From an uncultured bacterium (GTDB lineage Bacteria > Eisenbacteria > RBG-16-71-46): a DNA stretch of 64,000 nt. Shown here piece by piece: positions 1-64,000 of this stretch. The stretch spans positions 13,016 to 77,015 of the forward strand of contig CAZSQX010000006.1 in the NCBI GenBank assembly GCA_964609125.1, written 5' to 3'. Position 1 is the first letter of the stretch, and each line of letters begins with the position of its first letter. Made by a program: the position numbers and the translations under genes. The notes under the pieces were generated by a model, which did no database searches, was not told the origin of the DNA, and saw nothing but the letters and a program-made list of their open reading frames with translations.

Positions 1-729
<729 letters not shown>

Positions 730-739
730 CCGGAAGCGG

Positions 740-776
740 ACGGGCCCGGGCGGCGCGTGGCGCGGCCCGGGCCCGT
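740..776. terminator. GC-rich hairpin between convergent genes
   Basis: 12-bp inverted repeat ACGGGCCCGGGC (740-751) / GCCCGGGCCCGT (765-776); no clear U-tract. Confidence 0.5.
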
Positions 777-790
777 GAAACGGGCCTTTC

Positions 791-3388
791 CTACAGGTGG
801 AAGTGGTGCGCCACCTTCACCAGGAACACGTTGTTGGCCGGCGCGCTCGAGAGGACGCGGAACGACTGGTCGAAGTCGAACGTGTCCCGGCCGTCCTCGT
901 CCGCGCGCTCCTGCGTCCACACGAAGTACGCGCTCGAGCCGGGCGCGTATTCCCAGCGCACGACCGCGTTGCCGCGCATCGAACCGAACGTGCCGCCGGA
1001 CTGGGTGCCCGAGGCCACCGGCACGAACTCGTAGCTGCGGGAGCGCGCCAGCTCCTTGAGCTCGTGGAAGCGGAGCGTCGAGACGAGCGGCTGCAGGTAC
1101 AACTGCACGCTCACGTTCGGAGTCACGGCGTAGTCCGCGCGCATGTTCATGGACAGCTGCGTCTGCTCCAGCTCGGTGAAGCGCGAGCCGGTGGCGAGCG
1201 TCCCGGCATTGTCCCAGAACTGGGAGTCGGTGTGGTTGCGGAAGTACTCGGGCCCGCCGCTCAGGCTCAGGTTGGGCATCGGCCGCCACGTCACGCCGTT
1301 CCTCACCGAGTGCGTCCAGGATCCGTCCTCGTTCCAGCTGGGGTTGTAGCTCGCCCACCAGAACCACGGCTTCCGCCCGTTCGTGTCGAAGTAGAGGTTC
1401 AGGTTGCCGCCCGGCTTGGAGGTCATCAACGGGCCGCCGCGCGTCTTCCGCGGGCTGAAGGCCGGCCCGAACAGGAACGTGTTCGCCTCGTAGCTGTAGC
1501 GGTTCCGCCCCTCGATCCGGCCACCCACGTAGAGGCCCTTCAAGGTGCTGTTGCCGCCGAAGTCCCACGTGTTCGCGAGCGCGGTGAGCACGTTGGCGTA
1601 CTGCCGCCAGCGGCTGGGCTTCTCCCACTGCCAGCCGATGCCGAAGTGCGTGTTGACGACGTCGCCGCCGAACTGGAAGCCGAGGTCGTTGTTGCTGAAG
1701 CCCGGCGACAGCGCGCCGACGGCGGTGTTGAGCAGCAGCCGGCCCTGCTGCTTGTTGAGCCACCAGCGCGTGCCCCAGCCGGTCAGCGAGGTGCGGTCCG
1801 GATCGAAGCCCAGACCGGGCCGGTCCGGCCGCTGGTAGTAGTGCGGGAACCCGGTCTGCAGCGAGGCCATCCGCGCCGTGCTGCCGTGCACGTGCGAGCC
1901 GGTCGCGTAGCCGGACACGACCCAGGTGCGGTTCTTGTCCAGGAACGTCCAGCCGTCCACCGCGGCCACCACCGAGCGGTCGTTGACCTCGTCGCGCAGC
2001 GGATCGGCGGCGCCGTCGAAGAACCTCGCGGTGGTCATGGTCATCACGCCGAGCCCCTGGCGGCGGTCGTTCATCTCGTGCATGAAGCGGTAGACGCCGT
2101 AGTAGCTCATCGGCTCGACGCCGTGGCGCGTCTCGTTCGGCCCGGTGCGGAGCGTGGCCTCCTCGCGGTTCGTGAGCGCCTGCACCGTGCCCACGTTCCA
2201 GCCCGGCGCGAGCTGCCCGGTGATCTTGGCGGCGCCGAGGATGTGCGTGGCGACCGGCCGGTCGGTGTACTCGGCCGATGGCGTGCCGCCCTGCGGCGCG
2301 CGGCCGATGCGGCGCGAGTAGAAGAACACCGGCTCGGGCCAGTTGAAGCCCCAGTAGTCGTTCGCGCCGTTGTTGCCGCAGCGGAACACGCTCGTGCCTT
2401 CGGTGAAGAACGGCCGCTTCTCGTCGAAGAAGCTCTCCACGTCGGACAGGTTCACGACCGCCGGGTCGATCTCGACCTGGCCGAAGTCCGGGTTCACCGT
2501 GGCGTTGAGGGTGAGCTGGGAGCCGAGGCTCATGCGCAGGTCGGCGCCGCCCGCGGGCTTCGCCTTCCAGTCCCCGTGGAACGGGTCGTCCGCGTCGTAC
2601 ATGGACAGGCTGCCGCCGTCGAAGCGCAGGTGTTCGGTCTTGTTGGTCACGTAGGGCGTGACCTCGACGTGCTGGCCGGGCTTGAGCCCCGCGAGCCCCT
2701 GCAGCTCCGGGAACCTCGACACGTAGCCCGACTGCCCGCGCGGCGTGTAGACGAGCGCGTCCAGCTCGCTGTAGCGGCTGATCGAGCGCTGGAAGTTGAC
2801 GCCCCACACCATCTGGTCGCCCGCGTTGAAGCGCATCTGCGAGAACGGGATGCGCATCTCGCAGCTCCAGCCCTCCGCGTCCCGCTGCGCGCGCGCCATC
2901 CACACGCCGTCCCACGACCAGTCGTCCCAGCCGTCGTTCATCATCACGCCGTCCACGAGAACGCCCGCGGCGGAGACCATGAAGAAGTAGCCGGTGCGCT
3001 TGTCGCGGTAGGGGTCGAACATCACCGTGAAGTGGTCCGAGCCCGGGTCGTTGTCGCGCCGGGCGAGCCGCGCGACCACCGAATCGGGCGCGGTGTCGTG
3101 GAGCCGGGCACCGACGTAGATCGCGTCCTCGTCGTAGGCGACGCGGACCTCCGTGCGCTGGCGCGGCGGCAGGCCCTGGTCGGGGTCGCGCTGCGTGAAC
3201 GAGGTGATGGCCTGGTCGTGCTTCCAGATGTCCTCGTTGAGGACGCCGTCCACGCTGATGGGCCGTTCGGTGCGCACCGCGCGCACCGGCGGATGCGGCT
3301 CGGCAGCCGGCGTGGCCGGTGGCGGTGCCTGGGCGAGCGCCGGGACGGCGATCGCGCAGCACATCAGCGTGCGGAGGAGGTTACGCAT
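791..3388 (-). CDS. Exported DUF5916-type protein (CBM9/DOMON-like N-domain + probable beta-barrel), 865 aa
   Basis: Signal peptide MRNLLRTLMCCAIAVPALAQ; motifs DGVLNE..W, TEVRVAYDEDAIYVG, LNATVNPDFGQVEID, FFDEKRPFF; start placed at ATG 3388 rather than ORF-track 3580. Confidence 0.8.
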   Translation of the reverse strand: MRNLLRTLMCCAIAVPALAQAPPPATPAAEPHPPVRAVRTERPISVDGVLNEDIWKHDQAITSFTQRDPDQGLPPRQRTEVRVAYDEDAIYVGARLHDTAPDSVVARLARRDNDPGSDHFTVMFDPYRDKRTGYFFMVSAAGVLVDGVMMNDGWDDWSWDGVWMARAQRDAEGWSCEMRIPFSQMRFNAGDQMVWGVNFQRSISRYSELDALVYTPRGQSGYVSRFPELQGLAGLKPGQHVEVTPYVTNKTEHLRFDGGSLSMYDADDPFHGDWKAKPAGGADLRMSLGSQLTLNATVNPDFGQVEIDPAVVNLSDVESFFDEKRPFFTEGTSVFRCGNNGANDYWGFNWPEPVFFYSRRIGRAPQGGTPSAEYTDRPVATHILGAAKITGQLAPGWNVGTVQALTNREEATLRTGPNETRHGVEPMSYYGVYRFMHEMNDRRQGLGVMTMTTARFFDGAADPLRDEVNDRSVVAAVDGWTFLDKNRTWVVSGYATGSHVHGSTARMASLQTGFPHYYQRPDRPGLGFDPDRTSLTGWGTRWWLNKQQGRLLLNTAVGALSPGFSNNDLGFQFGGDVVNTHFGIGWQWEKPSRWRQYANVLTALANTWDFGGNSTLKGLYVGGRIEGRNRYSYEANTFLFGPAFSPRKTRGGPLMTSKPGGNLNLYFDTNGRKPWFWWASYNPSWNEDGSWTHSVRNGVTWRPMPNLSLSGGPEYFRNHTDSQFWDNAGTLATGSRFTELEQTQLSMNMRADYAVTPNVSVQLYLQPLVSTLRFHELKELARSRSYEFVPVASGTQSGGTFGSMRGNAVVRWEYAPGSSAYFVWTQERADEDGRDTFDFDQSFRVLSSAPANNVFLVKVAHHFHL

Positions 3389-3655
3389 GGGGGGCTCCGG
3401 GGACAGCCGACGGGCGATCGGCCGGTGCCAGGACTCGCGCCGGGTCACGGCCGGCGCCCGACAGGCGCGGGGCCCGGTGCCGCCGGGCGCGACGCCTGCG
3501 ATGACCGCTCTACGGGCCGGCGCGCTCGCGGGTTGCCTGCCCGACCGGAGAAACTGGCCCGATTCCCGACCCGAATCCACCGGGCGGGTACGGGCGCGGG
3601 ATTCCTCGGGACGGACCGCGCTCGTCGAGCCGGCGCCGCGCTCGCGGGGCCGGCC

Positions 3656-4566
<911 letters not shown>

Positions 4567-4570
<4 letters not shown>

Positions 4571-5553
4571 TGCCGCTTCCGCTTCATGACGCCCGCGGTG
4601 GTCTCCGCTCCGGGCCGCGGTCGCACCCGTAATGCCGCGGTGTCCGCGCCGTGCGCGGCCGCGAGCAATCCCTCCGCGCCCCACGACCGGACCGCGAGCG
4701 CCGCCGTGGCGGTGGCGCGTTCGAGCGCGGCCTCCACCTCGGTCCCCTCGAGCAGCGCGGTCACGAAGCCGGCGGCGAACGCGTCGCCCGCCCCGGTCGG
4801 GTCGCGCGCGGGCTCGGAGGTCGCTCCGCTCGCCTGCCACGAGCGCCAGCGGCGCTCGGCCGCGTCGTAGAGCCGCCCGCCCGCCGCGCCGCGCTTCCAC
4901 GCGACGTGCCGCAGGCTCCCGACCGCGAGCGACTCGAGCGCCGCCTCCGCCTCGCCATGCCCCGCGGGCCAGCGCACCTCGTCGTCGCTCGGGAAGAACG
5001 CGTCCACCCGCCACAGCACCTCGCGCCAGGCGTCGAGCCCCTGCGGCGTGACGGGCACGTGCGGGTCGAGCGACACGAACGCCGGTGCACCCGGCGACTC
5101 CCAGTCGCGGATCGCCTCGACCAGCGCGCGCTGGGTGGCGAGCGGCATGGGCGCCAGGTGGAACGCCCGCGCCCGCCGCCACGCCTCGGGCACGTGCGCG
5201 GGCTCGGGCGAGACCGCCTCGTGCGAGGGTCGCCCCAGCCGGTGGAGCACGCGGCGGACGCCGTCCTCGTAGAGGAGCCATGTGCGCACCCCCCGGCCCG
5301 GGAGCGGGTGCACGCCCTCCAGCCGCACGCCGCGTCCGGCGAGCGCCCCGAGCGCGTCGGGCGGGTAGTCGTCGCCGCGCAGGCTCACGCAGCCGACGCT
5401 CGTGCCCCACAGCCGGGCGGCGAGCGACGCGTAGAGGATCGCGCCGCCCGGCACCGCCATGCGCGTGCGGCCGTCATCCAGCACGACGTCGTCCACGAGC
5501 AGGTTCCCGAGCAGCACGAGGCCCGGGGCATCCGGCCCGCGCGGGCGGGTCAT
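4567..5553 (-). CDS. PfkB/ribokinase-family sugar or nucleoside kinase (candidate pseudouridine kinase)
   Basis: N-terminal PGGA motif, C-terminal DPTGAGDAFAAGF PfkB signature; coupled to psuG. Confidence 0.9.
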
Positions 5554-6374
5554 GCGACGGGCACGGGCAGCGCCGCGAACGCGGCGCGCATGGCGCGGAC
5601 CGCGTCGGCGTCGAGCGGCTCCGCCCACGAGCCGCCCCGCTTGAGTGAGGAGCCGACGATGAAGCCGTCCGCGGCGGCGTAGTCGGCGAGGTTCGCGGGT
5701 GTGAGGCCCGAGCCCACGAGGACCGGGAGGCGCACCGCGGCGCTCGCCTCCTTCAGGTCCGCGGGAGAGGCGGGCTCGCCGGTGGCGCCACCCGTCACCA
5801 CCACGCCGTCGGCCAGGAAGAACTCGGCCGCGCGCGCGGTGCCGGCCAGGCTCACGTCGGCGGTGAGCGCGTGCGAGGCGTGCTTCTTCTTGATGTCGGC
5901 GAACACGCGCACGCGCTCGGCCCCGATCGAGCGCCGGAAGCGCAGCAGCTCCCCGGCGCTCGCCTGGATCACGCCCTCGTCGGCCACGTGCGCGAACACG
6001 AAGCCCTCGACCCTCACGAACTCCGCCCCGCAGGCGTGCGCCACGGCGAGCGCCTCGCGGTTGGCGCCGGCCAGCACCTGGACGCCGAGCGGGAGCCCCG
6101 TCTCGCGGCGGATCTCGCGCGCGATCACCGCCATGGCGGCGGTGACCTCGGGGCCGACGCCGCTTCTCAGGTAGGGGCGGTCGTGCATGTTCTCCGCCAT
6201 GACCGCGGTGAAACCGGCGTCGCGGTAGGAGCGCGCCTCGGCCACCGCCAGCTGCGCGAGCTTCTCGACCGAGTGGTGCGCGGCCGGCGTGCCGGGGAGC
6301 GCACCGACGTGCACCATGCCGATGAGCGCGCGCGGCGAGCCGGCGAGCTGGCGGAAGGCGGCGCGGGGGTCCAT
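5550..6374 (-). CDS. BtpA/SgcQ family TIM-barrel protein
   Basis: IGMVHVGALPG, ENMHDRPY, DIKKKH, ADGVVVTGGATG, VGSGLTP..L, DGFIVGSSLK; ATGA overlap with pfkB gene. Confidence 0.92.
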   Translation of the reverse strand: MDPRAAFRQLAGSPRALIGMVHVGALPGTPAAHHSVEKLAQLAVAEARSYRDAGFTAVMAENMHDRPYLRSGVGPEVTAAMAVIAREIRRETGLPLGVQVLAGANREALAVAHACGAEFVRVEGFVFAHVADEGVIQASAGELLRFRRSIGAERVRVFADIKKKHASHALTADVSLAGTARAAEFFLADGVVVTGGATGEPASPADLKEASAAVRLPVLVGSGLTPANLADYAAADGFIVGSSLKRGGSWAEPLDADAVRAMRAAFAALPVPVA

Positions 6375-6598
6375 GGGCGGAGCAGCGTAGGGAATCGCCA
6401 CCGCGGGCGTCCAACCGCGGTTCCGGCGGCCGAGGTCCCGGCTCACGGGCTTCGTCGCCCCACGTTATGATGTGCGGCTGCGTGGAGCGGGCAACCCGAG
6501 CACGTGCGCGCCATCGCGGCGCGTCGAGGCGCGATGGGAGGGTCCGCTCGCAGCCGTCAGCCCCGGGGCAGCATCTCGCCGGGCGAGAGGAGGCCGTC

Positions 6599-6991
6599 AT
6601 GGAGAAGAAGCGTCCCAAGCACACGTCGGTCCGCGTGTCCGATCACTTCGCCGTGGTCCGCCCGGAGCGCCGGCTGGTCGGCGACAACGAGACCGACGAG
6701 TTCCGGGAGATCGTCCAGCAGCTGAACGAGCAGAAGCTGCGCTTCCTGGTCGTGGACCTGGGCGGCATCGACTGGGTCAGCTCGCCCGGGCTCGGCGCGC
6801 TCGTGGACGCGCACCAGCGCTTCACGAAGCGCGGCGCGCACGTGTTGCTGGCGCGCGTGGACAAGCGGATCGACAACCTGCTCATCCTCACCAAGCTCTC
6901 CCTCGTCTTCGACGTCTACCCCTCGGAGCAGGCGGCGATCGCGGCGGGCGAGGCGCTGCCCGCGCCGGCGCCAGCGGACCCGGGAGCTTGA
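6599..6991 (+). CDS. STAS-domain protein (anti-sigma factor antagonist-like)
   Basis: VVDLGGIDWVSSPGLGALV STAS motif; LTKLSLVFDVY; SD-like GAGGAGG upstream of ATG 6599; TATGAT -10-like hexamer at 6466-6471. Confidence 0.9.
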   Translation: MEKKRPKHTSVRVSDHFAVVRPERRLVGDNETDEFREIVQQLNEQKLRFLVVDLGGIDWVSSPGLGALVDAHQRFTKRGAHVLLARVDKRIDNLLILTKLSLVFDVYPSEQAAIAAGEALPAPAPADPGA

Positions 6992-7914
6992 CCCCGAGGT
7001 CCGCGACGCGCGGTGTGGCCGCGCTGGCGCTGCTCGTGGTCGCCGCGATCGCCGCGCGCGCGGCTCCGCCGTCGCGTCCGCACACGATCGTCCTCGGCGT
7101 CGCCCAGGACGGCGGGCTGCCGCAGGCGGGCTGCCGCAAGCACTGCTGCACGAGCGGGCGGCGCGAGGACGTCTCGAGCCTCGCGCTCGTGGAGCCGGCT
7201 GCGAAACGGTGGTGGCTGTTCGACGCCACGCCCGACTTCGCACGCCAGCTCGCGCGCATGAGCCGCGAGGCGCCGGGCTGCACGCTCGCGGGCGTGTTCC
7301 TGACACACGCGCACATGGGGCATTACACCGGCCTCATGCACCTGGGACGCGAGGCCATGGGCGCGCGCGGCGTGCGCGTGTGGGCGATGCCGCGGCTGCG
7401 CTCGTTCCTCGAGGCGAACGGCCCGTGGAGCCAGCTCGTGAAGCTCGGGAACATCGCGTTCGAGCCGCTCGCGGCGGATTCGGCGGTCGCGCTCGGCGAC
7501 TCGCTGCGCGTCACGCCGTTCCGGGTGCCGCACCGGGACGAGTTCTCGGAGACGGTGGGGTTCCGCATCGCCGGTGCGCGGGGCGCCGTCGCGTTCCTGC
7601 CCGACATCGACAAGTGGGAGCGCTGGGAGCGACGGGTCGAGGACCTGGTCCGCGGCGCGGACGTCGCGTACCTCGACGGCACGTTCTTCGACGGCTCCGA
7701 GCTGCCGGGCCGCGACATGCGCGAGATCCCGCACCCGTTCGTGGTCGAGACGCTCGACCGCTTCGCCGCGCTGCCGGCCGCCGCACGCGCGCGCGTGCGG
7801 TTCATCCACCTCAACCACACGAACCGGGCGCTGCTCCGGGGATCGCCCGAGCGATCGCGCATCGAGCGCGCAGGCATGCGCGTGGCGGCCACCGGCGAGC
7901 GCGTGGGGCTGTAG
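6988..7914 (+). CDS. PqqB-like metallo-beta-lactamase-fold hydrolase with N-terminal signal-like segment
   Basis: LGVAQDGGLPQAGC..CC, LFDATPDF, FLTHAHMGHYTGL, VPHRDE, YLDGTF, FIHLNHTN; start uncertain (TTG 6988 overlapping STAS stop, or GTG 7015). Confidence 0.85.
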   Translation: MTPRSATRGVAALALLVVAAIAARAAPPSRPHTIVLGVAQDGGLPQAGCRKHCCTSGRREDVSSLALVEPAAKRWWLFDATPDFARQLARMSREAPGCTLAGVFLTHAHMGHYTGLMHLGREAMGARGVRVWAMPRLRSFLEANGPWSQLVKLGNIAFEPLAADSAVALGDSLRVTPFRVPHRDEFSETVGFRIAGARGAVAFLPDIDKWERWERRVEDLVRGADVAYLDGTFFDGSELPGRDMREIPHPFVVETLDRFAALPAAARARVRFIHLNHTNRALLRGSPERSRIERAGMRVAATGERVGL

Positions 7915-8045
7915 CCGAGGAGGCCCGCTCCCGGGCGCCGGTCGGACGCCGGCCGCCGGCGCGGCGGGATCCCGCGGGGACGGCGGTGCCGCCGGGGCGC
8001 GCGCCCGTCGGCGGAGACGGCTCCGGCCAGCGGGTTTCTGATACG

Positions 8046-10133
8046 GTGACCCTCGGCATCCCGCGCGTGCTCCGACGCGCGCTGACCCGGAGGTCGGACC
8101 TGCCCCGTTCCACGCCCTGGACCGTGTTCGCGCTCGTCGCCGCGCTGGCCGGCGGGGGACCCGCGCGCGCCCAGGCGCCCGCGGTGCGCGCCGACACGTC
8201 GTTCGTCCAGCTCGGCGAGGTGCTCGTGCGCGGCTCGCGGCCGATCGCCGCCCCCGGCGGCTCCGGGGCGGTGCGCGCGAAGCTCGACTCGCTCCCGCTC
8301 CGCGCGGTGCCGACCGTCGAGCAGGTGCTGCGCGCGCTCCCGGGCACCTACCTGCGCACCAACTCCCGCGGCGAGTCCGAGGTCACCGTGCGCGGATCCG
8401 AGTCACGCCAGGTGGCGGTGCTCCTGGACGGCGTGCCGCTCACGTTCGCCTGGGACGGCCGCGCGGACGTCTCGGTCCTGCCCGCGCTCGCCGTGGAGGA
8501 GGTGACGCTCGTGCGAGGCCTGTCGTCGCTCACACAGGCGCCCAACGCGCCCGGCGGCGTGGTCGAGCTGAGCACGCGCCCATCCGACGCCGAGCGGCGC
8601 CGGCGCTCGGCCGCCGTCCGCGGCGGCGTGGACGAACTCGGCGGCTACGGCGTGGCGGCCTCGGTGGACGTGCCGCACGCGACGGGCCGGGGGTTGTTCT
8701 CGGCGCGCGCCGGCGTCGGGCACCGCGACATGCCGGGGTTCGCGCTCCCGCGCGGCGTCCAGGAACCGCTGCCGACGGACCGCGACAGGCGGCTCAACAC
8801 CGACCTCCGGGAGACCAACGGCTTCCTCGCGCTCCGCATGGAATCGGACAGCGGTCCGTACGTCTCGCTGCTGGGCGCCGGCGTGCGCGCCGAGCGCGGC
8901 GTCGCCGCCCAGCTGGGCGTGACATCGGCGCGCTTCTGGCGCTATCCGCACATCGCGCGCGGGATCGGCGTGTTCTCGGCCGGCACCGGCCGGCGCGCGG
9001 TGCCGTGGGGCGGCCGCGCCGACCTCCAGCTGAGCGCCGGGTACGACCGCGGCCGCACCGAGATCGACGCCTACGGCTCGCGCGCCTACACCGGGGTCAC
9101 CTCGCAGGAGGATGGGAGCGACGACGTCCTCACGCTGCGCGCGGTCGCGTCCCAGACGCTCGGCGAGCGGGCCGACGTCCGGTTGGCGTTCTCGCGCGGC
9201 GACGTCCGGCACGACGAGATCGTGGACGGCGTCGCGAACGCGTACCGGCAGCGGCTCTGGTCCGGAGCCGCGCAGTCCACGCTGCGGCTTCCGGGCTCCG
9301 GCTTCGTTCGCGCGCTCGACCTGAGCGCGGGCGCCACGTTCGACGGCGCGGACACTCCGCTCACGGGTGGCAAGCCCTCCTTCGGGTCGCACGACCAGTG
9401 GGGTGGCCGCTTGGGGCTCGCCGCGCACCTCGGCGCAAGCGCGACCGCCGTGCATGCGAGCATCAGCCGTCGCGCGCGATTCCCCTCGTTGCGCGAGCTC
9501 TACTCGGGCTCGCTCGGCACGTTCGCGCCCAATCCCGCCCTGCGCCCCGAGAACCTGCGCGCGATCGAGGCCGGCCTGACCGCGCGCACACCGCGCTCGA
9601 GCCTGCAGCTGGTCGGGTTCCACCACCGACTCGCCGACGCCGTCGTGCGCGTCCGGCCCCCGGGGCAGAAGTTCCAGCGCGTGAACCAGGAGGGCGTGCG
9701 CAGCGTCGGCGCGGAGATCCTGGTGTCGCGGGCGCTCGCGCGGGTGGAGGTGGGCGGCGACCTCGTGGTGCAGGACGTGGCCGTGCTCGATCCCGCCGCG
9801 GGCCTGACCCGCCCCGAGAACATGCCCGAGGTCATGGGCGGGCTGCGCGCCCAGGCGCCGCTCGGCGCCGGTGTGCGGCTGGCTGCGGAGGCTCGCTACA
9901 CCGGCGAGCAGTTCGTGATCGACCCGGAGAACGACGTGGAGGCGAGGCTCGCCCCGGCCGGACGGCTCGACGTGGAGCTGTTCCGGCACTGGGCGTTCCC
10001 GGACGGCGCCGGCTGGTTCCGCGGACTCCAGCTGCGGGCCGCGTTCGAGAACCTCACCGACGCGGCCCAGTTCGACGCGTTCGGCCTGCCGCAGCCGGGG
10101 CGCACGATGCGCGTGGAGCTGCGGCTCCACTGA
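8046..10133 (+). CDS. TonB-dependent receptor
   Basis: Signal peptide ending PARA|QAP, plug motif VTVRGSESRQVAVLLDGVP, barrel motifs RARFPSLRELY, NPALRPE, ENLTD, C-terminal PGRTMRVELRLH; start uncertain (GTG 8046/8067). Confidence 0.88.
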   Translation: MTLGIPRVLRRALTRRSDLPRSTPWTVFALVAALAGGGPARAQAPAVRADTSFVQLGEVLVRGSRPIAAPGGSGAVRAKLDSLPLRAVPTVEQVLRALPGTYLRTNSRGESEVTVRGSESRQVAVLLDGVPLTFAWDGRADVSVLPALAVEEVTLVRGLSSLTQAPNAPGGVVELSTRPSDAERRRRSAAVRGGVDELGGYGVAASVDVPHATGRGLFSARAGVGHRDMPGFALPRGVQEPLPTDRDRRLNTDLRETNGFLALRMESDSGPYVSLLGAGVRAERGVAAQLGVTSARFWRYPHIARGIGVFSAGTGRRAVPWGGRADLQLSAGYDRGRTEIDAYGSRAYTGVTSQEDGSDDVLTLRAVASQTLGERADVRLAFSRGDVRHDEIVDGVANAYRQRLWSGAAQSTLRLPGSGFVRALDLSAGATFDGADTPLTGGKPSFGSHDQWGGRLGLAAHLGASATAVHASISRRARFPSLRELYSGSLGTFAPNPALRPENLRAIEAGLTARTPRSSLQLVGFHHRLADAVVRVRPPGQKFQRVNQEGVRSVGAEILVSRALARVEVGGDLVVQDVAVLDPAAGLTRPENMPEVMGGLRAQAPLGAGVRLAAEARYTGEQFVIDPENDVEARLAPAGRLDVELFRHWAFPDGAGWFRGLQLRAAFENLTDAAQFDAFGLPQPGRTMRVELRLH

Positions 10134-10185
10134 CCGCCGCCGGCCGCACGTGGAGCGTCACGCACGACGCGAGCTCCCCGCCGGA

Positions 10186-10407
10186 TCACTCCGCCCCCGC
10201 GTACGACTCCAGGTAGCCGCAGCGCTCGCAGCGGAACGTCCGCAACGCGTGGTTCGCGCGGCCCTTCAGGTGGAGCCCGCTCCAGAAGCTCCTCCTCGGC
10301 TCGCCCTCGACCCAGACCTGCGTGGACGGCGAGCTGTGGTGCCCGCGGTCCACCACGAAACCGGGCAACATCCGCTGCCTGCACCGCGGGCATTCCGGCG
10401 TGGTCAT
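10186..10407 (-). CDS. Small Cys-knuckle protein (CPRC...CERC), 73 aa
   Basis: Two CxxC pairs, C-terminal CGYLESYA; SD GAGGAGG upstream; resembles a widespread small DUF family (from memory, unverified). Confidence 0.75.
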   Translation of the reverse strand: MTTPECPRCRQRMLPGFVVDRGHHSSPSTQVWVEGEPRRSFWSGLHLKGRANHALRTFRCERCGYLESYAGAE

Positions 10408-10423
10408 CACCGCCTCCTCGCGT

Positions 10424-12208
10424 TCAACGCCCCCACCATGCGTCCACGCCGGCGACGACTTCGGGGAGGTTCTCGACCGGCGCGGGATAGCCGTCCTTCC
10501 AGGTCGCGTCGATTCCGAGCGGTCCGCGGCACACGGTCCACGCGCCGCGCGTCTCGGTGGTCGCGGGGATGAGGTCGCGCGCGCAGTCGAAGCGCGTGAA
10601 GATGCCCCAGAGCAGCAGCTCGTCGTCGTCGAGCGGAACGTCGTCGCTCACGGCGACGAGCAACCTCACGTCCGCGAGCTCGGGACGGCGGACGAGCGAC
10701 TCGATCACCGCGCGCCCCGCGTCCGCCACCTGCACCACGAGCATCCCGCCCCAGGCCAGCCGCCACGCCCGGACGCGCGGCTCGAACGCGCGCGGGTCCG
10801 GCACGCCCGCGAGCGGCTCCGCCGCCGGGCGCGCGGCGGTCGCCGAGCCTCCCGACGAGCCCACCGCTCGCGCGTGCGATTGCGCGTCCAGCACGAGCTT
10901 GCTGCCCAGGTTCATGCGCCCGCTCGTGAAGTCGAGCGTGTCGAGCGGCACGCCGGGCACGAGCAGCAGGTCCTCCGCCGGGTCGAAGTGGCGCGCGATG
11001 GACTCGAACACGGCGCGGCGGTCGCGCGGGTCCACGTCGGCGTCCACGAGCACGATCGTCTTCGTGAGCGAGAGCTGCCCCGTGCCCATGAGCCCGAGCG
11101 CGGTCTTCATGCCCTCCTTCGCGTAGCGGTTCTCGACCGCCACGACGAGCAGGTTGTGGAACCCGGCTTCGAAGTAGGCCCACAGGTCCGCGATCTCGGG
11201 GTGGATCAGCTTGAGGACTCCGGTGAACATGTCCTGCACGGCCTCGCCCATGTACTTGTCCTCCTGGGGAGGCTTGCCCACGACGCTCGCCTGGAAGAGC
11301 GGGGCCGCGCGGTGCGTGACCTGCTTCACGTGGAACACGGGGAACGGCGCGGCGTGCGAGTAATGCCCGAAGTGGTCGCCGAACGGGCCCTCGGTGCGCC
11401 GCTCGTGCGGCGGCACCACGCCCTCGACCACGAACTCGGCGTCGGCGGGCACCCGCATGCGGAGCGTGCGTGCCGGGGCGAGTCGTGTGGGACGGCCGCG
11501 CAGGAAGCCCGCGAACGCCAGCTCGTCGATGCCCTCGGGCAGCGGCGCCACGGCGGCGAGGAGCGTGGCCGGGTCGGCGCCCACCGCCACCGCCACCTCG
11601 AGCGGCTCGCCGCGCCGCTCGGCGCGGTGGTAGTGGAACCCGCCGCCCTTCCCGATCTGCCAGTGCATGCCGGTCGTGTCCGAGCCCCGGACGTGCATGC
11701 GGTAGATGCCGAGGTTGCGCTTGCGCGTGACCGGGTCCTCGGTGAAGACGAGCGGGAACGTGACGAAGCGGCCGCCGTCGCCCGGCCAGAGCTGCAGGAT
11801 GGGGAGCGGGGTGAGGTCGGCGCCGAGCGAGTGGGACTGGGCGGGGCCGCGGGTCACGCGCGTGGGGCGCGCGGCGAGCACGCGGGCGGCGTGGTGCCGG
11901 AGCGGCCACAGATCCGCGAGTGAGCTGGGCGGGAGCGCGTGGAGGATCTCCTCCACCTGGGCGCCCACCGCGCGCGGCGTGCGGCCGAGCGCCCACTCGA
12001 TCCGGCGCGTCGCCGCCAGCACGTTGACCGCGAGCGGGAAGCGGGCGCCGCGCACGCTCTCGAACAGGAGCAGCGGCCCCTGCGCGCGCGCCTCGCGGCA
12101 GGCGATCTCGGTGACCTCGTGGCGCCAGTCCACCTCGCGCGTGACGCGCTTCACGTCGCCGCGCGCCTCGCAGGCCGCGACGAACTCGCCCAGCGTGCGG
12201 AAGCTCAC
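10424..12208 (-). CDS. ubiD: UbiD-family prFMN-dependent decarboxylase (menaquinone-pathway type)
   Basis: RNLGIYRM, MHWQIGKGG, EGPFGDHFGHY, VVGKPPQED, DTLDF motifs; clustered with ubiX and ubiA. Confidence 0.95.
   Translation of the reverse strand: MSFRTLGEFVAACEARGDVKRVTREVDWRHEVTEIACREARAQGPLLLFESVRGARFPLAVNVLAATRRIEWALGRTPRAVGAQVEEILHALPPSSLADLWPLRHHAARVLAARPTRVTRGPAQSHSLGADLTPLPILQLWPGDGGRFVTFPLVFTEDPVTRKRNLGIYRMHVRGSDTTGMHWQIGKGGGFHYHRAERRGEPLEVAVAVGADPATLLAAVAPLPEGIDELAFAGFLRGRPTRLAPARTLRMRVPADAEFVVEGVVPPHERRTEGPFGDHFGHYSHAAPFPVFHVKQVTHRAAPLFQASVVGKPPQEDKYMGEAVQDMFTGVLKLIHPEIADLWAYFEAGFHNLLVVAVENRYAKEGMKTALGLMGTGQLSLTKTIVLVDADVDPRDRRAVFESIARHFDPAEDLLLVPGVPLDTLDFTSGRMNLGSKLVLDAQSHARAVGSSGGSATAARPAAEPLAGVPDPRAFEPRVRAWRLAWGGMLVVQVADAGRAVIESLVRRPELADVRLLVAVSDDVPLDDDELLLWGIFTRFDCARDLIPATTETRGAWTVCRGPLGIDATWKDGYPAPVENLPEVVAGVDAWWGR
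11322..11337. promoter_or_regulatory. Candidate parS site within ubiD
   Basis: TGCTTCACGTGGAACA, one mismatch to TGTTTCACGTGGAACA; about 6 kb from parB. Confidence 0.55.
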
Positions 12209-12281
12209 GCGCGAGGTCCGCGCGACGGCGGCCCGCCGGGGCCCGTGCGGCCCGGAAGCGTGTCCGGGACGCGTCGCGTGC

Positions 12282-12836
12282 TCACTCGAGCTCCCCCTCG
12301 CGCCAGCCCTCGCCCGCGGGCTCCCCCAGCAGGTGCAGCACCTTGTCGGTGAACCCCGACACGAGCGCCGCGAGGTCGGCCGGCCGGCGATACCAGGGCG
12401 GCGAGACCGGCATGATCACCGCGCCCTCGCGCGAGAGCCGCAGCATGTTCTCGAGCGCGATGCCCGACAGCGGCGTCTCGCGCACGCACAGGACCAGCCG
12501 CATCCTCTCCTTCAGCGCCACCGCGGCGGCACGCGTGATGAGCGTGTCGGCGATCCCGGTCGCGATCTTCCCGAGCGTGCTCACGCTGCAGGGCAGCACG
12601 ACCATCGCGTCGTGGCGGTTGCTGCCCGAGCTGAACGGCGCCGCGAGGTCGGAATCGCGGAACAGCTTCTTCACGTGCGGCTCGAGGTCGGCGGGCTTCA
12701 GGCCGGTCTCGTCCGCGAGCACGTGCCGCGCCCAGTCGGAGAGGACCAGGTACTTTTCGCCCGGGCAGCGCTTCACCAGGTCCACGCCGTACGCCGCGCC
12801 GCTCGCGCCGGTCATGGCGATCAGGTACCGCGCCAT
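12282..12836 (-). CDS. ubiX: Flavin prenyltransferase UbiX
   Basis: AMTGASGAAYG, APFSSGS, PCSVSTLGKIA, VRETPLS motifs. Confidence 0.95.
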   Translation of the reverse strand: MARYLIAMTGASGAAYGVDLVKRCPGEKYLVLSDWARHVLADETGLKPADLEPHVKKLFRDSDLAAPFSSGSNRHDAMVVLPCSVSTLGKIATGIADTLITRAAAVALKERMRLVLCVRETPLSGIALENMLRLSREGAVIMPVSPPWYRRPADLAALVSGFTDKVLHLLGEPAGEGWREGELE

Positions 12837-12838
12837 TC

Positions 12839-13795
12839 TCAGAAGCCGCCGCCGGTCATGCGTGCCGCGAGCACCGCGAGCAGGACGAGGAAGCCCACGG
12901 CGACGTTGATCTTGAAGAACGCGAGGTTCACGTCCTCCGCCCACCGCTGCTCGAGCCAGAGCATCACGGCCGCGGTCGTGAACAGGATCGCGGTGAGCGT
13001 GAGCCAGAACGGGTTCGACCAGCCGGTGGGCGGGGCGATGAACCGGAAGATGAGCGGGTCTCCGTCGCGGTCCAGATTGAACGCCAGCCGCCACAGCGAC
13101 CAGGCGAGCGCCGAGATCGCACCCACGTGCAGCGCCCACGACACGCGCAGCGCGCGTGCCCTCCCGAGCCACACGACCATGCTCCGGACGCCGGCCTGGC
13201 GGTCGAACGCCTCGTCAAGCGTCGCATAGATGATGTCGAAGCCGGTCACCCAGCAGAACGCGAACGCGGCGAGGCCCCACGCCGGCAGGCCGTCCTGGAG
13301 TTGCGGGTGCGCCGCGGCGAAGCCGGCGAGCGGCGCGAGGGCCAGTGCCGTGCCGACCCCCGCGTGACAGAGCGGGGTGAAGCGCTTCAGGTACGGATAG
13401 AGCGCGAACACCGCAAGCGGCAGCAGCGCGACCTTGACGAACCAGGGGCCCAGCGCCGCGCACGCGACGAGGTAGACCGCCGTGCTCGCGAGCAGGAGCG
13501 CGACGGCCTCGGCGGGCTTCATGCGCCCAGCCGGCAGCTCGCGCCCCGCGGTGCGCGGGTTCCTCACGTCGAGGTGGCGGTCGATGAGCCGGTTGAGCGT
13601 CATCGCGGCGGTGCGCGCGCCCACGGCCGCGGCCGCGATCCACGCCCAGCGGCTGCCCTCGAGCGCCCGACCGTCCGCCGAGAACACACCGGCGAGGATC
13701 AGCGGCAGCGAGAACAGGGTGTGCTCGAAGCGCACGAACGAGGCGTACGTGCGCAGTCGGTCGGGGGCGGGGAGATCGGGGCTGGCGGTGGTCAT
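12839..13795 (-). CDS. ubiA: UbiA-family polyprenyltransferase
   Basis: FEHTLFSLP, NRLIDRHLDVRNPRT..RELP, YPYLKRFT, GFDIIYATLDEAFDR; multiple TM segments. Confidence 0.92.
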   Translation of the reverse strand: MTTASPDLPAPDRLRTYASFVRFEHTLFSLPLILAGVFSADGRALEGSRWAWIAAAAVGARTAAMTLNRLIDRHLDVRNPRTAGRELPAGRMKPAEAVALLLASTAVYLVACAALGPWFVKVALLPLAVFALYPYLKRFTPLCHAGVGTALALAPLAGFAAAHPQLQDGLPAWGLAAFAFCWVTGFDIIYATLDEAFDRQAGVRSMVVWLGRARALRVSWALHVGAISALAWSLWRLAFNLDRDGDPLIFRFIAPPTGWSNPFWLTLTAILFTTAAVMLWLEQRWAEDVNLAFFKINVAVGFLVLLAVLAARMTGGGF

Positions 13796-14392
13796 TCGGT
13801 TCGACCCAGGCGTCGGCCCGGGGCGGAGCGCGAGTCTATCGGCCACGCGGAGGGGCGGCCAACGCCACGGGCGAAGGCGGGCGGGCTGGTGACGACGCCG
13901 CGAGGGTGAGCCACGAGCGCTCAGGCCGGCACGCACCGCGAGGCGACGAAGCCCGCTGATTCCGGCGGCCGGCCCGGCCGGCGGGCTCCTCGCGATCGAG
14001 CCCGCGCCGGTTCGAGCCGCGGCAGGGACGCATCGTGCTGCTGCAGCTCGGGGCCCGCGGGCGGGATCCATCCCGTCCACCGCCCCGCAGGGACCCGCGG
14101 GGCAGGCGGCCAGCGCGCGCGGCGCATCGGGCGATCGGCCCCCGATGAACGACCCCCTCCGCTGCCCGCGGCCGCCGCCTGCTCCCACGGCAACCCGCTT
14201 CATGGATGGCGCCGGGACTCGGGCCGGCGCGACGCCCTCGCCCATTCGCAAGCCGCGGGCCAGCGGCAAGTGGGCCGGAACCGGTACCGGGACGGCTGGT
14301 TGCGCCGGATTTGCCGGCCCGCCCGTGTCGTCCGGCCGACGCTCGCGTGACCGGGGCGACGGCGGCCCGGAAGACGCCTCATCCTGAACAGG

Positions 14393-14422
14393 TTGACGAG
14401 CTGCACGCCTGTGCAGTAGAGT
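14393..14422 (+). promoter_or_regulatory. lexA sigma70-type promoter
   Basis: TTGACG (14393-14398), 18-nt spacer, TAGAGT (14417-14422); SD GAAGGA before ATG 14473. Confidence 0.7.
14401..14416. promoter_or_regulatory. Putative LexA operator (SOS box) CTGCAC-N4-GTGCAG
   Basis: Palindrome with 6-bp arms filling the -35/-10 spacer of the lexA promoter; same N4 geometry as the GAAC-N4-GTTC box. Confidence 0.65.
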
Positions 14423-14472
14423 TCCGCTCGTGCCAGGTCCGCGACGCGGACCCAACCGAGAAGGACCTCACG

Positions 14473-15072
14473 ATGCTCAATGAACGCGCGCGGGAGATCC
14501 ACTCCTTCATCCAGCGCTATCGCCGCGAGCATGGCTCGGCGCCGACCATCCGCGAGATCGGCCGGCAGTTCGCGATCACGTCCACGAACGGCGTCCGCTA
14601 CTACTTGAACCTGCTCGAGAAGGCCGGCTACATCCGCCGGACGGGCGGGATCTCGCGCGGGATCGGGCCCTCCGAGTCGCCCCGAGGCGGGATCCCCGTG
14701 CTCGGGCGCGTGGCCGCCGGCCAGCCGATCCTCGCCGAAGAGAACTGGGAAGGGTCGCTGGAGTTGAGCGAGATGTTCGGCCAGACCGGCGAGTTGTTCG
14801 CGCTCCAGGTCCGGGGCGACAGCATGGTGGACGCCGGGATCCTCCCCGGGGACCACGTCATCGTCCAGAAGCAGGACACGGCACGGGCCGGCGACATGGT
14901 GGTGGCCGCACTCGAGGACGAAGCGACCGTCAAGTACTTCCAGCCCCGCAGGGGGCGGGTGGAGCTGGTGCCCGCGAACGCGAAGTACCAGCCGATCGTG
15001 GTCGGCGAGGACTCCGGCTTCCGGATCCTCGGCCTGGTCCGGGGCGTCATCCGCACCGTCGGCCGAGCCTGA
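14473..15072 (+). CDS. lexA: SOS repressor LexA
   Basis: wHTH PTIREIG..STNGV, cleavage site VAAG, catalytic Ser in VRGDSM and Lys in ATVK. Confidence 0.97.
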   Translation: MLNERAREIHSFIQRYRREHGSAPTIREIGRQFAITSTNGVRYYLNLLEKAGYIRRTGGISRGIGPSESPRGGIPVLGRVAAGQPILAEENWEGSLELSEMFGQTGELFALQVRGDSMVDAGILPGDHVIVQKQDTARAGDMVVAALEDEATVKYFQPRRGRVELVPANAKYQPIVVGEDSGFRILGLVRGVIRTVGRA

Positions 15073-15086
15073 CCGAGGGTTTCGCG

Positions 15087-15119
15087 GGCGGGAGCGAGAC
15101 GCGCTCCCGCCTTCGTTTC
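15087..15119 (+). terminator. Intrinsic terminator after lexA
   Basis: 10-bp stem GGCGGGAGCG/CGCTCCCGCC, 5-nt loop, followed by TTCGTTTC. Confidence 0.7.
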
Positions 15120-15129
15120 ACCACAGAGG

Positions 15130-15143
15130 TGCACATCTGTTCA
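15130..15143. promoter_or_regulatory. Second putative LexA box TGCAC-N4-GTTCA
   Basis: TGCACATCTGTTCA 26 nt upstream of the tnpA-like start; matches the lexA-promoter palindrome in arm sequence and spacing. Confidence 0.55.
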
Positions 15144-15169
15144 ACCAGGTCCCCGCAGGAGGTCTCACC

Positions 15170-15646
15170 GTGGATACGAAGCTGGCTCCCCCCGTCCGCC
15201 GTTCGCTGATGAAGCGCTGGGAGCCCCTCTATCGCAGCCAGCTCCACTACCTGGTCACGTGGAGCACGCGGGGGCGGAGGCCGGTCCTCAAGGACCGCCA
15301 TCTCGACGCGATCCAGGCGCTGGTGCGCACCGTCTGTGAGGAGCGCGCGATCGAGCTGGTCGAGGTCGTGGCCGGCGCGGACCATGTGCACGCGCTGTTC
15401 GGGTTGAAGCCGGCGCAGAGCGTGGCCAGCGCCGTGCGCGAGCTGAAGGGGCGCACGAGCATGCAGCTGATGCAGGACTTCCCCGAGCTGCGCGTGTGGC
15501 TGCGCGGGAACCTGCTCTGGGACGAGCGCTACGCGGTCGAGACCGTGAGCCCGCTGCGCGTCGAGCGAATGCGGGAACGGCTCCAGCACATCCACCGGCC
15601 GCTGCACGAGCCCATGGTCCCCGAGGACTGGGCCGCGGCGAGCTGA
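15170..15646 (+). CDS. IS200/IS605 TnpA-like (Y1 HUH) protein, apparently lacking the catalytic Tyr
   Basis: HYLVTWSTRGRRPVL, HUH motif DHVH, ELKGRTS, FPEL, LW..RYAVETV; Arg where TnpA has the I..YI..Q tyrosine; GTG start with GGAGG SD. Confidence 0.8.
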   Translation: MDTKLAPPVRRSLMKRWEPLYRSQLHYLVTWSTRGRRPVLKDRHLDAIQALVRTVCEERAIELVEVVAGADHVHALFGLKPAQSVASAVRELKGRTSMQLMQDFPELRVWLRGNLLWDERYAVETVSPLRVERMRERLQHIHRPLHEPMVPEDWAAAS

Positions 15647-15753
15647 CCACCGGATCCGCCACCGGCCGCGGCGCGCATCCCGCTCGCCCGCCTTGTCGTC
15701 GCGGCCGGTGGAATCCCCTCGGGGCCGGGATCCGCCGGAGCGTCTGCGTTGGG

Positions 15754-16746
15754 TCAGCCCCGCTCCACAATTGCTTCGACGGCCTCCGGGCGGTCTCGCG
15801 AGGCGAGGAAGGCTCCGGCCATGACCGTGACGGCGCCGAGCATCTGGATCGGACGCAGCGACTCACCCAGGAACAGCGCCGCGGCGACGATGGCGATCAC
15901 CGGCTCGCTGGTGGCGATGAGCCCGGCCTCCGAAGCAGGTAACCTCTTGAGCCCAGCATAGAAGCAGCGGAACGGCACCAGCGTCGAGAACATGCCGAGC
16001 AGAAGGAACCTCCACCACGCCACGGCAGGGTAGCCCGCGGCGAGGATCCGCCATGGGGGCGTCACGCATGCCCAGAACAGTGCGGCCACGCCGAACGTGT
16101 AGAAGAGCAGAGTCTCGGGCCGGTACCTCGCGAGTCCGCGCTTCGAGTAGAGCACGTAGAAAGCGAAGATGACTGCGGAGGAGGCTCCCACCAGCCAGTC
16201 GAGAGGGCTCGCGCCGCTCGCGTGAGGGTCCATTCCGTTCACGAGCAGCGCCGTGCCGCCCAGAGCGAGGACCACCGCGATCACCGTCGCGGGCGTGGGC
16301 CGTGCGCCGCGCGCCATCTCCCAGAGCAGGATGAGCGCAGGGGCGACGTACTGGAGCAGGATCGCGAGCCCGACACCGAGACGGGCGATGGAGAAGTAGT
16401 AGCTGCCCTGGACCGCCGCCACGCCGAAGAGCCCGAGCACGAGGAGATAAACCGCGTCGCGTCGCTCCACGCGGAGCGCATTCCGATGGCGCAGCGCGAG
16501 CCAGGCGAGGAGCAGCGTGGCCGCGATGGCGAGCCGCAGCTCCACGACCACGAGCGCCGGCACCCCGAGGTCGCGGAAGACCGATCGGGCCAGGGTGGCG
16601 GTCGAGCCCCAGAAGAACGCGGCCAGGAACACATGGAGGCGGCCGAGGGTGCGTTCGTCCCGCGGCCGCCGGGAGGTCGCGGTCAGGGCGTCGGCCCCTC
16701 CGGCCCGGGTCCACGGGCGCGTGCGACCGGTGCCACGGTGAGCCAC
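15754..16746 (-). CDS. EamA/DMT-family transporter
   Basis: About 10 hydrophobic segments, two EamA repeats (YYFSIARLGVGLA..LQYVAP; GLKRLPASEAGLIATSEPV); start uncertain. Confidence 0.9.
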   Translation of the reverse strand: MAHRGTGRTRPWTRAGGADALTATSRRPRDERTLGRLHVFLAAFFWGSTATLARSVFRDLGVPALVVVELRLAIAATLLLAWLALRHRNALRVERRDAVYLLVLGLFGVAAVQGSYYFSIARLGVGLAILLQYVAPALILLWEMARGARPTPATVIAVVLALGGTALLVNGMDPHASGASPLDWLVGASSAVIFAFYVLYSKRGLARYRPETLLFYTFGVAALFWACVTPPWRILAAGYPAVAWWRFLLLGMFSTLVPFRCFYAGLKRLPASEAGLIATSEPVIAIVAAALFLGESLRPIQMLGAVTVMAGAFLASRDRPEAVEAIVERG

Positions 16747-16798
16747 TCATCAAGATCACCGCAGTTCATTGTCGGTGAATGCATTCAGAAACACTGAA

Positions 16799-17200
16799 TC
16801 AGCGGTGTCGGACCACTCCGCCCAACTCGACCGGCTCCGCAGCCGACTCGAGCATCGTGCAGCGTCCGGTGAAGTGGACGCCTTGCTCCATGGCGATCGA
16901 GAGTGCGGCGACGTCACCTTCGATGCGGGCGGTGGACCTCATCTCGATGGACCCGAGGGCCCGGATGTTCCCGTAGACGCGCCCCATGAGCAGCGCCTCC
17001 CGCACCTCCACGTCCGCGCGCAGGATCCCATGCTCACCGACCTCGATGCGTTCGCAATTCAGGATATCGCCCTCGAACTCGCCGTCGATCCGAAGCGTGC
17101 CGGAGACCATGATCGTGCCGCGGAACGTGGAGTTCACGCCGATCACGGTGTTCGGCACCGGCGGTTCCTCCTGCGGCTGCTGGTGACGGAACTTGAGCAT
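16799..17200 (-). CDS. Bactofilin (polymer-forming cytoskeletal protein)
   Basis: TVIG....FRG....GTLRIDG.FEG.I, G.V.GNI, ARIEGDV, MEQGVHFTG beta-helix repeats; directly downstream of parB. Confidence 0.92.
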   Translation of the reverse strand: MLKFRHQQPQEEPPVPNTVIGVNSTFRGTIMVSGTLRIDGEFEGDILNCERIEVGEHGILRADVEVREALLMGRVYGNIRALGSIEMRSTARIEGDVAALSIAMEQGVHFTGRCTMLESAAEPVELGGVVRHR

Positions 17201-17233
17201 CAGAACCTCCCTGTCTCCGATCCCTCGGAGCGG

Positions 17234-18100
17234 CTAGAGGACGCCCCACGCCTCGAGCAGCCGCTCGAGATCCTCCTGGCTGTAGTAGTCGAACTCGACC
17301 CGGCCGCCCTTCCGCCCCGGCGTGATCGCCACGCGGGTGGAGAACCGCTGCTGCAGACGGGCCTCGAGGTCCGCGAGCGCGCTGGCCCGCGCGGGACGCG
17401 GCCGGCTCGCCCCTGCACGCTGCTTCCGTCGGATGAACGCTTCAGTGCGGCGAACCGAGAAGCCCCTGCCCGAGATGTACCTGGCCGCGACGAGCTGCTC
17501 CGCCCGCCCGTTCAGTGCGAGGATGGCCCGGGCGTGCCCGGCGGACAGTGTTCCACGTGAAACCATGTCCATCACCTCGGGCGGAAGGCCCAGGAGCCGC
17601 AGCGAGTTCGTGATCGTCGCGCGCTGCTTCCCGACCCGCTCGGACAGTTGGTCGTGCGTGAGCCCGACCTTGTCGATGAGCGCCTGGTAGGCCTTGGCCT
17701 CGTCGATCGGATTCAGGTCCTCGCGCTGGACGTTCTCGACCAGCGCCACCTCGAGCATCGCCCGGTCCTCGAGCTCCTTCACGATCACGGGGACCTTCGC
17801 GAGCCCGGCCATCCGCGCGGCGCGGAGCCGGCGCTCTCCGGCGACGAGCTGATGGTCGCCGGAGCCGACGCGCCGCACCAGCAGCGGCTGGATCACGCCG
17901 GTGGTCCGGATGGAATCCGCGAGTTCCTTCAAGCTCGCTTCGTCAAATCGGGTACGGGGCTGGAACGGATTCGGGCCGATGGTGTCGATGGCGACTTCGG
18001 CGGCCCCCGCCTGTGCCGGCGGGAGCCCTTCCGTCGCCACGGTCGCGTTGTCGCCCGAGATCAGGGCTTCGAGACCGCGGCCGAGCGCCTTCCTGGTCAT
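17234..18100 (-). CDS. parB: Chromosome partitioning protein ParB
   Basis: [63 protein letters not shown]. Confidence 0.97.
17549..17564. promoter_or_regulatory. parS site within parB
   Basis: TGTTCCACGTGAAACC, close to consensus TGTTTCACGTGAAACA; encodes VSRGT. Confidence 0.8.
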
Positions 18101-18855
18101 TGGTTGAGCACCTCCCTTGCCAGCTCGCGGTAGCTCTCAGCGCCGGAGCTGTGCGGGTCGTAGAGCACGATGGGTTTGCCGAACGATGGCGCTTCACTGA
18201 GCCGGACGTTCCTGGGGATGACCGTCTTGTAGACCCTGTCCGAGAAGAACTTGCGAGCCTCGTCCGCGACCTGCCGCGAGAGGCTCAGGCGCGCGTCGTA
18301 CATGGTGAGCAGCACGCCTTCGATCCGGAGCCCCGGGTTCAGGTGGTCCTGAACGAGTCGGATGGCGGAGATGAGCTGCGTGAGACCCTCGAGTGCCAGG
18401 TACTCGCACTGGAGCGGGATGATCACCGAGTCGGAGGCCGTGAGCGAGTTCACGGTCAGGAGCCCCAACGAAGGCGGGCTGTCGATGAGGACGAAGTCAT
18501 AGTCGTCTCTCACCTTGGCGAGACAGCTCTTGAGCCGCGTCTCCCGCGCCATCATGCCGACGAGCTCCACCTCGCCGCCCGAGAGCCGCTGGCCGGTGGG
18601 CAGAAGTTCCATCCCCGAGACGGGCGAGGGAAGGATGGCCTCCTTGAGGTCCGCCTGGCCGATGAGCACCTCGTAGGTCCCGAGGCGCTGGTCGTTGCCG
18701 TTCACCCCGAGCCCGCTCGTCGCGTTCCCCTGCGGGTCCATGTCCACGAGGAGGACCCGGCGGCCCTCCTGCGCGATGCACGCGCCGAGGTTGATCGCCG
18801 TGGTGGTCTTGCCCACGCCGCCCTTCTGGCTGGCGATCGAGATGACGCGTCCCAT
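18097..18855 (-). CDS. parA: Chromosome partitioning ATPase ParA/Soj
   Basis: Deviant Walker [51 protein letters not shown]; ATGA overlap with parB. Confidence 0.97.
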
Positions 18856-19014
18856 TCCCTTGGTCCGACCAGCCTCGCGCGGGGTCCGCTCCCTGGACGA
18901 CGGCGCCATCGCGCCGGCGACACCATCGCTGCGGGCGGTCTACGGGCGCGCGTGGCCGGACCGCGTCGGCAGCGCGCGGAAACTACCAACTGCGCCGTGC
19001 GTGGACAAGCCGAT

Positions 19015-19030
19015 AGTTCCACGTGGAACA
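19015..19030. promoter_or_regulatory. parS site upstream of parA
   Basis: AGTTCCACGTGGAACA, one mismatch to the palindrome TGTTCCACGTGGAACA. Confidence 0.88.
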
Positions 19031-19041
19031 AGCGCCATCGA

Positions 19042-19071
19042 AATAAGGCAAATTGCTCACTTCTTTGTCAA
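19042..19071 (-). promoter_or_regulatory. Probable parAB promoter overlapping the rsmG 3' end
   Basis: Minus strand TTGACA (19071-19066), 18-nt spacer ending TGC, CTTATT (19047-19042); locally AT-rich; predicted start about 5 nt before parS. Confidence 0.6.
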
Positions 19072-19698
19072 TACGACGACCGCATTTAGGGAGTCGCGAA
19101 GTGCGTGGATGACAGGCTCCGACCAGCCGAGTCGCAGCGCGTCGCCCGCTGCTGCGATCTCGTCGTGCACGCCGCTGCCCTTCCAGAGGATCGCATGTCC
19201 CCGCGAGGGCAGGACTCGGGTCGCGAGCGCGAGTGTGGGTCCGAGCTTGAGGGTGGCTCGCGAGGTGAACCCGTCCGCGCGCGTGTCGTCGAGTCGCCCG
19301 GGCTCGAGCGCCTCGAGCCGGCCGGTGATCACCTCGACGTGGTAGAGCCCCAGCGCCTGGACAACGCGCCGCAGGAACAGCGTCTTGTTCCGCCTCGATT
19401 CGACCAGCGTCCAGTGCTCACCTACGCCCGCGATGGCGAGGGGGATCGCGGGGAAGCCACCACCCGAGCCGAAATCAAGTAATTGCTTACACCCCAATGT
19501 CTTGATTATGGCTACTCCGGCCAGCGACTCGGCCAGGTGGCGTTCCACGAGCCGCGTCTCGTCGTCGCGCGAGATGAGGTTCGAGACACCCTGGTTCCAG
19601 CTCAGGAGTTCCGCGGCGAACGAGCGCAGGCGTCCGAGGACGCGTTCGACCTCGGCGTCGTCTCCCGCGAGCAGAGGCCGGAGCGAGTCCCACGGCAT
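19057..19698 (-). CDS. rsmG: 16S rRNA m7G527 methyltransferase RsmG (GidB)
   Basis: WNQGVSNLIS, RHLAESL, LDFGSGGGFPAIPLAI, VESRRNKTLFL, SRA, KG; position between mnmG and parA. Confidence 0.93.
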   Translation of the reverse strand: MPWDSLRPLLAGDDAEVERVLGRLRSFAAELLSWNQGVSNLISRDDETRLVERHLAESLAGVAIIKTLGCKQLLDFGSGGGFPAIPLAIAGVGEHWTLVESRRNKTLFLRRVVQALGLYHVEVITGRLEALEPGRLDDTRADGFTSRATLKLGPTLALATRVLPSRGHAILWKGSGVHDEIAAAGDALRLGWSEPVIHALRDSLNAVVVLTKK

Positions 19699-19998
19699 CC
19701 GGTCGAGGAGCCTGACCGGGTCGGGGCGCGGCCTGGTGCGCCGATCGACCGGAGCCCCAGGTGGAAGGCCCTGGCGGCCTCCACCGCGACCGGTGCGAGC
19801 CCGGCCCCGGTCCGGACGCTCGCCACCGGCAGTGGTGGCTCTCGGGGGGCGCGAGCGACGCGGAGGGGCCATGGCCCCGCACACTACCGGAGAGCGCGCC
19901 CGCCTGCCGCCCGTCCGACTCCCGTCGCGCCCGCAGGAGTCGCGTGGGCGCCCCGGTCCGGTCGGGCACGCGCCCATGGGCCGGCCCGCGGCGGCGGA

Positions 19999-22011
19999 TC
20001 AGTCCGAGCGCCTGCCCTCGGCCGACATCGTTCCAGGCATGCCGGCCGGCTCGCTCCGCGCGCGCCTCGCGTGCACGAGCAGCACCGCGACGTCCGACGG
20101 CGAGACGCCCGCGATCCTCGAGGCGGCGCCGACGTTCGCCGGGCGCCAGCGGCGGAGCTTCTCCACGGCCTCGCGCGAGAGTCCCGCGAGTTCCCGGTCC
20201 CAGAACGATCCCGGCAGCGCCAGCTCCTCGAGCCCTGCCGCGGCGGCGGCGGTGCGCTGCTGACGGGCGATGTAGCCGCGATAGCGCACGCGCACCTCGA
20301 GCGCGGCGTGGAGAGCGCCGGGCAGAGGCGCCTCCACGCCCAGCGCCTGGAGCTCCGCGTAGCGCGCCCCGGGTCGCGCGAGCCAGTCGAGCGCCGTCAC
20401 GCGCCGCGGGCCGTCGTCGGAGGGCGCGGTGACGCTCGCGGCCGCGAGCCGCCGTTCCTCGGCGTCCACGGCCGCCCAGCGCGCGCGAGTGCGCTCGAGC
20501 TGTCCGTCGGTGAGGAGCCCGAGCCCGTGGCCCAGCGCCGCGAGCCGTTCGTCGGCGTTGTCCGCGCGCAGGAGCAGCCGGTGCTCCGCAGCGGACGTGA
20601 ACATCCGGTAGGGCTCGCGATGTTCGCGCGTGACCAGGTCGTCCACGAGCACGCCGATGTAGGCCTGGTCGCGCCGCAGCACGAACGGCGTCTCGCCGCG
20701 CACGGCGCGCGCGGCGTTCACGCCGGCCACGAATCCCTGCGCGGCCGCCTCCTCGTAGCCCGACGTGCCGCAGATCTGCCCGGCCAGCCACAGTCCGGGC
20801 ACGCGCCGGCATCGGAGCGTCGCGTCCAGCTGGTGCGGCAGGACGAAGTCGTACTCCACCGCGTAGCCGGGCCGCAGCATCTCGGCCCGCTCCAGGCCCT
20901 CGATCGTGCGGATGAACTCGAGCTGCACCTCCTCCGGCATGCTGGTCGAGACGCCGTTCACGTAGATCTCGGCCACGTCGCGGCCCTCGGGCTCGAGGAA
21001 CAGGTGGTGACGCTCGCGCCCGGCGAACTTCATCACCTTGTCCTCGAGCGACGGGCAGTAGCGCGGGCCCGTGCCGGTGATGGCGCCGGAGTAGAGCGGC
21101 GACCGCGCCAAGTTCCTTCGTATCACCTCGTGCGTGCGTGCGTTCGTGTGCGTGGTCCAGCACTCGACCTGCTCCAGCTCGAGCCGCCCGGTCCAGTGCG
21201 AGAACGGCTCGGGCGGGTCGTCGCCCGGCGCCACCTCGAGCGAGGCGAAGTCGATGGACCTGCGGTCGAGCCGCGGCGGAGTTCCGGTCTTGAGCCGCCC
21301 GCGCTCGAGTCCCAGCTCGGCGAGGCATCCGGACAGCGCCCGCGCCGCGTGCTCTCCGAGCCGGCCGCCGGCGAGCCGGCGTTCGCCGATGTGGAGCACG
21401 CCGTCCAGGAACGTGCCGGGCGTGATGACCACGGCGCGCGCGGCGAGCACGCGCCCGTCCGCGAGCTCGACTCCGGCCGCGCAGCCCGACTCGATCCGGA
21501 CGCGGCGCGCGACCCCCTCCACGAACTCGAGCCCCGGCGTGTCGCCGAGGAGCCGTAGCATCTCCGTCGAGTAGGCCGCCTTGTCGCACTGGGCGCGCGG
21601 TGACCACACCGCGGGACCGCGCCCGCGGTTCAGCATCTTGAACTGGATCCCGGCGCGGTCGGTGACCCGCGCCATCACGCCGCCGAGCGCGTCCAGCTCG
21701 CGCACCATCTGCCCCTTGGCCACCCCGCCGATGGCGGGATTGCACGACATCTTCGCGGTGTCGGCGAGCTGCACGGTGAGGAGCGCGGTCGAGAGCCCCA
21801 TGCGCGCGCAGGCGTGCGCCGCCTCGCAACCGGCGTGGCCGGCGCCCACCACCACCACGTCCCAGCGGCCCTCGCGGCTCGCCGCGCCGCGCGCGCGCTC
21901 CGGCAGCGCCCCGGGTGGGGCGCCGGGCGAGGGCGCGTAGTGCGCGGCGGAGTCCTCGAGGAGCCCCGGGCCCGGCGCGCGTCCGGGCGCGATCCGCGGG
22001 ACGCCCTTCAT
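19999..22011 (-). CDS. mnmG: tRNA uridine 5-carboxymethylaminomethyl modification enzyme MnmG (GidA)
   Basis: [62 protein letters not shown]; about 45-aa N-terminal extension if ATG 22011 is used. Confidence 0.97.
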
Positions 22012-23417
22012 CACTTTCCGATGCAGAAGCGCGAGAAGATGCGCTCCAGCAGCTCCTCGCTCGCGCGGCGGCCGGTCACCTCGCCGAGCGCGGCGAGCGA
22101 CTCGCGCAGCTCCATCGCCACGATCTCGCCCGGCTCCCCGCGCGCCGCGGCCCGCCCGGCCCGCTCGACGGCGGCGCGCGCCCGCTCGAGCGCGTCGGCG
22201 TGACGCGGGTTCGAGACCGCGCCGGCGAGCCCGCCCGCCGGTCCCGCCCCGAGCGCGCCCGCGATCCCGGCGCGCAGCTCGTCGAGGCCCGAGCCGGTCG
22301 CCGCCGAGACCCGCACCGTGCGCAGCGTCGGCGCGGAGGCGACCGCGCGCTCGAGCTCCGCCGCGTCGGCGGCCGCCGGCAGGTCGGCCTTCGCGAGCAC
22401 CGCGATCACGCGACGGCCGCGGAGCGCGGCCGCGAACGCCTCGTCGGGCGGCTCGAACGGGACCGAGCCGTCCACCACCCACAGGACCAGCGCCGCGCCG
22501 TCGAGCGCGGCACGCGCCCGCGCCACGCCCTCGGCCTCCACCGCGCTCGTCGCGGCGCGGATGCCGGCGGTGTCCGAGAGCGTGACCGCGATGCCGGAGA
22601 GCTCGATCCGCTCGCTCACCCGGTCGCGCGTCGTGCCCGGCTCCGGCGTGACGATGGCGCGGTCCTCGCCGACCAGGGCGTTGAAGAGCGACGACTTCCC
22701 GGCGTTCGGGCGGCCGACGAGCGGCACGCGCACGCCCTCACGCACCGCTCGCGCCCACGCCGCGCCCTCCAGCAGCCCGGTGAGCTCCGCGAGCACGCCC
22801 CCGATCGCACCCGAGACATGCGCCGGGATCTCGATCCCGCCCACGTCCTCGGCGAAGTCCACGCGCGCCTCGACCTCGGCCGCGGCGTCCGTGAGCCGCT
22901 CCTCGAGCGCCGCGACGCGGCGCGACAGCCCGCCTGCGAGCTGGGCGAGCGCCAGGTCGCCCGCGCTCTCGGTCTCGGCGTGCACCAGGTCGGCCACCGC
23001 CTCCGCCTGGGCCAGGTCCATCCGGCCGTGGAGGAAGGCGCGCAGCGTGAACTCGCCCGGGTCCGCGAGCCGCGCGCCCGCCGCGCGGACCGCGGCCAGC
23101 ACGCGCCGCGCGGGAACGGGTCCGCCGTGGCAGGAGAATTCGACCGTGTCCTCGCCGGTGTAGGAGCGCGGCTCGCGGAAGACGGCGGCGACCACCTCGT
23201 CGAGCCGTGCCGGCTCCCGCCCCGCGGGCGCTCCGGCCGGATCCACGATCCAGCCGTGGTGGAGCGTGTGCCCGCCGGCGAGCGCGAGCGGCGCCGCGCC
23301 GCGGAACACGGCGTCGGCGACCTCCATCGCGCCCGGACCGCTCACGCGTACGACCGCGAGCCCCGCGGCGCCGGCCGCGGTGGCGATGGCGGCGATCACG
23401 TCGTCCAGTGGTCTCAC
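22011..23417 (-). CDS. mnmE: tRNA modification GTPase MnmE (TrmE)
   Basis: [60 protein letters not shown], terminal FSRFCIGK. Confidence 0.97.
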
Positions 23418-23502
23418 GCATCCCCCGTCGGAGAAGGGATCGGCGCCCGGCTCGACCGAGCCGGGCGCCGTGGTTCGAAGGGTGCCTCGCTCGACCGCCG
23501 CG

Positions 23503-24957
23503 TCAGTCCTCGGATCTCTCGGGGAAGCTCGCGGGCGCGATCGCGACCCGTTTCACCATGCCGCTCCCGAGTGAGAACGTCCGCACCCGGCCGTCGCCGC
23601 GCAGCGTGACGTGCAGGATGCGGCGCTCCTGGGAGTTCAGGTAGTCCGTGACCATCTCGGCGTTCTGCGCCACGGCGTCCTCGGCGAGCTTGCGGGCGAG
23701 CTGCTCGAGCTCGGCCTCGCGCCGCTGCCAGTAGTCGTTCACCTCGAGCTGAAGGTGGTAGCGCGAGCCGTCGCCGCGGTTGAGGAAGCGGTTGAGCAGG
23801 TGCTGGAGCGCCTGGCGCGTCTCGCCCTGGCGTCCGACGAGCAGTTCGCCGTCGCGCTCCACCTCCACGAGCACGTCCACGCGGTTGCCCTCGGCCCGCG
23901 CCTCGACGCGCGCTTCGAAGCCCATGGCGCGGAGCAGCTCCTCGGTGAGCTTGCGGCTCACCGTCACGAGTTCGCTGCCGCTCATGTCGGGAGCACCCAG
24001 AGCGTCGGAGCCGTCCGCCTCCGCGCGCGGGGCCGGCGCCGCCGCGACAGCGGGCGTGCGCCGCTCGGGCGCCTCGTCGGCCGCCTCCGGTGCGCGCGCC
24101 ACGGGTGTCGCGGAAACCGCCTCCGGCGTGTGCACCGTGGAGATCTCGACCGGGGCCTCGGGCATGGCCGGGGGAGTGGACGTGAATCGGACGGGCGGCG
24201 TGGCGGTCTCGGCGTGCATCATGGCGGGTGCCGGCTCCGCGACCGTCCTCGCGACGGTCGCCTCGGCGCGCGGCTCCGCCGGGAGGAAGTCGCCCGCCCT
24301 GCCCGGTTCGCCGCCCCGACGGCGGCCGCGGCCTCCGCGGCGCCCGCGACGGCGCCGCTTCCTCATCTCGTCCCCTGCGCCCGCCGCCGAGTCCGAGGGC
24401 GGCGCAGGAGAGGTCGCCGCGACGGGGACAGGCTCGCGCCGCGGCACCTCGCGGCCGCCCCGCTCCCCGCGACCGGCGCGCTCGGGCTGCGCGGCGCGCT
24501 CCTCACGCGCAGCGCCCTCCTCGCGGGGCCGGCGCTCCTCGCGGGCGGGGCGTTCCTCGCGCCGGCCTCCGCGCTCGCGACCGCCGCGCTCCTCGCGGCC
24601 GTCGCGTTCGTCACGCGCTCCGCGGCCGTGCGCCGCAGGCCCCTCCTCGGGACGCGTGCGACCGCCGCGGCCTCGCGCCTCGCGACCGCCGCGCTCGTCG
24701 CGGCCGCCGCGCCTGCCCGAACCTTCCCGCGAACGGCCGCCCCGCTCGCGACCCTCGCGCTCGGCGGGCTCGCGGATCGCGCCCCCGGGACGGCGCGCCA
24801 CGCTCACGCGGAACGGGCGCGAGCCGAAACCCAGGAAGCCGCCCTTGCCTTCCTCGATCGTCGTGATCACCGCCTCGGCGCGCGACAGGCGCAGCGCCTC
24901 GAGCCCCTTGCGGACCGCCTCTTCGAACGTCTTGCCTTCGTAGACCGAACCAGCCAT
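23503..24957 (-). CDS. jag: Jag/EloR (KhpB) RNA-binding protein with long disordered linker
   Basis: Jag_N EGKTFEEAV..GFLGFGSRP; KH LVGRQGETRQALQHL; R3H-like LNSQERRILH; about 280-aa low-complexity insert. Confidence 0.93.
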   Translation of the reverse strand: MAGSVYEGKTFEEAVRKGLEALRLSRAEAVITTIEEGKGGFLGFGSRPFRVSVARRPGGAIREPAEREGRERGGRSREGSGRRGGRDERGGREARGRGGRTRPEEGPAAHGRGARDERDGREERGGRERGGRREERPAREERRPREEGAAREERAAQPERAGRGERGGREVPRREPVPVAATSPAPPSDSAAGAGDEMRKRRRRGRRGGRGRRRGGEPGRAGDFLPAEPRAEATVARTVAEPAPAMMHAETATPPVRFTSTPPAMPEAPVEISTVHTPEAVSATPVARAPEAADEAPERRTPAVAAAPAPRAEADGSDALGAPDMSGSELVTVSRKLTEELLRAMGFEARVEARAEGNRVDVLVEVERDGELLVGRQGETRQALQHLLNRFLNRGDGSRYHLQLEVNDYWQRREAELEQLARKLAEDAVAQNAEMVTDYLNSQERRILHVTLRGDGRVRTFSLGSGMVKRVAIAPASFPERSED

Positions 24958-25343
24958 CGGAATGCTTCCTGCCGGACGCGCACCTGTCGCACGGGGCCGC
25001 TCCCTCGGGGAGCCGGGCCGCGCGCCGGGGCGCTGTCCCGGTGCGGGTGGATGTGATGCTCCGCGGTGCGTCGTCGCGCGCGGCGCGCCGCCTCCTCGAT
25101 ACGCGAGGGACGTCGCCGCCGGCGCGTGGGTCGCGCCCGTCGGCCGGCGCGTCGGGGCGCGCCAGGCCGGGGCCGCGGGGCCCGCGGAGCGTTGTCGAAA
25201 CGACGGGAGACTCTACTTCGCCGCGGCTCCCGTCCGCCACGGCGATTCTCGTGCTCCCCGGTCGCGTGGGGTGCGGCCGGCGCTGCCCGTGCGCCGCGCG
25301 GATCGGCCCGCGCGGCCCCCGTGGAGCCTGGATCGCGGTCCGC

Positions 25344-27191
25344 TCAGCCCTTGCCGCGGCCGGCGCCCGGACCCGCCGGGTGTCCCTTGCCGGACGCTCC
25401 GGACGGGACGACCACGACCCGGTCCTCGCCGCGCATCGCGAGCCACTGCTGAAGCGCGGTGTACAGGTTCATCACCGTCCAGTAGAAGACGAGCCCGGAC
25501 GGAAGGCCGTAGAAGATGAACAGCATGAACAGGTTCATCAGGTACATCGTGGTCGCTTGCTGCGGCGGCGTGGGCGTGAGCCTCTGCTGCAGGAACCCGG
25601 TGGCTGTCATGATCAGCGGCAGGATGCGGATCGGCACGCCGGCCACGCTGAACAGGTGGTCGGGCGAGGACAGGTCGTGGATGAAGCCCACGAACGGCGC
25701 CTGGCGCAGGTCGATGGCGTTGAACAGGACCGCGTAGAGCGCGAAGAACAGCGGCATCTGCAGCAGCATCGGCAGGCAGCCGCCCGCGGGATTGACCTTG
25801 TTGTCCTTGTAGAGCGCCATGATCGCGGCGTTCATCGCCTCGGGCTTGTTCCTGTACTTCTCGCGGATGCGCTCCATCTCGGGCTGCAGCTTCTGCAGCG
25901 CGCGCATGCTCTTCATGCTGCTCATGTTGAGCGGGTGGAGCACCATGCGGACGAGCGTGGCGAGCAGGAAGATGGCGACGCCGTAGTTCCGCACCCAGGT
26001 GTCGAACAGCCGCAGCAGCTGGAGCAGCGGGTAGCTGAACGGCAGCATCCAGGTCATCCCGAGGTCCACGGCCTTCTCGAGCTGGAGGCTGCCCGCCTTG
26101 CCGGCGCCGGAGATCTTCGCGAGCGAGAAGTAGTCAGCGGGGCCGAAGTAGACGCCGAAGCGCTGCGAGCCCGAGGCGGGCGCGGCCAGGACGAGCGTGC
26201 CCTCGGCGATGGGCTGGCTCGGTTTGGAGTTCGGGGGCAGGAGCGCCATCTCGGCCGCGGTCGGCGTGTACGACACGCCGCGCGAGACCGCGAGCCGGCC
26301 CTCGGCGCCGATCGGCGTGACCACGCCGAGGAAGTAGTGGGTCATCACGCCGGCCCAGCGCACCGCGCCCTCGCGCGTCTTCTCCGACTTGCCGACGAGG
26401 CCCTGCGCGCCGTCGCGGTGCAGGTTACCGCCCGCCAGCGCGATCGCCCGGACCGAGCGACTCTCCTGGTCCAGGTTCGATTCGTTGAGGAGCGGCCACG
26501 AGCGCGTGGTGAGCGACCAGTCGCGCGTCCCGGCCGGCGCTCCGGACACGCTCACGTCCAGTTCGAGCAGGTGGTCGCCGGGACGCGACCGCCACACCTG
26601 GCGGATCTCCGTGCCGGCCGAGTCGCGTGCGACGAACGTGAGCGCGGCCACGGCGCCCGAGGCGTCGGTGCTCTCCGCGACGGCGAACGGCGTGTTCGCG
26701 AGCGACTGGAGCGCGGCTCCCGCGCCCAGGTCGAACGCGAACGCCGGCTCTCCGCGGAATTGGACCCGGTCCCCGGCGGGCACCTCGCGGCCGCGCTTCG
26801 GGCGGCGGCCCGGGTTCTCCGCGTAACGCGAGCGTCCCCAGGCGGCGGCGTAGCGCTTGAGCTCCACATGCTCGAGCCGCGCGCCGATGTTGCGGAACGT
26901 GGCGCGATAGAGCGGCGTCTCGATCACGTGCTCGCTCCGCTCCACGGCGGGCGCGGAGATCGTGGTGGCCGTGGCGGGCCGCGCTCCCTGGCCGGTGGCG
27001 GGAGCAGCGGGCGCCCGGGCGGCCGCCGGAGGTGCCGCCGCGGTGCCGGGTGCGGTCCGAGCCGCCGAGTCGGCGGCCTGGCCCGTGAGGGCCCGCGCGG
27101 GCGGCCTGGGCGCGAACCGCGCCTGGAGCGCCGTGAACACGGCGAACACGACGAGACAGAGCAGCAGCGCCAGAGTGGTTCGACGATCCAT
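25344..27191 (-). CDS. yidC: Membrane protein insertase YidC
   Basis: N-terminal TM, periplasmic domain, NYGVAI..T..VR, KLQPE, VNPAGGCLPMLLQMP, GLVFYWTVMNL. Confidence 0.97.
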   Translation of the reverse strand: MDRRTTLALLLCLVVFAVFTALQARFAPRPPARALTGQAADSAARTAPGTAAAPPAAARAPAAPATGQGARPATATTISAPAVERSEHVIETPLYRATFRNIGARLEHVELKRYAAAWGRSRYAENPGRRPKRGREVPAGDRVQFRGEPAFAFDLGAGAALQSLANTPFAVAESTDASGAVAALTFVARDSAGTEIRQVWRSRPGDHLLELDVSVSGAPAGTRDWSLTTRSWPLLNESNLDQESRSVRAIALAGGNLHRDGAQGLVGKSEKTREGAVRWAGVMTHYFLGVVTPIGAEGRLAVSRGVSYTPTAAEMALLPPNSKPSQPIAEGTLVLAAPASGSQRFGVYFGPADYFSLAKISGAGKAGSLQLEKAVDLGMTWMLPFSYPLLQLLRLFDTWVRNYGVAIFLLATLVRMVLHPLNMSSMKSMRALQKLQPEMERIREKYRNKPEAMNAAIMALYKDNKVNPAGGCLPMLLQMPLFFALYAVLFNAIDLRQAPFVGFIHDLSSPDHLFSVAGVPIRILPLIMTATGFLQQRLTPTPPQQATTMYLMNLFMLFIFYGLPSGLVFYWTVMNLYTALQQWLAMRGEDRVVVVPSGASGKGHPAGPGAGRGKG

Positions 27192-27193
27192 GG

Positions 27194-27403
27194 TCAGGGC
27201 ACCGGGTCCACACCCGCGGTCCCCAGCGGGTGGCAGCGTCCGAGGCGGCGGAGCGCGAGCCACGCGCCGCGCGCCGCGCCGTGGCGGGCGATCGCCTCGC
27301 GCGCGTACTCGGAACAGGAGGGATGGTGGCGACAGGCGCCGCGCACGGCCGGAGGCGCGAGGTGCTGGTAGGCGCGGATGGCGATCAGCAGGAGTCGGCG
27401 CAT
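27194..27403 (-). CDS. yidD: Membrane protein insertion efficiency factor YidD
   Basis: IRAYQ, CRHHPSCSEYA, RCHPLG..GVDPVP. Confidence 0.95.
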   Translation of the reverse strand: MRRLLLIAIRAYQHLAPPAVRGACRHHPSCSEYAREAIARHGAARGAWLALRRLGRCHPLGTAGVDPVP

Positions 27404-27404
27404 G

Positions 27405-27782
27405 TCAGACGGGGAGCGGCGCCAGCGCGCCGGCGTGGGCGAGCAGGTTCTCCACGTCGGTGGCGAGGGCCTGGTGAGGCGCTTGCAGAGTGCTGCGCGA
27501 GGCGATGAACACGAGCAGGTATCCTTCGGCCGGGACCCGGCCCCAGCGACGTCGCACGATCTCCCGCAGCCGGCGGCGCGCGCGATTGCGCTGGACCGCG
27601 CCTCCGACCCCGCGCTTGCTGGCGATGAAGCCCACGCGGCTGCGTTCGCCGGCCGCAGCCAGGACCAGCAGCAGGCAGGTCTTGCCGCGGTACGCGACCC
27701 CCTCGCCCCGCACGCGCGCGAAGTCCCGGGCGCGAGTCAGGCGATCCGCCGGCAGGAGTCGCTCGGGGTGCATCTCGCTCAT
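27405..27782 (-). CDS. rnpA: Ribonuclease P protein component
   Basis: RLTRARDF, RVGFIASKRGVGGAVQRNRARRRLREI (RNR motif). Confidence 0.95.
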   Translation of the reverse strand: MSEMHPERLLPADRLTRARDFARVRGEGVAYRGKTCLLLVLAAAGERSRVGFIASKRGVGGAVQRNRARRRLREIVRRRWGRVPAEGYLLVFIASRSTLQAPHQALATDVENLLAHAGALAPLPV

Positions 27783-27928
27783 CGGGGCGGAGGATACGGC
27801 GGAGAGGGCCCCTGCGTGGCGCTGGTGGTCGCGGCCCGTCCCGCGGCTCCGCCCGGCTCCGCCCGCGAGGGTCGGAACGCCCGGTGGGATGGAGGTTTGC
27901 GAGACCCGGGGGATCGTCGGCCCGATGT

Positions 27929-28075
27929 TCAGCGGTCGGACGAGACGGTCAGGCGCTTGCGGCCCTGACGACGGCGGGCCGCCAGCACCTTCCGGCCGCC
28001 CTTGGACTTCATCCGGGCGCGGAAGCCGTGCGTCTTCTTCTTGTGGCGGTTGTTGGGTTGGTACGTGCGCTTCAT
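27929..28075 (-). CDS. rpmH: 50S ribosomal protein L34 (48 aa; absent from the ORF track)
   Basis: Manual translation [48 protein letters not shown]. Confidence 0.98.
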
Positions 28076-28125
28076 GGACGCGGAACCTCGGAAAACCGCG
28101 GGGGATACGTCGGATAGAACGGCGC

Positions 28126-28155
28126 AGACTAGAGGACCCGGGCCGCGAGCGTCAA
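28126..28155 (-). promoter_or_regulatory. rpmH operon sigma70-type promoter
   Basis: Minus strand TTGACG (28155-28150), 18-nt spacer, TAGTCT (28131-28126). Confidence 0.7.
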
Positions 28156-28273
28156 GCTTCCGGGCGTTCCGCTCATTAGATGTGGGCGCGTTCCCGTCAC
28201 GCGCCGCTCAATCGAGCGTCCCGGGGAGCCGATGAACCCATGGAGATTCCGTCCCCGGATGGAGGGATCCGCC

Positions 28274-29968
28274 GTGCCCGCCGACGACTCCGCCAACCCG
28301 CAGCATCCGCCCGGCCCCCCGCGCCCGCGCGCCGACGGCCCGGCGCCGGACACGGCGGCCGAGTTGGCGGCATGGCTCGCGGATGTGGAGCGCCTGCTGG
28401 ACCTTGCGCGCCGGACCGGGCCCGGCTCGGCCGATGTCGCGGCCGGGATCGAGCCGCTCGCCGCGGAGCTCGCCGGGTTCGTCGAGCGGAACGGGAAGTT
28501 CGACCTGGACGTCACGCCGCGCTCGATCGGCTTCCGGGGCCAGGTCGTCTACGACGTGGCCCCGGCCGAGGTGCCGGGCGTGCGGCGCGAGCTGGAGCAC
28601 GAGCTGTCCTGGCTGCTGCATCGCGACGGCATCCGCCGCGTCCGGTTCCGCCGCGGACTGGACGTGGAGGCGGCGCGCACGATCCTCGCGTCGCTCGCCG
28701 CGGCCGCGGTCGCGGCGGGGACGCATGCCGACCTGGTCACGCGGCTCTGGGACGCGGCCCCCCCGCACCTGCGGCTCGTGACCGAGGAACCGGGCGCCGT
28801 GCGCCCCGACCCCCTGCGCGACGGCCGCGACGACGCCGGGCCGAGGCACGCATCGGACTGGCCGCTCCCCGAGGCTCCGCCCGCCGACGTGTCGCGGCTG
28901 TGGCAGGAACTTCAGCGCGACGAGGGCGCCGCCGTGGACGACCTGCGCGCGGCCTGGCGGCGCGAGCGGGAGGTCCCGTTCGCCGACGCCGTCGAGGCGT
29001 TCGCGGCCGCGCTCCGCGCGCTCGATCCGCGGCCGGCGATGAACGAGGCGCTGGCTGCGTCGGTCGTGACCTGGATCGCGACCGCGGTCCAGCGCGCGGA
29101 CTGGGCCGATGCGCTGCGGGCGCTGGACGTGCTCTGGCGGGTGGATCCCGGCCGGCGGCACTGCGACGAGCCGCTCACGCACGCGCTCGGCTCGGTGGAC
29201 GCCGGGATCGTCACCGAGCGGCTCGACGGATCCTCCGCCGACGACCAGGGCCGCATGTTCGCGTTCGCCGTGGGGGTCGGCGCGCCGGCGCTGCCGCTCC
29301 TCGCCTCGGTGCTGGCGCACTCGCAGAAGGCCCGGGTGCGCGCCGGCGCGACGACCGCGCTCGCCTACGCGTTCGCGGACGATCCCGCGCCGCTCGCCGC
29401 CTGGCTCGCCGACACGCGCTGGCACGTGGTGCGGAACGTCGTGTTCGCGCTGGGTCAGATCGGCGGGCCGGCGGTCGTGCCCCTGCTCGCTCACTCCATG
29501 CGCCACCTCGACCCGCGCGTCCGCCGCGCCGCGGTGCACGCCCTCGGCCAGGTGCCGCCGGCCTGGCGGCGCCCGGTGCTGGTGGCGCAGCTCGACACCC
29601 AGGACCCGCGGCTCCTCTCCGGCGTGCTGGCCATGCTCGCTCGCGACCCGGACTCGCGTGTCGCCGAGTCCCTGCTCGCGCGCGTGACGGCCCCCGAGTT
29701 CGGCGTCCGCCCCGAGGAGGAGCGCGTGATGCTGCTCGGCGCGCTGCCGGAACTGGCGGGCGAGAAGGCCGTGCCGGCGCTGGCCCGCCTGCTCGTCCGC
29801 GGCGGATGGTTCGCCCAGCCGAGCCACGAGCGTCTGGCGGCCGCGCAGGCGCTCCGGCGCGTGGGCTCGCACGCCGCGCGCCACGCGCTCGAGCAGGGAC
29901 TGCGCCACCGGAGCGCCGCCGTGCGCGAGGCGTGCGGCCAGGTGCTGGCCTGGAGGGAGTCGGCATGA
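28274..29968 (+). CDS. HEAT-repeat protein
   Basis: C-terminal HEAT repeats (WHVVRNVVFALGQIG, DPRVRRAAVHALG, VREAC); GGAGGG SD before GTG 28274. Confidence 0.85.
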   Translation: MPADDSANPQHPPGPPRPRADGPAPDTAAELAAWLADVERLLDLARRTGPGSADVAAGIEPLAAELAGFVERNGKFDLDVTPRSIGFRGQVVYDVAPAEVPGVRRELEHELSWLLHRDGIRRVRFRRGLDVEAARTILASLAAAAVAAGTHADLVTRLWDAAPPHLRLVTEEPGAVRPDPLRDGRDDAGPRHASDWPLPEAPPADVSRLWQELQRDEGAAVDDLRAAWRREREVPFADAVEAFAAALRALDPRPAMNEALAASVVTWIATAVQRADWADALRALDVLWRVDPGRRHCDEPLTHALGSVDAGIVTERLDGSSADDQGRMFAFAVGVGAPALPLLASVLAHSQKARVRAGATTALAYAFADDPAPLAAWLADTRWHVVRNVVFALGQIGGPAVVPLLAHSMRHLDPRVRRAAVHALGQVPPAWRRPVLVAQLDTQDPRLLSGVLAMLARDPDSRVAESLLARVTAPEFGVRPEEERVMLLGALPELAGEKAVPALARLLVRGGWFAQPSHERLAAAQALRRVGSHAARHALEQGLRHRSAAVREACGQVLAWRESA

Positions 29969-31320
29969 ACCCGTCGCACGTGCTGCTCCGGCCGGACGAC
30001 GACCCGCGCTTCGAGCCCTGGCTGCAGCTCGCCTCGGGCTTCATCGCCCTCGTCCGCAGCGCGCGGGCCTACGCGGTGGATCACGTCGCGTTCGCGCGGC
30101 TCCTCGAGTCGTGGCTCGAGCTGCTGGGCGGCGCGCTCGCCGAGCAGGGCACGCTCCGCTTCCACGGCGTGCAGGGCGACGCGTGCGTGAACGGCGCGCG
30201 CCTGCCGTTCCGGCCCAACATGGAGCGCTCGCTCCAGCGGCTGGTTCACGAGCTGGACGCGCGCGGGCTCGAGGGGATCGAGTTCTCGCGCGGCCTCACG
30301 CTGGCCGAGCTGAGCGCGTTCATGGAGCTGTTCCTGCCGGGCGAGCGCTGGAAGGGCGCGGACCTGGCCGAGGCCTGCGCCCGCGCCGGACTCGTCCACG
30401 CGCGCGTCGTGCCGCACCCGGACCCGGTCGTGGCCGAGAGCCTCGCGAGCGCCACCTTCGCCCTGCCCGAGACGCTCGACGCGCCGCGGCAGGCTTGGGC
30501 CTCGCTCCTGCGCGGCGCGCGCGAGCTGCTGCGCGGGGACGCGCTCGACCAGGGCGTCGAGCTGCGGCACCTGCGCCGGCTGGTGCAGCCGCTCGTCGAA
30601 GCGGTGCTCGCGGGCGAGCGCGTGGCGGCCGCTCTCGCGCACGTGCAGCGCGGCGAGCCCGCGGCCGAGCACGCCGCGCACACCGCGCTCGCGGCGCTGT
30701 GCGTGGCGCGGCGGCTCGGGCTCGCGCGCGTGGAGCTGGCCGAGGTGGCCGTCGCGGCGCTGCTCCACGACGCGGGCCACGCCTGGTCCGGCGGCCACGA
30801 TCACCGGCTCGAGGGCGTGCGCCGCGTCGCGTGGGCGACCACGCTCGCTCCGCTCTCGCTGGCGGCGATGCGAGCCGCGCTCGAGCACCATGCCGACCCG
30901 CCCGGCACCGCCCCCGGGCGCGCCGCGCCGCTGTCGCAGGTCGTGTCCATCGCCGACGCCTACGTCACGCTGCTCGCGCGCGACGGCGAGAACGAGCAGT
31001 GGCTGTCCCCGACCAGCGCGCTCGCGCGCGTGCTGGGGCCGCTCCGCTCGCGCTGGCATCCGGCGCTGCCGGTGGCGCTCGTGCGCGCGCTCGGGCTCTA
31101 CCCGCCCGGGCAGGTCGTCCTGCTCGACGACGGCTCGCTCGCGCGTTCGCTCGTGCCCGACCCGCACGACCCCGCGCGCCCGTGGATCGAGCGCGTCGAG
31201 GACGCGCGCGGCCTCCCCGTCCCGGCGATGGTGCGCACGGCGATCCCGCTCCCCGCGCGTCGCCACGTCGCGCGCGCGCTCGCCCGGCACGAATGGCCGC
31301 GGGAGGACCAGGCCGCCTGA
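29965..31320 (+). CDS. HD-GYP-like metal-dependent phosphohydrolase, GYP motif degenerate
   Basis: EHAAHT, LLHDAG, EHH, IADAY, then LGLYPPGQVVLLDDG; ATGA overlap with HEAT gene. Confidence 0.8.
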   Translation: MNPSHVLLRPDDDPRFEPWLQLASGFIALVRSARAYAVDHVAFARLLESWLELLGGALAEQGTLRFHGVQGDACVNGARLPFRPNMERSLQRLVHELDARGLEGIEFSRGLTLAELSAFMELFLPGERWKGADLAEACARAGLVHARVVPHPDPVVAESLASATFALPETLDAPRQAWASLLRGARELLRGDALDQGVELRHLRRLVQPLVEAVLAGERVAAALAHVQRGEPAAEHAAHTALAALCVARRLGLARVELAEVAVAALLHDAGHAWSGGHDHRLEGVRRVAWATTLAPLSLAAMRAALEHHADPPGTAPGRAAPLSQVVSIADAYVTLLARDGENEQWLSPTSALARVLGPLRSRWHPALPVALVRALGLYPPGQVVLLDDGSLARSLVPDPHDPARPWIERVEDARGLPVPAMVRTAIPLPARRHVARALARHEWPREDQAA

Positions 31321-31330
31321 GCGGCCGGAC

Positions 31331-32155
31331 TCAGCGCTCGAGCCACCGGCCCGCGGCCGCGCGCTGCTCGTGCAGCCGGTGCACCGAGTCGTCGAGGATG
31401 GGGAGCGTCTCGGCCCGCTGGTCGGTGCCGACCACGCGCCGCATGCCCTCGGGCACCTCGACGGCCTCGCCCGCGGGATCCCCCGCGGCGGCCACGCGCA
31501 CGCGGCCCTCCATCACGCAGACGCAGCTGCCGTTCGCGTGCCGCAGCACCGCGAACGACGTGCCCACCGCGCGCACTCGCACCTCGGGGGTCGACACCTC
31601 GAGCGCGGCACCACGGAACGCGCGGCCGGTGGTGAAGTAGGCGTCCCCGCTGGCGAGCGCGCACGTGAGGGCGCGACCCCAGTAGCGCCCCGGCGTGGCG
31701 GACAGCCGGGCGTCGCCGCCGGGCCCGAGCGAGACCGCCGCCACGCCGGCCGCGGCCAGGTCGAGCGTGAGCGAGCCCTCGATCCGCACGTGGCCGCCGC
31801 GCCTGAGCATCGCGGCGAGCGCGCGCATGTCGGCCGCGCCGAAGCTCGTCGCGCCCACGTGCGCGCGCCCCTCCCCGTGCGCGCCGATCACCTGCCAGTC
31901 CGGGCCGCGGTTGGCGTAGAGCCCCAGCGCCAGCAGCGCGCCGGCGGCGAGCGGGATCAGCGCCGGCGGACGCCGGAACCAGGGTACGGGCGGCTGCGAG
32001 CGGCGCGGCTCGAAATGTCCCGAGCGGAACTCCTGCCGGAGCCGCGCGCGGAACGCCGGCTCCGGGCCCGGGTGCGCGCGCGCGCGCACCGCCTCGCGCA
32101 CGGCGTGCAGGCTCGCGGTCATCCACTCGCGCGCGCCGCGCTCGTCCTCGGTCAC
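31331..32155 (-). CDS. FecR-domain membrane protein (anti-sigma factor)
   Basis: Short N-domain, one TM (LIPLAAGALLALGLY), FecR motif VSTPEVRVRAVGTSFAV..CVCVMEGRVRV; GTGA overlap with sigma gene. Confidence 0.8.
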   Translation of the reverse strand: MTEDERGAREWMTASLHAVREAVRARAHPGPEPAFRARLRQEFRSGHFEPRRSQPPVPWFRRPPALIPLAAGALLALGLYANRGPDWQVIGAHGEGRAHVGATSFGAADMRALAAMLRRGGHVRIEGSLTLDLAAAGVAAVSLGPGGDARLSATPGRYWGRALTCALASGDAYFTTGRAFRGAALEVSTPEVRVRAVGTSFAVLRHANGSCVCVMEGRVRVAAAGDPAGEAVEVPEGMRRVVGTDQRAETLPILDDSVHRLHEQRAAAGRWLER

Positions 32156-32691
32156 AGTCGTCCCCTCAGCTTCCGCTCCATCGCGGACAGCGCGCGCGAG
32201 TAGCGCTTGCGCGCCGCGTCGTGGGCGATCCCCAGCACCTCGGCCACCTGACGATGGTCGAGTCCCTGGTAGTCGTGCAGAACGATGCTCGTGCGGAGCG
32301 GCTCCGGCAGCTCGAGCAGCGCCGCCTGCACGAGGCGCTCGCGCTCGGCGCCGAGGGCGTCCTGCTCGGGGTCGTTCCGACCGGAACTGAGCGCGGCGGC
32401 GACCGCGGGGTCGTCCACGTCCGCCGCCCGCCGGCTCATCCGGTACGCGCCGGAGCGCCACAGGTCGCGGCAGGCGTTCGTCGTGATGGTGACCAGCCAG
32501 GGTGCCGGGTCCCGTGTCGGGTCCAGCCGGTCGGCCGCGCGATGCACCTTGAGGAACACCTCCGAGGTCGCGTCCTCGGCCCGGGCGCGCTCGCCGAGCA
32601 GCCGCCACGCGAGCCCGTACACGAGCTCGACGTAACGGTCGTAGAAGGCGGCGAGCGCTTCCGGATCCCGCGCGCGCACCCGCTCGAGCAT
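32152..32691 (-). CDS. ECF RNA polymerase sigma factor
   Basis: ALAAFYDRY, AEDATSEVFLKV, WLVTITTNACRD, region 4 LPEPLRTSIVLHDYQGL..VAEVLG; start could be further upstream. Confidence 0.93.
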   Translation of the reverse strand: MLERVRARDPEALAAFYDRYVELVYGLAWRLLGERARAEDATSEVFLKVHRAADRLDPTRDPAPWLVTITTNACRDLWRSGAYRMSRRAADVDDPAVAAALSSGRNDPEQDALGAERERLVQAALLELPEPLRTSIVLHDYQGLDHRQVAEVLGIAHDAARKRYSRALSAMERKLRGRL

Positions 32692-32951
32692 GTCCCGTCC
32701 CGGGGGCGCGCCGCCCGGGCTCGAGGCAGCGGTCCTCGACCCGGATACGGTCGAGGGCCCGGCCTGTGATGCGGAATCTCGGGTCGGCAGCGCTGGCTCC
32801 CGGAGGACCGCCGGGTCCGTTCCCGGCTCGGGGAGCGGCAGTATGCACGGCCCCTCCGGCGCGTGCGAGCCGCGGGGGCGCGCGTCGGGCGAGGCGGCCC
32901 GCGCGGGTGGTCCCGCCCGGGGAGCCGGAGTCGCGGCGCCGCGGGCCCGGC

Positions 32952-34547
32952 TCAGGCGGCGGAGAGGTTCTCCTCGGGGGCACCGCTCGTGGCCGCCGGA
33001 CCGGCCGCCAGGGGCAGCCGGATCCAGAACGTCGAGCCCGCGCCGGGGCGGCTGTTCACGCCCACGTGTCCACCGTGCAGCTCCGTGATGCGCTTGACGA
33101 GGTGGAGCCCGATGCCGAGCCCGCCCCGCGATTCCGCGTCCTCGGGGACGTTCTGGCCGAACAGCTCGAAGATGTGCGTGGCGGTGTCGGGCGCGATCCC
33201 CGGACCGTGGTCCACCACCTCGATGCGGACGAACGTCTCGTCGAGGCGGGCGCGGAGCAGCACCGGCACGTCGCGCGGGCTGAACTTGATCGCGTTCACG
33301 ACCAGGTTCACGAGCACCTGGCGGATCTTCACCTCGTCCAGCGCCAGCATCGGCAGGCCGTCGGCCACCTCGCCCTGCACGGACACGCCGAACTTCTGCG
33401 CCATGCCGCGCGTGGTGTCGATCGCGCCACGGACCAGCTCGGCCAGCTCGATCGGGCGGGGCTTGAGCGCCAGTTTCCCGCTCTCGAGCCGGGACAGGTC
33501 GAGGATGTCCTCGATCAGGCTCAGCAGCCGCTGCGCCTCGGCGCGGAGCCGGCCCACGAACTCCCGGCCCTGCTCCCGCGACAGCCGTCCCTCGTGGTCG
33601 TCGAGCAGCTCGGCGTAGGCGATGACGCTGGTGAGCGGGGTCTTCAGCTCGTGGCTCGCGGTGCCCAGGAAGACGTCCTTGAGCCGGTTCAGGTCGGACA
33701 GCTTCTCGTTGTCGGCCTCGAGCTCGCGCGTGCGGCGGCCCATCCGCTCCAGCACCTCCGCGCGGTCGATGACGGCGGCGATGTGCTCCGCGAACACCCG
33801 CAGCACGTCGAGGTGGTGCTGGCCGAAGGGCTCGGTGTGGTTGATGCGGTTCACGTTCAGCACGCCGACCACGCGCTCTCCGATCGCGAGCGGCAGCGAC
33901 AGCGCCGAGGTGATGCGCCGGTTCTCCTTGTAGTGGCGGCCCAGCTCGGCCGAGGGCGCGCGCTCGCCGAGCGACACCGCCTCGCGCCGGAGCGCCACCC
34001 AGCCCGCGATGCCCTCGCCGATCCGCTTGCGAGCGCCGCGCGAGAACTCGGCCTCGAGGCCGTACGAGGCGCGGGTCACGAGCTCGCCGTTCTCGGGCTC
34101 GAGAATCATGATGCTGGCCTGCTGCGCCTTGAGCGTGCTGACCACGCGCCGCACGATGATCTCGAGGATGACGTCGCTCCGAAGCTGGAGCTGGAGCGTC
34201 GTGCTCACCTGGAACAGAGCGGTCAGCTCGGAGAGCCGGACGCTGGCCGTGGCGCGCTCGCTCTCCTCGCGCGACAGCGCCAGCACCGCGCGGTGCAGCT
34301 CGCGCTGCTGGAGCACCGTGTAGAGACAGAACAGGATGACGAGCCCCGCGAGCGCGACGGTGACGACGTACGGGTTGTCCACGCCGGCCAGCAAGTCCTG
34401 CGGCCCCGCGAACCCGAGCACGCGCGCATAGAGCGCCGGCACGACCGTGGTGAGGGCGAGAAGCAGCGCGAACGCCGCCACCCACAGCATCCAGCCGGCG
34501 CGCTGGAGCTGCTTCCACCGGATCTCGGTCGTGGACGGCGTGCCCAT
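32952..34547 (-). CDS. Membrane GAF-domain sensor histidine kinase
   Basis: Two TM helices, GAF (GEGIAGWVA, GVLNVNR), H-box ASHELKTPL, N-box NLVVNAIKF, G-boxes DHGPGI and GLGIGL. Confidence 0.95.
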   Translation of the reverse strand: MGTPSTTEIRWKQLQRAGWMLWVAAFALLLALTTVVPALYARVLGFAGPQDLLAGVDNPYVVTVALAGLVILFCLYTVLQQRELHRAVLALSREESERATASVRLSELTALFQVSTTLQLQLRSDVILEIIVRRVVSTLKAQQASIMILEPENGELVTRASYGLEAEFSRGARKRIGEGIAGWVALRREAVSLGERAPSAELGRHYKENRRITSALSLPLAIGERVVGVLNVNRINHTEPFGQHHLDVLRVFAEHIAAVIDRAEVLERMGRRTRELEADNEKLSDLNRLKDVFLGTASHELKTPLTSVIAYAELLDDHEGRLSREQGREFVGRLRAEAQRLLSLIEDILDLSRLESGKLALKPRPIELAELVRGAIDTTRGMAQKFGVSVQGEVADGLPMLALDEVKIRQVLVNLVVNAIKFSPRDVPVLLRARLDETFVRIEVVDHGPGIAPDTATHIFELFGQNVPEDAESRGGLGIGLHLVKRITELHGGHVGVNSRPGAGSTFWIRLPLAAGPAATSGAPEENLSAA

Positions 34548-34733
34548 CCCTGGTCCTCGGAGGTTTCCGGCGGCGGGGGTCTTCACCCCGGGGTCATCGG
34601 CAGGCCGGGGTCCGCGATTGAGCGCTTTCCCCGGGCCCGGCGCCCGGCCAGGGCCGGGCCCGCCCCCCGCCGCCGCCACGGTTCCGACGCCTCCGGCTCA
34701 CGGTCCACGGAGGGTCCGGGCTAGATTGGACGG

Positions 34734-36806
34734 ATGCTGCCGGCCACCGTCCGGCGGGCGTGGGCGCCCGCGCTGGTCCTGGCCGCCGCGCTCGCGGCGC
34801 TGTACGCCGGCGCGCTCGGCGCCGGGTTCGTGAACGACGACTACGTGTTTCTCGAACAGGTGCGCCGGCACGGGCTGCCCGGCGCGCTGGCCGAGCCGGG
34901 CGGAGTCGGGAACCACTTCCGGCCGCTGTCGCGCGAGCTGTGGTTCGCGCTGCTCGGGCCGTTCTCGGGCGGCGAACCGCTCGTGTTCCACCTCGCCTCG
35001 TTCGTGGTGTTCCTCGCTGCGCTCGCGCTGCTCGCCGACCTCCTGCGCGCGATGCTCCCGGCGCGCGGCCCGGGGCCGTCCGTGCCGGTCCTGGCCGGCG
35101 TGCTCTGGTTCGCGCTGCTGCCGTTCCAGCGCGTGAACCTGGCGTGGTCCTCGTGCAGCCAGGACCTGCTCGCGCTCGCCGGCTCGCTCGGCGCGCTCGC
35201 GCTCTACCGGCGCGGGCGCCTGCGCGCGGCGTGGCTCGCGTACGCGGCCGCCTCGCTCGCCAAGCAGTCGGCGCTGCCGCTCCCGCTCCTCCTGTTCGCC
35301 TGGAGCCGCGGCGTGGAGGGCGTGCCGGCGCGGCGGGCGCTCGCGCGCGTGCTTCCGTTCGCGCTGGCCGCGCTGCCGTGGCTCGCCGGCGAGTGGGCGC
35401 TCCGCCAGGGCTCGCCGGCGGCGACGCGGCTCGTATTCGACGGGTCGCACCTCGCCGCCGCGGCGGTCCACCTTGTGCAGGCGCTCGCGGGCGTCGAGCA
35501 CGCCGCCGGCTGGCTGCGATCGTGGGCGGACGCGCGCCCCTCGCTGCCCGCGTTCGCACTGCTCGCCCTCGTGGCCGCTTGGCTTCCCGCCAGGGCGCAG
35601 GCCGATGTCGCCGCGGCGGCCGGGGACGTGCCCGGCGCGCGCCGCCCGCCCGCGCGCGTCGCGGCCGGGTTCGCGCTCCTCTGGTGCGTCGCGTTCGCGC
35701 TGCCGGCATGGCCGGTGGCGTGGATGTGGAGCGGGTACCACTTCACGCTCGCGGCCGCGGGCGGCGCCGTCCTCGTCGGGCTCGCCACGGCTCGGCTCGC
35801 GCGCGGGGGCTGGCTCGTCCTCGCGGGCGCGCTCCTGTGGTGGCACGCCGCCGGCATCTCGCCGCGCGCGTTCGCGCTGCGCGAGGACCCGTGGGCCGGC
35901 ACGTCGCACGTCACCTCGTTCTACCTGGAGCGCGCCTCGGCGCTCTCGCGCGACCTTCGCGCCTCGCTCCGGCGCACGCTGCCGCGTCCGGAGCCCGGAA
36001 CCCGGCTCTTCTTCGCCAACCTGCCGCCCTGGGCCGGGTTCCAGATGGGCAACGGCCCGTCGGTCCGCCACCTCTACCGCGACGACTCGCTCGAGTCCCA
36101 CTTCTACTCCGCCTACGCCGAGAGCACGGCGGCCCGGCACCCGGCCGAGTTCCTGTTCTGGGACGGAGCGGGGTTCGAGCGCCTGTACGCGAACGCGCGC
36201 GACCCGCTGTTCCAGGTGGGCGGCGACCTGCTGCTGCTCGACCGGCCCGGGGGCGCGGCATGGGCGTTCCGCCGCGGGCTCGAGCTGGGCGGGGACCGCT
36301 CCGACCACTGGTACTGGCTCGGGTGGGCGTCGTTGTGGAGCGGCCGGCGCGCGGTCGCGGAGCGGGCGTGGCGCGAGTGGGGCGCGCGCGACGACAGCGC
36401 GGCGCGGATCCTGTGGCTGCGGAAGGCCAAGGGCTCGCTCGAGGCCGGCGACACGCTGCGGGCGCGTCGCGAGCTGGTCGAGGCGGTGCGGAGCGGGATC
36501 GGGCACCCCGAGTCGCACGCGATGCTCGGGCTCCTGCTCCAGCGCGTGAACGCCAAATACGCGATGCTCGAGACGAAGGTCGCGGCCGAGCTCAAGCCGG
36601 GCGACTGGCTGGCCCGCCGCGACCTGACCGAGGGGCTGGTCGCGGCGCGCCTCGACGAGCCGGCGGCCGCGCACCTGGCGAGGTTCCAGGCGCTCGTGCC
36701 CGGCTGGCGGGCGGACCCGGTCGCGGCGAGGCTCGATTCGGTGCTCCGGTCGCGGCGGCCGTCGCCGGGCGGGATCGCGGAGTTCCACACGGGAGGCGGG
36801 AGATGA
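34734..36806 (+). CDS. Multi-TM GT-C-fold glycosyltransferase-like protein with C-terminal TPR-like region
   Basis: FVNDDYVFL acidic motif after first TM, about 11 hydrophobic segments, helical TPR-like C-terminus. Confidence 0.6.
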   Translation: MLPATVRRAWAPALVLAAALAALYAGALGAGFVNDDYVFLEQVRRHGLPGALAEPGGVGNHFRPLSRELWFALLGPFSGGEPLVFHLASFVVFLAALALLADLLRAMLPARGPGPSVPVLAGVLWFALLPFQRVNLAWSSCSQDLLALAGSLGALALYRRGRLRAAWLAYAAASLAKQSALPLPLLLFAWSRGVEGVPARRALARVLPFALAALPWLAGEWALRQGSPAATRLVFDGSHLAAAAVHLVQALAGVEHAAGWLRSWADARPSLPAFALLALVAAWLPARAQADVAAAAGDVPGARRPPARVAAGFALLWCVAFALPAWPVAWMWSGYHFTLAAAGGAVLVGLATARLARGGWLVLAGALLWWHAAGISPRAFALREDPWAGTSHVTSFYLERASALSRDLRASLRRTLPRPEPGTRLFFANLPPWAGFQMGNGPSVRHLYRDDSLESHFYSAYAESTAARHPAEFLFWDGAGFERLYANARDPLFQVGGDLLLLDRPGGAAWAFRRGLELGGDRSDHWYWLGWASLWSGRRAVAERAWREWGARDDSAARILWLRKAKGSLEAGDTLRARRELVEAVRSGIGHPESHAMLGLLLQRVNAKYAMLETKVAAELKPGDWLARRDLTEGLVAARLDEPAAAHLARFQALVPGWRADPVAARLDSVLRSRRPSPGGIAEFHTGGGR

Positions 36807-37801
36807 CGCACGGTCGGGTCGAGGTGAAGCGGTTCGAGAGCGACGTGCTGCGCGGGAATCCCGCCGGCGATCCGCACGTTCGCCGCGTGCCGGTGTACCT
36901 GCCGCCCTCGTACGACGCCTCGCCCGGGCGGCGCTACCCGGTGGTGTTCGTGCTCACCGGTTTCAGCGGGCGCGGCCGCATGCTGCTGAACGACAACCCC
37001 TGGAGCCCGTCGCTCGACGACCGCATGGACGCGCTGGTCGCGGGCGGCTCCCCCGAGACGATCCTGGTGATGCCCGACTGCTTCACGCGCTACGGCGGCT
37101 CGCAGTACATGGACTCGGCGGCCACCGGCCGCTACGAGACGCACGTGGTCGAGGAGCTGGTGCCGTGGGTGGACCGCACCTACCGCACGCTCGCCGCGCG
37201 CGGGCATCGCGGAGTCGCGGGGAAGTCCTCGGGCGGCTACGGCGCACTGCACCTCGGGTTCCGTCACCCGGACGTCTTCGGCGCGCTCGCCTGCCACAGC
37301 GGCGACATGCTGTTCGAGTACTGCTACCAGGTGGACTTCCCGAAGGCCTGCTCCGTGCTCCAGGAGGCCGGCGGCGTCGCCCGGTTCCTCGAGCGGTTCG
37401 AGGCGAAGCCGCAAAAGGGCAAGGACGACATGCTCGCGCTCAACATCGTGGGCATGGCCGCGAATTACTCGCCCGAGCCCGGAGCCGAGCTGGCAATCGG
37501 GCTGCCGTTCGATCTTGCCACCGGGCTGCCGCGGCCCGGCGTGTGGGAGCGCTGGCTCGCGTTCGACCCGCTCCGCCGGCTCGCGACCGAGGCCGAATCG
37601 CTGCGCGGCATGCGGCTCGTGTGGCTCGATTGCGGCACGCGCGACGAGTTCCACCTGCATCACGGGGCGCGCGCGTTCGCGCGCGAGCTGCAGCGGCTCG
37701 GCATCGCGCACGTGTTCGAGGAGTTCGACGACGGCCACATGAACATCCCGTACCGCTACGACCGCAGTCTGCCGGCGCTGGCCCGCGCGCTCGCCCCGTG
37801 A
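36803..37801 (+). CDS. Alpha/beta hydrolase (Fes/esterase family)
   Basis: VYLPPSY, RYPVVFVLTG, nucleophile elbow GKSSGG, DCGTRDEF, FDDGH. Confidence 0.9.
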   Translation: MTHGRVEVKRFESDVLRGNPAGDPHVRRVPVYLPPSYDASPGRRYPVVFVLTGFSGRGRMLLNDNPWSPSLDDRMDALVAGGSPETILVMPDCFTRYGGSQYMDSAATGRYETHVVEELVPWVDRTYRTLAARGHRGVAGKSSGGYGALHLGFRHPDVFGALACHSGDMLFEYCYQVDFPKACSVLQEAGGVARFLERFEAKPQKGKDDMLALNIVGMAANYSPEPGAELAIGLPFDLATGLPRPGVWERWLAFDPLRRLATEAESLRGMRLVWLDCGTRDEFHLHHGARAFARELQRLGIAHVFEEFDDGHMNIPYRYDRSLPALARALAP

Positions 37802-38559
37802 CCGAACCCGCAGCGCCGCTGGCGGTGGAGGGGCTCGTCCGCCGCTTCGGCCGGCTCGAGGCGGTCGCGGGCGTGTCGCTGCGCGTCGAGCCGGGGCGGA
37901 TCGTCGGCTTCCTCGGTGCGAACGGCGCCGGCAAGACCACGACGCTCCGCTGCGTCGCCGGGCTCCTCGAGCCGGACGCGGGCCGGATCGTGGTCGCCGG
38001 GGCCGACCTCGCGCGCGAGCCGCGCTCGGCCCGGGCCCGGCTCGGCTTCGTGCCCGACCAGCCGCGGCTGCACGACCGGCTCACCGCGCGCGAGTTCCTC
38101 GCGTTCGTGGCCGCGATCTACGACCTGCCCGCCGACGCGGCCGAGCGCCGGGCGGAGGCGCTGCTCGAGCGGCTCGAACTCGCGCGCGAGGCGCATCGCA
38201 CGCTCGAGGGCTACTCGCTCGGCATGCGCCAGAAGACCGCCGTGATCGCGGCGATGCTGCATTCGCCGCCGCTCCTTCTCCTCGACGAGCCGCTCGGCGG
38301 CCTCGACCCGGTGGCGACGCGCACGCTCAAGGACCTGCTGCGCGAGCACGCCGCGGCCGGCGGCGGCGTGCTCGTGAGCACGCACCTTCTCGACGTGGCG
38401 GAGCGCCTGTGCGACGACGTGGTCATCCTCCGCGCCGGCCGCGTGGTGGCGCGCGGCACGCTGGACGAGCTGCGCGCCGGAACCGGCGCGCGCACGCTCG
38501 AGGACGTGTTCCTGGAGCTGGGGCGCGGGACACGCGGCGAGGGGGCGGGGCCGCGGTGA
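37798..38559 (+). CDS. ABC transporter ATP-binding protein
   Basis: GANGAGKTT, YSLGMRQK, LLLDEP, STH; GTGA overlap. Confidence 0.95.
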   Translation: MTEPAAPLAVEGLVRRFGRLEAVAGVSLRVEPGRIVGFLGANGAGKTTTLRCVAGLLEPDAGRIVVAGADLAREPRSARARLGFVPDQPRLHDRLTAREFLAFVAAIYDLPADAAERRAEALLERLELAREAHRTLEGYSLGMRQKTAVIAAMLHSPPLLLLDEPLGGLDPVATRTLKDLLREHAAAGGGVLVSTHLLDVAERLCDDVVILRAGRVVARGTLDELRAGTGARTLEDVFLELGRGTRGEGAGPR

Positions 38560-40142
38560 ACGTGGGCGTGCTGGCACGCACCGCGTGGACGCTCGCGCGG
38601 CGGTCGGTGTGGCACGCGGGCCGACCCCGGGGCGGTGCGGCGCTCGCAGGGCTCACGCTCGTGTTCGCGGCCGCCGGCACGCTGGTGTTCCTGGCGCTCT
38701 TCGGCGCGGCGGCGGAGGCGGGCGTGCCGCGCGCGGCGGCGGAGGCCCTGCTCGCCTGGGCGTTCACGGTCGCGATGCTGATGCTCGTGCTGGGCGACCT
38801 GCACGTGGTCGTGGCCGCGGCGACCACCGACCCGGACCTCGACCGGCTCCGCGCGGCGCCGCTCACCGGCGCACAGATACTCGCGTGGAAGCTCGTGACC
38901 ACGTTGCCGCGCACGACGCCCCCGGCGCTGGCCGTCGCGCTGCCGGCCACGCTCGCGTTCGCGCTCGCCTGGGGCGGGGTCCCGCCGGCCGGGGCAGCGC
39001 TCGCGCTGCTGCTGGCCTGGGCGATCCCGCTGGCGCTCGGCACGCTGCTCGCGCTGCCGCTGCTGGCGCTCGTGCCGGGTGCGCGGCTCCGCGAGTGGCT
39101 CGCGCTCCTCGCCACGCTCGCGTTCGTGGCCGGCTGGCTCGCGAACGCGTTCTGGCTCCCGCGCGTCTCGCTCGGCGCGCCCGGCGGGGACGGCCGTGTC
39201 GCGGACGCGCTCGCGGCGATCCCCCCGCCGCCCGCGTGGTGGCCCGCGACCTGGGCGGCGCGGGCGGTGGCCGGCGCGCCGGCCAGGGCCGCGGAGGCGA
39301 CGGTCGCGTGCGGTCTCGCGCTCCTCGCCGCCGCGGCGGTGAGCGCGTGGATGGCGACGCGGCTCCTCGGCGTCGTCCAGGCGCGTGCCGCCGGCCCGCC
39401 CGCGCGCACGTCGGGCGCGCGCGCGCGGCCCGCGCCGACGCTCGCCACGGCCTTCCTCCGGCGCGACGCCGCGCTCGCCTCGCGCGACTGGCCGGTGGCG
39501 CTCGACGCGCTCGCGGGCCTCGCGCTGTGGATGCTGCTGCCGCTCGCGATCCTGCCGCTCGCGCCGCTCCCGCCGCTCGTCCTCGCGCGCGCCATGCTCA
39601 TCGCGCTCTCGGTGAGCCTGGGCCACGACCTCGCCGCGCGCGCGCTCCCGCTCGAGCGCGACGGCCTCCACTGGGCGCGCGTCTCGCCCGTCGGGGCCGC
39701 GCGCTGGGTGCGCCTGCGCGCGCTCGGCGTGGGGCTCGCGGGTGCGGCGGTCGTGGCGGTGGCGCTCGCCGGGGTGGGGCTCGCTCTCCGGCTGGAGCCG
39801 GCGGCCTGGCTGGACGCGGCGGTGTTCGGCTCCGCCGCCGCCGCCACCGCCATGGCCACCGGCCTGGCGCTGGGGGCGCGCCACGGCGACCCCGCCTGGA
39901 CCGACCCGCGCGCGATGCTGGGCGCGGGCGGCCGCGCGCTGAGCGCCGTGGCGATGCTCGCGCAGTCGGCGGTCTGGCTCGCCCTCGCGCACCGCGTCCC
40001 CGCCTCGGGCGTCTCGCCCGGCGCGGCGGTGACCCTCCTCGCGGCCGCCGGCGTCTTCTCCGCCGCGATGCTCGCGCTCGCGGCCGGCGTCGTCGAGCGC
40101 CGCGAGCCCGCGCCGCGCGGCGACGGGGGCGCCGCGGTTTGA
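38556..40142 (+). CDS. ABC-2-type exporter permease (two-repeat membrane protein)
   Basis: About 12 hydrophobic segments, DLDRLRAAPL and LERDGLHWARVSPV repeats; coupled to ATPase. Confidence 0.75.
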   Translation: MNVGVLARTAWTLARRSVWHAGRPRGGAALAGLTLVFAAAGTLVFLALFGAAAEAGVPRAAAEALLAWAFTVAMLMLVLGDLHVVVAAATTDPDLDRLRAAPLTGAQILAWKLVTTLPRTTPPALAVALPATLAFALAWGGVPPAGAALALLLAWAIPLALGTLLALPLLALVPGARLREWLALLATLAFVAGWLANAFWLPRVSLGAPGGDGRVADALAAIPPPPAWWPATWAARAVAGAPARAAEATVACGLALLAAAAVSAWMATRLLGVVQARAAGPPARTSGARARPAPTLATAFLRRDAALASRDWPVALDALAGLALWMLLPLAILPLAPLPPLVLARAMLIALSVSLGHDLAARALPLERDGLHWARVSPVGAARWVRLRALGVGLAGAAVVAVALAGVGLALRLEPAAWLDAAVFGSAAAATAMATGLALGARHGDPAWTDPRAMLGAGGRALSAVAMLAQSAVWLALAHRVPASGVSPGAAVTLLAAAGVFSAAMLALAAGVVERREPAPRGDGGAAV

Positions 40143-40174
40143 CCGGCGTCCCGGCGCCGGCGCAGGCTCGCCTC

Positions 40175-40582
40175 ATGGCAGCTCCCGTGCGCGTCGTGCT
40201 GGCCGTGGTCCCCGACCTGTTCTTCGCCACGCGCATCGCGGCCACCGCGAAGGCCGCCGGCGTCACGCTCGAGCTCGTGGCCGCCGCGCGCGTCGTGGAC
40301 CGCCTGGGCGGCGGCGCGGCGGCGCTCGTGATCCTCGACCTGCACGCGCCGGGCGCGCTCGAGCGCGTCGCCGACTGCAAGCGGGCCGCGCCCGCGACGC
40401 CGGTGCTGGGCTTCGTCTCGCACGTCGAGACCGCGCTCCGCCGCGACGCGCTCGCCGCCGGCGCCGACGCGGTGCTGCCGCGCTCGGCGTTCACGACGAA
40501 GCTGCCCGCGATCCTCGCCCACGGCCTGCGCGCGCTCGAGCCCGGGCCCGGCGGCGCCCCGCGCGCGGGGTCGCCCGAGTGA
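40175..40582 (+). CDS. Small receiver-domain-like protein
   Basis: DLFFATRI, LVILDL, VLGFVSHV, AGADAVLPRS; canonical Lys replaced by Arg. Confidence 0.7.
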   Translation: MAAPVRVVLAVVPDLFFATRIAATAKAAGVTLELVAAARVVDRLGGGAAALVILDLHAPGALERVADCKRAAPATPVLGFVSHVETALRRDALAAGADAVLPRSAFTTKLPAILAHGLRALEPGPGGAPRAGSPE

Positions 40583-41022
40583 CCGGCGAGCTCGTCCAGG
40601 ACGAGGACGCGCTCGTCGCCATCGCGCGCGACATGCGGACCGTGGCGGTCCTCGGCATCAAGGACGCGAGCGACACCGAGGCGTCCGCGTACACCATCCC
40701 GGAGCTGCTCGCGGCGACCGGCGTGCGGGTGATCGGCGTGAACCCGAAGCTCCGCGAGGCGTTCGGCGAGCCCGTGCTCGCCTCGCTCGCGGAGCTGCCG
40801 GCCGGCGTGGACGTGCTCGACGTGTTCCGTCGCTCCGAAGCCATCCCGGCCCACGCCGAGGAGTTGCTCGCGCTGCCCGCCGAGCGCCGGCCGCGCGCGG
40901 TCTGGCTCCAGACCGGCATCCATCACGATGCCGCCGCCGCTCGCCTGGTCTCGGCCGGCTACCGCGTGGTGCAGGACCGCTGCCTGGGGGCCTACCGGCG
41001 GCGCGCGCAGCGCGCGCGCTGA
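40579..41022 (+). CDS. CoA-binding domain protein (YccU-like)
   Basis: TVAVLG, VIGVNPK, VDVLDVFRRSE, VWLQTGI, VVQDRC. Confidence 0.9.
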   Translation: MTGELVQDEDALVAIARDMRTVAVLGIKDASDTEASAYTIPELLAATGVRVIGVNPKLREAFGEPVLASLAELPAGVDVLDVFRRSEAIPAHAEELLALPAERRPRAVWLQTGIHHDAAAARLVSAGYRVVQDRCLGAYRRRAQRAR

Positions 41023-41044
41023 CCGCCGCGGCCGGCGCCGGGGC

Positions 41045-41746
41045 TCAGCGCGCGGTGTCGGAGGGCCGGCGCATCGGAACGAAGCGCACCGGCAGCAGCT
41101 CGCGCGTCCGCAGCGTGCCGTCCGCGGCCTTCTCGACCAGCACCAGCTCCTGGCCGGCCCGCTCGCCGCCGACCGGCGCCACCAGCCGGCCGCCGGGCGC
41201 CAGCTGCTCGAGCAGCGTCCCGGGCAGCGTCTCGGGCGCGGCCGTCACCACCACCGCGTCGAACGGCGCCGCCTCGGGCCAGCCGAGGTAGCCGTCGCCG
41301 TGGCGCACCTGCACGGAGTCGTAGCCCAGGCGCGCGAGGGTCGCGCGCGCGCGTCCGGCCAGCTCCGCCAGGATCTCGATCGAGTAAACGCGGCAGCCGG
41401 CCTCGGCGAGCACCGCCGCCTGGTAGCCCGAGCCGGTGCCGATCTCCAGCACGCGCAGGCCGGGACGCGGGCGGATCGCCTGCGTCATGGTGGCCACGAT
41501 GTACGGCTGCGAGATGGTCTGCTCGCGGCCGATCGGGAGCGGCGCGTTCTCGTAGGCGTACCGGCGCAGGTCCTCGGGCACGAACTCGTGGCGCGGCACC
41601 GCGCGCAGCGCGGCGAGCGTCGCCGGGTCGGAGATGCCCTGCGCGGCGAGCGCGTCCACCAGCTCCCGGCGGCGCATCTCGTAGGGGTCGCGCTCGGAGG
41701 ACACCGCGCACGAGAGGAGCGTCAGCGCGCCGATCGCGGTCCACAT
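41045..41746 (-). CDS. pcm: Protein-L-isoaspartate O-methyltransferase with lipoprotein-like N-terminus
   Basis: VPRHEFVP, AYENAPLPIG..QTISQPY, VLEIGTGSGYQAA, GDGYLGWPEAAPFD; N-terminus MWTAIGALTLLSC. Confidence 0.95.
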   Translation of the reverse strand: MWTAIGALTLLSCAVSSERDPYEMRRRELVDALAAQGISDPATLAALRAVPRHEFVPEDLRRYAYENAPLPIGREQTISQPYIVATMTQAIRPRPGLRVLEIGTGSGYQAAVLAEAGCRVYSIEILAELAGRARATLARLGYDSVQVRHGDGYLGWPEAAPFDAVVVTAAPETLPGTLLEQLAPGGRLVAPVGGERAGQELVLVEKAADGTLRTRELLPVRFVPMRRPSDTAR

Positions 41747-41928
41747 GCGCCACATGCTAGATGGCCTGCACGGATTCCGCATCACCGCCGGCCCGACCCG
41801 GCTCACGTGGTGCCGAATCGACGAAAGCCATCCTGCACCCTCCGGCTCCGGCACGGCCGGCGCTCGCACCGTGCCGGGGCGGGGCCTATACTGCTCCGTC
41901 CGTCCCACCCGCGAGGTCCCGAGTCCCC

Positions 41929-42099
41929 ATGAGCGAGTCCGCCAAGACCGATCCGGCGCGCCCCGTGCGCGAGTACCTCTCCTGCCCCGGCTGCGGCCGG
42001 CACGACTGGGTGTCCTGGCCGCCCGGCCAGGAGACGTACCACTGGAAGTGCTTCAACTGCGAGAAGGAGTTCGACCTCCGGCGGGGCGGCCGGCACTGA
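41929..42099 (+). CDS. Small zinc-ribbon protein, 56 aa
   Basis: CPGC...CFNC; TATACT -10-like hexamer at 41887-41892; stop overlaps next ATG (TGATG). Confidence 0.7.
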   Translation: MSESAKTDPARPVREYLSCPGCGRHDWVSWPPGQETYHWKCFNCEKEFDLRRGGRH

Positions 42100-42872
42100 T
42101 GCGGGGCCGGGCCCGGCTCGCGGTGACCTGCGCGGCGCTCGCGCTCCTCGCCGGCTGCGCGCCGCGCGCCGTGCCCGACCGGTCCGGCTCCGACCCCCGC
42201 GCCGTGGCCATCGCCGACCGCGTGATCGAGTCGCTCGGCGGCCGCGCGCGATGGGAGGCGGCGCCCGGGCTGCGCTGGACGTTCGGCTCCATGCTGGGCG
42301 ACTCGGTGCGGAGCAGCCGCCGGCACGCCTGGGACAAGCGAACGGGCTGGCACCGGGTCGAGGGCACGACGCGCCAGGGCCGGCGCTTCGTCATCCTGCA
42401 CGTGGTGGGCGACAGCACGCGGGGAATGGCGTGGATGGACGGCCAGCGCATCGAGGCGCCCGACTCGCTCTCGAGCCTCCTCCGGCGCGGCGAGGAGCTG
42501 TGGGTGAACGACACCTACTGGATGCTCATGCCCTACAAGCTCCGCGACCCGGGCGTGACGCTCGGCTACGCCGGCGACACGACCATGGCCGGCCTCACGT
42601 ACGACCGGCTCGCGCTCTCGTTCCACGGCGTCGGCCTCACGCCGGGCGACCACTACTGGGTGTTCGTGAACCGCGCGAATCACCGTGTCGAGTACTGGGA
42701 GATGGTGCTCGAGGGCGACGAGCCGCCACCGGTGGGCTACACGTGGGAAGGCTGGGAGGAGCACGGCGGCCTCTGGTTCCCGACCGCGCACCGGCGCGAC
42801 TCGGTGAACGTGTTCACGAACGCGGTCGAGGTGGTGCCCGCCTTCGCGGCCGCGGAGTTCCGCGAACCCTGA
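42099..42872 (+). CDS. Hypothetical lipoprotein (beta-rich)
   Basis: Lipobox LLAGC; [31 protein letters not shown] conserved-looking motifs. Confidence 0.8.
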
Positions 42873-42907
42873 GCGCCGCCGGCACCCCGTCCGCCCCCGC
42901 GACCCCC

Positions 42908-43564
42908 ATGACCCTGCGTGTCGCCGAGATCTTCCGCTCGCTCCAGGGCGAGGGGCCGTCCGCGGGTACGCCGGCGCACTTCCTGCGCCTCCAGGGCTGC
43001 GACGTGGGCTGCCGCTGGTGCGACACGCGCTACACGTGGGAGGCGGCCGGCGGGCGCGAGCTCCCGCTCGCGGAGGCGCTCGCCACGCTGCGCGCCACCG
43101 GGGATGCGCCGCTGCTCGTGGTGACCGGGGGCGAGCCGCTCCAGCATCCGGGCGTGGACCGCCTGCTCGCCGCCGCCGTCGGACAGTGGCCGCGCGTCGA
43201 GGTGGAGACGAGCGGCGTGGCGCCGCCGGTGCTCCGGCACGGGCGGCTCGCCCACATCTGGTCGCCCAAGCTCCCGGGCGTGACCGAGCGCTGGGAGGAG
43301 ACGTGGGCGCACGCCGCGCGCTTCCTCGGCGACCCGAACACCTGGGTCAAGCTGGTCGTCGCCGAGGGCGACGACGGGACCGCGGTGCGGCTCGTGCGCG
43401 AGCGGGCGCTGCCGCGCGAGCGCGTGATGCTGATGCCGGAGGGGCTCACCGACCCCGCGGTCCGCGCGCGCGCGCTGGCGCTCGCCGAGCTCTGCCAGCG
43501 CGAGGGGCTGCGGCTCTCACCCCGGCTCCACGTGTGGCTGTGGGGCGCGAAGCGCGGCGTATGA
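42908..43564 (+). CDS. queE: 7-carboxy-7-deazaguanine synthase QueE (radical SAM)
   Basis: [48 protein letters not shown]. Confidence 0.95.
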
Positions 43565-44256
43565 GCGCGCCCGTGTCCCGGCCGGCGGTGGTGCTGCTCT
43601 CGGGCGGCCTCGACTCGGCGACCTGCCTCGCGTGGGCAGCGAGGCGGGGCTTCGCCTGCCACACGCTGGCGGTGGACTACGGCCAGCGCCACCGGGTGGA
43701 GCTCGCCGCGGCGCGGCGCGTGGCGGACGCCCTCGGCTCCCGCGGCCACCGCGAAGTGCGCGTGGACCTCACGGCGATCGGCGGCTCGGCGCTCACCGCC
43801 GACATCCCCGTGCCGCGCGACCGCGACCCCGCGGACATGGCGGCCGCGATCCCGGTCACGTACGTTCCGGCGCGCAACACGGTGTTCCTCGGCCTCGCGC
43901 TCGGCCTCGCCGAGACGCTCGGCGGCACCGACCTGGTCGCGGGCATGAACGCGCTCGACTACTCCGGCTACCCCGACTGCCGCCCGGAATTCGTGCGCGC
44001 GTTCGAGGGGCTCGCGAGCCTGGCCACGCGCGCCGGCGCCGAGGGCGCGCGCTTCACCGTGCACGCGCCGCTCATGGCGCTCGACAAGGCGGGCATCATC
44101 CGGCTCGGCGTCTCGCTGGGGGTGGACTACGCGCTGACGCACTCGTGCTACGATCCCTCGCCCGCCGGCCTCGCGTGCGGCGCCTGCGACAGCTGCCGGC
44201 TTCGCGCGAAGGGCTTCCGCGAGGCCGGCGTGCCCGACCCCACGCGCTACGCGTGA
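43561..44256 (+). CDS. queC: 7-cyano-7-deazaguanine synthase QueC
   Basis: [40 protein letters not shown]. Confidence 0.97.
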
Positions 44257-44275
44257 GACCGAGGAGCCCGGACCC

Positions 44276-44641
44276 GTGCGCGTCGAGCTGGTGAAGGAGT
44301 TCCGATTCGAGGCGGCGCACCGCCTGCCCATGGTGCCGCCCGACCACAAGTGCTACCGCATGCACGGCCACTCGTTCCGGATCGAGGTGTGCGTGGCGGG
44401 CGAGGTGGACGAGCGCATGGGCTGGCTCGTGGACTTCGGGGAGATCGCGGCGCGGGTCGAGCCGCTTCTCAGGCAGGAGCTCGACCACCGGGTGCTGAAC
44501 GACGTGCCGGGTCTGGAGAACGCCACGTCCGAGCTGCTCGCGCGCTGGCTGTGGCGGCGGCTCCAGCCGCTCGTGCCTCACCTCGCCGCCATCACGGTGC
44601 ACGAGAACTGCACGGCGCGCTGCACCTACCGCGGGAGCTGA
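44276..44641 (+). CDS. queD: 6-carboxytetrahydropterin synthase QueD
   Basis: FEAAHRL, CYRMHGHSF, DFGEI, LDHRVLND, TSELLA, VHENC. Confidence 0.96.
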   Translation: MRVELVKEFRFEAAHRLPMVPPDHKCYRMHGHSFRIEVCVAGEVDERMGWLVDFGEIAARVEPLLRQELDHRVLNDVPGLENATSELLARWLWRRLQPLVPHLAAITVHENCTARCTYRGS

Positions 44642-44903
44642 ACGGCCTTCATCGATCCGGCACCTCGCAAGCCGGGTCGGGCCGGCGTCGATCCGCGAGT
44701 GGGGCCGCGAAGCGGGGGTCCCCGCGAGCGAATCGATCCCGGCCCGGGACGGCGGTGATGCGGAATCGGTGAAAGCCATCCAGGCTCCGTCGGGGAACGC
44801 CTCGCGATCGTGGTGTTCTCCGACAGCGCCCGGCGCGCGAGGCGCGCGCGCCGCCTCGCGAGGGCCGGGCTGGCGCCGCCCCGCGCCTTCCGGCGCGTCA
44901 CGT

Positions 44904-45046
44904 CCGGACGCCTGATCGCTCCGTAACCCCAGCGCCCGCACCCGACTCCGCGCGACGCCGGTATTCACGCACACCTGACGAGCGCGCGGGAATACGCGCG
45001 CATCCGAGACGTTGAAAGGTCAGGTCCCACGCTCCCGAACATCGGC
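44904..45046 (-). ncRNA. Candidate 6S RNA (SsrS)
   Basis: Hand folding of minus strand gives a rod: GAUGUU/GGCGUC closing stem, internal bubble, GUAUUC/GAAUAC and CGCGCGC/GUGUGCG apical stems; GATGTTC and GGGTTAC recall E. coli 6S; shorter than typical. Confidence 0.45.
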
Positions 45047-45114
45047 CTAGAGGCCCGGCACCTCCGGGCCGAAACCATGTGAGCGAGTCTCGCGTGGGCC
45101 AGGGGAGCGGCACC

Positions 45115-46032
45115 ATGAAGCAGCGCATCTTCGTCACGGGAGCCACCGGCTACATCGGCGGCGCGGTGAGCGCCCGGCTCGCGCGCCAGGGCCACCAGGT
45201 GTTCGGCCTCACCCGCCGGCGGGAGCGCGCCGCCTCGCTCGAGGCGGCGGGGATCACCCCCGTGTTCGGCGACCTCGCGAAGGACGGCGAGTGGCGCGGC
45301 GTGCTGCAGAACTGCGACGTCGCCGTGCACACCGCGTTCGACCCCGTGGCCGGCCCGGCGCTCGTGGACCAGGCCGCGCTCGAGGCGCTCCGGCTGGCGT
45401 CGCTCGACGGCCGCGTCCGCCGGGTGCTCTACACGAGCGCGCTCTGGGTGCACGGCCACGGCCGCGACGGCCACGCCGACGAGCAGACGCCGCTCGCACC
45501 GCTGCCGCTCGTCCAGTGGCGCGCCGCGCACGAGGAGATCGCGCTCGACCTGGCCGCGCACGAGGTCGAGGTGGTGGTGCTGCGGCCGGCCATGGTGTAC
45601 GGCGAGCACCGCGGCATCCTCGGCGGCTGGTTCGCCGAGGCGCACGACGCGCGCACGGTCACCTACCCGGGCGACGGCGGGCAGCACTGGAGCCTCGTCC
45701 ATCGCGACGACGTGGCCGACGCCTACGCGCTGGCGCTCGAGCACGCCGCACCCGGCGGGCGCTACCTGCTGGCCGACGAGTCCCGCCACACGGTGAAGGA
45801 GCTGGCCGAGGCCGTCGCCGCGGCCGCCGGCGCGAAGGCCGTGTCGTGGCCGGCCGCCGACCTGGTGCGCGCGCACGGCGCGTTCGGCCAGGCGCTGCTC
45901 AACGACCTCCTGGTGTCGTCGTCGAAGGCCCGGCGCGAGCTGGGCTGGGTGCCTCGCCACCTCTCTTTCGTGAACGAGGCCCCCGACCTCTGGCGCGAGT
46001 GGCAAACGGGGCGCCCCGAGCCCGTCCGCTGA
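45115..46032 (+). CDS. NAD-dependent epimerase/dehydratase (extended SDR)
   Basis: FVTGATGYIGG Rossmann motif, YTSALWV, LRPAMVYG, VHRDDVADAY. Confidence 0.92.
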   Translation: MKQRIFVTGATGYIGGAVSARLARQGHQVFGLTRRRERAASLEAAGITPVFGDLAKDGEWRGVLQNCDVAVHTAFDPVAGPALVDQAALEALRLASLDGRVRRVLYTSALWVHGHGRDGHADEQTPLAPLPLVQWRAAHEEIALDLAAHEVEVVVLRPAMVYGEHRGILGGWFAEAHDARTVTYPGDGGQHWSLVHRDDVADAYALALEHAAPGGRYLLADESRHTVKELAEAVAAAAGAKAVSWPAADLVRAHGAFGQALLNDLLVSSSKARRELGWVPRHLSFVNEAPDLWREWQTGRPEPVR

Positions 46033-46170
46033 GGCTCCGGGCCCGCTGCTCCCGGCGGGTCCCGGCATCCGCCGCCGCGCGGGCCCGCGGATCTCGTCCG
46101 GCTCCGGCCGCGAGCGCGAACCGTTTCGCCTGTGGCGCGCCCGCGCGCGCGTCCGTAGTGTGCCCGGGTC

Positions 46171-47961
46171 ATGCCCCGTCCCCCACGCCCGCGGGTCCCG
46201 CGCCGCGCCTGGCTCGCCGCCGGCGCCGCGGCGCTCGCGCCCGTCCTCGCGCTGCCCTGGATCGTCGCCCCGATCGTGGCCGCGCGGCTGCGCGCCGCGG
46301 CGGCCGCGCGCGGGCTGGACGCGCGCTGGGACGCGCTCGCGTTCCGCTGGCCCCTGGACGTGGAGGTGCGCGGGCTCGAGGTGGACCGGCGGGAGCCCCC
46401 GGTCCCGGCGCTGCGCGCACGGCGCGTCACCGTGGCGATGGCGCCGCGGCTCACGAGCCTCCGGCCGAGGATCACCCGGCTCACGCTCGAGAACGTGAGC
46501 GTGCGGCTCCCGGAGGCGGCGGGCGGGGAGCCGGACGCGTTCGCGACGCCGGAGGAATCGAGGGCCGGGCCCGCCGCGCCGCGCGTGCGCGCGGCCGCCG
46601 CGCAGTTCGCGGAGGCGCTGCTCGTCCCGGCGCGGCGGCTGCCCGAGGTGCGGCTCGCCGGGCTCGAGCTCGCGCGCGGCGATTCGCTGCTGGCCCGGCT
46701 CGAGGCGCTCGAACTCTCGCATCGGGGCGGCGGCGCCCGGCTCGCCGCGACGGGGCTCCTCGCCGGCGAGCGGGGCGTGCCGTTCGACGTGGCGCTCGAC
46801 TGGCGCCACGACGACCGCCTCGCCGGCCGTGCCAGCTTCGACCTCGGGGGCGAGGTGCGCGCGCTCTCGCGGCTCGACGTGACGGTCGACGGCCGCGTGT
46901 CGCAGGACCGCCGCGCGGCGGTCGTGCGCATCGCCGACGACACGCGCGTGCGCCTCGGCCAGTTCGAGCTGGCGCTCTCGGGCGAGGTCCGGCGCGACGG
47001 CCCCCGCTTCCGCCTCGCGGTCGAGGCGCTCGGGCTCACCGCCGACGGCATCCAGGCGAGCCTGCCGCCGGCCATGCTCGGCCCGCTCGCCGACCTCACC
47101 GTGCGCGGCTCGTGGGACTGGCGCGCGTCGCTCGACGTGGACGTGGCCGCGCCCGAGTCCACCCGCTTCAGCGCCTACGTCGTCCCGCACGGGCTGGCGC
47201 TCGGCCCCGACGGCGCGCGGCTCCCGCTCCACCGGCTCGCGGGGCCGTTCGTCGCCACCATCCACGTCCCGAAGGGCCCGGTGGTGCGCGAGCTGGCCCC
47301 CGAGAGCCCGAGCTTCCGGCAGCTCGAGCGCGTGAGCCCGCTGCTCCGCGAATCGCTCCTCACCAACGAGGACGGCGGCTTCTACCGCCATCGCGGCTTC
47401 AACTCCTCCGCGATCCAGGGCGCGATCGCGGAGAACCTGCGCGCCGGCGCGTTCCGCCGCGGCGCCGGCACCATCACCATGCAGCTCGCGCGCAACCTCT
47501 ACCTCGGCCATCGGCGCACGCTGTCGCGGAAGGCGCAGGAGGTCGTGCTGGCGTGGGTGCTCGAGAACCTCACCGGGCTCTCGAAGGACCGGCTGCTCGA
47601 GATCTACCTCAACATCATCGAGTGGGGTCCCGGCGTGCACGGGGCTGCGGAGGCGGCGCGCTTCTACTTCGACAAGGAGCCGATCGAGCTCTCGCTCGAC
47701 GAGTCCCTGTTCCTGACCGTGCTGGTGCCGAGCCCCAGCCGCTGGCGCAGCCGGGTGGACGCCGACGGGGCGCTCCGGCCGTGGGCGCGCCAGCAGATGG
47801 CGTTCATCGCGCGCAAGATGGCGACGCGCGGCGTGCTGGACTCCGCGGCCGTGCCCGCCGCGGAGTCGCTGCGCGTGGAGCTGCGCGGCCCGGCGGCCGC
47901 CGATCTGCTCGCGCGGCGCCTCGCCGCCGCCGGCGGTGCCGCCGTCCGCCCGGCGCCGTAG
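46171..47961 (+). CDS. Biosynthetic peptidoglycan transglycosylase (GT51) with long periplasmic N-domain
   Basis: N-terminal TM; TNEDGGFYRHRGF, GAGTITMQLARNLYL, RKAQE, LEIYLNIIEWG; no transpeptidase domain. Confidence 0.9.
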   Translation: MPRPPRPRVPRRAWLAAGAAALAPVLALPWIVAPIVAARLRAAAAARGLDARWDALAFRWPLDVEVRGLEVDRREPPVPALRARRVTVAMAPRLTSLRPRITRLTLENVSVRLPEAAGGEPDAFATPEESRAGPAAPRVRAAAAQFAEALLVPARRLPEVRLAGLELARGDSLLARLEALELSHRGGGARLAATGLLAGERGVPFDVALDWRHDDRLAGRASFDLGGEVRALSRLDVTVDGRVSQDRRAAVVRIADDTRVRLGQFELALSGEVRRDGPRFRLAVEALGLTADGIQASLPPAMLGPLADLTVRGSWDWRASLDVDVAAPESTRFSAYVVPHGLALGPDGARLPLHRLAGPFVATIHVPKGPVVRELAPESPSFRQLERVSPLLRESLLTNEDGGFYRHRGFNSSAIQGAIAENLRAGAFRRGAGTITMQLARNLYLGHRRTLSRKAQEVVLAWVLENLTGLSKDRLLEIYLNIIEWGPGVHGAAEAARFYFDKEPIELSLDESLFLTVLVPSPSRWRSRVDADGALRPWARQQMAFIARKMATRGVLDSAAVPAAESLRVELRGPAAADLLARRLAAAGGAAVRPAP

Positions 47962-48075
47962 CCGCCCGGCGGCCGCGACGCCGCTACCTCGGGACCACGG
48001 CGGGAGCATCGAAGCGTCCTCCGCGGCCGCCCGGCCTCGGGCCTGTCTTCGAAGGGTCCGCGGGAGCAGCGCGTC

Positions 48076-48504
48076 ATGCCGGCCCTGTTCTCGTCCATCC
48101 GCCGGCACCCGGTGCCGGCCTGCTGCGACCTCACGTTCGCGATCTCGTGGGGCGGCGTCCTGGTCGCGGTCGGCCCCGGCAACATCCCCGGCTCGGCCGA
48201 GCACTTCGAGAAGGTCCCGCCGCTCGCGACCTACCTGCCGGTGATGCCGTGCTCGTGCCTGCCGCCCTGTCGCATGCTCTTGGTCTGGGTGTACGAGCGG
48301 TCGCGCAGCCCGCTGGTGGCGATGCTGATGCGCGCGGGCCTCACCGGCAGCGTGGTGGCCCTCGGCCCGGTCGCGCTCCCCGCGGGCCGCGTGATGACCT
48401 GCCACCTGGCGTTCGCGGCGATGCTGTGGGCGGTCGTGGCGGTGGTGGCCCTGGTCCGGCACGGCCACCTGGGGCCCCGGCCGGCCCAGCCGCACGCGGC
48501 ATGG
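48076..48504 (+). pseudogene. Internally deleted CPBP/Abi intramembrane protease remnant
   Basis: N-terminus (RRHP...TFAISWGG...GP..IPG) joined directly to C-terminal motif (WVYERSRSPLVAMLMRA; expected His is Arg); EExxxR core absent; frame reads on into the GH13 gene. Confidence 0.65.
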
Positions 48505-48572
48505 GCGGCCGAGGGCCGGGGGCCGGGCGGGACTGCTACACTCGCGCGCCCACCACGAGGAGCGCCCTGCCC

Positions 48573-51500
48573 GTGCCCCGCTGGCCGTACGAGTTCCACG
48601 TCGCGCGCGAGGTCCGCGAGCGCTGCCGCTTCGACGAGGCGCTGTTCGCCTCGTCCGGCCACGCGGTCCTCGCGCGCCCCGAGGCCGCGCAGCGCTTCGC
48701 GGCCGCGCTGCGCGCGTCCGGACCCGCATACGCGACCGCCTCGGCCGCCGACCTGTTCGCGCTCGGGCTCCTCGACGAAGCCGCCCACCTCGTGATCGCC
48801 GGCTGGCGCCGCGAGCGCGAGCCGCACGCCCTCGCCGACGCGCTCGAGGCGCTCGAGCGCCGGCTCGGGCGCGCGGCCACGCATGCGTTACTCGCCGCGT
48901 TCGTCTCGCGGTTCCCGCCCGAGTCCGTGCGCCGGGGGGCGCTCGATCCTGACGCCTGGCTCGCCGGCTCCAGCGCCGGGCGGCCGCACCCGGAGGTGGC
49001 GATCGAGGAACTGCTGCTGCTCTCGCTCGAGGACACGAACCCGGCGGCCTCCGCGTACCACGAGCTGTTCGACGCTGCGCCGCTCGCCGGCGCCGCGCCG
49101 TACGCCGCGGCGCTGGCCGAGCTCGAACGCTTCCTCGCCGCGCGCGCCACGGTCGGCGCGAGCGGGCTCACGCTGCTCGAGTTCCTGCGCGCGCCGGTGC
49201 GCGCGGCGCCGCGCGCGCTCACCGGCCAGCTCGAGTACGTCCGGCGCCACTGGGGCCCGTGGATCGGCGACCTGCTCGAGCGCATGCAGCTCGCGTTCGA
49301 CCTCCGGCGCGAGGAGGAGCGGTGGTGGGCCGCGCGCGCCGCCCGGCCCTGGGCCGGCGACGCCGAGCCGCCCGACTACGCCGGGCTCGAGGCCGAGCAC
49401 GAGCGCTTCAGCGCCGACGCGGAGTGGATGCCGCGCGCGGTGATGATCGCCAAGAGCACGCTGGTGTGGCTCGACCAGCTCGCGCGCCGCCACGGGCGCG
49501 AGATCCGCCGCCTCGACCAGGTGCCGGACGAGGAGCTCGAGCGGCTCGCAGCGTTCGGCATCAACACGCTCTGGCTCATCGGCGTGTGGGAGCGGAGCCC
49601 GGCCTCGCGCCGCATCAAGCAGCTCGCGGGCAACCCCGACGCCGCCGCTTCGGCGTACGCCGTGTACGACTACGTCGTCGCGGGCGAGTTGGGGGGCGAG
49701 GAGGCGTGGGCGCGGCTCCGCGGGCGCGCGGCCGAGCGCGGCATCCGGCTCGCGAGCGACATGGTGCCGAACCACATGGGGCTCGACTCGCGCTGGCTGG
49801 TCGAGCACCCCGAGTGGTTCCTGTCGCGGCCCGACAGCCCGTACCCCGCGTACCGGTTCGAGGGCCCGGAGCTGTCCGACGACCCGCGCGTGTCGGTGCG
49901 GATCGAGGACCACTACTGGGACCGGAGCGACGCCGCGGTCGTGTTCCGCCGCGCGGACCGCGCGAGCGGCGAGACGCGCTACGTCTACCACGGCAACGAC
50001 GGCACCGGCTTCCCGTGGAACGACACCGCGCAGCTCGACTACCTGAACCCCGCCGCGCGCGAGGCCGTGATCCAGGCCATCCTCGGCGTGGCGCGCCGCT
50101 CGCCGGTGATCCGCTTCGACGCGGCGATGACGCTCGCGAAGCGCCACATCCAGCGCCTGTGGTTCCCCGAGCCGGGCGGCGAGGGCATCCCGTCGCGCGC
50201 CGGCCACGGCATGTCCCGGGCCGGCTTCGAGCGCGCGATGCCGCACGAGTTCTGGCGCGAGGTGGTGGACCGCGTGGCCGCGGAGGCGCCCGGCACGCTG
50301 CTGCTGGCCGAGGCGTTCTGGCTCATGGAGGGCTACTTCGTCCGCACGCTCGGCATGCATCGCGTGTACAACAGCGCGTTCATGGTCATGCTGCGCGACG
50401 AGCGGAATGCCGACTTCCGCCGGGTCCTGCGCGACACGCTGGCGTTCGACCCGCGCATCCTCCAGCGCTGGGTGAACTACCTGAACAATCCCGACGAGCG
50501 CACCGCCGTGGACCAGTTCGGCCGCGGCGAGAAGTACTTCGGCGTGTGCACGCTCATGGCGACCCTGCCCGGCCTGCCGATGTTCGGCCACGGCCAGATC
50601 GAGGGTTTCGAGGAGCGCTACGGCATGGAGTTCCGCCGCGCCCAGCGGGACGAGTCCGTGGACGAGGGGCTCGAGCGCGAGCACTGGCGCCGGATCGTGC
50701 CGCTGCTGCGGCGGCGGGCGCTGTTCGCCGGCGCCGCCGAGTTCCTGCTGTACGACTGCCGCGACCACTCCGGGCACGTGAACGAGGACGTCGTCGCCTA
50801 TTCGAACCGCGACGCCTCCGGGGCGGCGCTCGTGCTGTACCACAACCGCCACGCCGAGGCCCGAGGCCGCATCCGCGTCTCGGCCGCCTACGCGGAGGTC
50901 CGCGGCGACGGCACGCGCGCCCAGCGCCAGCGCGCGCTGCTGGACGGTCTCGGGCTCGCCCACCTGCCCGACGACGCGCTGGTGCGCTGCCGCGACGCCG
51001 TGCGCGGGCACGAGCACCTGCTGCGCGCGGGCGAGCTGCGCGAGCACGGCCTGCAGGTCGAGCTCGGCGCGTTCGGCTCCCGCGTGCTGCTCGACTGGCG
51101 CGAGGCGGCCCGGGACGGCCGCCCATGGGACGAGCTCGCGCGCACGATGCCGGCGGACGGTCTGCCCGACCTGGAGCGCTCGCTGTGGGAGCTCGCCGTG
51201 CGCCCCGCGCAGGCCCGGTTCGGGGCCGCCGTGGCCGCGTACGCGGACCACACGCCGGCCGCTCGCGCTACGCTGCTCGATGCGCTGGAGCCGCTCGCGC
51301 TCGAGGCGGCCGCCCGGCTCACCTGGCCCGCCCCCGACTCCGGGCGCGCGCGCCGGCGGCTCGCCGGGCGCCTCGGGACGTGGGCCGCGCTCCGCGCCGA
51401 GACCGGCCCCGCCGAGCGCGCGGCCCACGCCGCCTGGCTCCTGCTCGAGGCGTGCGGCGGCGCGTTCGATTCCGAGCCCGCCGCCGCGGGGCGCGCTCTC

Positions 51501-51761
51501 CGCCTGTTCGACGAGCTCCGGTTGCGCGAGCCCCTCGCGAGCGCCGTCCGCGCCCACCACGCCGAGGCCGGGGAGGCCTGGCGCCTCGCCGCCCGCGTGC
51601 GCGCGCTGCTCGCCCACCCGGACGCACCCGCCGACTGGCCCGCCTTTCTCGCCGACGAGGACGCCCGCTTCGCCGCCGGCCTCGAAGCCGGCGCGTCCCG
51701 CGAGGAGGCACCCGGCTGGGTCGAGCTGCCGGCCGCGATCGAGCCGCGCGCCGGACGATAG
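48573..51761 (+). CDS. Large GH13 alpha-amylase-family protein, 1062 aa
   Basis: LWLIGVWERS, ASDMVPNH, WNDTAQLDYL, IRFDAAM (nucleophile), LLAEAFW (acid/base), NNPDE; GAGGAG SD, TACACT at 48537-48542. Confidence 0.9.
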   Translation: MPRWPYEFHVAREVRERCRFDEALFASSGHAVLARPEAAQRFAAALRASGPAYATASAADLFALGLLDEAAHLVIAGWRREREPHALADALEALERRLGRAATHALLAAFVSRFPPESVRRGALDPDAWLAGSSAGRPHPEVAIEELLLLSLEDTNPAASAYHELFDAAPLAGAAPYAAALAELERFLAARATVGASGLTLLEFLRAPVRAAPRALTGQLEYVRRHWGPWIGDLLERMQLAFDLRREEERWWAARAARPWAGDAEPPDYAGLEAEHERFSADAEWMPRAVMIAKSTLVWLDQLARRHGREIRRLDQVPDEELERLAAFGINTLWLIGVWERSPASRRIKQLAGNPDAAASAYAVYDYVVAGELGGEEAWARLRGRAAERGIRLASDMVPNHMGLDSRWLVEHPEWFLSRPDSPYPAYRFEGPELSDDPRVSVRIEDHYWDRSDAAVVFRRADRASGETRYVYHGNDGTGFPWNDTAQLDYLNPAAREAVIQAILGVARRSPVIRFDAAMTLAKRHIQRLWFPEPGGEGIPSRAGHGMSRAGFERAMPHEFWREVVDRVAAEAPGTLLLAEAFWLMEGYFVRTLGMHRVYNSAFMVMLRDERNADFRRVLRDTLAFDPRILQRWVNYLNNPDERTAVDQFGRGEKYFGVCTLMATLPGLPMFGHGQIEGFEERYGMEFRRAQRDESVDEGLEREHWRRIVPLLRRRALFAGAAEFLLYDCRDHSGHVNEDVVAYSNRDASGAALVLYHNRHAEARGRIRVSAAYAEVRGDGTRAQRQRALLDGLGLAHLPDDALVRCRDAVRGHEHLLRAGELREHGLQVELGAFGSRVLLDWREAARDGRPWDELARTMPADGLPDLERSLWELAVRPAQARFGAAVAAYADHTPAARATLLDALEPLALEAAARLTWPAPDSGRARRRLAGRLGTWAALRAETGPAERAAHAAWLLLEACGGAFDSEPAAAGRALRLFDELRLREPLASAVRAHHAEAGEAWRLAARVRALLAHPDAPADWPAFLADEDARFAAGLEAGASREEAPGWVELPAAIEPRAGR

Positions 51762-51986
51762 CGCGTCCGCCCGTCGGGCGCGGGCCGGCGGCAGGAGGCG
51801 CGGGGTCTTCCCGCCCAGCGTGGCAGTTCGCACTCGGTGGAATCCCCCAGCGTCGCCCGCGGACGTCGCGGGCACGCCGCACGCCGCGCCGTGCACGCCG
51901 CATCGCGCCTCCGCAACGCGTTCGTGTCGCGGGTCCGGCCGGGGACGATCTCCGTGCGTCATGCGCGCCACGCGCGCCGGCACGTC

Positions 51987-52001
51987 CGGCATCCGGCTTG
52001 C
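51987..52001 (+). promoter_or_regulatory. Putative sigma-54 (-24/-12) promoter of the lipoprotein gene
   Basis: CGGCATC-CGGC-TTGC versus consensus TGGCACG-N4-TTGC; 77 nt before ATG 52079. Confidence 0.55.
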
Positions 52002-52078
52002 GGTGACAGGTCACCGACAGGCGCGCCCCACGGTCACTCCGACCCGCGCCGCTCGACCCCGAAGCGACGAGGCCCACG

Positions 52079-52645
52079 ATGTCACGCACCACGGTCCGCT
52101 CCGCCATCCTGCTCGGCACGCTGTCCATGCTCCTCACCGGCTGCGGCCGCGATCCCGTCTCGCCCCAGCTGACGCTGCCGGGGCAGCCCGGCGCCGGCGG
52201 CTACGGCGGCACGCAGACCGAGGATCCGCCCGCGCCCGTCGAGCCCCAGGCCGGCGCCGGCGCCGAGCTGCTCGTCGCGGCGAACGGCGAGGGATCCGTC
52301 CGCGTCGGCCGGTTCTCGCTCAAGGTGCACAAGAACTCGCTGCGGCACGCGGCCACCATCACGCTCACCGTCTCCGATCCCGCCTCGATGCAGGTGGCCA
52401 TCCAGGTCACCCCCGCGGAGGCGAACGACTTCCAGGTCCCGCTCGAGCTGGTCGCCGACCTGTCGGATCGCCCCGACCTGAACCTCGACAACCAGACCAT
52501 CTACTGGTGGGACGGGGACTGGCAGGCCGCGAATGACGTGACCGTGCAGCGGGGCTCGAAGTCCCTGAAGGCGCGGACCCAGACACTCATGAGCGCGAAG
52601 GTGGACCTGCTCGCGCCGGCTCAGAAGGAAACGGAGAGGGAGTAG
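52079..52645 (+). CDS. Hypothetical lipoprotein
   Basis: Lipobox LLTGC, Pro/Gly linker, beta-rich C-terminal domain. Confidence 0.75.
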   Translation: MSRTTVRSAILLGTLSMLLTGCGRDPVSPQLTLPGQPGAGGYGGTQTEDPPAPVEPQAGAGAELLVAANGEGSVRVGRFSLKVHKNSLRHAATITLTVSDPASMQVAIQVTPAEANDFQVPLELVADLSDRPDLNLDNQTIYWWDGDWQAANDVTVQRGSKSLKARTQTLMSAKVDLLAPAQKETERE

Positions 52646-52684
52646 CAGGGGTTCGGCAGGACGCCGAGAGGGGGGTGAACGAAC

Positions 52685-52710
52685 GGCGCCGGTCCTCGGG
52701 GACCGGCGCC
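52685..52710. terminator. Hairpin between convergent lipoprotein and fhs genes
   Basis: 11-bp stem GGCGCCGGTCC/GGACCGGCGCC with TCGG loop, then TTCCATTC. Confidence 0.7.
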
Positions 52711-52762
52711 TTCCATTCACAGGTCCGCGCCGCCCCGCGGCGCGGCGCACCGCGGGCGCGCT

Positions 52763-54388
52763 TCACCGGTGCACGATCTCGCCCACGTCCGTCAGGTCGA
52801 AGCGCCACGCCAGCGGCTCCCGCGGCAGGCCCGGCATGCGCATGATCTCGCCCGTGATCGGGATCACGAAGCCCGCGCCGGCGGCGAGCTGGATCTCGCG
52901 CACCGTCACCAGGAAGTCCTTCGGCCGTCCGAGCAGCGCCGGGTTGTCCGACAGAGACTGCTGCGTCTTCGCGATGCACACCGGGAGCTTGCCGAAGCCC
53001 GACTTCTCGAGCTGGTCGCGGTCGCGCTTCGCCCTCGCCGTGTAGTCCACGGCCTGCGCCCCGTACATCTCGTGCGCGACGACGCGGATCTTCTCCTCGA
53101 TGGACGAGTTCCAGTCGTAGAGCGGCCGGAAGTGCGGCTCGTGCGCCGCCACCTTCTCGCGCACGACCTCGGCCAGCGCCGTGCAGCCCCTGCCGCCGTC
53201 GGCGAAGCCGCGGTGCTCCACCGCGGGCAGCCCCATCGCCTCGCAGTGCCTCCTGAGCGTCTCCACCTCCTCCGCCGTGTCGGAGGGGAAGTGGTTGATC
53301 GCCACCACGCACGGCTGCTCGAACTTCGCGATGTTCTCCAGGTGCTTCTCCATGTTCGAGAACCCGCGCAGCATCGCGCGCACGTCCGGCTGGTTCACGT
53401 CCGCCACCCGCACGCCGCCGTGCATCTTGAGCGCGCGGATCGTGGCCACCAGCACCGTGCACACCGGCGCGAAGCCGCCGTAGCGGCAGTTGATGTCGAA
53501 GAACTTCTCCGCCCCCAGCTCGAACGCGAAGCCGGCCTCGGTCACCACGACGTCGGCGTGGGCGAGCGCCGCGCGCGTGGCCACGATGCTGTTCGTGCCG
53601 TGCGCGATGTTCGCGAACGGCCCGCCGTGCACGAACGCCGGAACGCCCTCCGTGGTCTGGACGAGGTTCGGCTTCACGGCGTCCCGGAGCAGCGCCGCCA
53701 TGGCGCCCACCGCCTGGAGGTCCGCCGCGGTCACCGGCGTGCCGTCCGAGCGGTAGCCCACCACGATCCGCCCGAGCCGGGCCTTCAGGTCCGGGATCCC
53801 GGTGGCGAGGCAGAGCACCGCCATCACCTCGCTGGCCGCGGTGATGTCGAAGCCCGTCTCGCGCGGGATGCCCTCGGTGCGCCCGCCGAGGCCGATGAGG
53901 ATGTCGCGCAGCGCACGGTCGTTCATGTCCACGACGCGCTTCCAGGTGACGCGGCGCGGGTCGAGCCCGGCGGCGTTGTCGAAGTGGAGCGCGTTGTCCA
54001 CGAGCGCCGCCAGCAGGTTGTGCGCGCTCGAGACGGCGTGGAAGTCGCCGTTGAAGTGCATGTTGACGTCGTCCACCGGCAGGACCTCGCACGCCCCGCC
54101 GCCCGCGCCGCCGCCCTTCATCCCGAACGTGGGCCCCAGGCTCGGCTCGCGCAGCGCCACGGCGCTCCTCACGCCGATCCTGGACAGCCCCTGCGCGAGG
54201 CCGATGCTGGTGGTGGTCTTCCCCTCGCCCGCGGGCGTGGGGGTGATGGCGGAGACCAGCACCAGCTTGCCCCTGCGCGGGCGGTCCCGGAACGCCTCCA
54301 GCGCCACCTTCGCCTTCCACCGCCCGTACGGCTCGACGTGCTCCGGCGCGATGCCGAGCGCGCCCGCGACCTCGAGGATGGGTCTCAT
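52763..54388 (-). CDS. fhs: Formate--tetrahydrofolate ligase
   Basis: ITPTPAGEGKTTT, LREPSLGPTFG, MHFNGDFHAV, ETGFDITAASEVMA, HGGPFANIAHG, TEAGF, GEIMRMPGL. Confidence 0.97.
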   Translation of the reverse strand: MRPILEVAGALGIAPEHVEPYGRWKAKVALEAFRDRPRRGKLVLVSAITPTPAGEGKTTTSIGLAQGLSRIGVRSAVALREPSLGPTFGMKGGGAGGGACEVLPVDDVNMHFNGDFHAVSSAHNLLAALVDNALHFDNAAGLDPRRVTWKRVVDMNDRALRDILIGLGGRTEGIPRETGFDITAASEVMAVLCLATGIPDLKARLGRIVVGYRSDGTPVTAADLQAVGAMAALLRDAVKPNLVQTTEGVPAFVHGGPFANIAHGTNSIVATRAALAHADVVVTEAGFAFELGAEKFFDINCRYGGFAPVCTVLVATIRALKMHGGVRVADVNQPDVRAMLRGFSNMEKHLENIAKFEQPCVVAINHFPSDTAEEVETLRRHCEAMGLPAVEHRGFADGGRGCTALAEVVREKVAAHEPHFRPLYDWNSSIEEKIRVVAHEMYGAQAVDYTARAKRDRDQLEKSGFGKLPVCIAKTQQSLSDNPALLGRPKDFLVTVREIQLAAGAGFVIPITGEIMRMPGLPREPLAWRFDLTDVGEIVHR

Positions 54389-54443
54389 GGTGCCGCACTA
54401 TAGGGCGCGCGAATCCATCGCGCGAGCCCGACGCCCGGCGGCT

Positions 54444-55697
54444 TCAGGCGCGTCGCGTGTGGCGCAGCGCCAGCGCGAGCAGGTCGTCGGCGGGCACCGC
54501 ATGCCCGCTCCGTTCCAGCGCGACCGACGTGGCGCGCCGGACCTGTTCCTCGACGGGTTCGCGCCGGTGCTGGAGCAGCTCCTCGGCGACCAACTCTTCC
54601 GTCCAGACGTGGTGGCCCGAAGCCGCCGCCAGCACCGCGTCACTCAGGACCACACACAGGTCTCCCGGCATCATCCGCAGGGAGGTCTCGGCGTACTCGC
54701 CGGAGTAGCGGGCCGTACCGAGCGGCGGCCCACCCTCCGGCCAGCGCTGCCAACGGTGTCCTTCGAACGGGAGCCAGAAGGGCGGCGGGTAGCCCGCGGC
54801 GCACGAGCGTATCTCCCCGCGAGGGGTGAGCCTGCCCAGCCAGGCGCGACTGGCCCTGCCCGGAGAATGCTCGCGCACGACGGCGTTCAGGCCCTCGGCG
54901 AGCGCGCTCATGCTGGCGCCGTCCGGGGCGAGCGCGAGAAACGCTCCGCACAGCCGATCGGCGAGCGGGATCGCGATCGCGGCGGGTCCGAACGGCTCCG
55001 CGAGCAGGATCGTGATGGAGCCGTCGCCGTGCGCGACGTGCTCGCACCGGTCCGGTGCGTCGGAGGTCCCCTCGACCAGCGAGAGCGCGACGTCCCCCGA
55101 CACCGCCCGCGGCCAGTCGGCGACCGGGGGGCGCGCCGTCAACCTCCTCCACCCGGCCCGTGCCGCGGCCAGGTCCAGCATCCGTTCGAGGATCGCACCC
55201 ATGGCCGCGCCGGTCAGCTCGACGGAAGCCATCTCCTCGGGCGTGAAGCGGGGAGCGGGCTCGATGCGCGACAGGCTGAGGACGCCCATCGGGCCTCGGC
55301 GGCCGAGGATCGGCACGCACATGGCGCTTGAGAGGTGATCCGCGGCGGCGCTCGCCTGGAAGCGCGCGTCGCGGACCTCGCCGTGGATGAGGATGGCTTT
55401 GCACTCCCGCATGACGTGATCGGAGATCTGCCGGCGCCCTGGCAGGGGCGCTCCGGCCGGCAGTGGGGGGAGCCCCATCCCGGCCAGCAGGCGCAGCGCG
55501 CCACTCTCCGCGTCGCGCACCAGGATCGAGCCGCGCGTGGCGCCCACCGAACCCGCAAGCAGAGCCAGCAGGCCCCGTGCGGCGCGGCCCGCATCGGACG
55601 CGAGTTCGATGCGCCGGGCCCAGTCGGCGATCCCGGCCACGACCGCGGCCGGCGCGAGCGTGGGCGTCGGGCCGTCGCCGGGCCCCGGCAGGTTCAC
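54444..55697 (-). CDS. GAF + SpoIIE/PP2C-like protein with degenerate metal site
   Basis: GAF (SAMCVPI..GVLSLSR); SpoIIE-like CAAGYPPPF, GGPPLG, MMPGD..VVLSDA, DDLLAL; DVSGHG motif replaced by EPFGPA; GTGA overlap with FlaF-like gene. Confidence 0.78.
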   Translation of the reverse strand: MNLPGPGDGPTPTLAPAAVVAGIADWARRIELASDAGRAARGLLALLAGSVGATRGSILVRDAESGALRLLAGMGLPPLPAGAPLPGRRQISDHVMRECKAILIHGEVRDARFQASAAADHLSSAMCVPILGRRGPMGVLSLSRIEPAPRFTPEEMASVELTGAAMGAILERMLDLAAARAGWRRLTARPPVADWPRAVSGDVALSLVEGTSDAPDRCEHVAHGDGSITILLAEPFGPAAIAIPLADRLCGAFLALAPDGASMSALAEGLNAVVREHSPGRASRAWLGRLTPRGEIRSCAAGYPPPFWLPFEGHRWQRWPEGGPPLGTARYSGEYAETSLRMMPGDLCVVLSDAVLAAASGHHVWTEELVAEELLQHRREPVEEQVRRATSVALERSGHAVPADDLLALALRHTRRA

Positions 55698-56137
55698 GCG
55701 ACGTCCTTCCGATCCGAGCGTCGGCCTCGGGACTCGTTCTGCGGCGTCGCGAGCAACACCGCGATGCCCCGGTCGATCTCGATCATGGCGCGCAGACGCG
55801 AGGGCTCGGGACGCTCGAGCACCTCGGCGGTCCACAGGTCGATGAACCGGGCCAGGCGAAGCAGGTCCTCGGCGAGCCCGGGTGGAAGCGCGGAGAGCGA
55901 TTCCTCGAAATCGACCTCGAGCGATGCCCAGAGCGCGACGTGCCGGTGCAGGGCTCGCGCGAGGCGCGCGGAGTGTCCAGCCCGATCCCAACCCGCGACG
56001 CAGGCCTCGAGACCTCGAACGGCGGTGCGGAAGCGTGCGCTGGCGGAAGGCGCTCCGGATGCCGCATCCGGGACGGCCGATCCTGGTGGGACACCCGCGG
56101 GTACCGGATTCGGATCCGCACGACGGACGCTGCACAT
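55694..56137 (-). CDS. FlaF-like protein
   Basis: ALHRHVALW, LP..LAEDLLRLARFI, LRAMIEIDRGIA..L match the FlaF pattern (AL..N..LW, LP..LR..L..L..F, LI.IN..IA.GL); start uncertain. Confidence 0.7.
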   Translation of the reverse strand: MCSVRRADPNPVPAGVPPGSAVPDAASGAPSASARFRTAVRGLEACVAGWDRAGHSARLARALHRHVALWASLEVDFEESLSALPPGLAEDLLRLARFIDLWTAEVLERPEPSRLRAMIEIDRGIAVLLATPQNESRGRRSDRKDVA

Positions 56138-56208
56138 GGTGTGAGTGGCCCCGGCCGGCGAAAGGGTCGCGATGGGTGAGGCGTGGCGCCGGGCCGAGGG
56201 GAGCCCGC

Positions 56209-56273
56209 CGAGAGGTCCTCCCGGGAGGACCTCTCGTGGCGTGGAACGACCTCGGCCCGATGGCCGAGGTCGT
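56209..56273. repeat. Two adjacent inverted repeats in the FlaF-like leader
   Basis: Perfect 28-bp palindrome CGAGAGGTCCTCCCGGGAGGACCTCTCG (56209-56236) and 12-bp stem ACGACCTCGGCC/GGCCGAGGTCGT with 4-nt loop (56246-56273). Confidence 0.9.
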
Positions 56274-56362
56274 GCACGAGCCGCGGCGCGGGACTCCGGG
56301 CCATCCTCCCGGCGCCCCTCGCGGCCGCTCGCCCTCGACTTCCGACGTCCGCGACCGCTCAC

Positions 56363-56377
56363 GCAAGCCCAATGCCA
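56363..56377 (-). promoter_or_regulatory. Sigma-54 promoter of the FlaF-like/PP2C-like operon
   Basis: Minus strand TGGCATT-GGGC-TTGC. Confidence 0.75.
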
Positions 56378-56484
56378 TCGAACCAGGGCCCGGGCTCGCG
56401 CCCGTTCGTCCCCGGCTGGCGCGGGCCGACGCGCGTGTCGTCGCCGCGCAGGCGGGTCGGTCGTGCGGCGGCCGGAAGGAACGA

Positions 56485-56522
56485 CCGGAAATCTCTTCCG
56501 GCGGACCGGCAGGATGTTCCGG
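56485..56522. promoter_or_regulatory. Tandem candidate upstream activator sequences
   Basis: CCGGAA-N5-TTCCGG (56485-56501) and CCGGCA-N5-TTCCGG (56506-56522), 21 bp apart, about 110-145 bp upstream of the sigma-54 promoter. Confidence 0.6.
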
Positions 56523-56523
56523 T

Positions 56524-57897
56524 TCACCCTGCGCGCAGCTTGTTCCGCAACGTTCGGTCGCTGATACCGAGAAGCTGCGCGGCTCGCAACCTGTGGCCTC
56601 CGGTCTGCTTCAGCGCACGCCAGATCGCCATGCGCTCGAGGTGCTGGAGGTTGAGTGACTCGGTCTCGGGTTCCCCACCCGGATCCGGCGCGGACGGCCC
56701 GACCGCCCGGGACTTCTCCCCTGCCGCTTCGGGCGCGCCCCGCACGGCGAGCAACTCGGGCCCGATCCGCCCGCCCCGGCACAGGATCAGGGCGCGCTCG
56801 ATCGCATTCCGGAGCTCCCGGACGTTGCCCGGCCAGTGCTGCGCCTGGAGCCAGGCGAGCGACTCCGACGGGAGCACCGGGGGCCGGATGCCGAGCTGCC
56901 CGGACAGCGACCGGACGAAGTGCTCGGCCAGCTCCGGGATGTCCTCGGCGCGTTCTCGAAGCGCGGGGGTGCGGATCGGGACCACGTGCAGGCGATGGTA
57001 GAGGTCGCGACGGAAGCGCCCACCCTCCACGTCCCCGCGCAGGTCCCGGTTCGTGGTGGCGATCAGTCGTACGTCCACGTGAATCGGCTGGTGGCCGCCG
57101 ACGCGCTCGAACTCCTGTTCCTGGAGCACGCGAAGCAACTTTCCCTGAAGGTCCAGTCGCATCTCGGAGATCTCGTCCAGGAGCAGCGTTCCACGATGCG
57201 CCCGCTCGAACGCGCCGGCCGCACGCGAGGTCGCGCCCGTGAACGCGCCGCGCTCATGGCCGAACATCGTGCTCTCCACCAGCCCTTCGGGGAGGGCGGC
57301 GCAGTTCACGGAGACGAATGGCTGCCCGGCGCGCGGCGAAAGGTCATGAATCGCGCGCGCGACGAGTTCCTTCCCGGTGCCGGATTCACCCTGGAGCAGC
57401 ACCGTGGACCGCGTCGGCGCCACGCTCCGGACCACCTCCATGACCGCGTGGAGCGCCGCGCTCCGGCCCACGAGCATGCGCGAATCGCCGAGGCTCCGGA
57501 GTTCGCGCTGGCAGCCCTCGTTCAGTCGGCGCATGCGGTCGAGCTCGATCGCCTTCGTGACCGCGAGCCGCACGGCCTCCGCGCGGAGCGGCTTGGTGAG
57601 GTAGTCGGCCGCGCCGTGGCGAAGGCTGGAGACGGCCTGCTCCTCGTCGGGATAGGCCGAGATCACGATGACGGGCACATCCAGGCCGTCGCGGCGCAGC
57701 GCGCCGAGCAGGTCGAGGCCCGTGCCGTCGGGCAGCTGCTGCGCCGAGATGACCAGATCGACCGGATCGCGCGCGACCGTCGCGAGGGCGGACTCGACGC
57801 TGGCCGCGAACATGGGGTGATGACCCATCCCCCGCAGCGCCTGGTCGAGCCGCCCGGTGACCGAGACCTCGTCGTCGACGCAGAGGATCGTGGACAT
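56524..57897 (-). CDS. NtrC-type sigma-54 enhancer-binding protein with Asp-less receiver
   Basis: ILCVDDE receiver with DLVISA (Ala at phosphoacceptor site); [40 protein letters not shown], Fis HTH. Confidence 0.95.
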   Translation of the reverse strand: MSTILCVDDEVSVTGRLDQALRGMGHHPMFAASVESALATVARDPVDLVISAQQLPDGTGLDLLGALRRDGLDVPVIVISAYPDEEQAVSSLRHGAADYLTKPLRAEAVRLAVTKAIELDRMRRLNEGCQRELRSLGDSRMLVGRSAALHAVMEVVRSVAPTRSTVLLQGESGTGKELVARAIHDLSPRAGQPFVSVNCAALPEGLVESTMFGHERGAFTGATSRAAGAFERAHRGTLLLDEISEMRLDLQGKLLRVLQEQEFERVGGHQPIHVDVRLIATTNRDLRGDVEGGRFRRDLYHRLHVVPIRTPALRERAEDIPELAEHFVRSLSGQLGIRPPVLPSESLAWLQAQHWPGNVRELRNAIERALILCRGGRIGPELLAVRGAPEAAGEKSRAVGPSAPDPGGEPETESLNLQHLERMAIWRALKQTGGHRLRAAQLLGISDRTLRNKLRAG

Positions 57898-57992
57898 GGG
57901 CCATCCGTGGCGTGGGGCACCCGACTCTCCGGTCGGTCGTGGCGCTTCCGCAGCGGCCGTGTCGACGTGGCCGATGCGCGACGGCATCCACC

Positions 57993-58007
57993 GCAACGGC
58001 CGTGCCA
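57993..58007 (-). promoter_or_regulatory. Sigma-54 promoter of the NtrC-type bEBP gene
   Basis: Minus strand TGGCACG-GCCG-TTGC, exact consensus; 95 nt before ATG 57897. Confidence 0.85.
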
Positions 58008-58156
58008 GCCATCGATGAAGTCGGTTTCCCGGTACCAGGATGGGCGACAAGCCTGTCAACCCGAACGACTGCAACATGCCCGGGGCCTGGCTCCGATCCG
58101 CAGACCGCCTGGAGGGAGAGCTCCGTCCGCGACCGCGAGCGACGACCGCACGGACT

Positions 58157-58172
58157 CGGAATCCGGATTCCG
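58157..58172. promoter_or_regulatory. 16-bp perfect palindrome, candidate enhancer
   Basis: CGGAATCCGGATTCCG about 150 bp upstream of the 57993-58007 promoter. Confidence 0.45.
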
Positions 58173-58194
58173 GAATCGGGCCGACTCGCGGTCG

Positions 58195-59514
58195 TCACGC
58201 GTCGGGCCCGCGCCGCGCTTGTGTCGCCGCGCGGGGCGACGCGAGGCCGAGTGCCCGAAGCTTCTGGTAGAGCGTGCTGCGCGGGACGCCGAGCCGCCGC
58301 GAGGCGCGACCGACGTGGCCGAGTTCCTGCTCGAGAACGGACTCGATGTAGGCGCGCTCCACCTCCTCCAGCGTGCCGCCATGGACAGGACGCGGGGGCG
58401 GCTGCGGCCCTGCGAACGACAAATGCCGGAGCTCGATCGGCCCGACTCCCGCCGAGAGCAGCGCACGCTCCAGCTCGTTCCGCAGTTCACGCAGGTTGCC
58501 GGGCCAGGGGTGGCGGAGCAGTGCCCGCTCGGCCTCCGCCGTGAGCGTGGTCTCCGGCCGATCGAGGTCCTCGCACAACGTGGCGAGGATCTGGCGCGCG
58601 AGCAGCGGGATGTCCGGGCGGCGCGCCTGAAGCGCCGGCATGCGAAGGGGGAGGACCCCGACGCGATAGTAGAGGTCCTCCCGGAATCGTCCCTCGCGCA
58701 CCGCCCGCGCCAGGTCCTGGCGCGTGGCCGCGATGATGCGCACGTCCACTCGAAGTTCGCGGGTGTCGCCGATCCGCCGGAAGCGCTGTTCCTCGATCAC
58801 CTTGAGGAGCTTGGCCTGGACCGCAGGCTCCATGTCGCCGATCTCGTCGAGGAACAGCGTTCCGCCATCGGCCACCTCGAGCAGGCCGCGTTTGGAGCTG
58901 GTGGCGCCGGTGAAGGCCCCCCGCTCGTGACCGAAGAGCTCCGATTCGAGCAGCTCGCGCGAGAGGCCGGCGCAGTTGAGGTCGAGGAACGGCGAATCGC
59001 AGCGCGGCCCATGTCGGTGGAGCCACGCCGCGAGCACGCTCTTTCCGGTGCCGGTCTCGCCCTCGATGAGCACGGGGCTTGCCGAGACCAGCGCCTTGAG
59101 CGCGTCGCGCGACGCCCGCTGGATCGCGGGGCTCTCGCCGAGGAACGGATAGGGAGGCGTTCGCTGCCGCGGCCCCGCCGGCGTGCGCGGAGCATCGGCG
59201 GCCGATGCGCCGTTCGCGCGCGCAGGGAGCATGTGGACGGCGGGGAGGGCCGCCAGGAGACCCGTATCCGGGTCATCGCCGTCCGTCGCGGCGACCGGAA
59301 GCAGGAGGATGGGGATCTCCCTCGCTCCGGCTTGCGCCCACGCGGCGCGGAACTCGGGCGTATCCTCGACCAGCGAGCGCGAGAGCACGACGAGCCGGGG
59401 CCGGATGCCACCCAGTTCCCGCAAGGCGTCGTTCGCCACCTCGGCGAACACCAGCTCGTAGCCGAGCGAGCTCAGCATCGTCGCCAGCTGATCGCGATAT
59501 TCGGACCTTGGCAT
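58195..59514 (-). CDS. Sigma-54 enhancer-binding protein with degenerate receiver-like N-domain
   Basis: [56 protein letters not shown]; N-domain has VVLSRS and no phosphoacceptor Asp. Confidence 0.93.
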
Positions 59515-59671
59515 GGCGAGCAGCGCGCGCGTGGGCTTCAGGGCGGACCCTCCACGACGCGCGCCACCCGGGTCGCCGCCGCGTACCCACGGCGGACAGG
59601 TCGGGGCGGGGAAACGAAGTCACTCCCCCGGATGAGCTCCGCTCCCGCCCCGTGGCGGTTCATGCGACGGG

Positions 59672-59950
59672 CTACCGGATGAAGCGGATCAGGATCCGGT
59701 AGTCGGCGAGAGCGAAGCGGAGTCGCGCCGGAGCCTGCGTCCGCGTGCCGAGCGACGGCAGGCGGCGGTCGGTGACGCGTTCGCCGCGCTGGAATCGGGT
59801 CACGCGGGTCGGGGTGGGGGCGCTCTCCCCAACCGGGGCCAGCGCGTTGCCGCCCGACATGCCGGGCGAGACCTGCGCGTGCGACGGCATCGCGATCGTG
59901 ACGATGAAGGCCAGGGCGAAGAACGGGGCGAGAAGAATCGTGCGGCGCAT
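59672..59950 (-). CDS. Small exported protein, 92 aa
   Basis: GGAGG SD, signal peptide MRRTILLAPFFALAFIVTIAMPSHA|Q, basic amphipathic C-terminus. Confidence 0.7.
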   Translation of the reverse strand: MRRTILLAPFFALAFIVTIAMPSHAQVSPGMSGGNALAPVGESAPTPTRVTRFQRGERVTDRRLPSLGTRTQAPARLRFALADYRILIRFIR

Positions 59951-60005
59951 GTTTGCCTCCCTTCTGAAACCGGTTGGTCGGCGGATACCGACCCACCCGG
60001 ACATC

Positions 60006-60020
60006 GCGAGAGGCGTGCCC
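60006..60020 (-). promoter_or_regulatory. Putative sigma-54 promoter of the small exported protein
   Basis: Minus strand GGGCACG-CCTC-TCGC, GG and GC correctly spaced; 55 nt before ATG 59950. Confidence 0.55.
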
Positions 60021-60198
60021 GCGTCGAGCCTGAGGGGGGCATGCTCGCAGTGTGCTGCGCCGCATGGGGTTGGGTGGGCGCACGGGCGCCGGGTCCGCCC
60101 GCAGGGCCAGACGTTCGACTCGTCGATTATGGCGAGCCGTGAGGCGGGGAGGCTTCAGAGTCGCAAGGCGCCCAACGGATTAGCGCCAGCAGGCTGGT

Positions 60199-63100
60199 TC
60201 AGCGAGTTCGCCGGAATTGGCGAACGCGGATCAAGCCGTACTTGCGAAGTCGGTATCGGAAGGCCTGCTCCGTGATCCCCAGGAAGCGGGCCGCGCTCGA
60301 CTGGTTCCCCCCGCTCCGATCAAGGGCCTCGAGGAGCCTCCGCTTCTCGAGCTCGGCCACGTGCTCGCGCAGTGGCCGCGCCCGGGCGGCCGCGGCGGCC
60401 CGGCGCGCCGGGCCGCGCGGGCCCGGTTCGTCGGGAGGAGGCTCGGGCCTGAGCACCGACTCGGATGACAGCGCCATCAGGCGCTCGATGTAGTTCTGCA
60501 ACTCGCGGACATTCCCCGGCCAGTCGTGCTGCATGAGAACGGCGAGCAGCCGGGGCGAGAGCACGGGCACGTCGCGACCCTGCTGCGAGGCGACCATCGC
60601 CGCGAACTGGCGCGCCAGCTCCGGGATGTCCGCCTTGCGTTCGCGCAGCGGCGGCAAGGCGATGGGCACGACGTTGAGCCGGTAGAACAGGTCCCTCCGG
60701 AACGACCCTTCGGCCACCAGCTTCGCAAGGTCCTGGTTCGTGGCCGCGATCACGCGAACGTCCACGTCCACCGGCCGCCCGCCACCCACGGGTGTCACCT
60801 TGCGATTCGAGAGAACGCCGAGCAACGCCACCTGCTGAGCGGGGGGCATCTCGCCGATCTCATCCAGGAACAGAGTGCCGCCGTTCGCCTCGACGAATCG
60901 GCCGGGCCGGGCGCGCACGCCGGTGGCCACGTTGTCGAGGATCCCGAACAGCTCGCTCTCGAGGAGGGTGGCGGGGATCGAGCCGCAGTTCACCATCACG
61001 AAGGGATTCATCGAGCGCGCGCCCGAGAAGTGGATCATGCGCGCGACCAGCTCCTTTCCGGTGCCGTTCTCGCCCGTCAGCAGCACCGTGCTGGAGATGC
61101 CGGACGCGCGCTCCACCACCGCCAGGACCTGGCGCATGGCGAGGCTGCGTCCCATGAAGTAAGGCAGCCGGAGCCGGGAGCTCACCTCGCGCCGGAGCGA
61201 GAGATTCTCGCCCACGAGCAGCTCGTTGGCGCGGCGGACCTGCTCGTGCCCCCGGCTGTTCTCGATGGCCACGGCGAGCAGGTGGGCGAAGCCTTCGAGC
61301 AGCCCGCGCTCGGCCACCCCGAACGCGTCCGCACGGCGGGAGTCGTCGAGGTAGACGGCGCCCACCACCTTGCCCGACACGAACATCGGCACGCAGAGGA
61401 TGCTGCGGAGTCCGAGCTCCACCATGCTGTTCGAGAGCTTCTCGAGGTCCGTGCTCGCATCGCCCAGGAGCAGGCTGCCGCCACTCCGAGCCACCCGCTG
61501 CACGACCTCGCGGCTGTAGCTCAGGGCCTGGTCACGGGTCGCGGCATCGATCGCGCCGTATTCCACGACCGGCTCCAGGTCGCCCTTGCCGGCGCCCGCC
61601 AGAACCAGGACACCGCGTTCGGCGTCGAGCTGGTCCACCGCCAGCCGCATGGCCCGCCGGCATAGCTCGTCCAGGTCGGGCTGGGAGTCGAGGAGCCGCG
61701 TGACGGACTCGAGCAGGTCCCGATCGCGGGTGACGACGCCGCCTCGCCCGCCGTGCCGGCGGTACCAGTCCACGGCCTGCGCCAGGGCGATTTCGCGCTG
61801 CGGATGGTCGCCGAGCCGTCCGAAGCCCGCCGCGGCGTCGCGGAGCCAGTCCGGCACCGGCGTGCGCGCCGCGAGCCCCGCCCGCGTCGCCACGCGGGCG
61901 AACTCGAGTGCTGCGGAGGCGGCCTCGTGCGGCGCGGGCAGCGCCGCGAATGCGGCCAGCGCCGCGGCGGCCGCGCGACTGCCTTCCACTGCCTGCCCCC
62001 GTGCGAGCGCCCACTCGGCGCGCAGCTGTCGGACGCACGCCTCGGCGTAGGGAGCGCTTCGTCCCTCGAACCAGCGCTCGGCTTCGGCGAGCCGCGCCTC
62101 GGCCTCGTCCAGCGCCTCGGCCCTCAGGGCGGCCCGGCCGCGCAACGCCGCCAGGATCGGCGTCGTGGTCTGAGCGGGGTCCGCCTCGGCGGAGCCGCAC
62201 TCCCAGACGCGCGCCGCCTCCGACCAGCGGCCGAGCCGCTTGCACGCGAGGCCGAACTCGATCCTGCACCAGGCCAGCTCGCCGGGCTGGGCCGCACGCT
62301 CCGCGGTGTCGAGCGCACGCTTCGAGGCGCGCAGGCTCGCTCCGGTGCGCCCGGTGACGCGCAGCGCCGTGGCCAGCGTGCGCCAGGCATAGGCTTCCCG
62401 CCCCCGCTCGTGTCGCCGCGTGGCGCGCAGCGCCGTGCGCGCGCGCTCCACCGCACGCGACGTACGTCCCGTGAGCGCATCGAGGAGCGTGAGGTGGACG
62501 AGCCCGAACGCGACCGCGCGAGGCCAGCCCTCCTCCAGCGCGACCCCAAGCGCCTGCGCCATGACCTCGCGCGCATCCGACCAGCGACCGCGCTCGACCA
62601 GCACCCAGGCCAGGTTGGTCGCCAGCTCGTTCTGAGGCAGGCGCGCTCCCTGGGAACGTGCCTCCTGGAGCGACTCGCGGTAGAGCCGCTCCGCGGTCTC
62701 GAAATCGCGCCGCATCCCCGCCACGAACGCACTCAGCCCCGTGCCGCGGATGCGCCCGAGCGTGTAGCCCGCCCGCGCGCCAGCCTCCACCGCCGATGCG
62801 GCCAGGGACCCGGCCTCGTCCACGCGGCCCTGGAACACGCAGAGGTTCCCCAGCGTGAACGCCGCCAGCGACAACGCCTCCCCGTCCCCCGAACTCTCGG
62901 CCAGTGACAGCGCCTCGCGCGCGGCCGCCTCGGCGGCAGGCGCATCGCCGGACGCCGAAAGTCGCATGGCCTCGTTCGTCAGGAGCAGCGCGCGTTCGCG
63001 AGCGTCGAGCGGCTCGGCGAGCGCCCGCTCGTGGAGCACGGACAGCTCCGCCAGCGAACCCGTGCGAAGGTATGCCCCGGACAGCGCGTGCCAGCGCGCG

Positions 63101-64000
63101 CCGCGCGACGGATCGTGGGGAGCCCGCGCGAGGGAGCGCTCGAGGTGCGGGATCGCCTCACGGTAGCGGCCTCGCTCGAGCAGCATGCGGCCGGCGCGAT
63201 CCTCCCAGCGCGCGGCCACCTCGGAGGGTCCGCCAGCCGCCACCCGGGCCGCCTCCAGCGCGAGCTCGACACCCGCGCCGTCGGCGAGTGCCCGCTCGGC
63301 TTCGGCGAGCGCCGCGGTCCCCTCGCCTGCTCCCGCCAGATGCATGAAGCGCCGCGCCGCCGAGTGGCCCGTCAGCCCCAGGGCCGCCCGGTGGAGCGCC
63401 CGGCGCGCCGATCCCTCGAGCTTGCCGCGCAGCGTGCGCGCGAAGCCCGGCGGCGAAAGCGAGCAGCGCCCTGTCTCGTCGCGCGAGATCAGTCCGGCGC
63501 CGGCGAGCGCCGCAAGCGCGCTCGAGTCCGCGCGTGGCTCGATCGCCAGCAGTTCCGCGGGCGCGAGGCCCGCCTCGTCCACCGCCAGTGCCGCCGCGGC
63601 GGCCCACGCCGGCTCTCCGAGGGAGCGCAGTCGAGCGAGGCGCTGCTCCTCGAGCCCCGCCGGGAGCGGCAGCGCCGCGAGCCGCTCTCGGTCAAGCGTG
63701 ATCCCCGAGTCTTCGTCGGCGATCGCCCCCGCCGCGGCGGCGGCCAGCAGCGCCTCGACCGCGAGACCGGGCTGTCCCCCCGAGCGCTCCCAGATCGCCC
63801 CGACGAGCGCGTCCGGCGGCGGATGCCGGAGTCGCGCCGCGATCAGATCCTGAAGCGCCGGTCGGTCGAGTGGGCCCAGCAGGAGCCGCTCGGCCCGACC
63901 CGCAGCCTGCCAGAGCCGCGCCGTGTCGGGGTCGCGGTCCTCGGAACCGGTCAGGCACCAGACCCAGCGCAGCGCACCCGCCAGCGGATGGAGGGCGAGC
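60199..64000 (-). CDS. Large multidomain bEBP: STAND-like NTPase region + TPR + GAF + sigma-54 AAA + HTH; 5'-truncated by window edge
   Basis: Frame stays open to the window edge (LLLGPLD...ERSGGQPGLAVE); TPR-like helices; GAF (SILCVPM..GAVYLD); GENGTGKE, LFLDEIG, RDLFYRL, WPGNVREL; GAFTGA loop reads NVATGV. Confidence 0.9.
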   Translation of the reverse strand, partial: LALHPLAGALRWVWCLTGSEDRDPDTARLWQAAGRAERLLLGPLDRPALQDLIAARLRHPPPDALVGAIWERSGGQPGLAVEALLAAAAAGAIADEDSGITLDRERLAALPLPAGLEEQRLARLRSLGEPAWAAAAALAVDEAGLAPAELLAIEPRADSSALAALAGAGLISRDETGRCSLSPPGFARTLRGKLEGSARRALHRAALGLTGHSAARRFMHLAGAGEGTAALAEAERALADGAGVELALEAARVAAGGPSEVAARWEDRAGRMLLERGRYREAIPHLERSLARAPHDPSRGARWHALSGAYLRTGSLAELSVLHERALAEPLDARERALLLTNEAMRLSASGDAPAAEAAAREALSLAESSGDGEALSLAAFTLGNLCVFQGRVDEAGSLAASAVEAGARAGYTLGRIRGTGLSAFVAGMRRDFETAERLYRESLQEARSQGARLPQNELATNLAWVLVERGRWSDAREVMAQALGVALEEGWPRAVAFGLVHLTLLDALTGRTSRAVERARTALRATRRHERGREAYAWRTLATALRVTGRTGASLRASKRALDTAERAAQPGELAWCRIEFGLACKRLGRWSEAARVWECGSAEADPAQTTTPILAALRGRAALRAEALDEAEARLAEAERWFEGRSAPYAEACVRQLRAEWALARGQAVEGSRAAAAALAAFAALPAPHEAASAALEFARVATRAGLAARTPVPDWLRDAAAGFGRLGDHPQREIALAQAVDWYRRHGGRGGVVTRDRDLLESVTRLLDSQPDLDELCRRAMRLAVDQLDAERGVLVLAGAGKGDLEPVVEYGAIDAATRDQALSYSREVVQRVARSGGSLLLGDASTDLEKLSNSMVELGLRSILCVPMFVSGKVVGAVYLDDSRRADAFGVAERGLLEGFAHLLAVAIENSRGHEQVRRANELLVGENLSLRREVSSRLRLPYFMGRSLAMRQVLAVVERASGISSTVLLTGENGTGKELVARMIHFSGARSMNPFVMVNCGSIPATLLESELFGILDNVATGVRARPGRFVEANGGTLFLDEIGEMPPAQQVALLGVLSNRKVTPVGGGRPVDVDVRVIAATNQDLAKLVAEGSFRRDLFYRLNVVPIALPPLRERKADIPELARQFAAMVASQQGRDVPVLSPRLLAVLMQHDWPGNVRELQNYIERLMALSSESVLRPEPPPDEPGPRGPARRAAAAARARPLREHVAELEKRRLLEALDRSGGNQSSAARFLGITEQAFRYRLRKYGLIRVRQFRRTR

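Follow-up and report, generated by a model that had tools for sequence, protein, structure and literature searches.

Domesticated transposases are rare in prokaryotes, and the textbook case, that of the RAYT proteins (TnpA-REP), still cut DNA; the genes of RAYTs are flanked by REP/BIME repeats, which these proteins process. TnpA enzymes naturally act on lagging-strand ssDNA. The genes classically found next to lexA in SOS operons are sulA, dinB and the imuA-imuB-dnaE2 cassettes. To our knowledge, no Y1/HUH-derived protein has been described as a member of an SOS regulon, and searching the literature for Y1 proteins that lack the Tyr or are linked to SOS gave nothing relevant. RAYTs retain the catalytic tyrosine, in a Y---NP context (PMC6006769). 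For ISCR elements, PMC13393415 describes a LexA-regulated gene for a transposase of the HUH superfamily.

The window, that is, the whole 64-kb stretch of DNA analysed here, carries on its forward strand a gene of 158 codons with a GTG start (15170-15646), whose product matched Pfam Y1_Tnp (PF01797) with 83.2 bits (cut-off 23, E = 2e-23) and the NCBIfam IS200/IS605 transposase model NF033573 with 81 bits (cut-off 55). The AF2 model of the protein (pLDDT 77.8) had the TnpA proteins of ISDra2, IS608 and IS200 as its top Foldseek matches (2xqc, 2xm3, 2a6o; E 1e-8 to 1e-7), and the HUH motif is formed by D71-H72-V73-H74 (codons of H72 at 15383-85 and of H74 at 15389-91). The Y1 fold and the HUH metal site (DHVH) claimed in the earlier note are thus borne out by Pfam, NCBIfam, Foldseek and the motif itself. 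The protein is about 30% identical to ordinary TnpAs, and a sharp score gap separates the Tyr-less family from ordinary Y1 transposases. Conservation is greatest in the TnpA core, including the invariant basic residues of TRGRR, VRELKG and PELR as well as R130 and R137; in addition, the family has its own conserved extensions at the N-terminus (residues 1-20) and at the C-terminus (...WAAAS).

At the place of the catalytic tyrosine the protein has an arginine. In an HMMER alignment with TnpA that spans residues 21-141 without gaps, R137 (codon 15578-80) of M-R-E-R-L-Q pairs with the catalytic Tyr of QQYIENQ in the Deinococcus radiodurans TnpA (2fyx, 2xm3), and R137 aligns with Tyr132 of ISDra2 TnpA. 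The substitution had been proposed from a manual alignment whose register lay two residues before R137 and also falls on an arginine (R135); profile and structure-based alignment now put R137 at the Tyr position. No tyrosine follows Y121 in the 158-aa sequence. The comparison covered 49 species genomes of Candidatus Eisenbacteria (50 loci) and 81 metagenome contigs. In all 50 genome loci the catalytic-Tyr column holds RL or an equivalent, with Tyr in none, and the 81 metagenome loci have R (74), K (5) or C (1), again never Tyr; among the best 120 database homologues, 116 have RL or RM there, the other four being unmatched by the motif search. Outgroup Y1 representatives have Tyr in 82 of 116 cases, and the remainder mostly show a gap or a C-terminus that is evidently cut short or garbled; of the outgroup proteins with full length, nearly all carry the Tyr. 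The loss of Tyr is fixed over about 130 orthologues and is not a one-off decay. The HUH (H-U-H) was retained in 48 of the 50 Eisenbacteria genome loci and is present in 109 of the best 120 database homologues, and H142, five residues past R137, is invariant in a 20-sequence alignment and is His in 69 of the 81 metagenome loci.

The gene behaves as a fixed single-copy host locus. One Y1-derived locus per genome was found in 49 assemblies, including one complete chromosome of 4.16 Mb, and the window contains no second Y1 copy. The gene lies directly 3' of lexA on the same strand in 49 of 49 genome loci, and the same adjacency was seen in all 74 metagenome loci with enough upstream DNA; the conserved order of the neighbourhood is lexA, Y1, EamA, bactofilin, parB, parA. 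Sequence identity in LexA and in the Y1 protein rises and falls together (r = 0.85, 107 loci). The open reading frame is intact in 50 of 50 loci (148-170 aa), and its dN/dS is 0.02-0.15 in close pairs, equal to that of lexA; only close pairs were used, and the distant-pair values (median about 0.3) were left out, given that the synonymous sites of such high-GC genes suffer from saturation or bias. No tnpB companion was found, as the earlier note had stated, the next gene being a convergent EamA transporter or, in some genomes, ribA. IS ends were likewise absent; the hairpins 5' and 3' of the gene are unlike one another and unrepeated.

The computational checks that the earlier note had proposed, namely alignment at the Tyr position, synteny beside lexA, copy number and dN/dS, all came out in favour of its view of the gene as host-recruited and not mobile, a view to which the conserved box described below also contributes. 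A catalytic Tyr aligned elsewhere, mobile copies with IS ends and a decaying orphan unlinked to lexA, which it had named as grounds for abandoning that view, were not encountered in the material compared here.

The lexA gene (14473-15072, forward strand) encodes an SOS repressor of 199 aa recognised by TIGR00498 (179.5 bits, cut-off 111) and by the Pfam models LexA_DNA_bind and Peptidase_S24; the motifs for self-cleavage are present in the translation (Ala-Gly site VAAGQP, Ser in GDSM, Lys in TVKY). Its promoter (14393-14422, forward strand; -35 TTGACG at 14393-98, -10 TAGAGT at 14417-22), the sole sigma-70-like one to be called in 14250-15800, encloses, between -35 and -10, the LexA operator TGCACGCCTGTGCA (14402-14415, forward strand). 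The layout TTGAC / TGCAC-N4-GTGCA / TAnnnT occurs 5' of lexA in 50 of 50 loci, so that TGCAC-N4-GTGCA provides a first operator model for LexA in Eisenbacteria. The LexA of Fibrobacter succinogenes is said to bind TGCNC-N4-GTGCA, a result attributed to Mazon et al. 2004; literature searches on the Fibrobacter LexA motif and on the SOS response of Eisenbacteria gave nothing relevant. The 5' leader of lexA has a conserved fold, the hairpin GGTCCGCGACGCGGACC (14436-14452, forward strand; z = -3.27, with none of 200 shuffles folding as well), and a stem of the GGTCC...GGACC type with varying inner bases was seen in most loci.

A candidate LexA operator of the same type, TGCACATCTGTTCA (15130-15143, forward strand), ends 26 nt before the GTG of the Y1-derived gene, exactly where the earlier note had placed it. 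It is a 14-bp palindrome, TGCACAT-NN-GTTCA, found in 50 of 50 genome loci with invariant half-sites and two freely varying central bases, at 19-31 nt from the start codon in 47 of them, and in 73 of the 74 metagenome loci having upstream DNA. The pattern TGCAC-N4-GTKCA has only two matches in the window, the lexA promoter and the Y1 box, against 0.13 expected, and none of 100 shuffles reaches this count. With one mismatch allowed there were 4 matches against 1.68 expected, a number reached by 9 of 100 shuffles, and the two added sites are thus consistent with chance. The window has no other canonical SOS gene that could show the motif. Compared with the lexA operator, the Y1 box consistently has GTTCA for GTGCA and an AT after the first half-site, and these differences could reflect something other than affinity tuning.

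Downstream of the box, the conserved TCCCCGCAGGAGG block (15150-15162, forward strand), which includes the ribosome-binding site AGGAGG (15157-15162), is almost invariant in the intergenic alignment of the 50 loci. A sigma-70 scan showed no convincing promoter between the terminator hairpin and the Y1 start codon. A promoter assigned by eye, with the T-tail as -35 and the TNNGTT within the box as -10, was discarded as weak, since no more than about 7 loci carry an A as the second base of this -10.

The lexA gene is followed by a terminator-like hairpin (15087-15119, forward strand) with a 10-bp G+C stem (15087-96/15102-11), the loop AGACG and the T-rich tail TTCGTTTC (15112-19). Its core GGGAGC...GCTCCCG, followed by GTTTTTC, is kept in nearly all 50 loci, where the T-run is stronger than in the window, in agreement with the lexA terminator reported before. 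A strict terminator scan did not call the hairpin of the window, and the terminator reading therefore rests on conservation. With RNAalifold the intergenic region gave only a 4-bp invariant core and little covariation, which makes the hairpin conserved in sequence without proof from compensatory change. A possible role of this structure as a REP-like repeat or IS end was rejected, as the window and each 8-kb locus contain it only once and it is unlike the downstream hairpin.

The latter, a long G+C hairpin (15658-15712, forward strand) with a stem of about 15 bp and a 23-nt loop starting CGCATC, begins 12 nt past the stop codon of the Y1-derived gene. About 30 of the 50 loci have it at this position, with 12-17 pairs and a loop of 22-28 nt, and its stems co-vary, for example CGGCCGCGGCG / CGATCGCAC / GATCGTGACC; it has no T-tail and no Rfam match. 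A permissive Rfam scan of 14200-15900 gave only a chance miRNA match, so the three conserved hairpins belong to no known RNA family.

A sister lineage, whose Y1 proteins are 42-45% identical, retains the arrangement of lexA, box and Tyr-less Y1 gene. The order there, on one strand, is lexA, box, the Y1-derived gene, a DUF6504-like ORF, Pol IV (dinB), DUF72, two unknown genes and a DEAD/MZB helicase. This cluster, in which the Y1-derived gene comes first and which is independent of the window, would link the Tyr-less Y1 protein to DNA repair and is counted as support for such a function. PADLOC defence models matched neither the Y1-derived protein nor the unknown neighbours in the sister lineage. 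The first HUH histidine is an Arg in 11 of 11 sister-lineage members, and Arg or Lys is kept at the Tyr column. Since the gene, its linkage to lexA and the Arg persist there without this histidine, the conserved function would need no metal site, and we count this loss, too, as support for a non-catalytic role.

Taken together, these data argue that an IS200/IS605-type Y1 transposase gene has been exapted (domesticated) and has lost transposition, and that its product is a non-cleaving, LexA-controlled ssDNA-binding factor, a joint reading to which we assign a probability of roughly 60% and in which ssDNA or hairpin binding and damage induction are inferred. Judging by its genomic setting, a gene that is fixed in single copy under a LexA-type operator throughout the phylum most likely has a new and so far uncharacterised part in the bacterial response to DNA damage. 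In the undamaged cell, LexA bound to TGCACAT-NN-GTTCA would hold the gene off, blocking either a weak promoter of its own by occlusion or transcription that runs on from the lexA promoter through the terminator hairpin. Upon DNA damage, RecA-stimulated self-cleavage of LexA would release the gene together with lexA. The protein, probably as a TnpA-like dimer, might then recognise ssDNA or DNA hairpins where forks have stalled or gaps are left. It would bind this DNA, the covalent 5'-phosphotyrosine intermediate being unable to form, and Arg137 may contact the phosphate otherwise attacked by Tyr. The bound DNA might be marked, shielded or passed to repair or translesion factors, and the hydrophobic conserved tail W-A-A-A-S may shorten the life of the protein once SOS shuts off. 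A more specific proposal, in which a disarmed HUH/Y1 transposase was recruited, ahead of the divergence of the two deep lineages, to be a dedicated SOS effector whose non-cutting recognition of ssDNA and hairpins senses or organises damaged ssDNA, possibly as an accessory of Pol IV or the helicase, is tentative, and we would put it slightly below even odds. The organisms that carry the gene are uncultured.

The strong retention of the HUH in Eisenbacteria (48 of 50 loci) would be needless in a protein that only binds, and some metal-dependent chemistry is therefore conceivable. The protein might accordingly be a hydrolytic nuclease, in which the HUH metal activates water and Arg137 stabilises the transition state, giving an SOS-induced, structure-specific ssDNA endonuclease that works without a covalent intermediate. 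Selection on the HUH in those loci and in 109 of the best 120 homologues would fit such an enzyme, as would the conserved H142, which could replace the Gln metal ligand described in PMC6006769; yet in all 11 sister-lineage members the first HUH histidine is gone while the gene stays, linked to lexA and with its Arg, and the survey PMC6006769 describes no hydrolytic HUH enzyme, which makes this unlikely in our view. The obligate pairing with lexA in about 130 loci, the conserved hairpins that lie in the lexA leader, in the intergenic stretch and past the Y1-derived gene, and the family-specific N- and C-terminal extensions could also be those of a regulator or partner that is no lesion factor and tunes SOS by binding LexA, RecA, the beta clamp, Pol IV or the hairpins of its own or the lexA transcript. 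This is a rather improbable reading, because what is conserved most is the TnpA core with its invariant basic residues, which fits nucleic-acid binding in general.

It may also be imagined that the protein guards the cell against IS200/IS605 elements in a dominant-negative way, a Tyr-less TnpA paralogue made during SOS, when ssDNA is abundant, occupying the end hairpins or poisoning TnpA dimers. TnpA active sites are built in trans from two monomers (PMC3597680), and transposition of ISDra2 is triggered by irradiation (PMC2806898). We consider this guard function very improbable: identity of about 30% to TnpAs makes heterodimers or a shared hairpin specificity unlikely, conservation throughout the phylum with a co-diverging LexA speaks for a host target that is always present, and no IS200/IS605 copy lies within the window. 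There is practically no case for an ordinary or decaying IS200 remnant that lies beside lexA by chance, with the palindrome as a chance match or IS-end structure, although the public labels and the passing score with the NCBIfam transposase model would suggest one; it is refuted by reading frames intact in 50 of 50 loci, dN/dS of 0.02-0.15, fixed synteny, a copy number of one, the invariant Arg and a box of the lexA-operator type conserved over two lineages.

If the non-cleaving, LexA-controlled binding protein is the right reading, the family would be a new SOS protein family, and the ssDNA- and hairpin-reading module of IS200/IS605 would be re-usable without catalysis; if the SOS-effector proposal is true, it would be the first Y1 HUH member without a nucleophile to serve its host, and would add a new component to the DNA-damage response. 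Strong selection and linkage to lexA and an operator extend, for this nucleophile-less HUH transposase, over the whole of an uncultured phylum and into a sister lineage. The 158-aa protein, the defined candidate operator and the obvious R137Y reversion offer an experimental handle. In the public databases these proteins are listed as "IS200/IS605 family transposase" or "RayT", a systematic misannotation that is corrected here.

In comparison with known systems, the Y1-derived protein shares with the TnpA of IS200/IS605 (ISDra2, IS608, IS200) the fold, the profile, the small size and the same-strand HUH, together with the core motifs W.T+.R..L, LKG, PEL+ and W..xY..xTV. It differs in having Arg for the catalytic Tyr (K or C in a few metagenome loci), the class 1 Y---Q context (PMC6006769) being gone, in being single-copy without tnpB and without repeated subterminal hairpins, and in its fixed chromosomal position, host-type purifying selection and extra N- and C-terminal segments. 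With RAYT/TnpA-REP it has in common the state of a single-copy, vertically inherited host gene of Y1 transposase origin and a related fold (4er8 is a lower Foldseek match). Unlike RAYTs, it has no Tyr in the C-terminal helix, and its conserved partner is lexA, not REPs; the RAYT model NF047646 gives 42.7 bits, below its cut-off of 80 (31 bits for the sister lineage), and a search for REP-like repeats found the GGGAGC...GCTCCC hairpin once in the window and once per 8-kb locus.

Like the classical lexA-adjacent SOS genes, the Y1-derived gene lies directly 3' of lexA behind a LexA-type operator and, in the sister lineage, clusters with Pol IV as in classical SOS operons, although the family is unrelated to SulA, ImuA and UmuD. 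The HUH protein of ISCR elements (PMC13393415) is an active mobile-element transposase for which LexA control serves transposition, whereas the Y1-derived protein does not move, has no nucleophile and is distributed phylum-wide.

The gene directly downstream of lexA (15170-15646, plus strand; GTG start, 158 codons) is preceded by a 14-bp palindrome-like candidate LexA box (15130-15143) and a strong ribosome-binding site, AGGAGG (15157-15162). Its product matched the Pfam family Y1_Tnp (PF01797; 83 bits, E = 2e-23) and the NCBIfam IS200/IS605 transposase model (81 bits, cut-off 55), and scored below the cut-off of the REP-associated transposase model (42.7 bits vs 80). The top sequence matches among solved structures were Deinococcus TnpA (2fyx, 2xm3), followed by IS608 TnpA. 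An AlphaFold2 model built from 20 homologues (pLDDT 77.8) reproduces the succession of elements seen in TnpA, beta-alpha-beta-beta-alpha...beta-alpha, and in a Foldseek search of the PDB its first 29 matches were ISDra2, IS608, IS200 and Sulfolobus TnpA chains (E 1e-8 to 3e-6), with E. coli RAYT 4er8 ranking after them.

The HMMER alignment of the Y1 protein to 2fyx/2xm3 is gapless over residues 21-141. H72 and H74 align with H67 and H69 of ISDra2 TnpA, its HUH histidines (numbering counted along the printed alignment), and R137 aligns with the catalytic tyrosine of QQYIENQ (Y132 of ISDra2 TnpA); no tyrosine follows Y121 in the window protein. The Y1-transposase fold, the HUH site and the tyrosine loss, all claimed in the earlier note, were borne out, as was arginine at the tyrosine position; the register used in the note, two residues earlier, also falls on an arginine, R135.

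Three sets of orthologues were collected: 915 database proteins, nearly all of 157-158 aa; 49 loci, each from a different species-representative genome, almost all labelled Candidatus Eisenbacteria; and 80 metagenome loci with one Logan contig (n = 81). The tyrosine column is Arg in all 50 genome sequences, followed by Leu (or Ile), while the HUH motif is retained in 48 of the 50 and R130 and H142 are invariant or almost so. R-L or R-M occupies this column in 116 of the 120 best database matches, the other four having been missed by the motif search. The 81 metagenome sequences have R (74), K (5), C (1) or a gap (1) there and never Tyr; their C-terminal thirds contain just three tyrosines, all in the tail and non-homologous. 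When 1.8 billion cluster representatives were searched exhaustively with HMMER, a sharp score break appeared between the family (74-202 bits, the lower scores being fragments) and ordinary Y1 transposases (68 bits or less, identity at most about 35%). Of 116 such Y1 sequences in an outgroup alignment, 82 have Tyr at the R137 column; most of the others show a gap there or a C-terminus that is visibly truncated or garbled. Since a survey of the superfamily gives the HuH and Y motifs as common to all its classes (PMC6006769), a conserved clade lacking the tyrosine lies outside the described diversity.

The gene has an obligate place behind lexA, which lies directly upstream on the same strand in 49/49 genome loci (gap 84-181 nt) and upstream in all 74 metagenome loci whose contig extends at least about 170 nt in that direction; the seven metagenome loci without lexA are cut off by the contig end. 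In most loci a convergent EamA transporter, bactofilin, parB and parA follow, with ribA between Y1 and the transporter in some genomes. This ribA-like GTP cyclohydrolase II (L010 4565-5400, L022 4631-5383) is the sole rearrangement observed in an otherwise fixed neighbourhood beside parAB. No second Y1 locus was found in any of the 49 genomes, including a complete 4.16 Mb chromosome, and the window holds neither a second copy nor tnpB. Identity of Y1 to the window copy tracks that of LexA (Pearson r = 0.85, 107 loci), the pattern expected under vertical co-inheritance. The ORF is intact in 50/50 loci (148-170 aa) and under strong constraint, dN/dS in closely related pairs being indistinguishable between Y1 (0.02-0.15) and lexA (0.03-0.11). 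The lexA adjacency and absence of tnpB described in the earlier note thus hold, and the single-copy and dN/dS checks it proposed came out in its favour. Intact ORFs, low dN/dS, single copy and fixed synteny exclude both alternatives it had named, multiple mobile copies and a decaying orphan; a decaying IS remnant is likewise refuted. The Y1 protein is very probably domesticated, non-mobile and nucleophile-less, and the database labels 'IS200/IS605 family transposase' and 'RayT' are misleading. Four loci (L035, L043, L044, L049) and one database protein (P0057) are labelled Saccharimonadaceae, Limnocylindria, Gemmatimonadales, Methylomirabilota or Casimicrobiaceae; the four loci have the Eisenbacteria-type lexA-Y1 arrangement, three of them with the EamA-bactofilin-parB neighbours, and the foreign labels are probably MAG binning or labelling errors.

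In the translation of lexA (14473-15072; TIGR00498, 179.5 bits; LexA_DNA_bind and Peptidase_S24) the Ser, the Lys and the Ala-Gly site of cleavage can be made out. Upstream of the gene, in 50/50 loci, TTGAC is followed after 4-5 nt by TGCAC-N4-GTGCA and at once by a TAnnnT hexamer, a layout that reads as a promoter of the sigma-70 type whose spacer holds a perfect inverted repeat, just where an autoregulatory LexA operator classically lies. The motif is of the type that we take to be that of Fibrobacter succinogenes LexA (TGCNC-N4-GTGCA). The lexA-Y1 intergenic region carries, again in 50/50 loci, a G+C hairpin core (GGGAGC...GCTCCCG) and a T-run, then after about 13 nt the candidate LexA box TGCACAT-NN-GTTCA, and then the block TCCCCGCAGGAGG and the start codon. 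The half-sites of the box are invariant, with GTGCA in two loci, and the central bases are free; it ends 19-31 nt 5' of the Y1 start in 47/50 loci. In the window TGCAC-N4-GTKCA occurs only in the lexA promoter and the Y1 box (0.13 expected; 0/100 shuffles reached the observed count). The LexA box suggested earlier is a conserved, operator-like site of the same type as the lexA operator. A consensus scan found no promoter for the Y1 gene; the operator may serve to repress a weak promoter close by, or to block read-through past the lexA terminator, and under either option Y1 expression would depend on LexA. Judged from sequence, control of the gene by LexA is likely.

Several other elements were observed in this region. 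About 690 nt between the divergent UbiA gene and the lexA promoter (13706-14392) contain no ORF assignable to a family. The lexA leader (14423-14472) has a conserved CGTGCCAGG motif followed by a GGTCC...GGACC hairpin (14436-14452), the inner bases of which differ between species; the folding of the leader clearly surpasses that of shuffled sequences (z = -3.27), and the element may control lexA post-transcriptionally. The lexA terminator hairpin (15087-15119), GGGAGC...GCTCCCG then GTTTTTC, is conserved in sequence down to 58% protein identity, which exceeds the needs of a terminator; it has no repeat elsewhere, and might be a binding site or the remnant left-end hairpin of an ancestral IS. 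Another hairpin (15658-15712), 12 nt past the Y1 stop codon, has a 15-bp G+C stem with co-varying strands and a 23-nt loop starting CGCATC, and is conserved in about 30 of the 50 genomes. It lacks a T-tail and an Rfam match; a terminator without a tail, a 3'-UTR element and a DNA hairpin are possible readings.

A sister lineage was found in 11 of the 81 metagenome and Logan loci (L050-L059, L076) and in three separately recovered long contigs (L131-L133), with a Y1 protein 42-45% and a LexA about 50% identical to those of the window. It shares the lexA operator type (TGCACGCATGTGCA), and its Y1 gene is likewise preceded by the hairpin, the T-run and TGCACGCCTGTTCA. The shared arrangement indicates that the pairing predates the split of the two lineages. 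Downstream, on the same strand, follow a small DUF6504-like ORF (83 aa), DNA polymerase IV (IMS and IMS_C; NF002677, 282 bits, cut-off 256), a DUF72 protein, two uncharacterised 387-aa proteins and a DEAD/Helicase_C/WHD_HRQ1/MZB helicase, whose architecture is presumably that of the mitomycin-repair helicase MrfA. By these annotations the lexA-Y1 pairing sits in a repair-gene context. The one-strand cluster (L131 3904-12967, L133 6182-14291, L051 4189-7815) is headed by a 214-aa uncharacterised gene overlapping the lexA start, in place of the UbiA-lexA spacer of the window, and probably represents a large repair operon under LexA control, with several uncharacterised proteins.

The sister proteins have Arg/Lys at the tyrosine column, and the first HUH histidine is Arg in 11/11 members examined, so the shared function, whatever it is, needs no nucleophile and, in one lineage, no metal site either. 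The main alternative, a hydrolytic HUH nuclease, would account for the conservation of HUH and H142 in Eisenbacteria, but is weakened by this histidine loss. A dominant-negative role against transposons is unlikely, given an identity to real TnpAs of just about 30% and phylum-wide fixation, and a protein or RNA partner tuning SOS has a low but appreciable probability. We favour, with a probability of roughly 0.6, a domesticated, non-cleaving, LexA-controlled ssDNA-binding factor; one part of it, non-catalytic ssDNA binding, has about an even chance of being correct.

In real transposases the TnpA scaffold serves to recognise hairpins formed by ssDNA of the lagging-strand template. As an ssDNA-binding factor, the Y1 protein would be repressed by LexA, induced on DNA damage through RecA-stimulated LexA cleavage, and would use this scaffold to bind ssDNA structures at stalled forks or gaps without cutting. 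The invariant basic residues (TRGRR, VRELKG, PELR, R130, R137) might serve this binding, R137 contacting the phosphate that the tyrosine would attack, and the protein may work together with translesion or helicase repair. The last five codons (15632-15646) encode WAAAS, a tail conserved in the Eisenbacteria family with the variants WAEAS, FAAAS and LAAAS (WAAAS 68, WAEAS 21 and FAAAS 12 in the 120 best homologues); the sister C-terminus differs (AACSRR). This hydrophobic tail resembles C-terminal degradation tags (WVAAA, ssrA-type). Many SOS effectors are short-lived, and a degron-like tail would make the Y1 protein so.

The Y1 protein shares its scaffold with IS200/IS605 TnpA but lacks the defining catalytic tyrosine and mobility. 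Domestication is common to it and the RAYTs, whereas it fails the RAYT profile and has neither the RAYT tyrosine nor a REP context. The sulA, dinB and imuA cassettes are likewise placed behind lexA, although the protein family is different. In the literature searched, neither a Y1 family lacking the tyrosine nor an SOS gene derived from Y1 was found; the nearest parallel is an active ISCR transposase under LexA control (PMC13393415). The gene appears to belong to a known category, the domesticated Y1 transposases, of which a Tyr-less, SOS-linked form would be new.

Follow-up and report, generated by a model that had tools for sequence, protein, structure and literature searches.

The window, by which we mean the whole 64,000-nucleotide stretch of DNA analysed here, carries at positions 54444-64000 a minus-strand cluster of three Sigma54_activat/HTH_8 genes together with a small exported-protein gene, a FlaF-family gene and a GAF-SpoIIE (PP2C) gene. 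The host is an uncultured, soil-type bacterium with a high-GC (74% GC) genome. The three bEBP-type genes that the original prediction had placed on this strand all match PF00158 (Sigma54_activat; 231, 219 and 193 bits), with the Walker A motifs GESGTGK, GETGTGK and GENGTGK and a Walker B ending in LDEI in each. The largest encodes a giant regulator (60199..>64000, minus strand), the frame of which is open up to the end of the window; 1,267 C-terminal codons of 1,690 aa are covered, and the remainder of the full gene (L001:4244-9316), with the kinase and the first part of the STAND domain, is beyond it. On the same strand follow a 92-aa protein (59672..59950), which, as had been proposed, is a small exported protein, having a signal peptide and an AxAQ cleavage motif, and for which no Pfam or NCBIfam family was matched; bEBP2 (58195..59514; receiver-like N-terminus, AAA+ with GAFTGA and HTH_8); bEBP1 (56524..57897; NtrC-type receiver, AAA+ with GAFTGA and HTH_8), the true start of which is the Met ahead of the receiver domain, 3' of its promoter; a 147-aa FlaF-family protein (55694..56137); and a 417-aa GAF-SpoIIE (PP2C-type) protein (54444..55697), whose start overlaps the FlaF stop by GTGA. 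A formate-tetrahydrofolate ligase gene (52763..54388, minus strand), located 55 nt downstream of the PP2C gene and adjoining it in this clade only, is possibly co-transcribed with it. A predicted 188-aa lipoprotein with an LLTGC lipobox (52079..52645, plus strand) matched no known family.

Three sigma-54-type (-24/-12) promoters were found exactly where the original prediction had put them, and, with the promoter GC dinucleotide set at -13/-12, their predicted +1 positions are identical to those it had given. These are the bEBP1 promoter TGGCACGGCCGTTGC (57993..58007, minus strand; no mismatches, predicted +1 near 57981), by virtue of which one of the activators is itself placed behind a perfect sigma-54 promoter; the FlaF/PP2C promoter TGGCATTGGGCTTGC (56363..56377, minus strand; one mismatch, predicted +1 near 56351); and the small-protein promoter GGGCACGCCTCTCGC (60006..60020, minus strand; two mismatches, predicted +1 near 59994), which belongs to a family with the consensus TGGCAC-N3-yTCTsGC. 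A fourth sigma-54-like element, CGGCATCCGGCTTGC (51987..52001, plus strand), is situated 92 nt upstream of the lipoprotein gene. All four elements keep their position in related loci, and the bEBP1 promoter has counterparts with no mismatch in L003, L010/L020 and L012. The DNA upstream of bEBP2 yielded no separate promoter; this gene is hence probably co-transcribed with the small-protein gene and, in that case, would also stand behind a sigma-54 promoter.

The FlaF/PP2C transcript is predicted to open with a conserved, structured 5' leader of 168 nt (56185..56351, minus strand), in which a long closing helix surrounds three hairpins and the covariance-model match of which begins exactly at the predicted +1. 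The model, built on three distinct sequences only, has 65 pairs with 95.9% of cells paired, and contains 11 compensatory pairs, whereas shuffles gave 4.9 +/- 1.4 and slid controls 0-3; folding has a z-score of -4.2. Rfam 15 gave no match at gathering thresholds over the whole window and none at E<=5 in 55600-60300.

Upstream of the promoters, two classes of site with fixed geometry were distinguished, TTCGCC-N6-GGCGAA palindromes and CCGG-N9-CCGG boxes. The first class is part of what we consider our strongest new result: a putative enhancer-promoter unit that follows the giant gene in eight lineages, in the order palindrome(s), GGCA/GC promoter and gene for a small signal-peptide protein. In the window, the distal 18-bp palindrome TTCGCCAATTCCGGCGAA (60207..60224) is a candidate enhancer site; it sits at -204 relative to the -24 element, in overlap with the 3' end of the giant gene, and a proximal, degenerate palindrome CTCGCCATAATCGACGAG (60119..60136) is found at -116. 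Downstream of the giant gene, the distal palindrome recurs at -204 to -209 in all eight lineages and the proximal one at -115 to -118 in seven of them; the ATG comes 60-71 nt after the promoter, and the sole invariant blocks from the proximal palindrome to the ribosome-binding site/ATG are GGCA and GC. Such palindromes, with at most one mismatch, occur just 10 times in the 277 kb of sequence scanned. The second class comprises three CCGG-N9-CCGG boxes (56472..56522) at -145, -124 and -111 of the FlaF promoter, the tandem UAS-like boxes of the original prediction, which form a candidate enhancer and are conserved in L003 and L020 at about equal promoter distances (-143 and -122 in L020); the whole 64-kb window holds 18 CCGG-N9-CCGG sites. 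Furthermore, the bEBP1 promoter is preceded, at a distance of about 150-170 bp, by a conserved block, CCCGATTCCGGAATCCGGA (58157..58180).

From N to C terminus, the giant regulator is composed of Pkinase, AAA_16 (STAND), TPR, GAF, Sigma54_activat and HTH_8 domains. The STAND, TPR and GAF domains had been anticipated, but the protein is no canonical bEBP, the sigma-54 contact (L1) loop being NVATGV (context GILDNVATGV) rather than GAFTGA; owing to this replacement, we file the protein as bEBP-like and not as a proven sigma-54 activator. The module had also been described as self-contained and without a kinase in its visible part, whereas the upstream flank revealed, just beyond the window, a Hanks-type Ser/Thr kinase domain at the N-terminus of the giant (Pkinase, 116 bits), and an ECF sigma/anti-sigma pair accompanies the module. 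The kinase motifs K36, HGDVKPSN, DLG and APE are present (catalytic Lys, HGD Asp and Asn included), identifying a non-RD kinase, and the HGD form is shared by 108 of 114 relatives. In the STAND part (AAA_16, 51.8 bits; TPR_12 present), the Walker A reads GEPGAGRS, with Arg replacing Lys as in the rest of this clade; across the family, Lys is found in 75 members and Arg in 24. The HTH_8 domain is strongly conserved (98 relatives). The best NCBIfam match of the giant is NifA, the score of 349 bits being under the cutoff of 528.85, and our literature search found no study of the widespread family to which it belongs.

The two smaller regulators retain an intact GAFTGA contact loop. At the phospho-acceptor position (CheY D57), Ala is found in the bEBP1 receiver of the window and of L003, and L010/L020 have Asp; the receiver-like N-terminus of bEBP2 has neither an acidic pocket nor a phospho-Asp; with both receivers in the window Asp-less, no His-Asp input is visible. 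The GAF-SpoIIE protein matches PF07228 with 57.5 bits over profile positions 23-191 only. It had been foreseen as a pseudo-phosphatase; the GAF-PP2C-like architecture is borne out, but the prefix is not established: of three aligned Asp residues that bind metal, two are retained, and a conservative D->E change affects the third. The DG and DD motifs are likewise kept, and DxxGHG has become AEPFG; given the D->E change at one metal site and the loss of GHG, the phosphatase may be weak or inactive.

The gene set is conserved elsewhere, as a survey of gene order revealed. L003 and the P0004 contig show the window order, and in Candidatus Eisenbacteria-like MAGs the gene content is kept as a cyclic permutation, the order in L010, L020 and L021 being bEBP1, PP2C, giant, small protein, bEBP2 and ECF sigma. 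The PP2C gene adjoins the giant gene in L007-L012 and L020-L021. The wider giant family (L015-L017 and L022) is without bEBP1 and PP2C, making the proposed full relay clade-specific.

Taken together, these observations suggest, in a bacterium that probably belongs to Candidatus Eisenbacteria/Eiseniibacteriota, a conserved, multi-tier sigma-54 module that runs on Ser/Thr phosphorylation and ligand sensing and not on a His-Asp phosphorelay, a reading to which we give about an even chance. We infer the wiring and order of the relay, including the kinase/phosphatase feedback, as follows: (i) the 1,690-aa cytoplasmic giant would act as the master sensor, its HTH_8 domain binding the TTCGCC-N6-GGCGAA palindromes at about -205 and -116 and thereby controlling the adjacent GGCA/GC promoter, which would drive the small exported protein and then, by read-through, bEBP2; (ii) since bEBP2 and bEBP1 have a canonical GAFTGA and Asp-less receivers, one or both would be controlled by abundance or by Ser/Thr phosphorylation; (iii) bEBP2 and/or bEBP1 would fire the perfect bEBP1 promoter, resulting in amplification, and, via the CCGG-N9-CCGG boxes, the FlaF/GAF-PP2C promoter; (iv) the GAF-PP2C protein could oppose the kinase of the giant, providing delayed negative feedback, with the 168-nt structured leader adding post-transcriptional control. 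The visible end products would be envelope proteins, namely, the small secreted protein and the lipoprotein. Points that weigh against the scheme are the Arg in the STAND Walker A of this clade, the altered metal site and lost GHG of the PP2C protein and the narrow distribution of the full gene set.

The most serious challenge to this scheme concerns its first tier. The giant may be no sigma-54 activator at all but a sigma-70-type factor, a repressor, an anti-activator or a mixed-ring partner of bEBP2/bEBP1, in which case bEBP2 or a distant bEBP would fire the small-protein promoter and the giant would merely gate it. The GAFTGA loop is generally regarded as a requirement for sigma-54 activation. 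In PspF, none of the GAFTGA substitutions tested allowed open-complex formation (PMC3467059), and by this analogy the loop of the giant should not engage sigma-54; the form xVATGV/xTATDV is kept in most of the 120 relatives among the matches listed, and the replacement of GAFTGA is conserved in about 100 relatives that come from several phyla. There are precedents for bEBP-like proteins that lack GAFTGA and are reported to work with sigma-70, i.e., V. cholerae VpsR (PMC6158489) and Caulobacter NtrC (bioRxiv 10.1101/2023.06.06.543975), and the short, degenerate AAA+ proteins encoded beside the small gene in L016, L017 and L021 hint at modulation at the level of the ring. On the other hand, the AAA+ Walker A of the giant is intact in 114/114 relatives, enhancer spacings of about 116 and 205 bp are usual for bEBP action, and L015, L016, L017 and L022, which encode no canonical bEBP nearby, have kept the palindromes as well as the small gene with its GGCA/GC promoter. 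We therefore regard a non-activating giant as a serious but minority possibility.

It is rather improbable that no relay exists and that three parallel, independently controlled regulators are co-located for one physiological function, with one dedicated regulator per promoter and bEBP1 simply autoregulated. The arrangement in L010/L020, where a single sigma-54 promoter and CCGG boxes precede bEBP1, PP2C and possibly the giant, does resemble plain positive autoregulation, and the two classes of upstream site are unlike each other. However, bEBP2 lacks a separate promoter and is situated after the giant-linked promoter, and the small activators lack a phospho-acceptor Asp and a sensor domain, which leaves expression level or a local kinase as the obvious means of control. 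Moreover, all components have been co-conserved through a rearrangement.

A flagellar or motility regulon, with the FlaF-like protein serving as a flagellin chaperone or translation regulator, appears very unlikely. The original prediction of a FlaF-like gene was confirmed by the Pfam FlaF family (PF07309), which is matched above its gathering score (40.6 bits; threshold, 23.6), but the NCBIfam FlaF equivalog, at 37.2 bits against a cutoff of 91, is not reached. With typical FlaF proteins the protein shares 30-39% identity, and its named sequence relatives are annotated FlaF; a four-helix bundle is predicted, for which FliS flagellin chaperones are the nearest natural folds, although the Foldseek E-values of 0.07-0.3 are weak. 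As had also been noted, flagellar genes are missing: neither flbT nor flagellin nor any other was detected among the gene calls of about 21 kb round the module or, by Pfam, in 20 further ORFs of the window. While the FlaF/PP2C output comprises both genes as predicted, FlaF is not a fixed part of it, the gene being deleted in the 78%-identical relative (L003/L019) and absent from the more distant clade (L010, L020 and L021) with the rest of the module retained; FlaF is thus a dispensable add-on. Finally, the idea that the promoters and boxes are chance matches in a 74% GC genome, within an ordinary run of regulators, can practically be set aside, for although matches with at most one mismatch are not enriched over the whole window (3 found, 2.83 expected), 4 matches with at most two mismatches (the lipoprotein-gene site among them) occur in 1,405 nt of upstream sense-strand sequence, where 0.27 are expected. 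This count is reached by 0 of 2,000 shuffles, and the positions are conserved between loci whose proteins share just 44-65% identity and between loci that carry different phylum labels.

More speculatively, the giants of about 1,700 aa may constitute a distinct, cross-phylum, sigma-54-linked class with a VATGV loop and a dedicated promoter of fixed geometry for a small secreted protein, possibly forming an autocrine or envelope signal loop, which here would have grown into a three-tier relay timed by kinase and phosphatase and equipped with a new structured RNA leader; we put this forward tentatively. The family, which is large and spread over many environmental phyla, tests the GAFTGA rule, as it has a different conserved loop and yet an enhancer and -24/-12 arrangement beside its own gene, which raises the question of whether sigma-54 can be activated without the Phe or these AAA+ proteins have another role there. 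If the scheme is true, eukaryote-like Ser/Thr signalling and a STAND switch would feed into sigma-54 control, bypassing two-component systems. For EMSA, reporter assays and in-line probing, suitable material is at hand in the conserved palindromes, in the CCGG boxes and in the leader of 168 nt.

Among known systems, the developmental cascades of Myxococcus xanthus (Nla/Act/Mrp) use several bEBPs, the genes of which are themselves behind sigma-54 promoters. The module resembles them in that sigma-54-driven bEBP genes make a relay or feed-forward arrangement possible, and M. xanthus is rich in Ser/Thr kinases; it differs in having all tiers in one 11-kb locus, a kinase fused to the top regulator, receivers without phospho-Asp and an unrelated, Eisenbacteria-like lineage. 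M. tuberculosis PknK and the MalT/AfsR-type STAND regulators connect a kinase or STAND NTPase and TPR-like sensor repeats to a DNA-binding output. The giant makes the same coupling, but its output is an AAA+ sigma-54-type module and a Fis-type HTH instead of LuxR or SARP. As with Hanks kinase/PP2C pairs of the PknB-PstP type and the SpoIIE/RsbU partner-switching phosphatases, kinase and PP2C genes are genomic partners, but here no substrate of the STAS-domain or anti-sigma-antagonist kind is encoded nearby, and the PP2C protein combines a GAF sensor with D->E in one of its metal sites. The FlaF protein shares its Pfam family and a predicted helical bundle with Caulobacter FlaF, a flagellin secretion chaperone (PMC7591256), but its context is non-flagellar, it misses the NCBIfam equivalog cutoff and its gene is dispensable within the clade. 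HrpR/HrpS of Pseudomonas syringae (PMC3105312) are adjacent paralogous bEBPs without working receiver input that act on a sigma-54 promoter at the head of a cascade including an ECF sigma; the bEBPs of the module likewise lack working receiver input and an ECF sigma factor is present, but nothing in the module points to an obligate hetero-hexamer, and it has other domain contexts and a kinase/phosphatase pair. The C-terminal third of the giant has the GAF-AAA+-HTH organisation of NifA/NorR, to which 1,200 N-terminal residues (kinase, STAND and TPR) are added and in which NVATGV stands for GAFTGA. With VpsR (PMC6158489) and Caulobacter NtrC (bioRxiv 10.1101/2023.06.06.543975), which are reported to be sigma-54 independent or loop-less, the giant shares a Sigma54_activat-type AAA+ domain without the canonical contact motif, but it differs from both in that it keeps a loop in the same register, the new sequence of which is conserved, and in that its gene adjoins a -24/-12-type promoter.

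The window has a G+C content of about 74%, and between 54.4 and 64.0 kb the GC content at the third codon position singles out one minus-strand frame per gene. A Pfam profile search bore out the genes that the original prediction had listed for this module, all on the minus strand: the giant regulator (60199..>64000; frame open at the window end), with matches to TPR, GAF, Sigma54_activat, AAA_lid_14 and HTH_8; a 92-aa protein with a signal peptide and no family match (59672..59950); two smaller regulators, bEBP2 (58195..59514; recognized by Pfam) and bEBP1 (56524..57897; Response_reg, Sigma54_activat and HTH_8); a FlaF-family gene encoding 147 aa (55694..56137; 40.6 bits versus a Pfam gathering score of 23.6); and a GAF-SpoIIE gene, here termed PP2C (54444..55697), whose GTG start overlaps the FlaF stop. 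The missing flank was taken from a 154-kb contig (JGI 3300043178), 15.8 kb of which is identical to the window, and it completes the giant as a protein of 1,690 aa with Pkinase (116 bits), AAA_16, TPR, GAF, Sigma54_activat and HTH_8 domains (Pfam). The earlier statement that no kinase lies in the visible part was thus an artefact of the window edge, since the giant's N-terminal Pkinase domain came to light once the flank was recovered. This kinase retains the catalytic Lys, HGD, Asn, DLG and APE, and is classed as non-RD on these motifs. Divergent from the giant and outside the window, genes for an ECF sigma factor, a 473-aa zf-HC2 anti-sigma protein, a single-domain receiver and two T2SSE (PilB/PilT-type) ATPases occupy L001:1-4006, in the locus that holds the full giant gene; an ECF sigma/anti-sigma pair is also present in the related locus L021, where it lies 3' of bEBP2. 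At the other end of the module, the gene for formate-tetrahydrofolate ligase (FTHFS; 52763-54388, minus strand) starts 55 nt past the PP2C stop, a spacing seen in all four loci of the clade, and may be co-transcribed as part of a sigma-54 operon; for an enzyme with a housekeeping role, such co-transcription would be unusual.

Three -24/-12 elements were found on the minus strand at the predicted positions, one a perfect match to the consensus upstream of bEBP1 (58007..57993), one with a single mismatch upstream of FlaF/PP2C (56377..56363) and one with two mismatches upstream of the small-protein gene (60020..60006); the proposed starts at 57981, 56351 and 59994 were reproduced with GC at -13/-12. 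The sigma-54 motif is not enriched over the window as a whole, and the 1,405 nt of upstream sense-strand DNA contains four matches versus 0.27 expected (at least four in 0 of 2,000 shuffles). Judged from sequence, the three elements are real promoters. Since no sigma-54 element was found 5' of bEBP2, this gene is probably expressed from the small-protein promoter; scanning of 51700-60400 found neither sigma-70 promoters nor intrinsic terminators. A fourth sigma-54-like element (51987-52001, plus strand), kept in three loci, lies 92 nt 5' of a gene (52079..52645) convergent with that for FTHFS and encoding a 188-aa lipoprotein, predicted from its LLTGC lipobox and of no known family; this promoter carries neither of the two classes of upstream site, palindrome or CCGG box. 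The sole further match in the window to the sigma-54 consensus with at most one mismatch, TGGCCCGCGGCTTGC at 14248-14262 (minus strand), lies opposite in strand to the LexA gene, within the stop-to-stop frame holding that gene and 5' of its domains, and is probably due to chance.

The region 3' of the giant was compared across eight lineages (the window, L003, L020, L021, L015, L016, L017 and L022). A distal 18-bp palindrome, TTCGCC-N6-GGCGAA, is located at -204 to -209 in all eight and a proximal copy at -115 to -118 in seven, and 3' of the palindromes each lineage has a GGCA-N8-(C/G)GC element and, 60-71 nt beyond it, the start codon (ATG) for a protein of about 100 aa with a signal peptide. 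When aligned, these regions are invariant only in the palindrome core, in GGCA, in GC and in the ribosome-binding site/ATG. Palindromes with at most one mismatch number just ten in the 277 kb searched. The HTH_8 region of the giant is highly conserved over 98 relatives, which fits a common DNA target. The tandem UAS-like boxes proposed earlier, i.e., putative upstream activator-binding sites, are present at the FlaF promoter as CCGG-N9-CCGG, with three copies at -145, -124 and -111; CCGG boxes occur at -147 and -113 in L003. L020 has a CCGGAA-N7-CCGG pair, as in the window, but at the promoter from which bEBP1 and PP2C are expressed in that locus, where its positions are -143 and -122.

The architecture of the giant is common in metagenomes, with 738 matches at E<1e-10 labelled Eisenbacteria, Terriglobales/Acidoferrales, Limnocylindria, Udaeobacter and others, and its members, if named at all, are called only "sigma 54-interacting transcriptional regulator," "Nif-specific regulatory protein" or similar. 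The L1 loop of the giant reads GILDNVATGV, versus GHExGAFTGA in PspF, bEBP1 and bEBP2 in an identical register, and xVATGV or xTATDV is the norm for the family. Substitution at each GAFTGA position of PspF abolishes open-complex formation (PMC3467059), and VpsR and Caulobacter NtrC are bEBP-like proteins without a GAFTGA motif (PMC6158489; bioRxiv 10.1101/2023.06.06.543975). The non-GAFTGA loop keeps alive the main rival reading, namely, that the giant is no sigma-54 activator, which we consider the less likely one. Against it, there are distant loci in which no canonical bEBP is encoded nearby, yet enhancer, promoter and small gene are all retained. Co-variation of a variant L1 loop with the odd -12 element (TCGC/TGGC) was ruled out by the related locus L022, where the giant has a GSFTSA loop, yet the TTCGC -12 and the enhancer geometry are unchanged.

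The phospho-acceptor position of bEBP1 is Ala in the window and L003 and Asp in L010 and L020, and the N-terminus of bEBP2 is receiver-like, without the acidic pocket and without the Asp. Because the receivers of both regulators lack the phospho-acceptor Asp, no canonical His-Asp input is visible in the locus, and the evident inputs are the kinase, the STAND/TPR region, the GAF domains and PP2C. In the window's clade, the Walker A Lys of the STAND domain is replaced by Arg. That the GAF domains of the giant and PP2C are close paralogues for one ligand was rejected, as BLASTP found no similarity between them.

The PP2C among the outputs retains its DG and DD motifs, but its DxxGHG motif is replaced by AEPFG; it may be a pseudo-PP2C, as designated earlier. 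The FlaF-like protein, which falls below the NCBIfam FlaF equivalog cutoff, is predicted to form a four-helix bundle (pLDDT 81); among natural structures it comes closest to flagellin chaperones of the FliS type, with weak E-values; FlaF of Caulobacter is a flagellin secretion chaperone (PMC7591256). No flagellar genes were found among the ORFs examined, which comprised the module surroundings and further window ORFs. Relatives of the FlaF-like protein were found by exhaustive search, a word-indexed search matching the protein alone.

The FlaF/PP2C transcript would open with a 168-nt leader (56351 to 56185, minus strand), which begins exactly at the predicted +1 and is in some parts more conserved than the FlaF coding sequence 3' of it. 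An RNAalifold consensus of three distinct sequences only gave a long closing helix around three hairpins, with 65 pairs, 95.9% of cells pairing, and compensatory changes at 11 pairs versus 4.9 +/- 1.4 in shuffles and 0-3 in slid controls; the single-sequence folding z-score is -4.2. We regard the leader as a good candidate for an RNA element. ZTP and THF riboswitches were considered because of the downstream FTHFS gene; the leader matched no Rfam family, these or other known riboswitches included, at E<=5. A small ORF from the ATG in GGAGGATGG was rejected, as a 1-nt indel between relatives breaks the frame. A metagenome scan for further copies yielded one chance coding match and one locus with the protein matches of L003, hence no new sequence, and a covariance-model search of distant loci gave no convincing leader, only a short hairpin; L010, L020 and L021 also have the hairpin CCGGG(A/T)GGATGGCCCGG 5' of their PP2C genes. 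One leader hairpin has the loop AGGAUGG, with a GGA of the kind bound by CsrA-type proteins.

PP2C relatives are few. In the MAG GCA_974504975.1 (L003/L004), PP2C is 78% identical and the gene order is that of the window; here (L003:9905-10001) and in L019, a clean deletion spanning about 390 nt has removed the FlaF-like gene, with promoter, leader and PP2C intact, and FlaF is retained in two further contigs. Candidatus Eisenbacteria MAGs and related contigs encode giants of 62-65% identity in the order bEBP1, GAF-PP2C, giant, small protein, an optional 161-aa degenerate AAA+ protein, bEBP2, ECF sigma and anti-sigma, which is a cyclic permutation of the window order. The shared order in L003/L004 and this permutation speak against a lack of order conservation, by which the original prediction would have been refuted; gene content is kept through a rearrangement. 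Related lineages show stepwise decay of bEBP1, with some loci retaining no more than a receiver-HTH protein or an 18-codon remnant along with the promoter: L012:3785-4030 holds the remnant (MSTITCFAEG...), the P0006 contig a receiver-HTH_8 protein of 160 aa that lacks the AAA+ domain, and L007:5285-5509 a fragment with a similar HTH_8 C-terminus, and a sigma-54-type element still lies 5' of the decayed region in L012 and L007. Degenerate Sigma54_activat-like proteins of 160-183 aa are encoded directly 3' of the small-protein gene in distant family members, at L016:13574-14125, L017:13661-14188 and L021:7998-8483; they lack GAFTGA, an HTH and the GK of Walker A, and the window has no counterpart.

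The remainder of the window is origin-proximal housekeeping DNA (ParA/ParB, MnmE, YidC, LexA and UbiD). Its bactofilin, ParB, ParA, MnmE and YidC genes at 16799-27404 mark the likely region of the chromosomal origin, about 30-45 kb away from the module. The sole histidine kinase among the ORFs scanned (GAF-HisKA-HATPase_c; 32952-34697, minus strand) is encoded about 20 kb from the module, and 34725-42872 contains three long high-GC3 ORFs (693, 298 and 395 aa) without a Pfam match, in a stretch of strongly negative AT skew (-0.25 to -0.30).

Building on the observed genes, motifs, geometry and conservation of the module, its best-supported reading is a relay, in which we infer both the pairing of proteins with sites and the substrates of the kinase: (i) the giant, acting at its palindromes, would control the adjoining promoter and with it the small secreted protein and bEBP2; (ii) bEBP2 and/or bEBP1 would switch on two promoters, that of bEBP1 and, dependent on the boxes, that of FlaF/PP2C; and (iii) PP2C would feed back on the kinase. 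A search of the literature that could be searched returned no description of the giant's fusion family, of its loop and enhancer unit, or of the leader. Surveys of myxobacterial kinases have reportedly noted kinase-bEBP fusions, and kinds already known include bEBP cascades, kinase/PP2C pairs and GAF-bEBPs.
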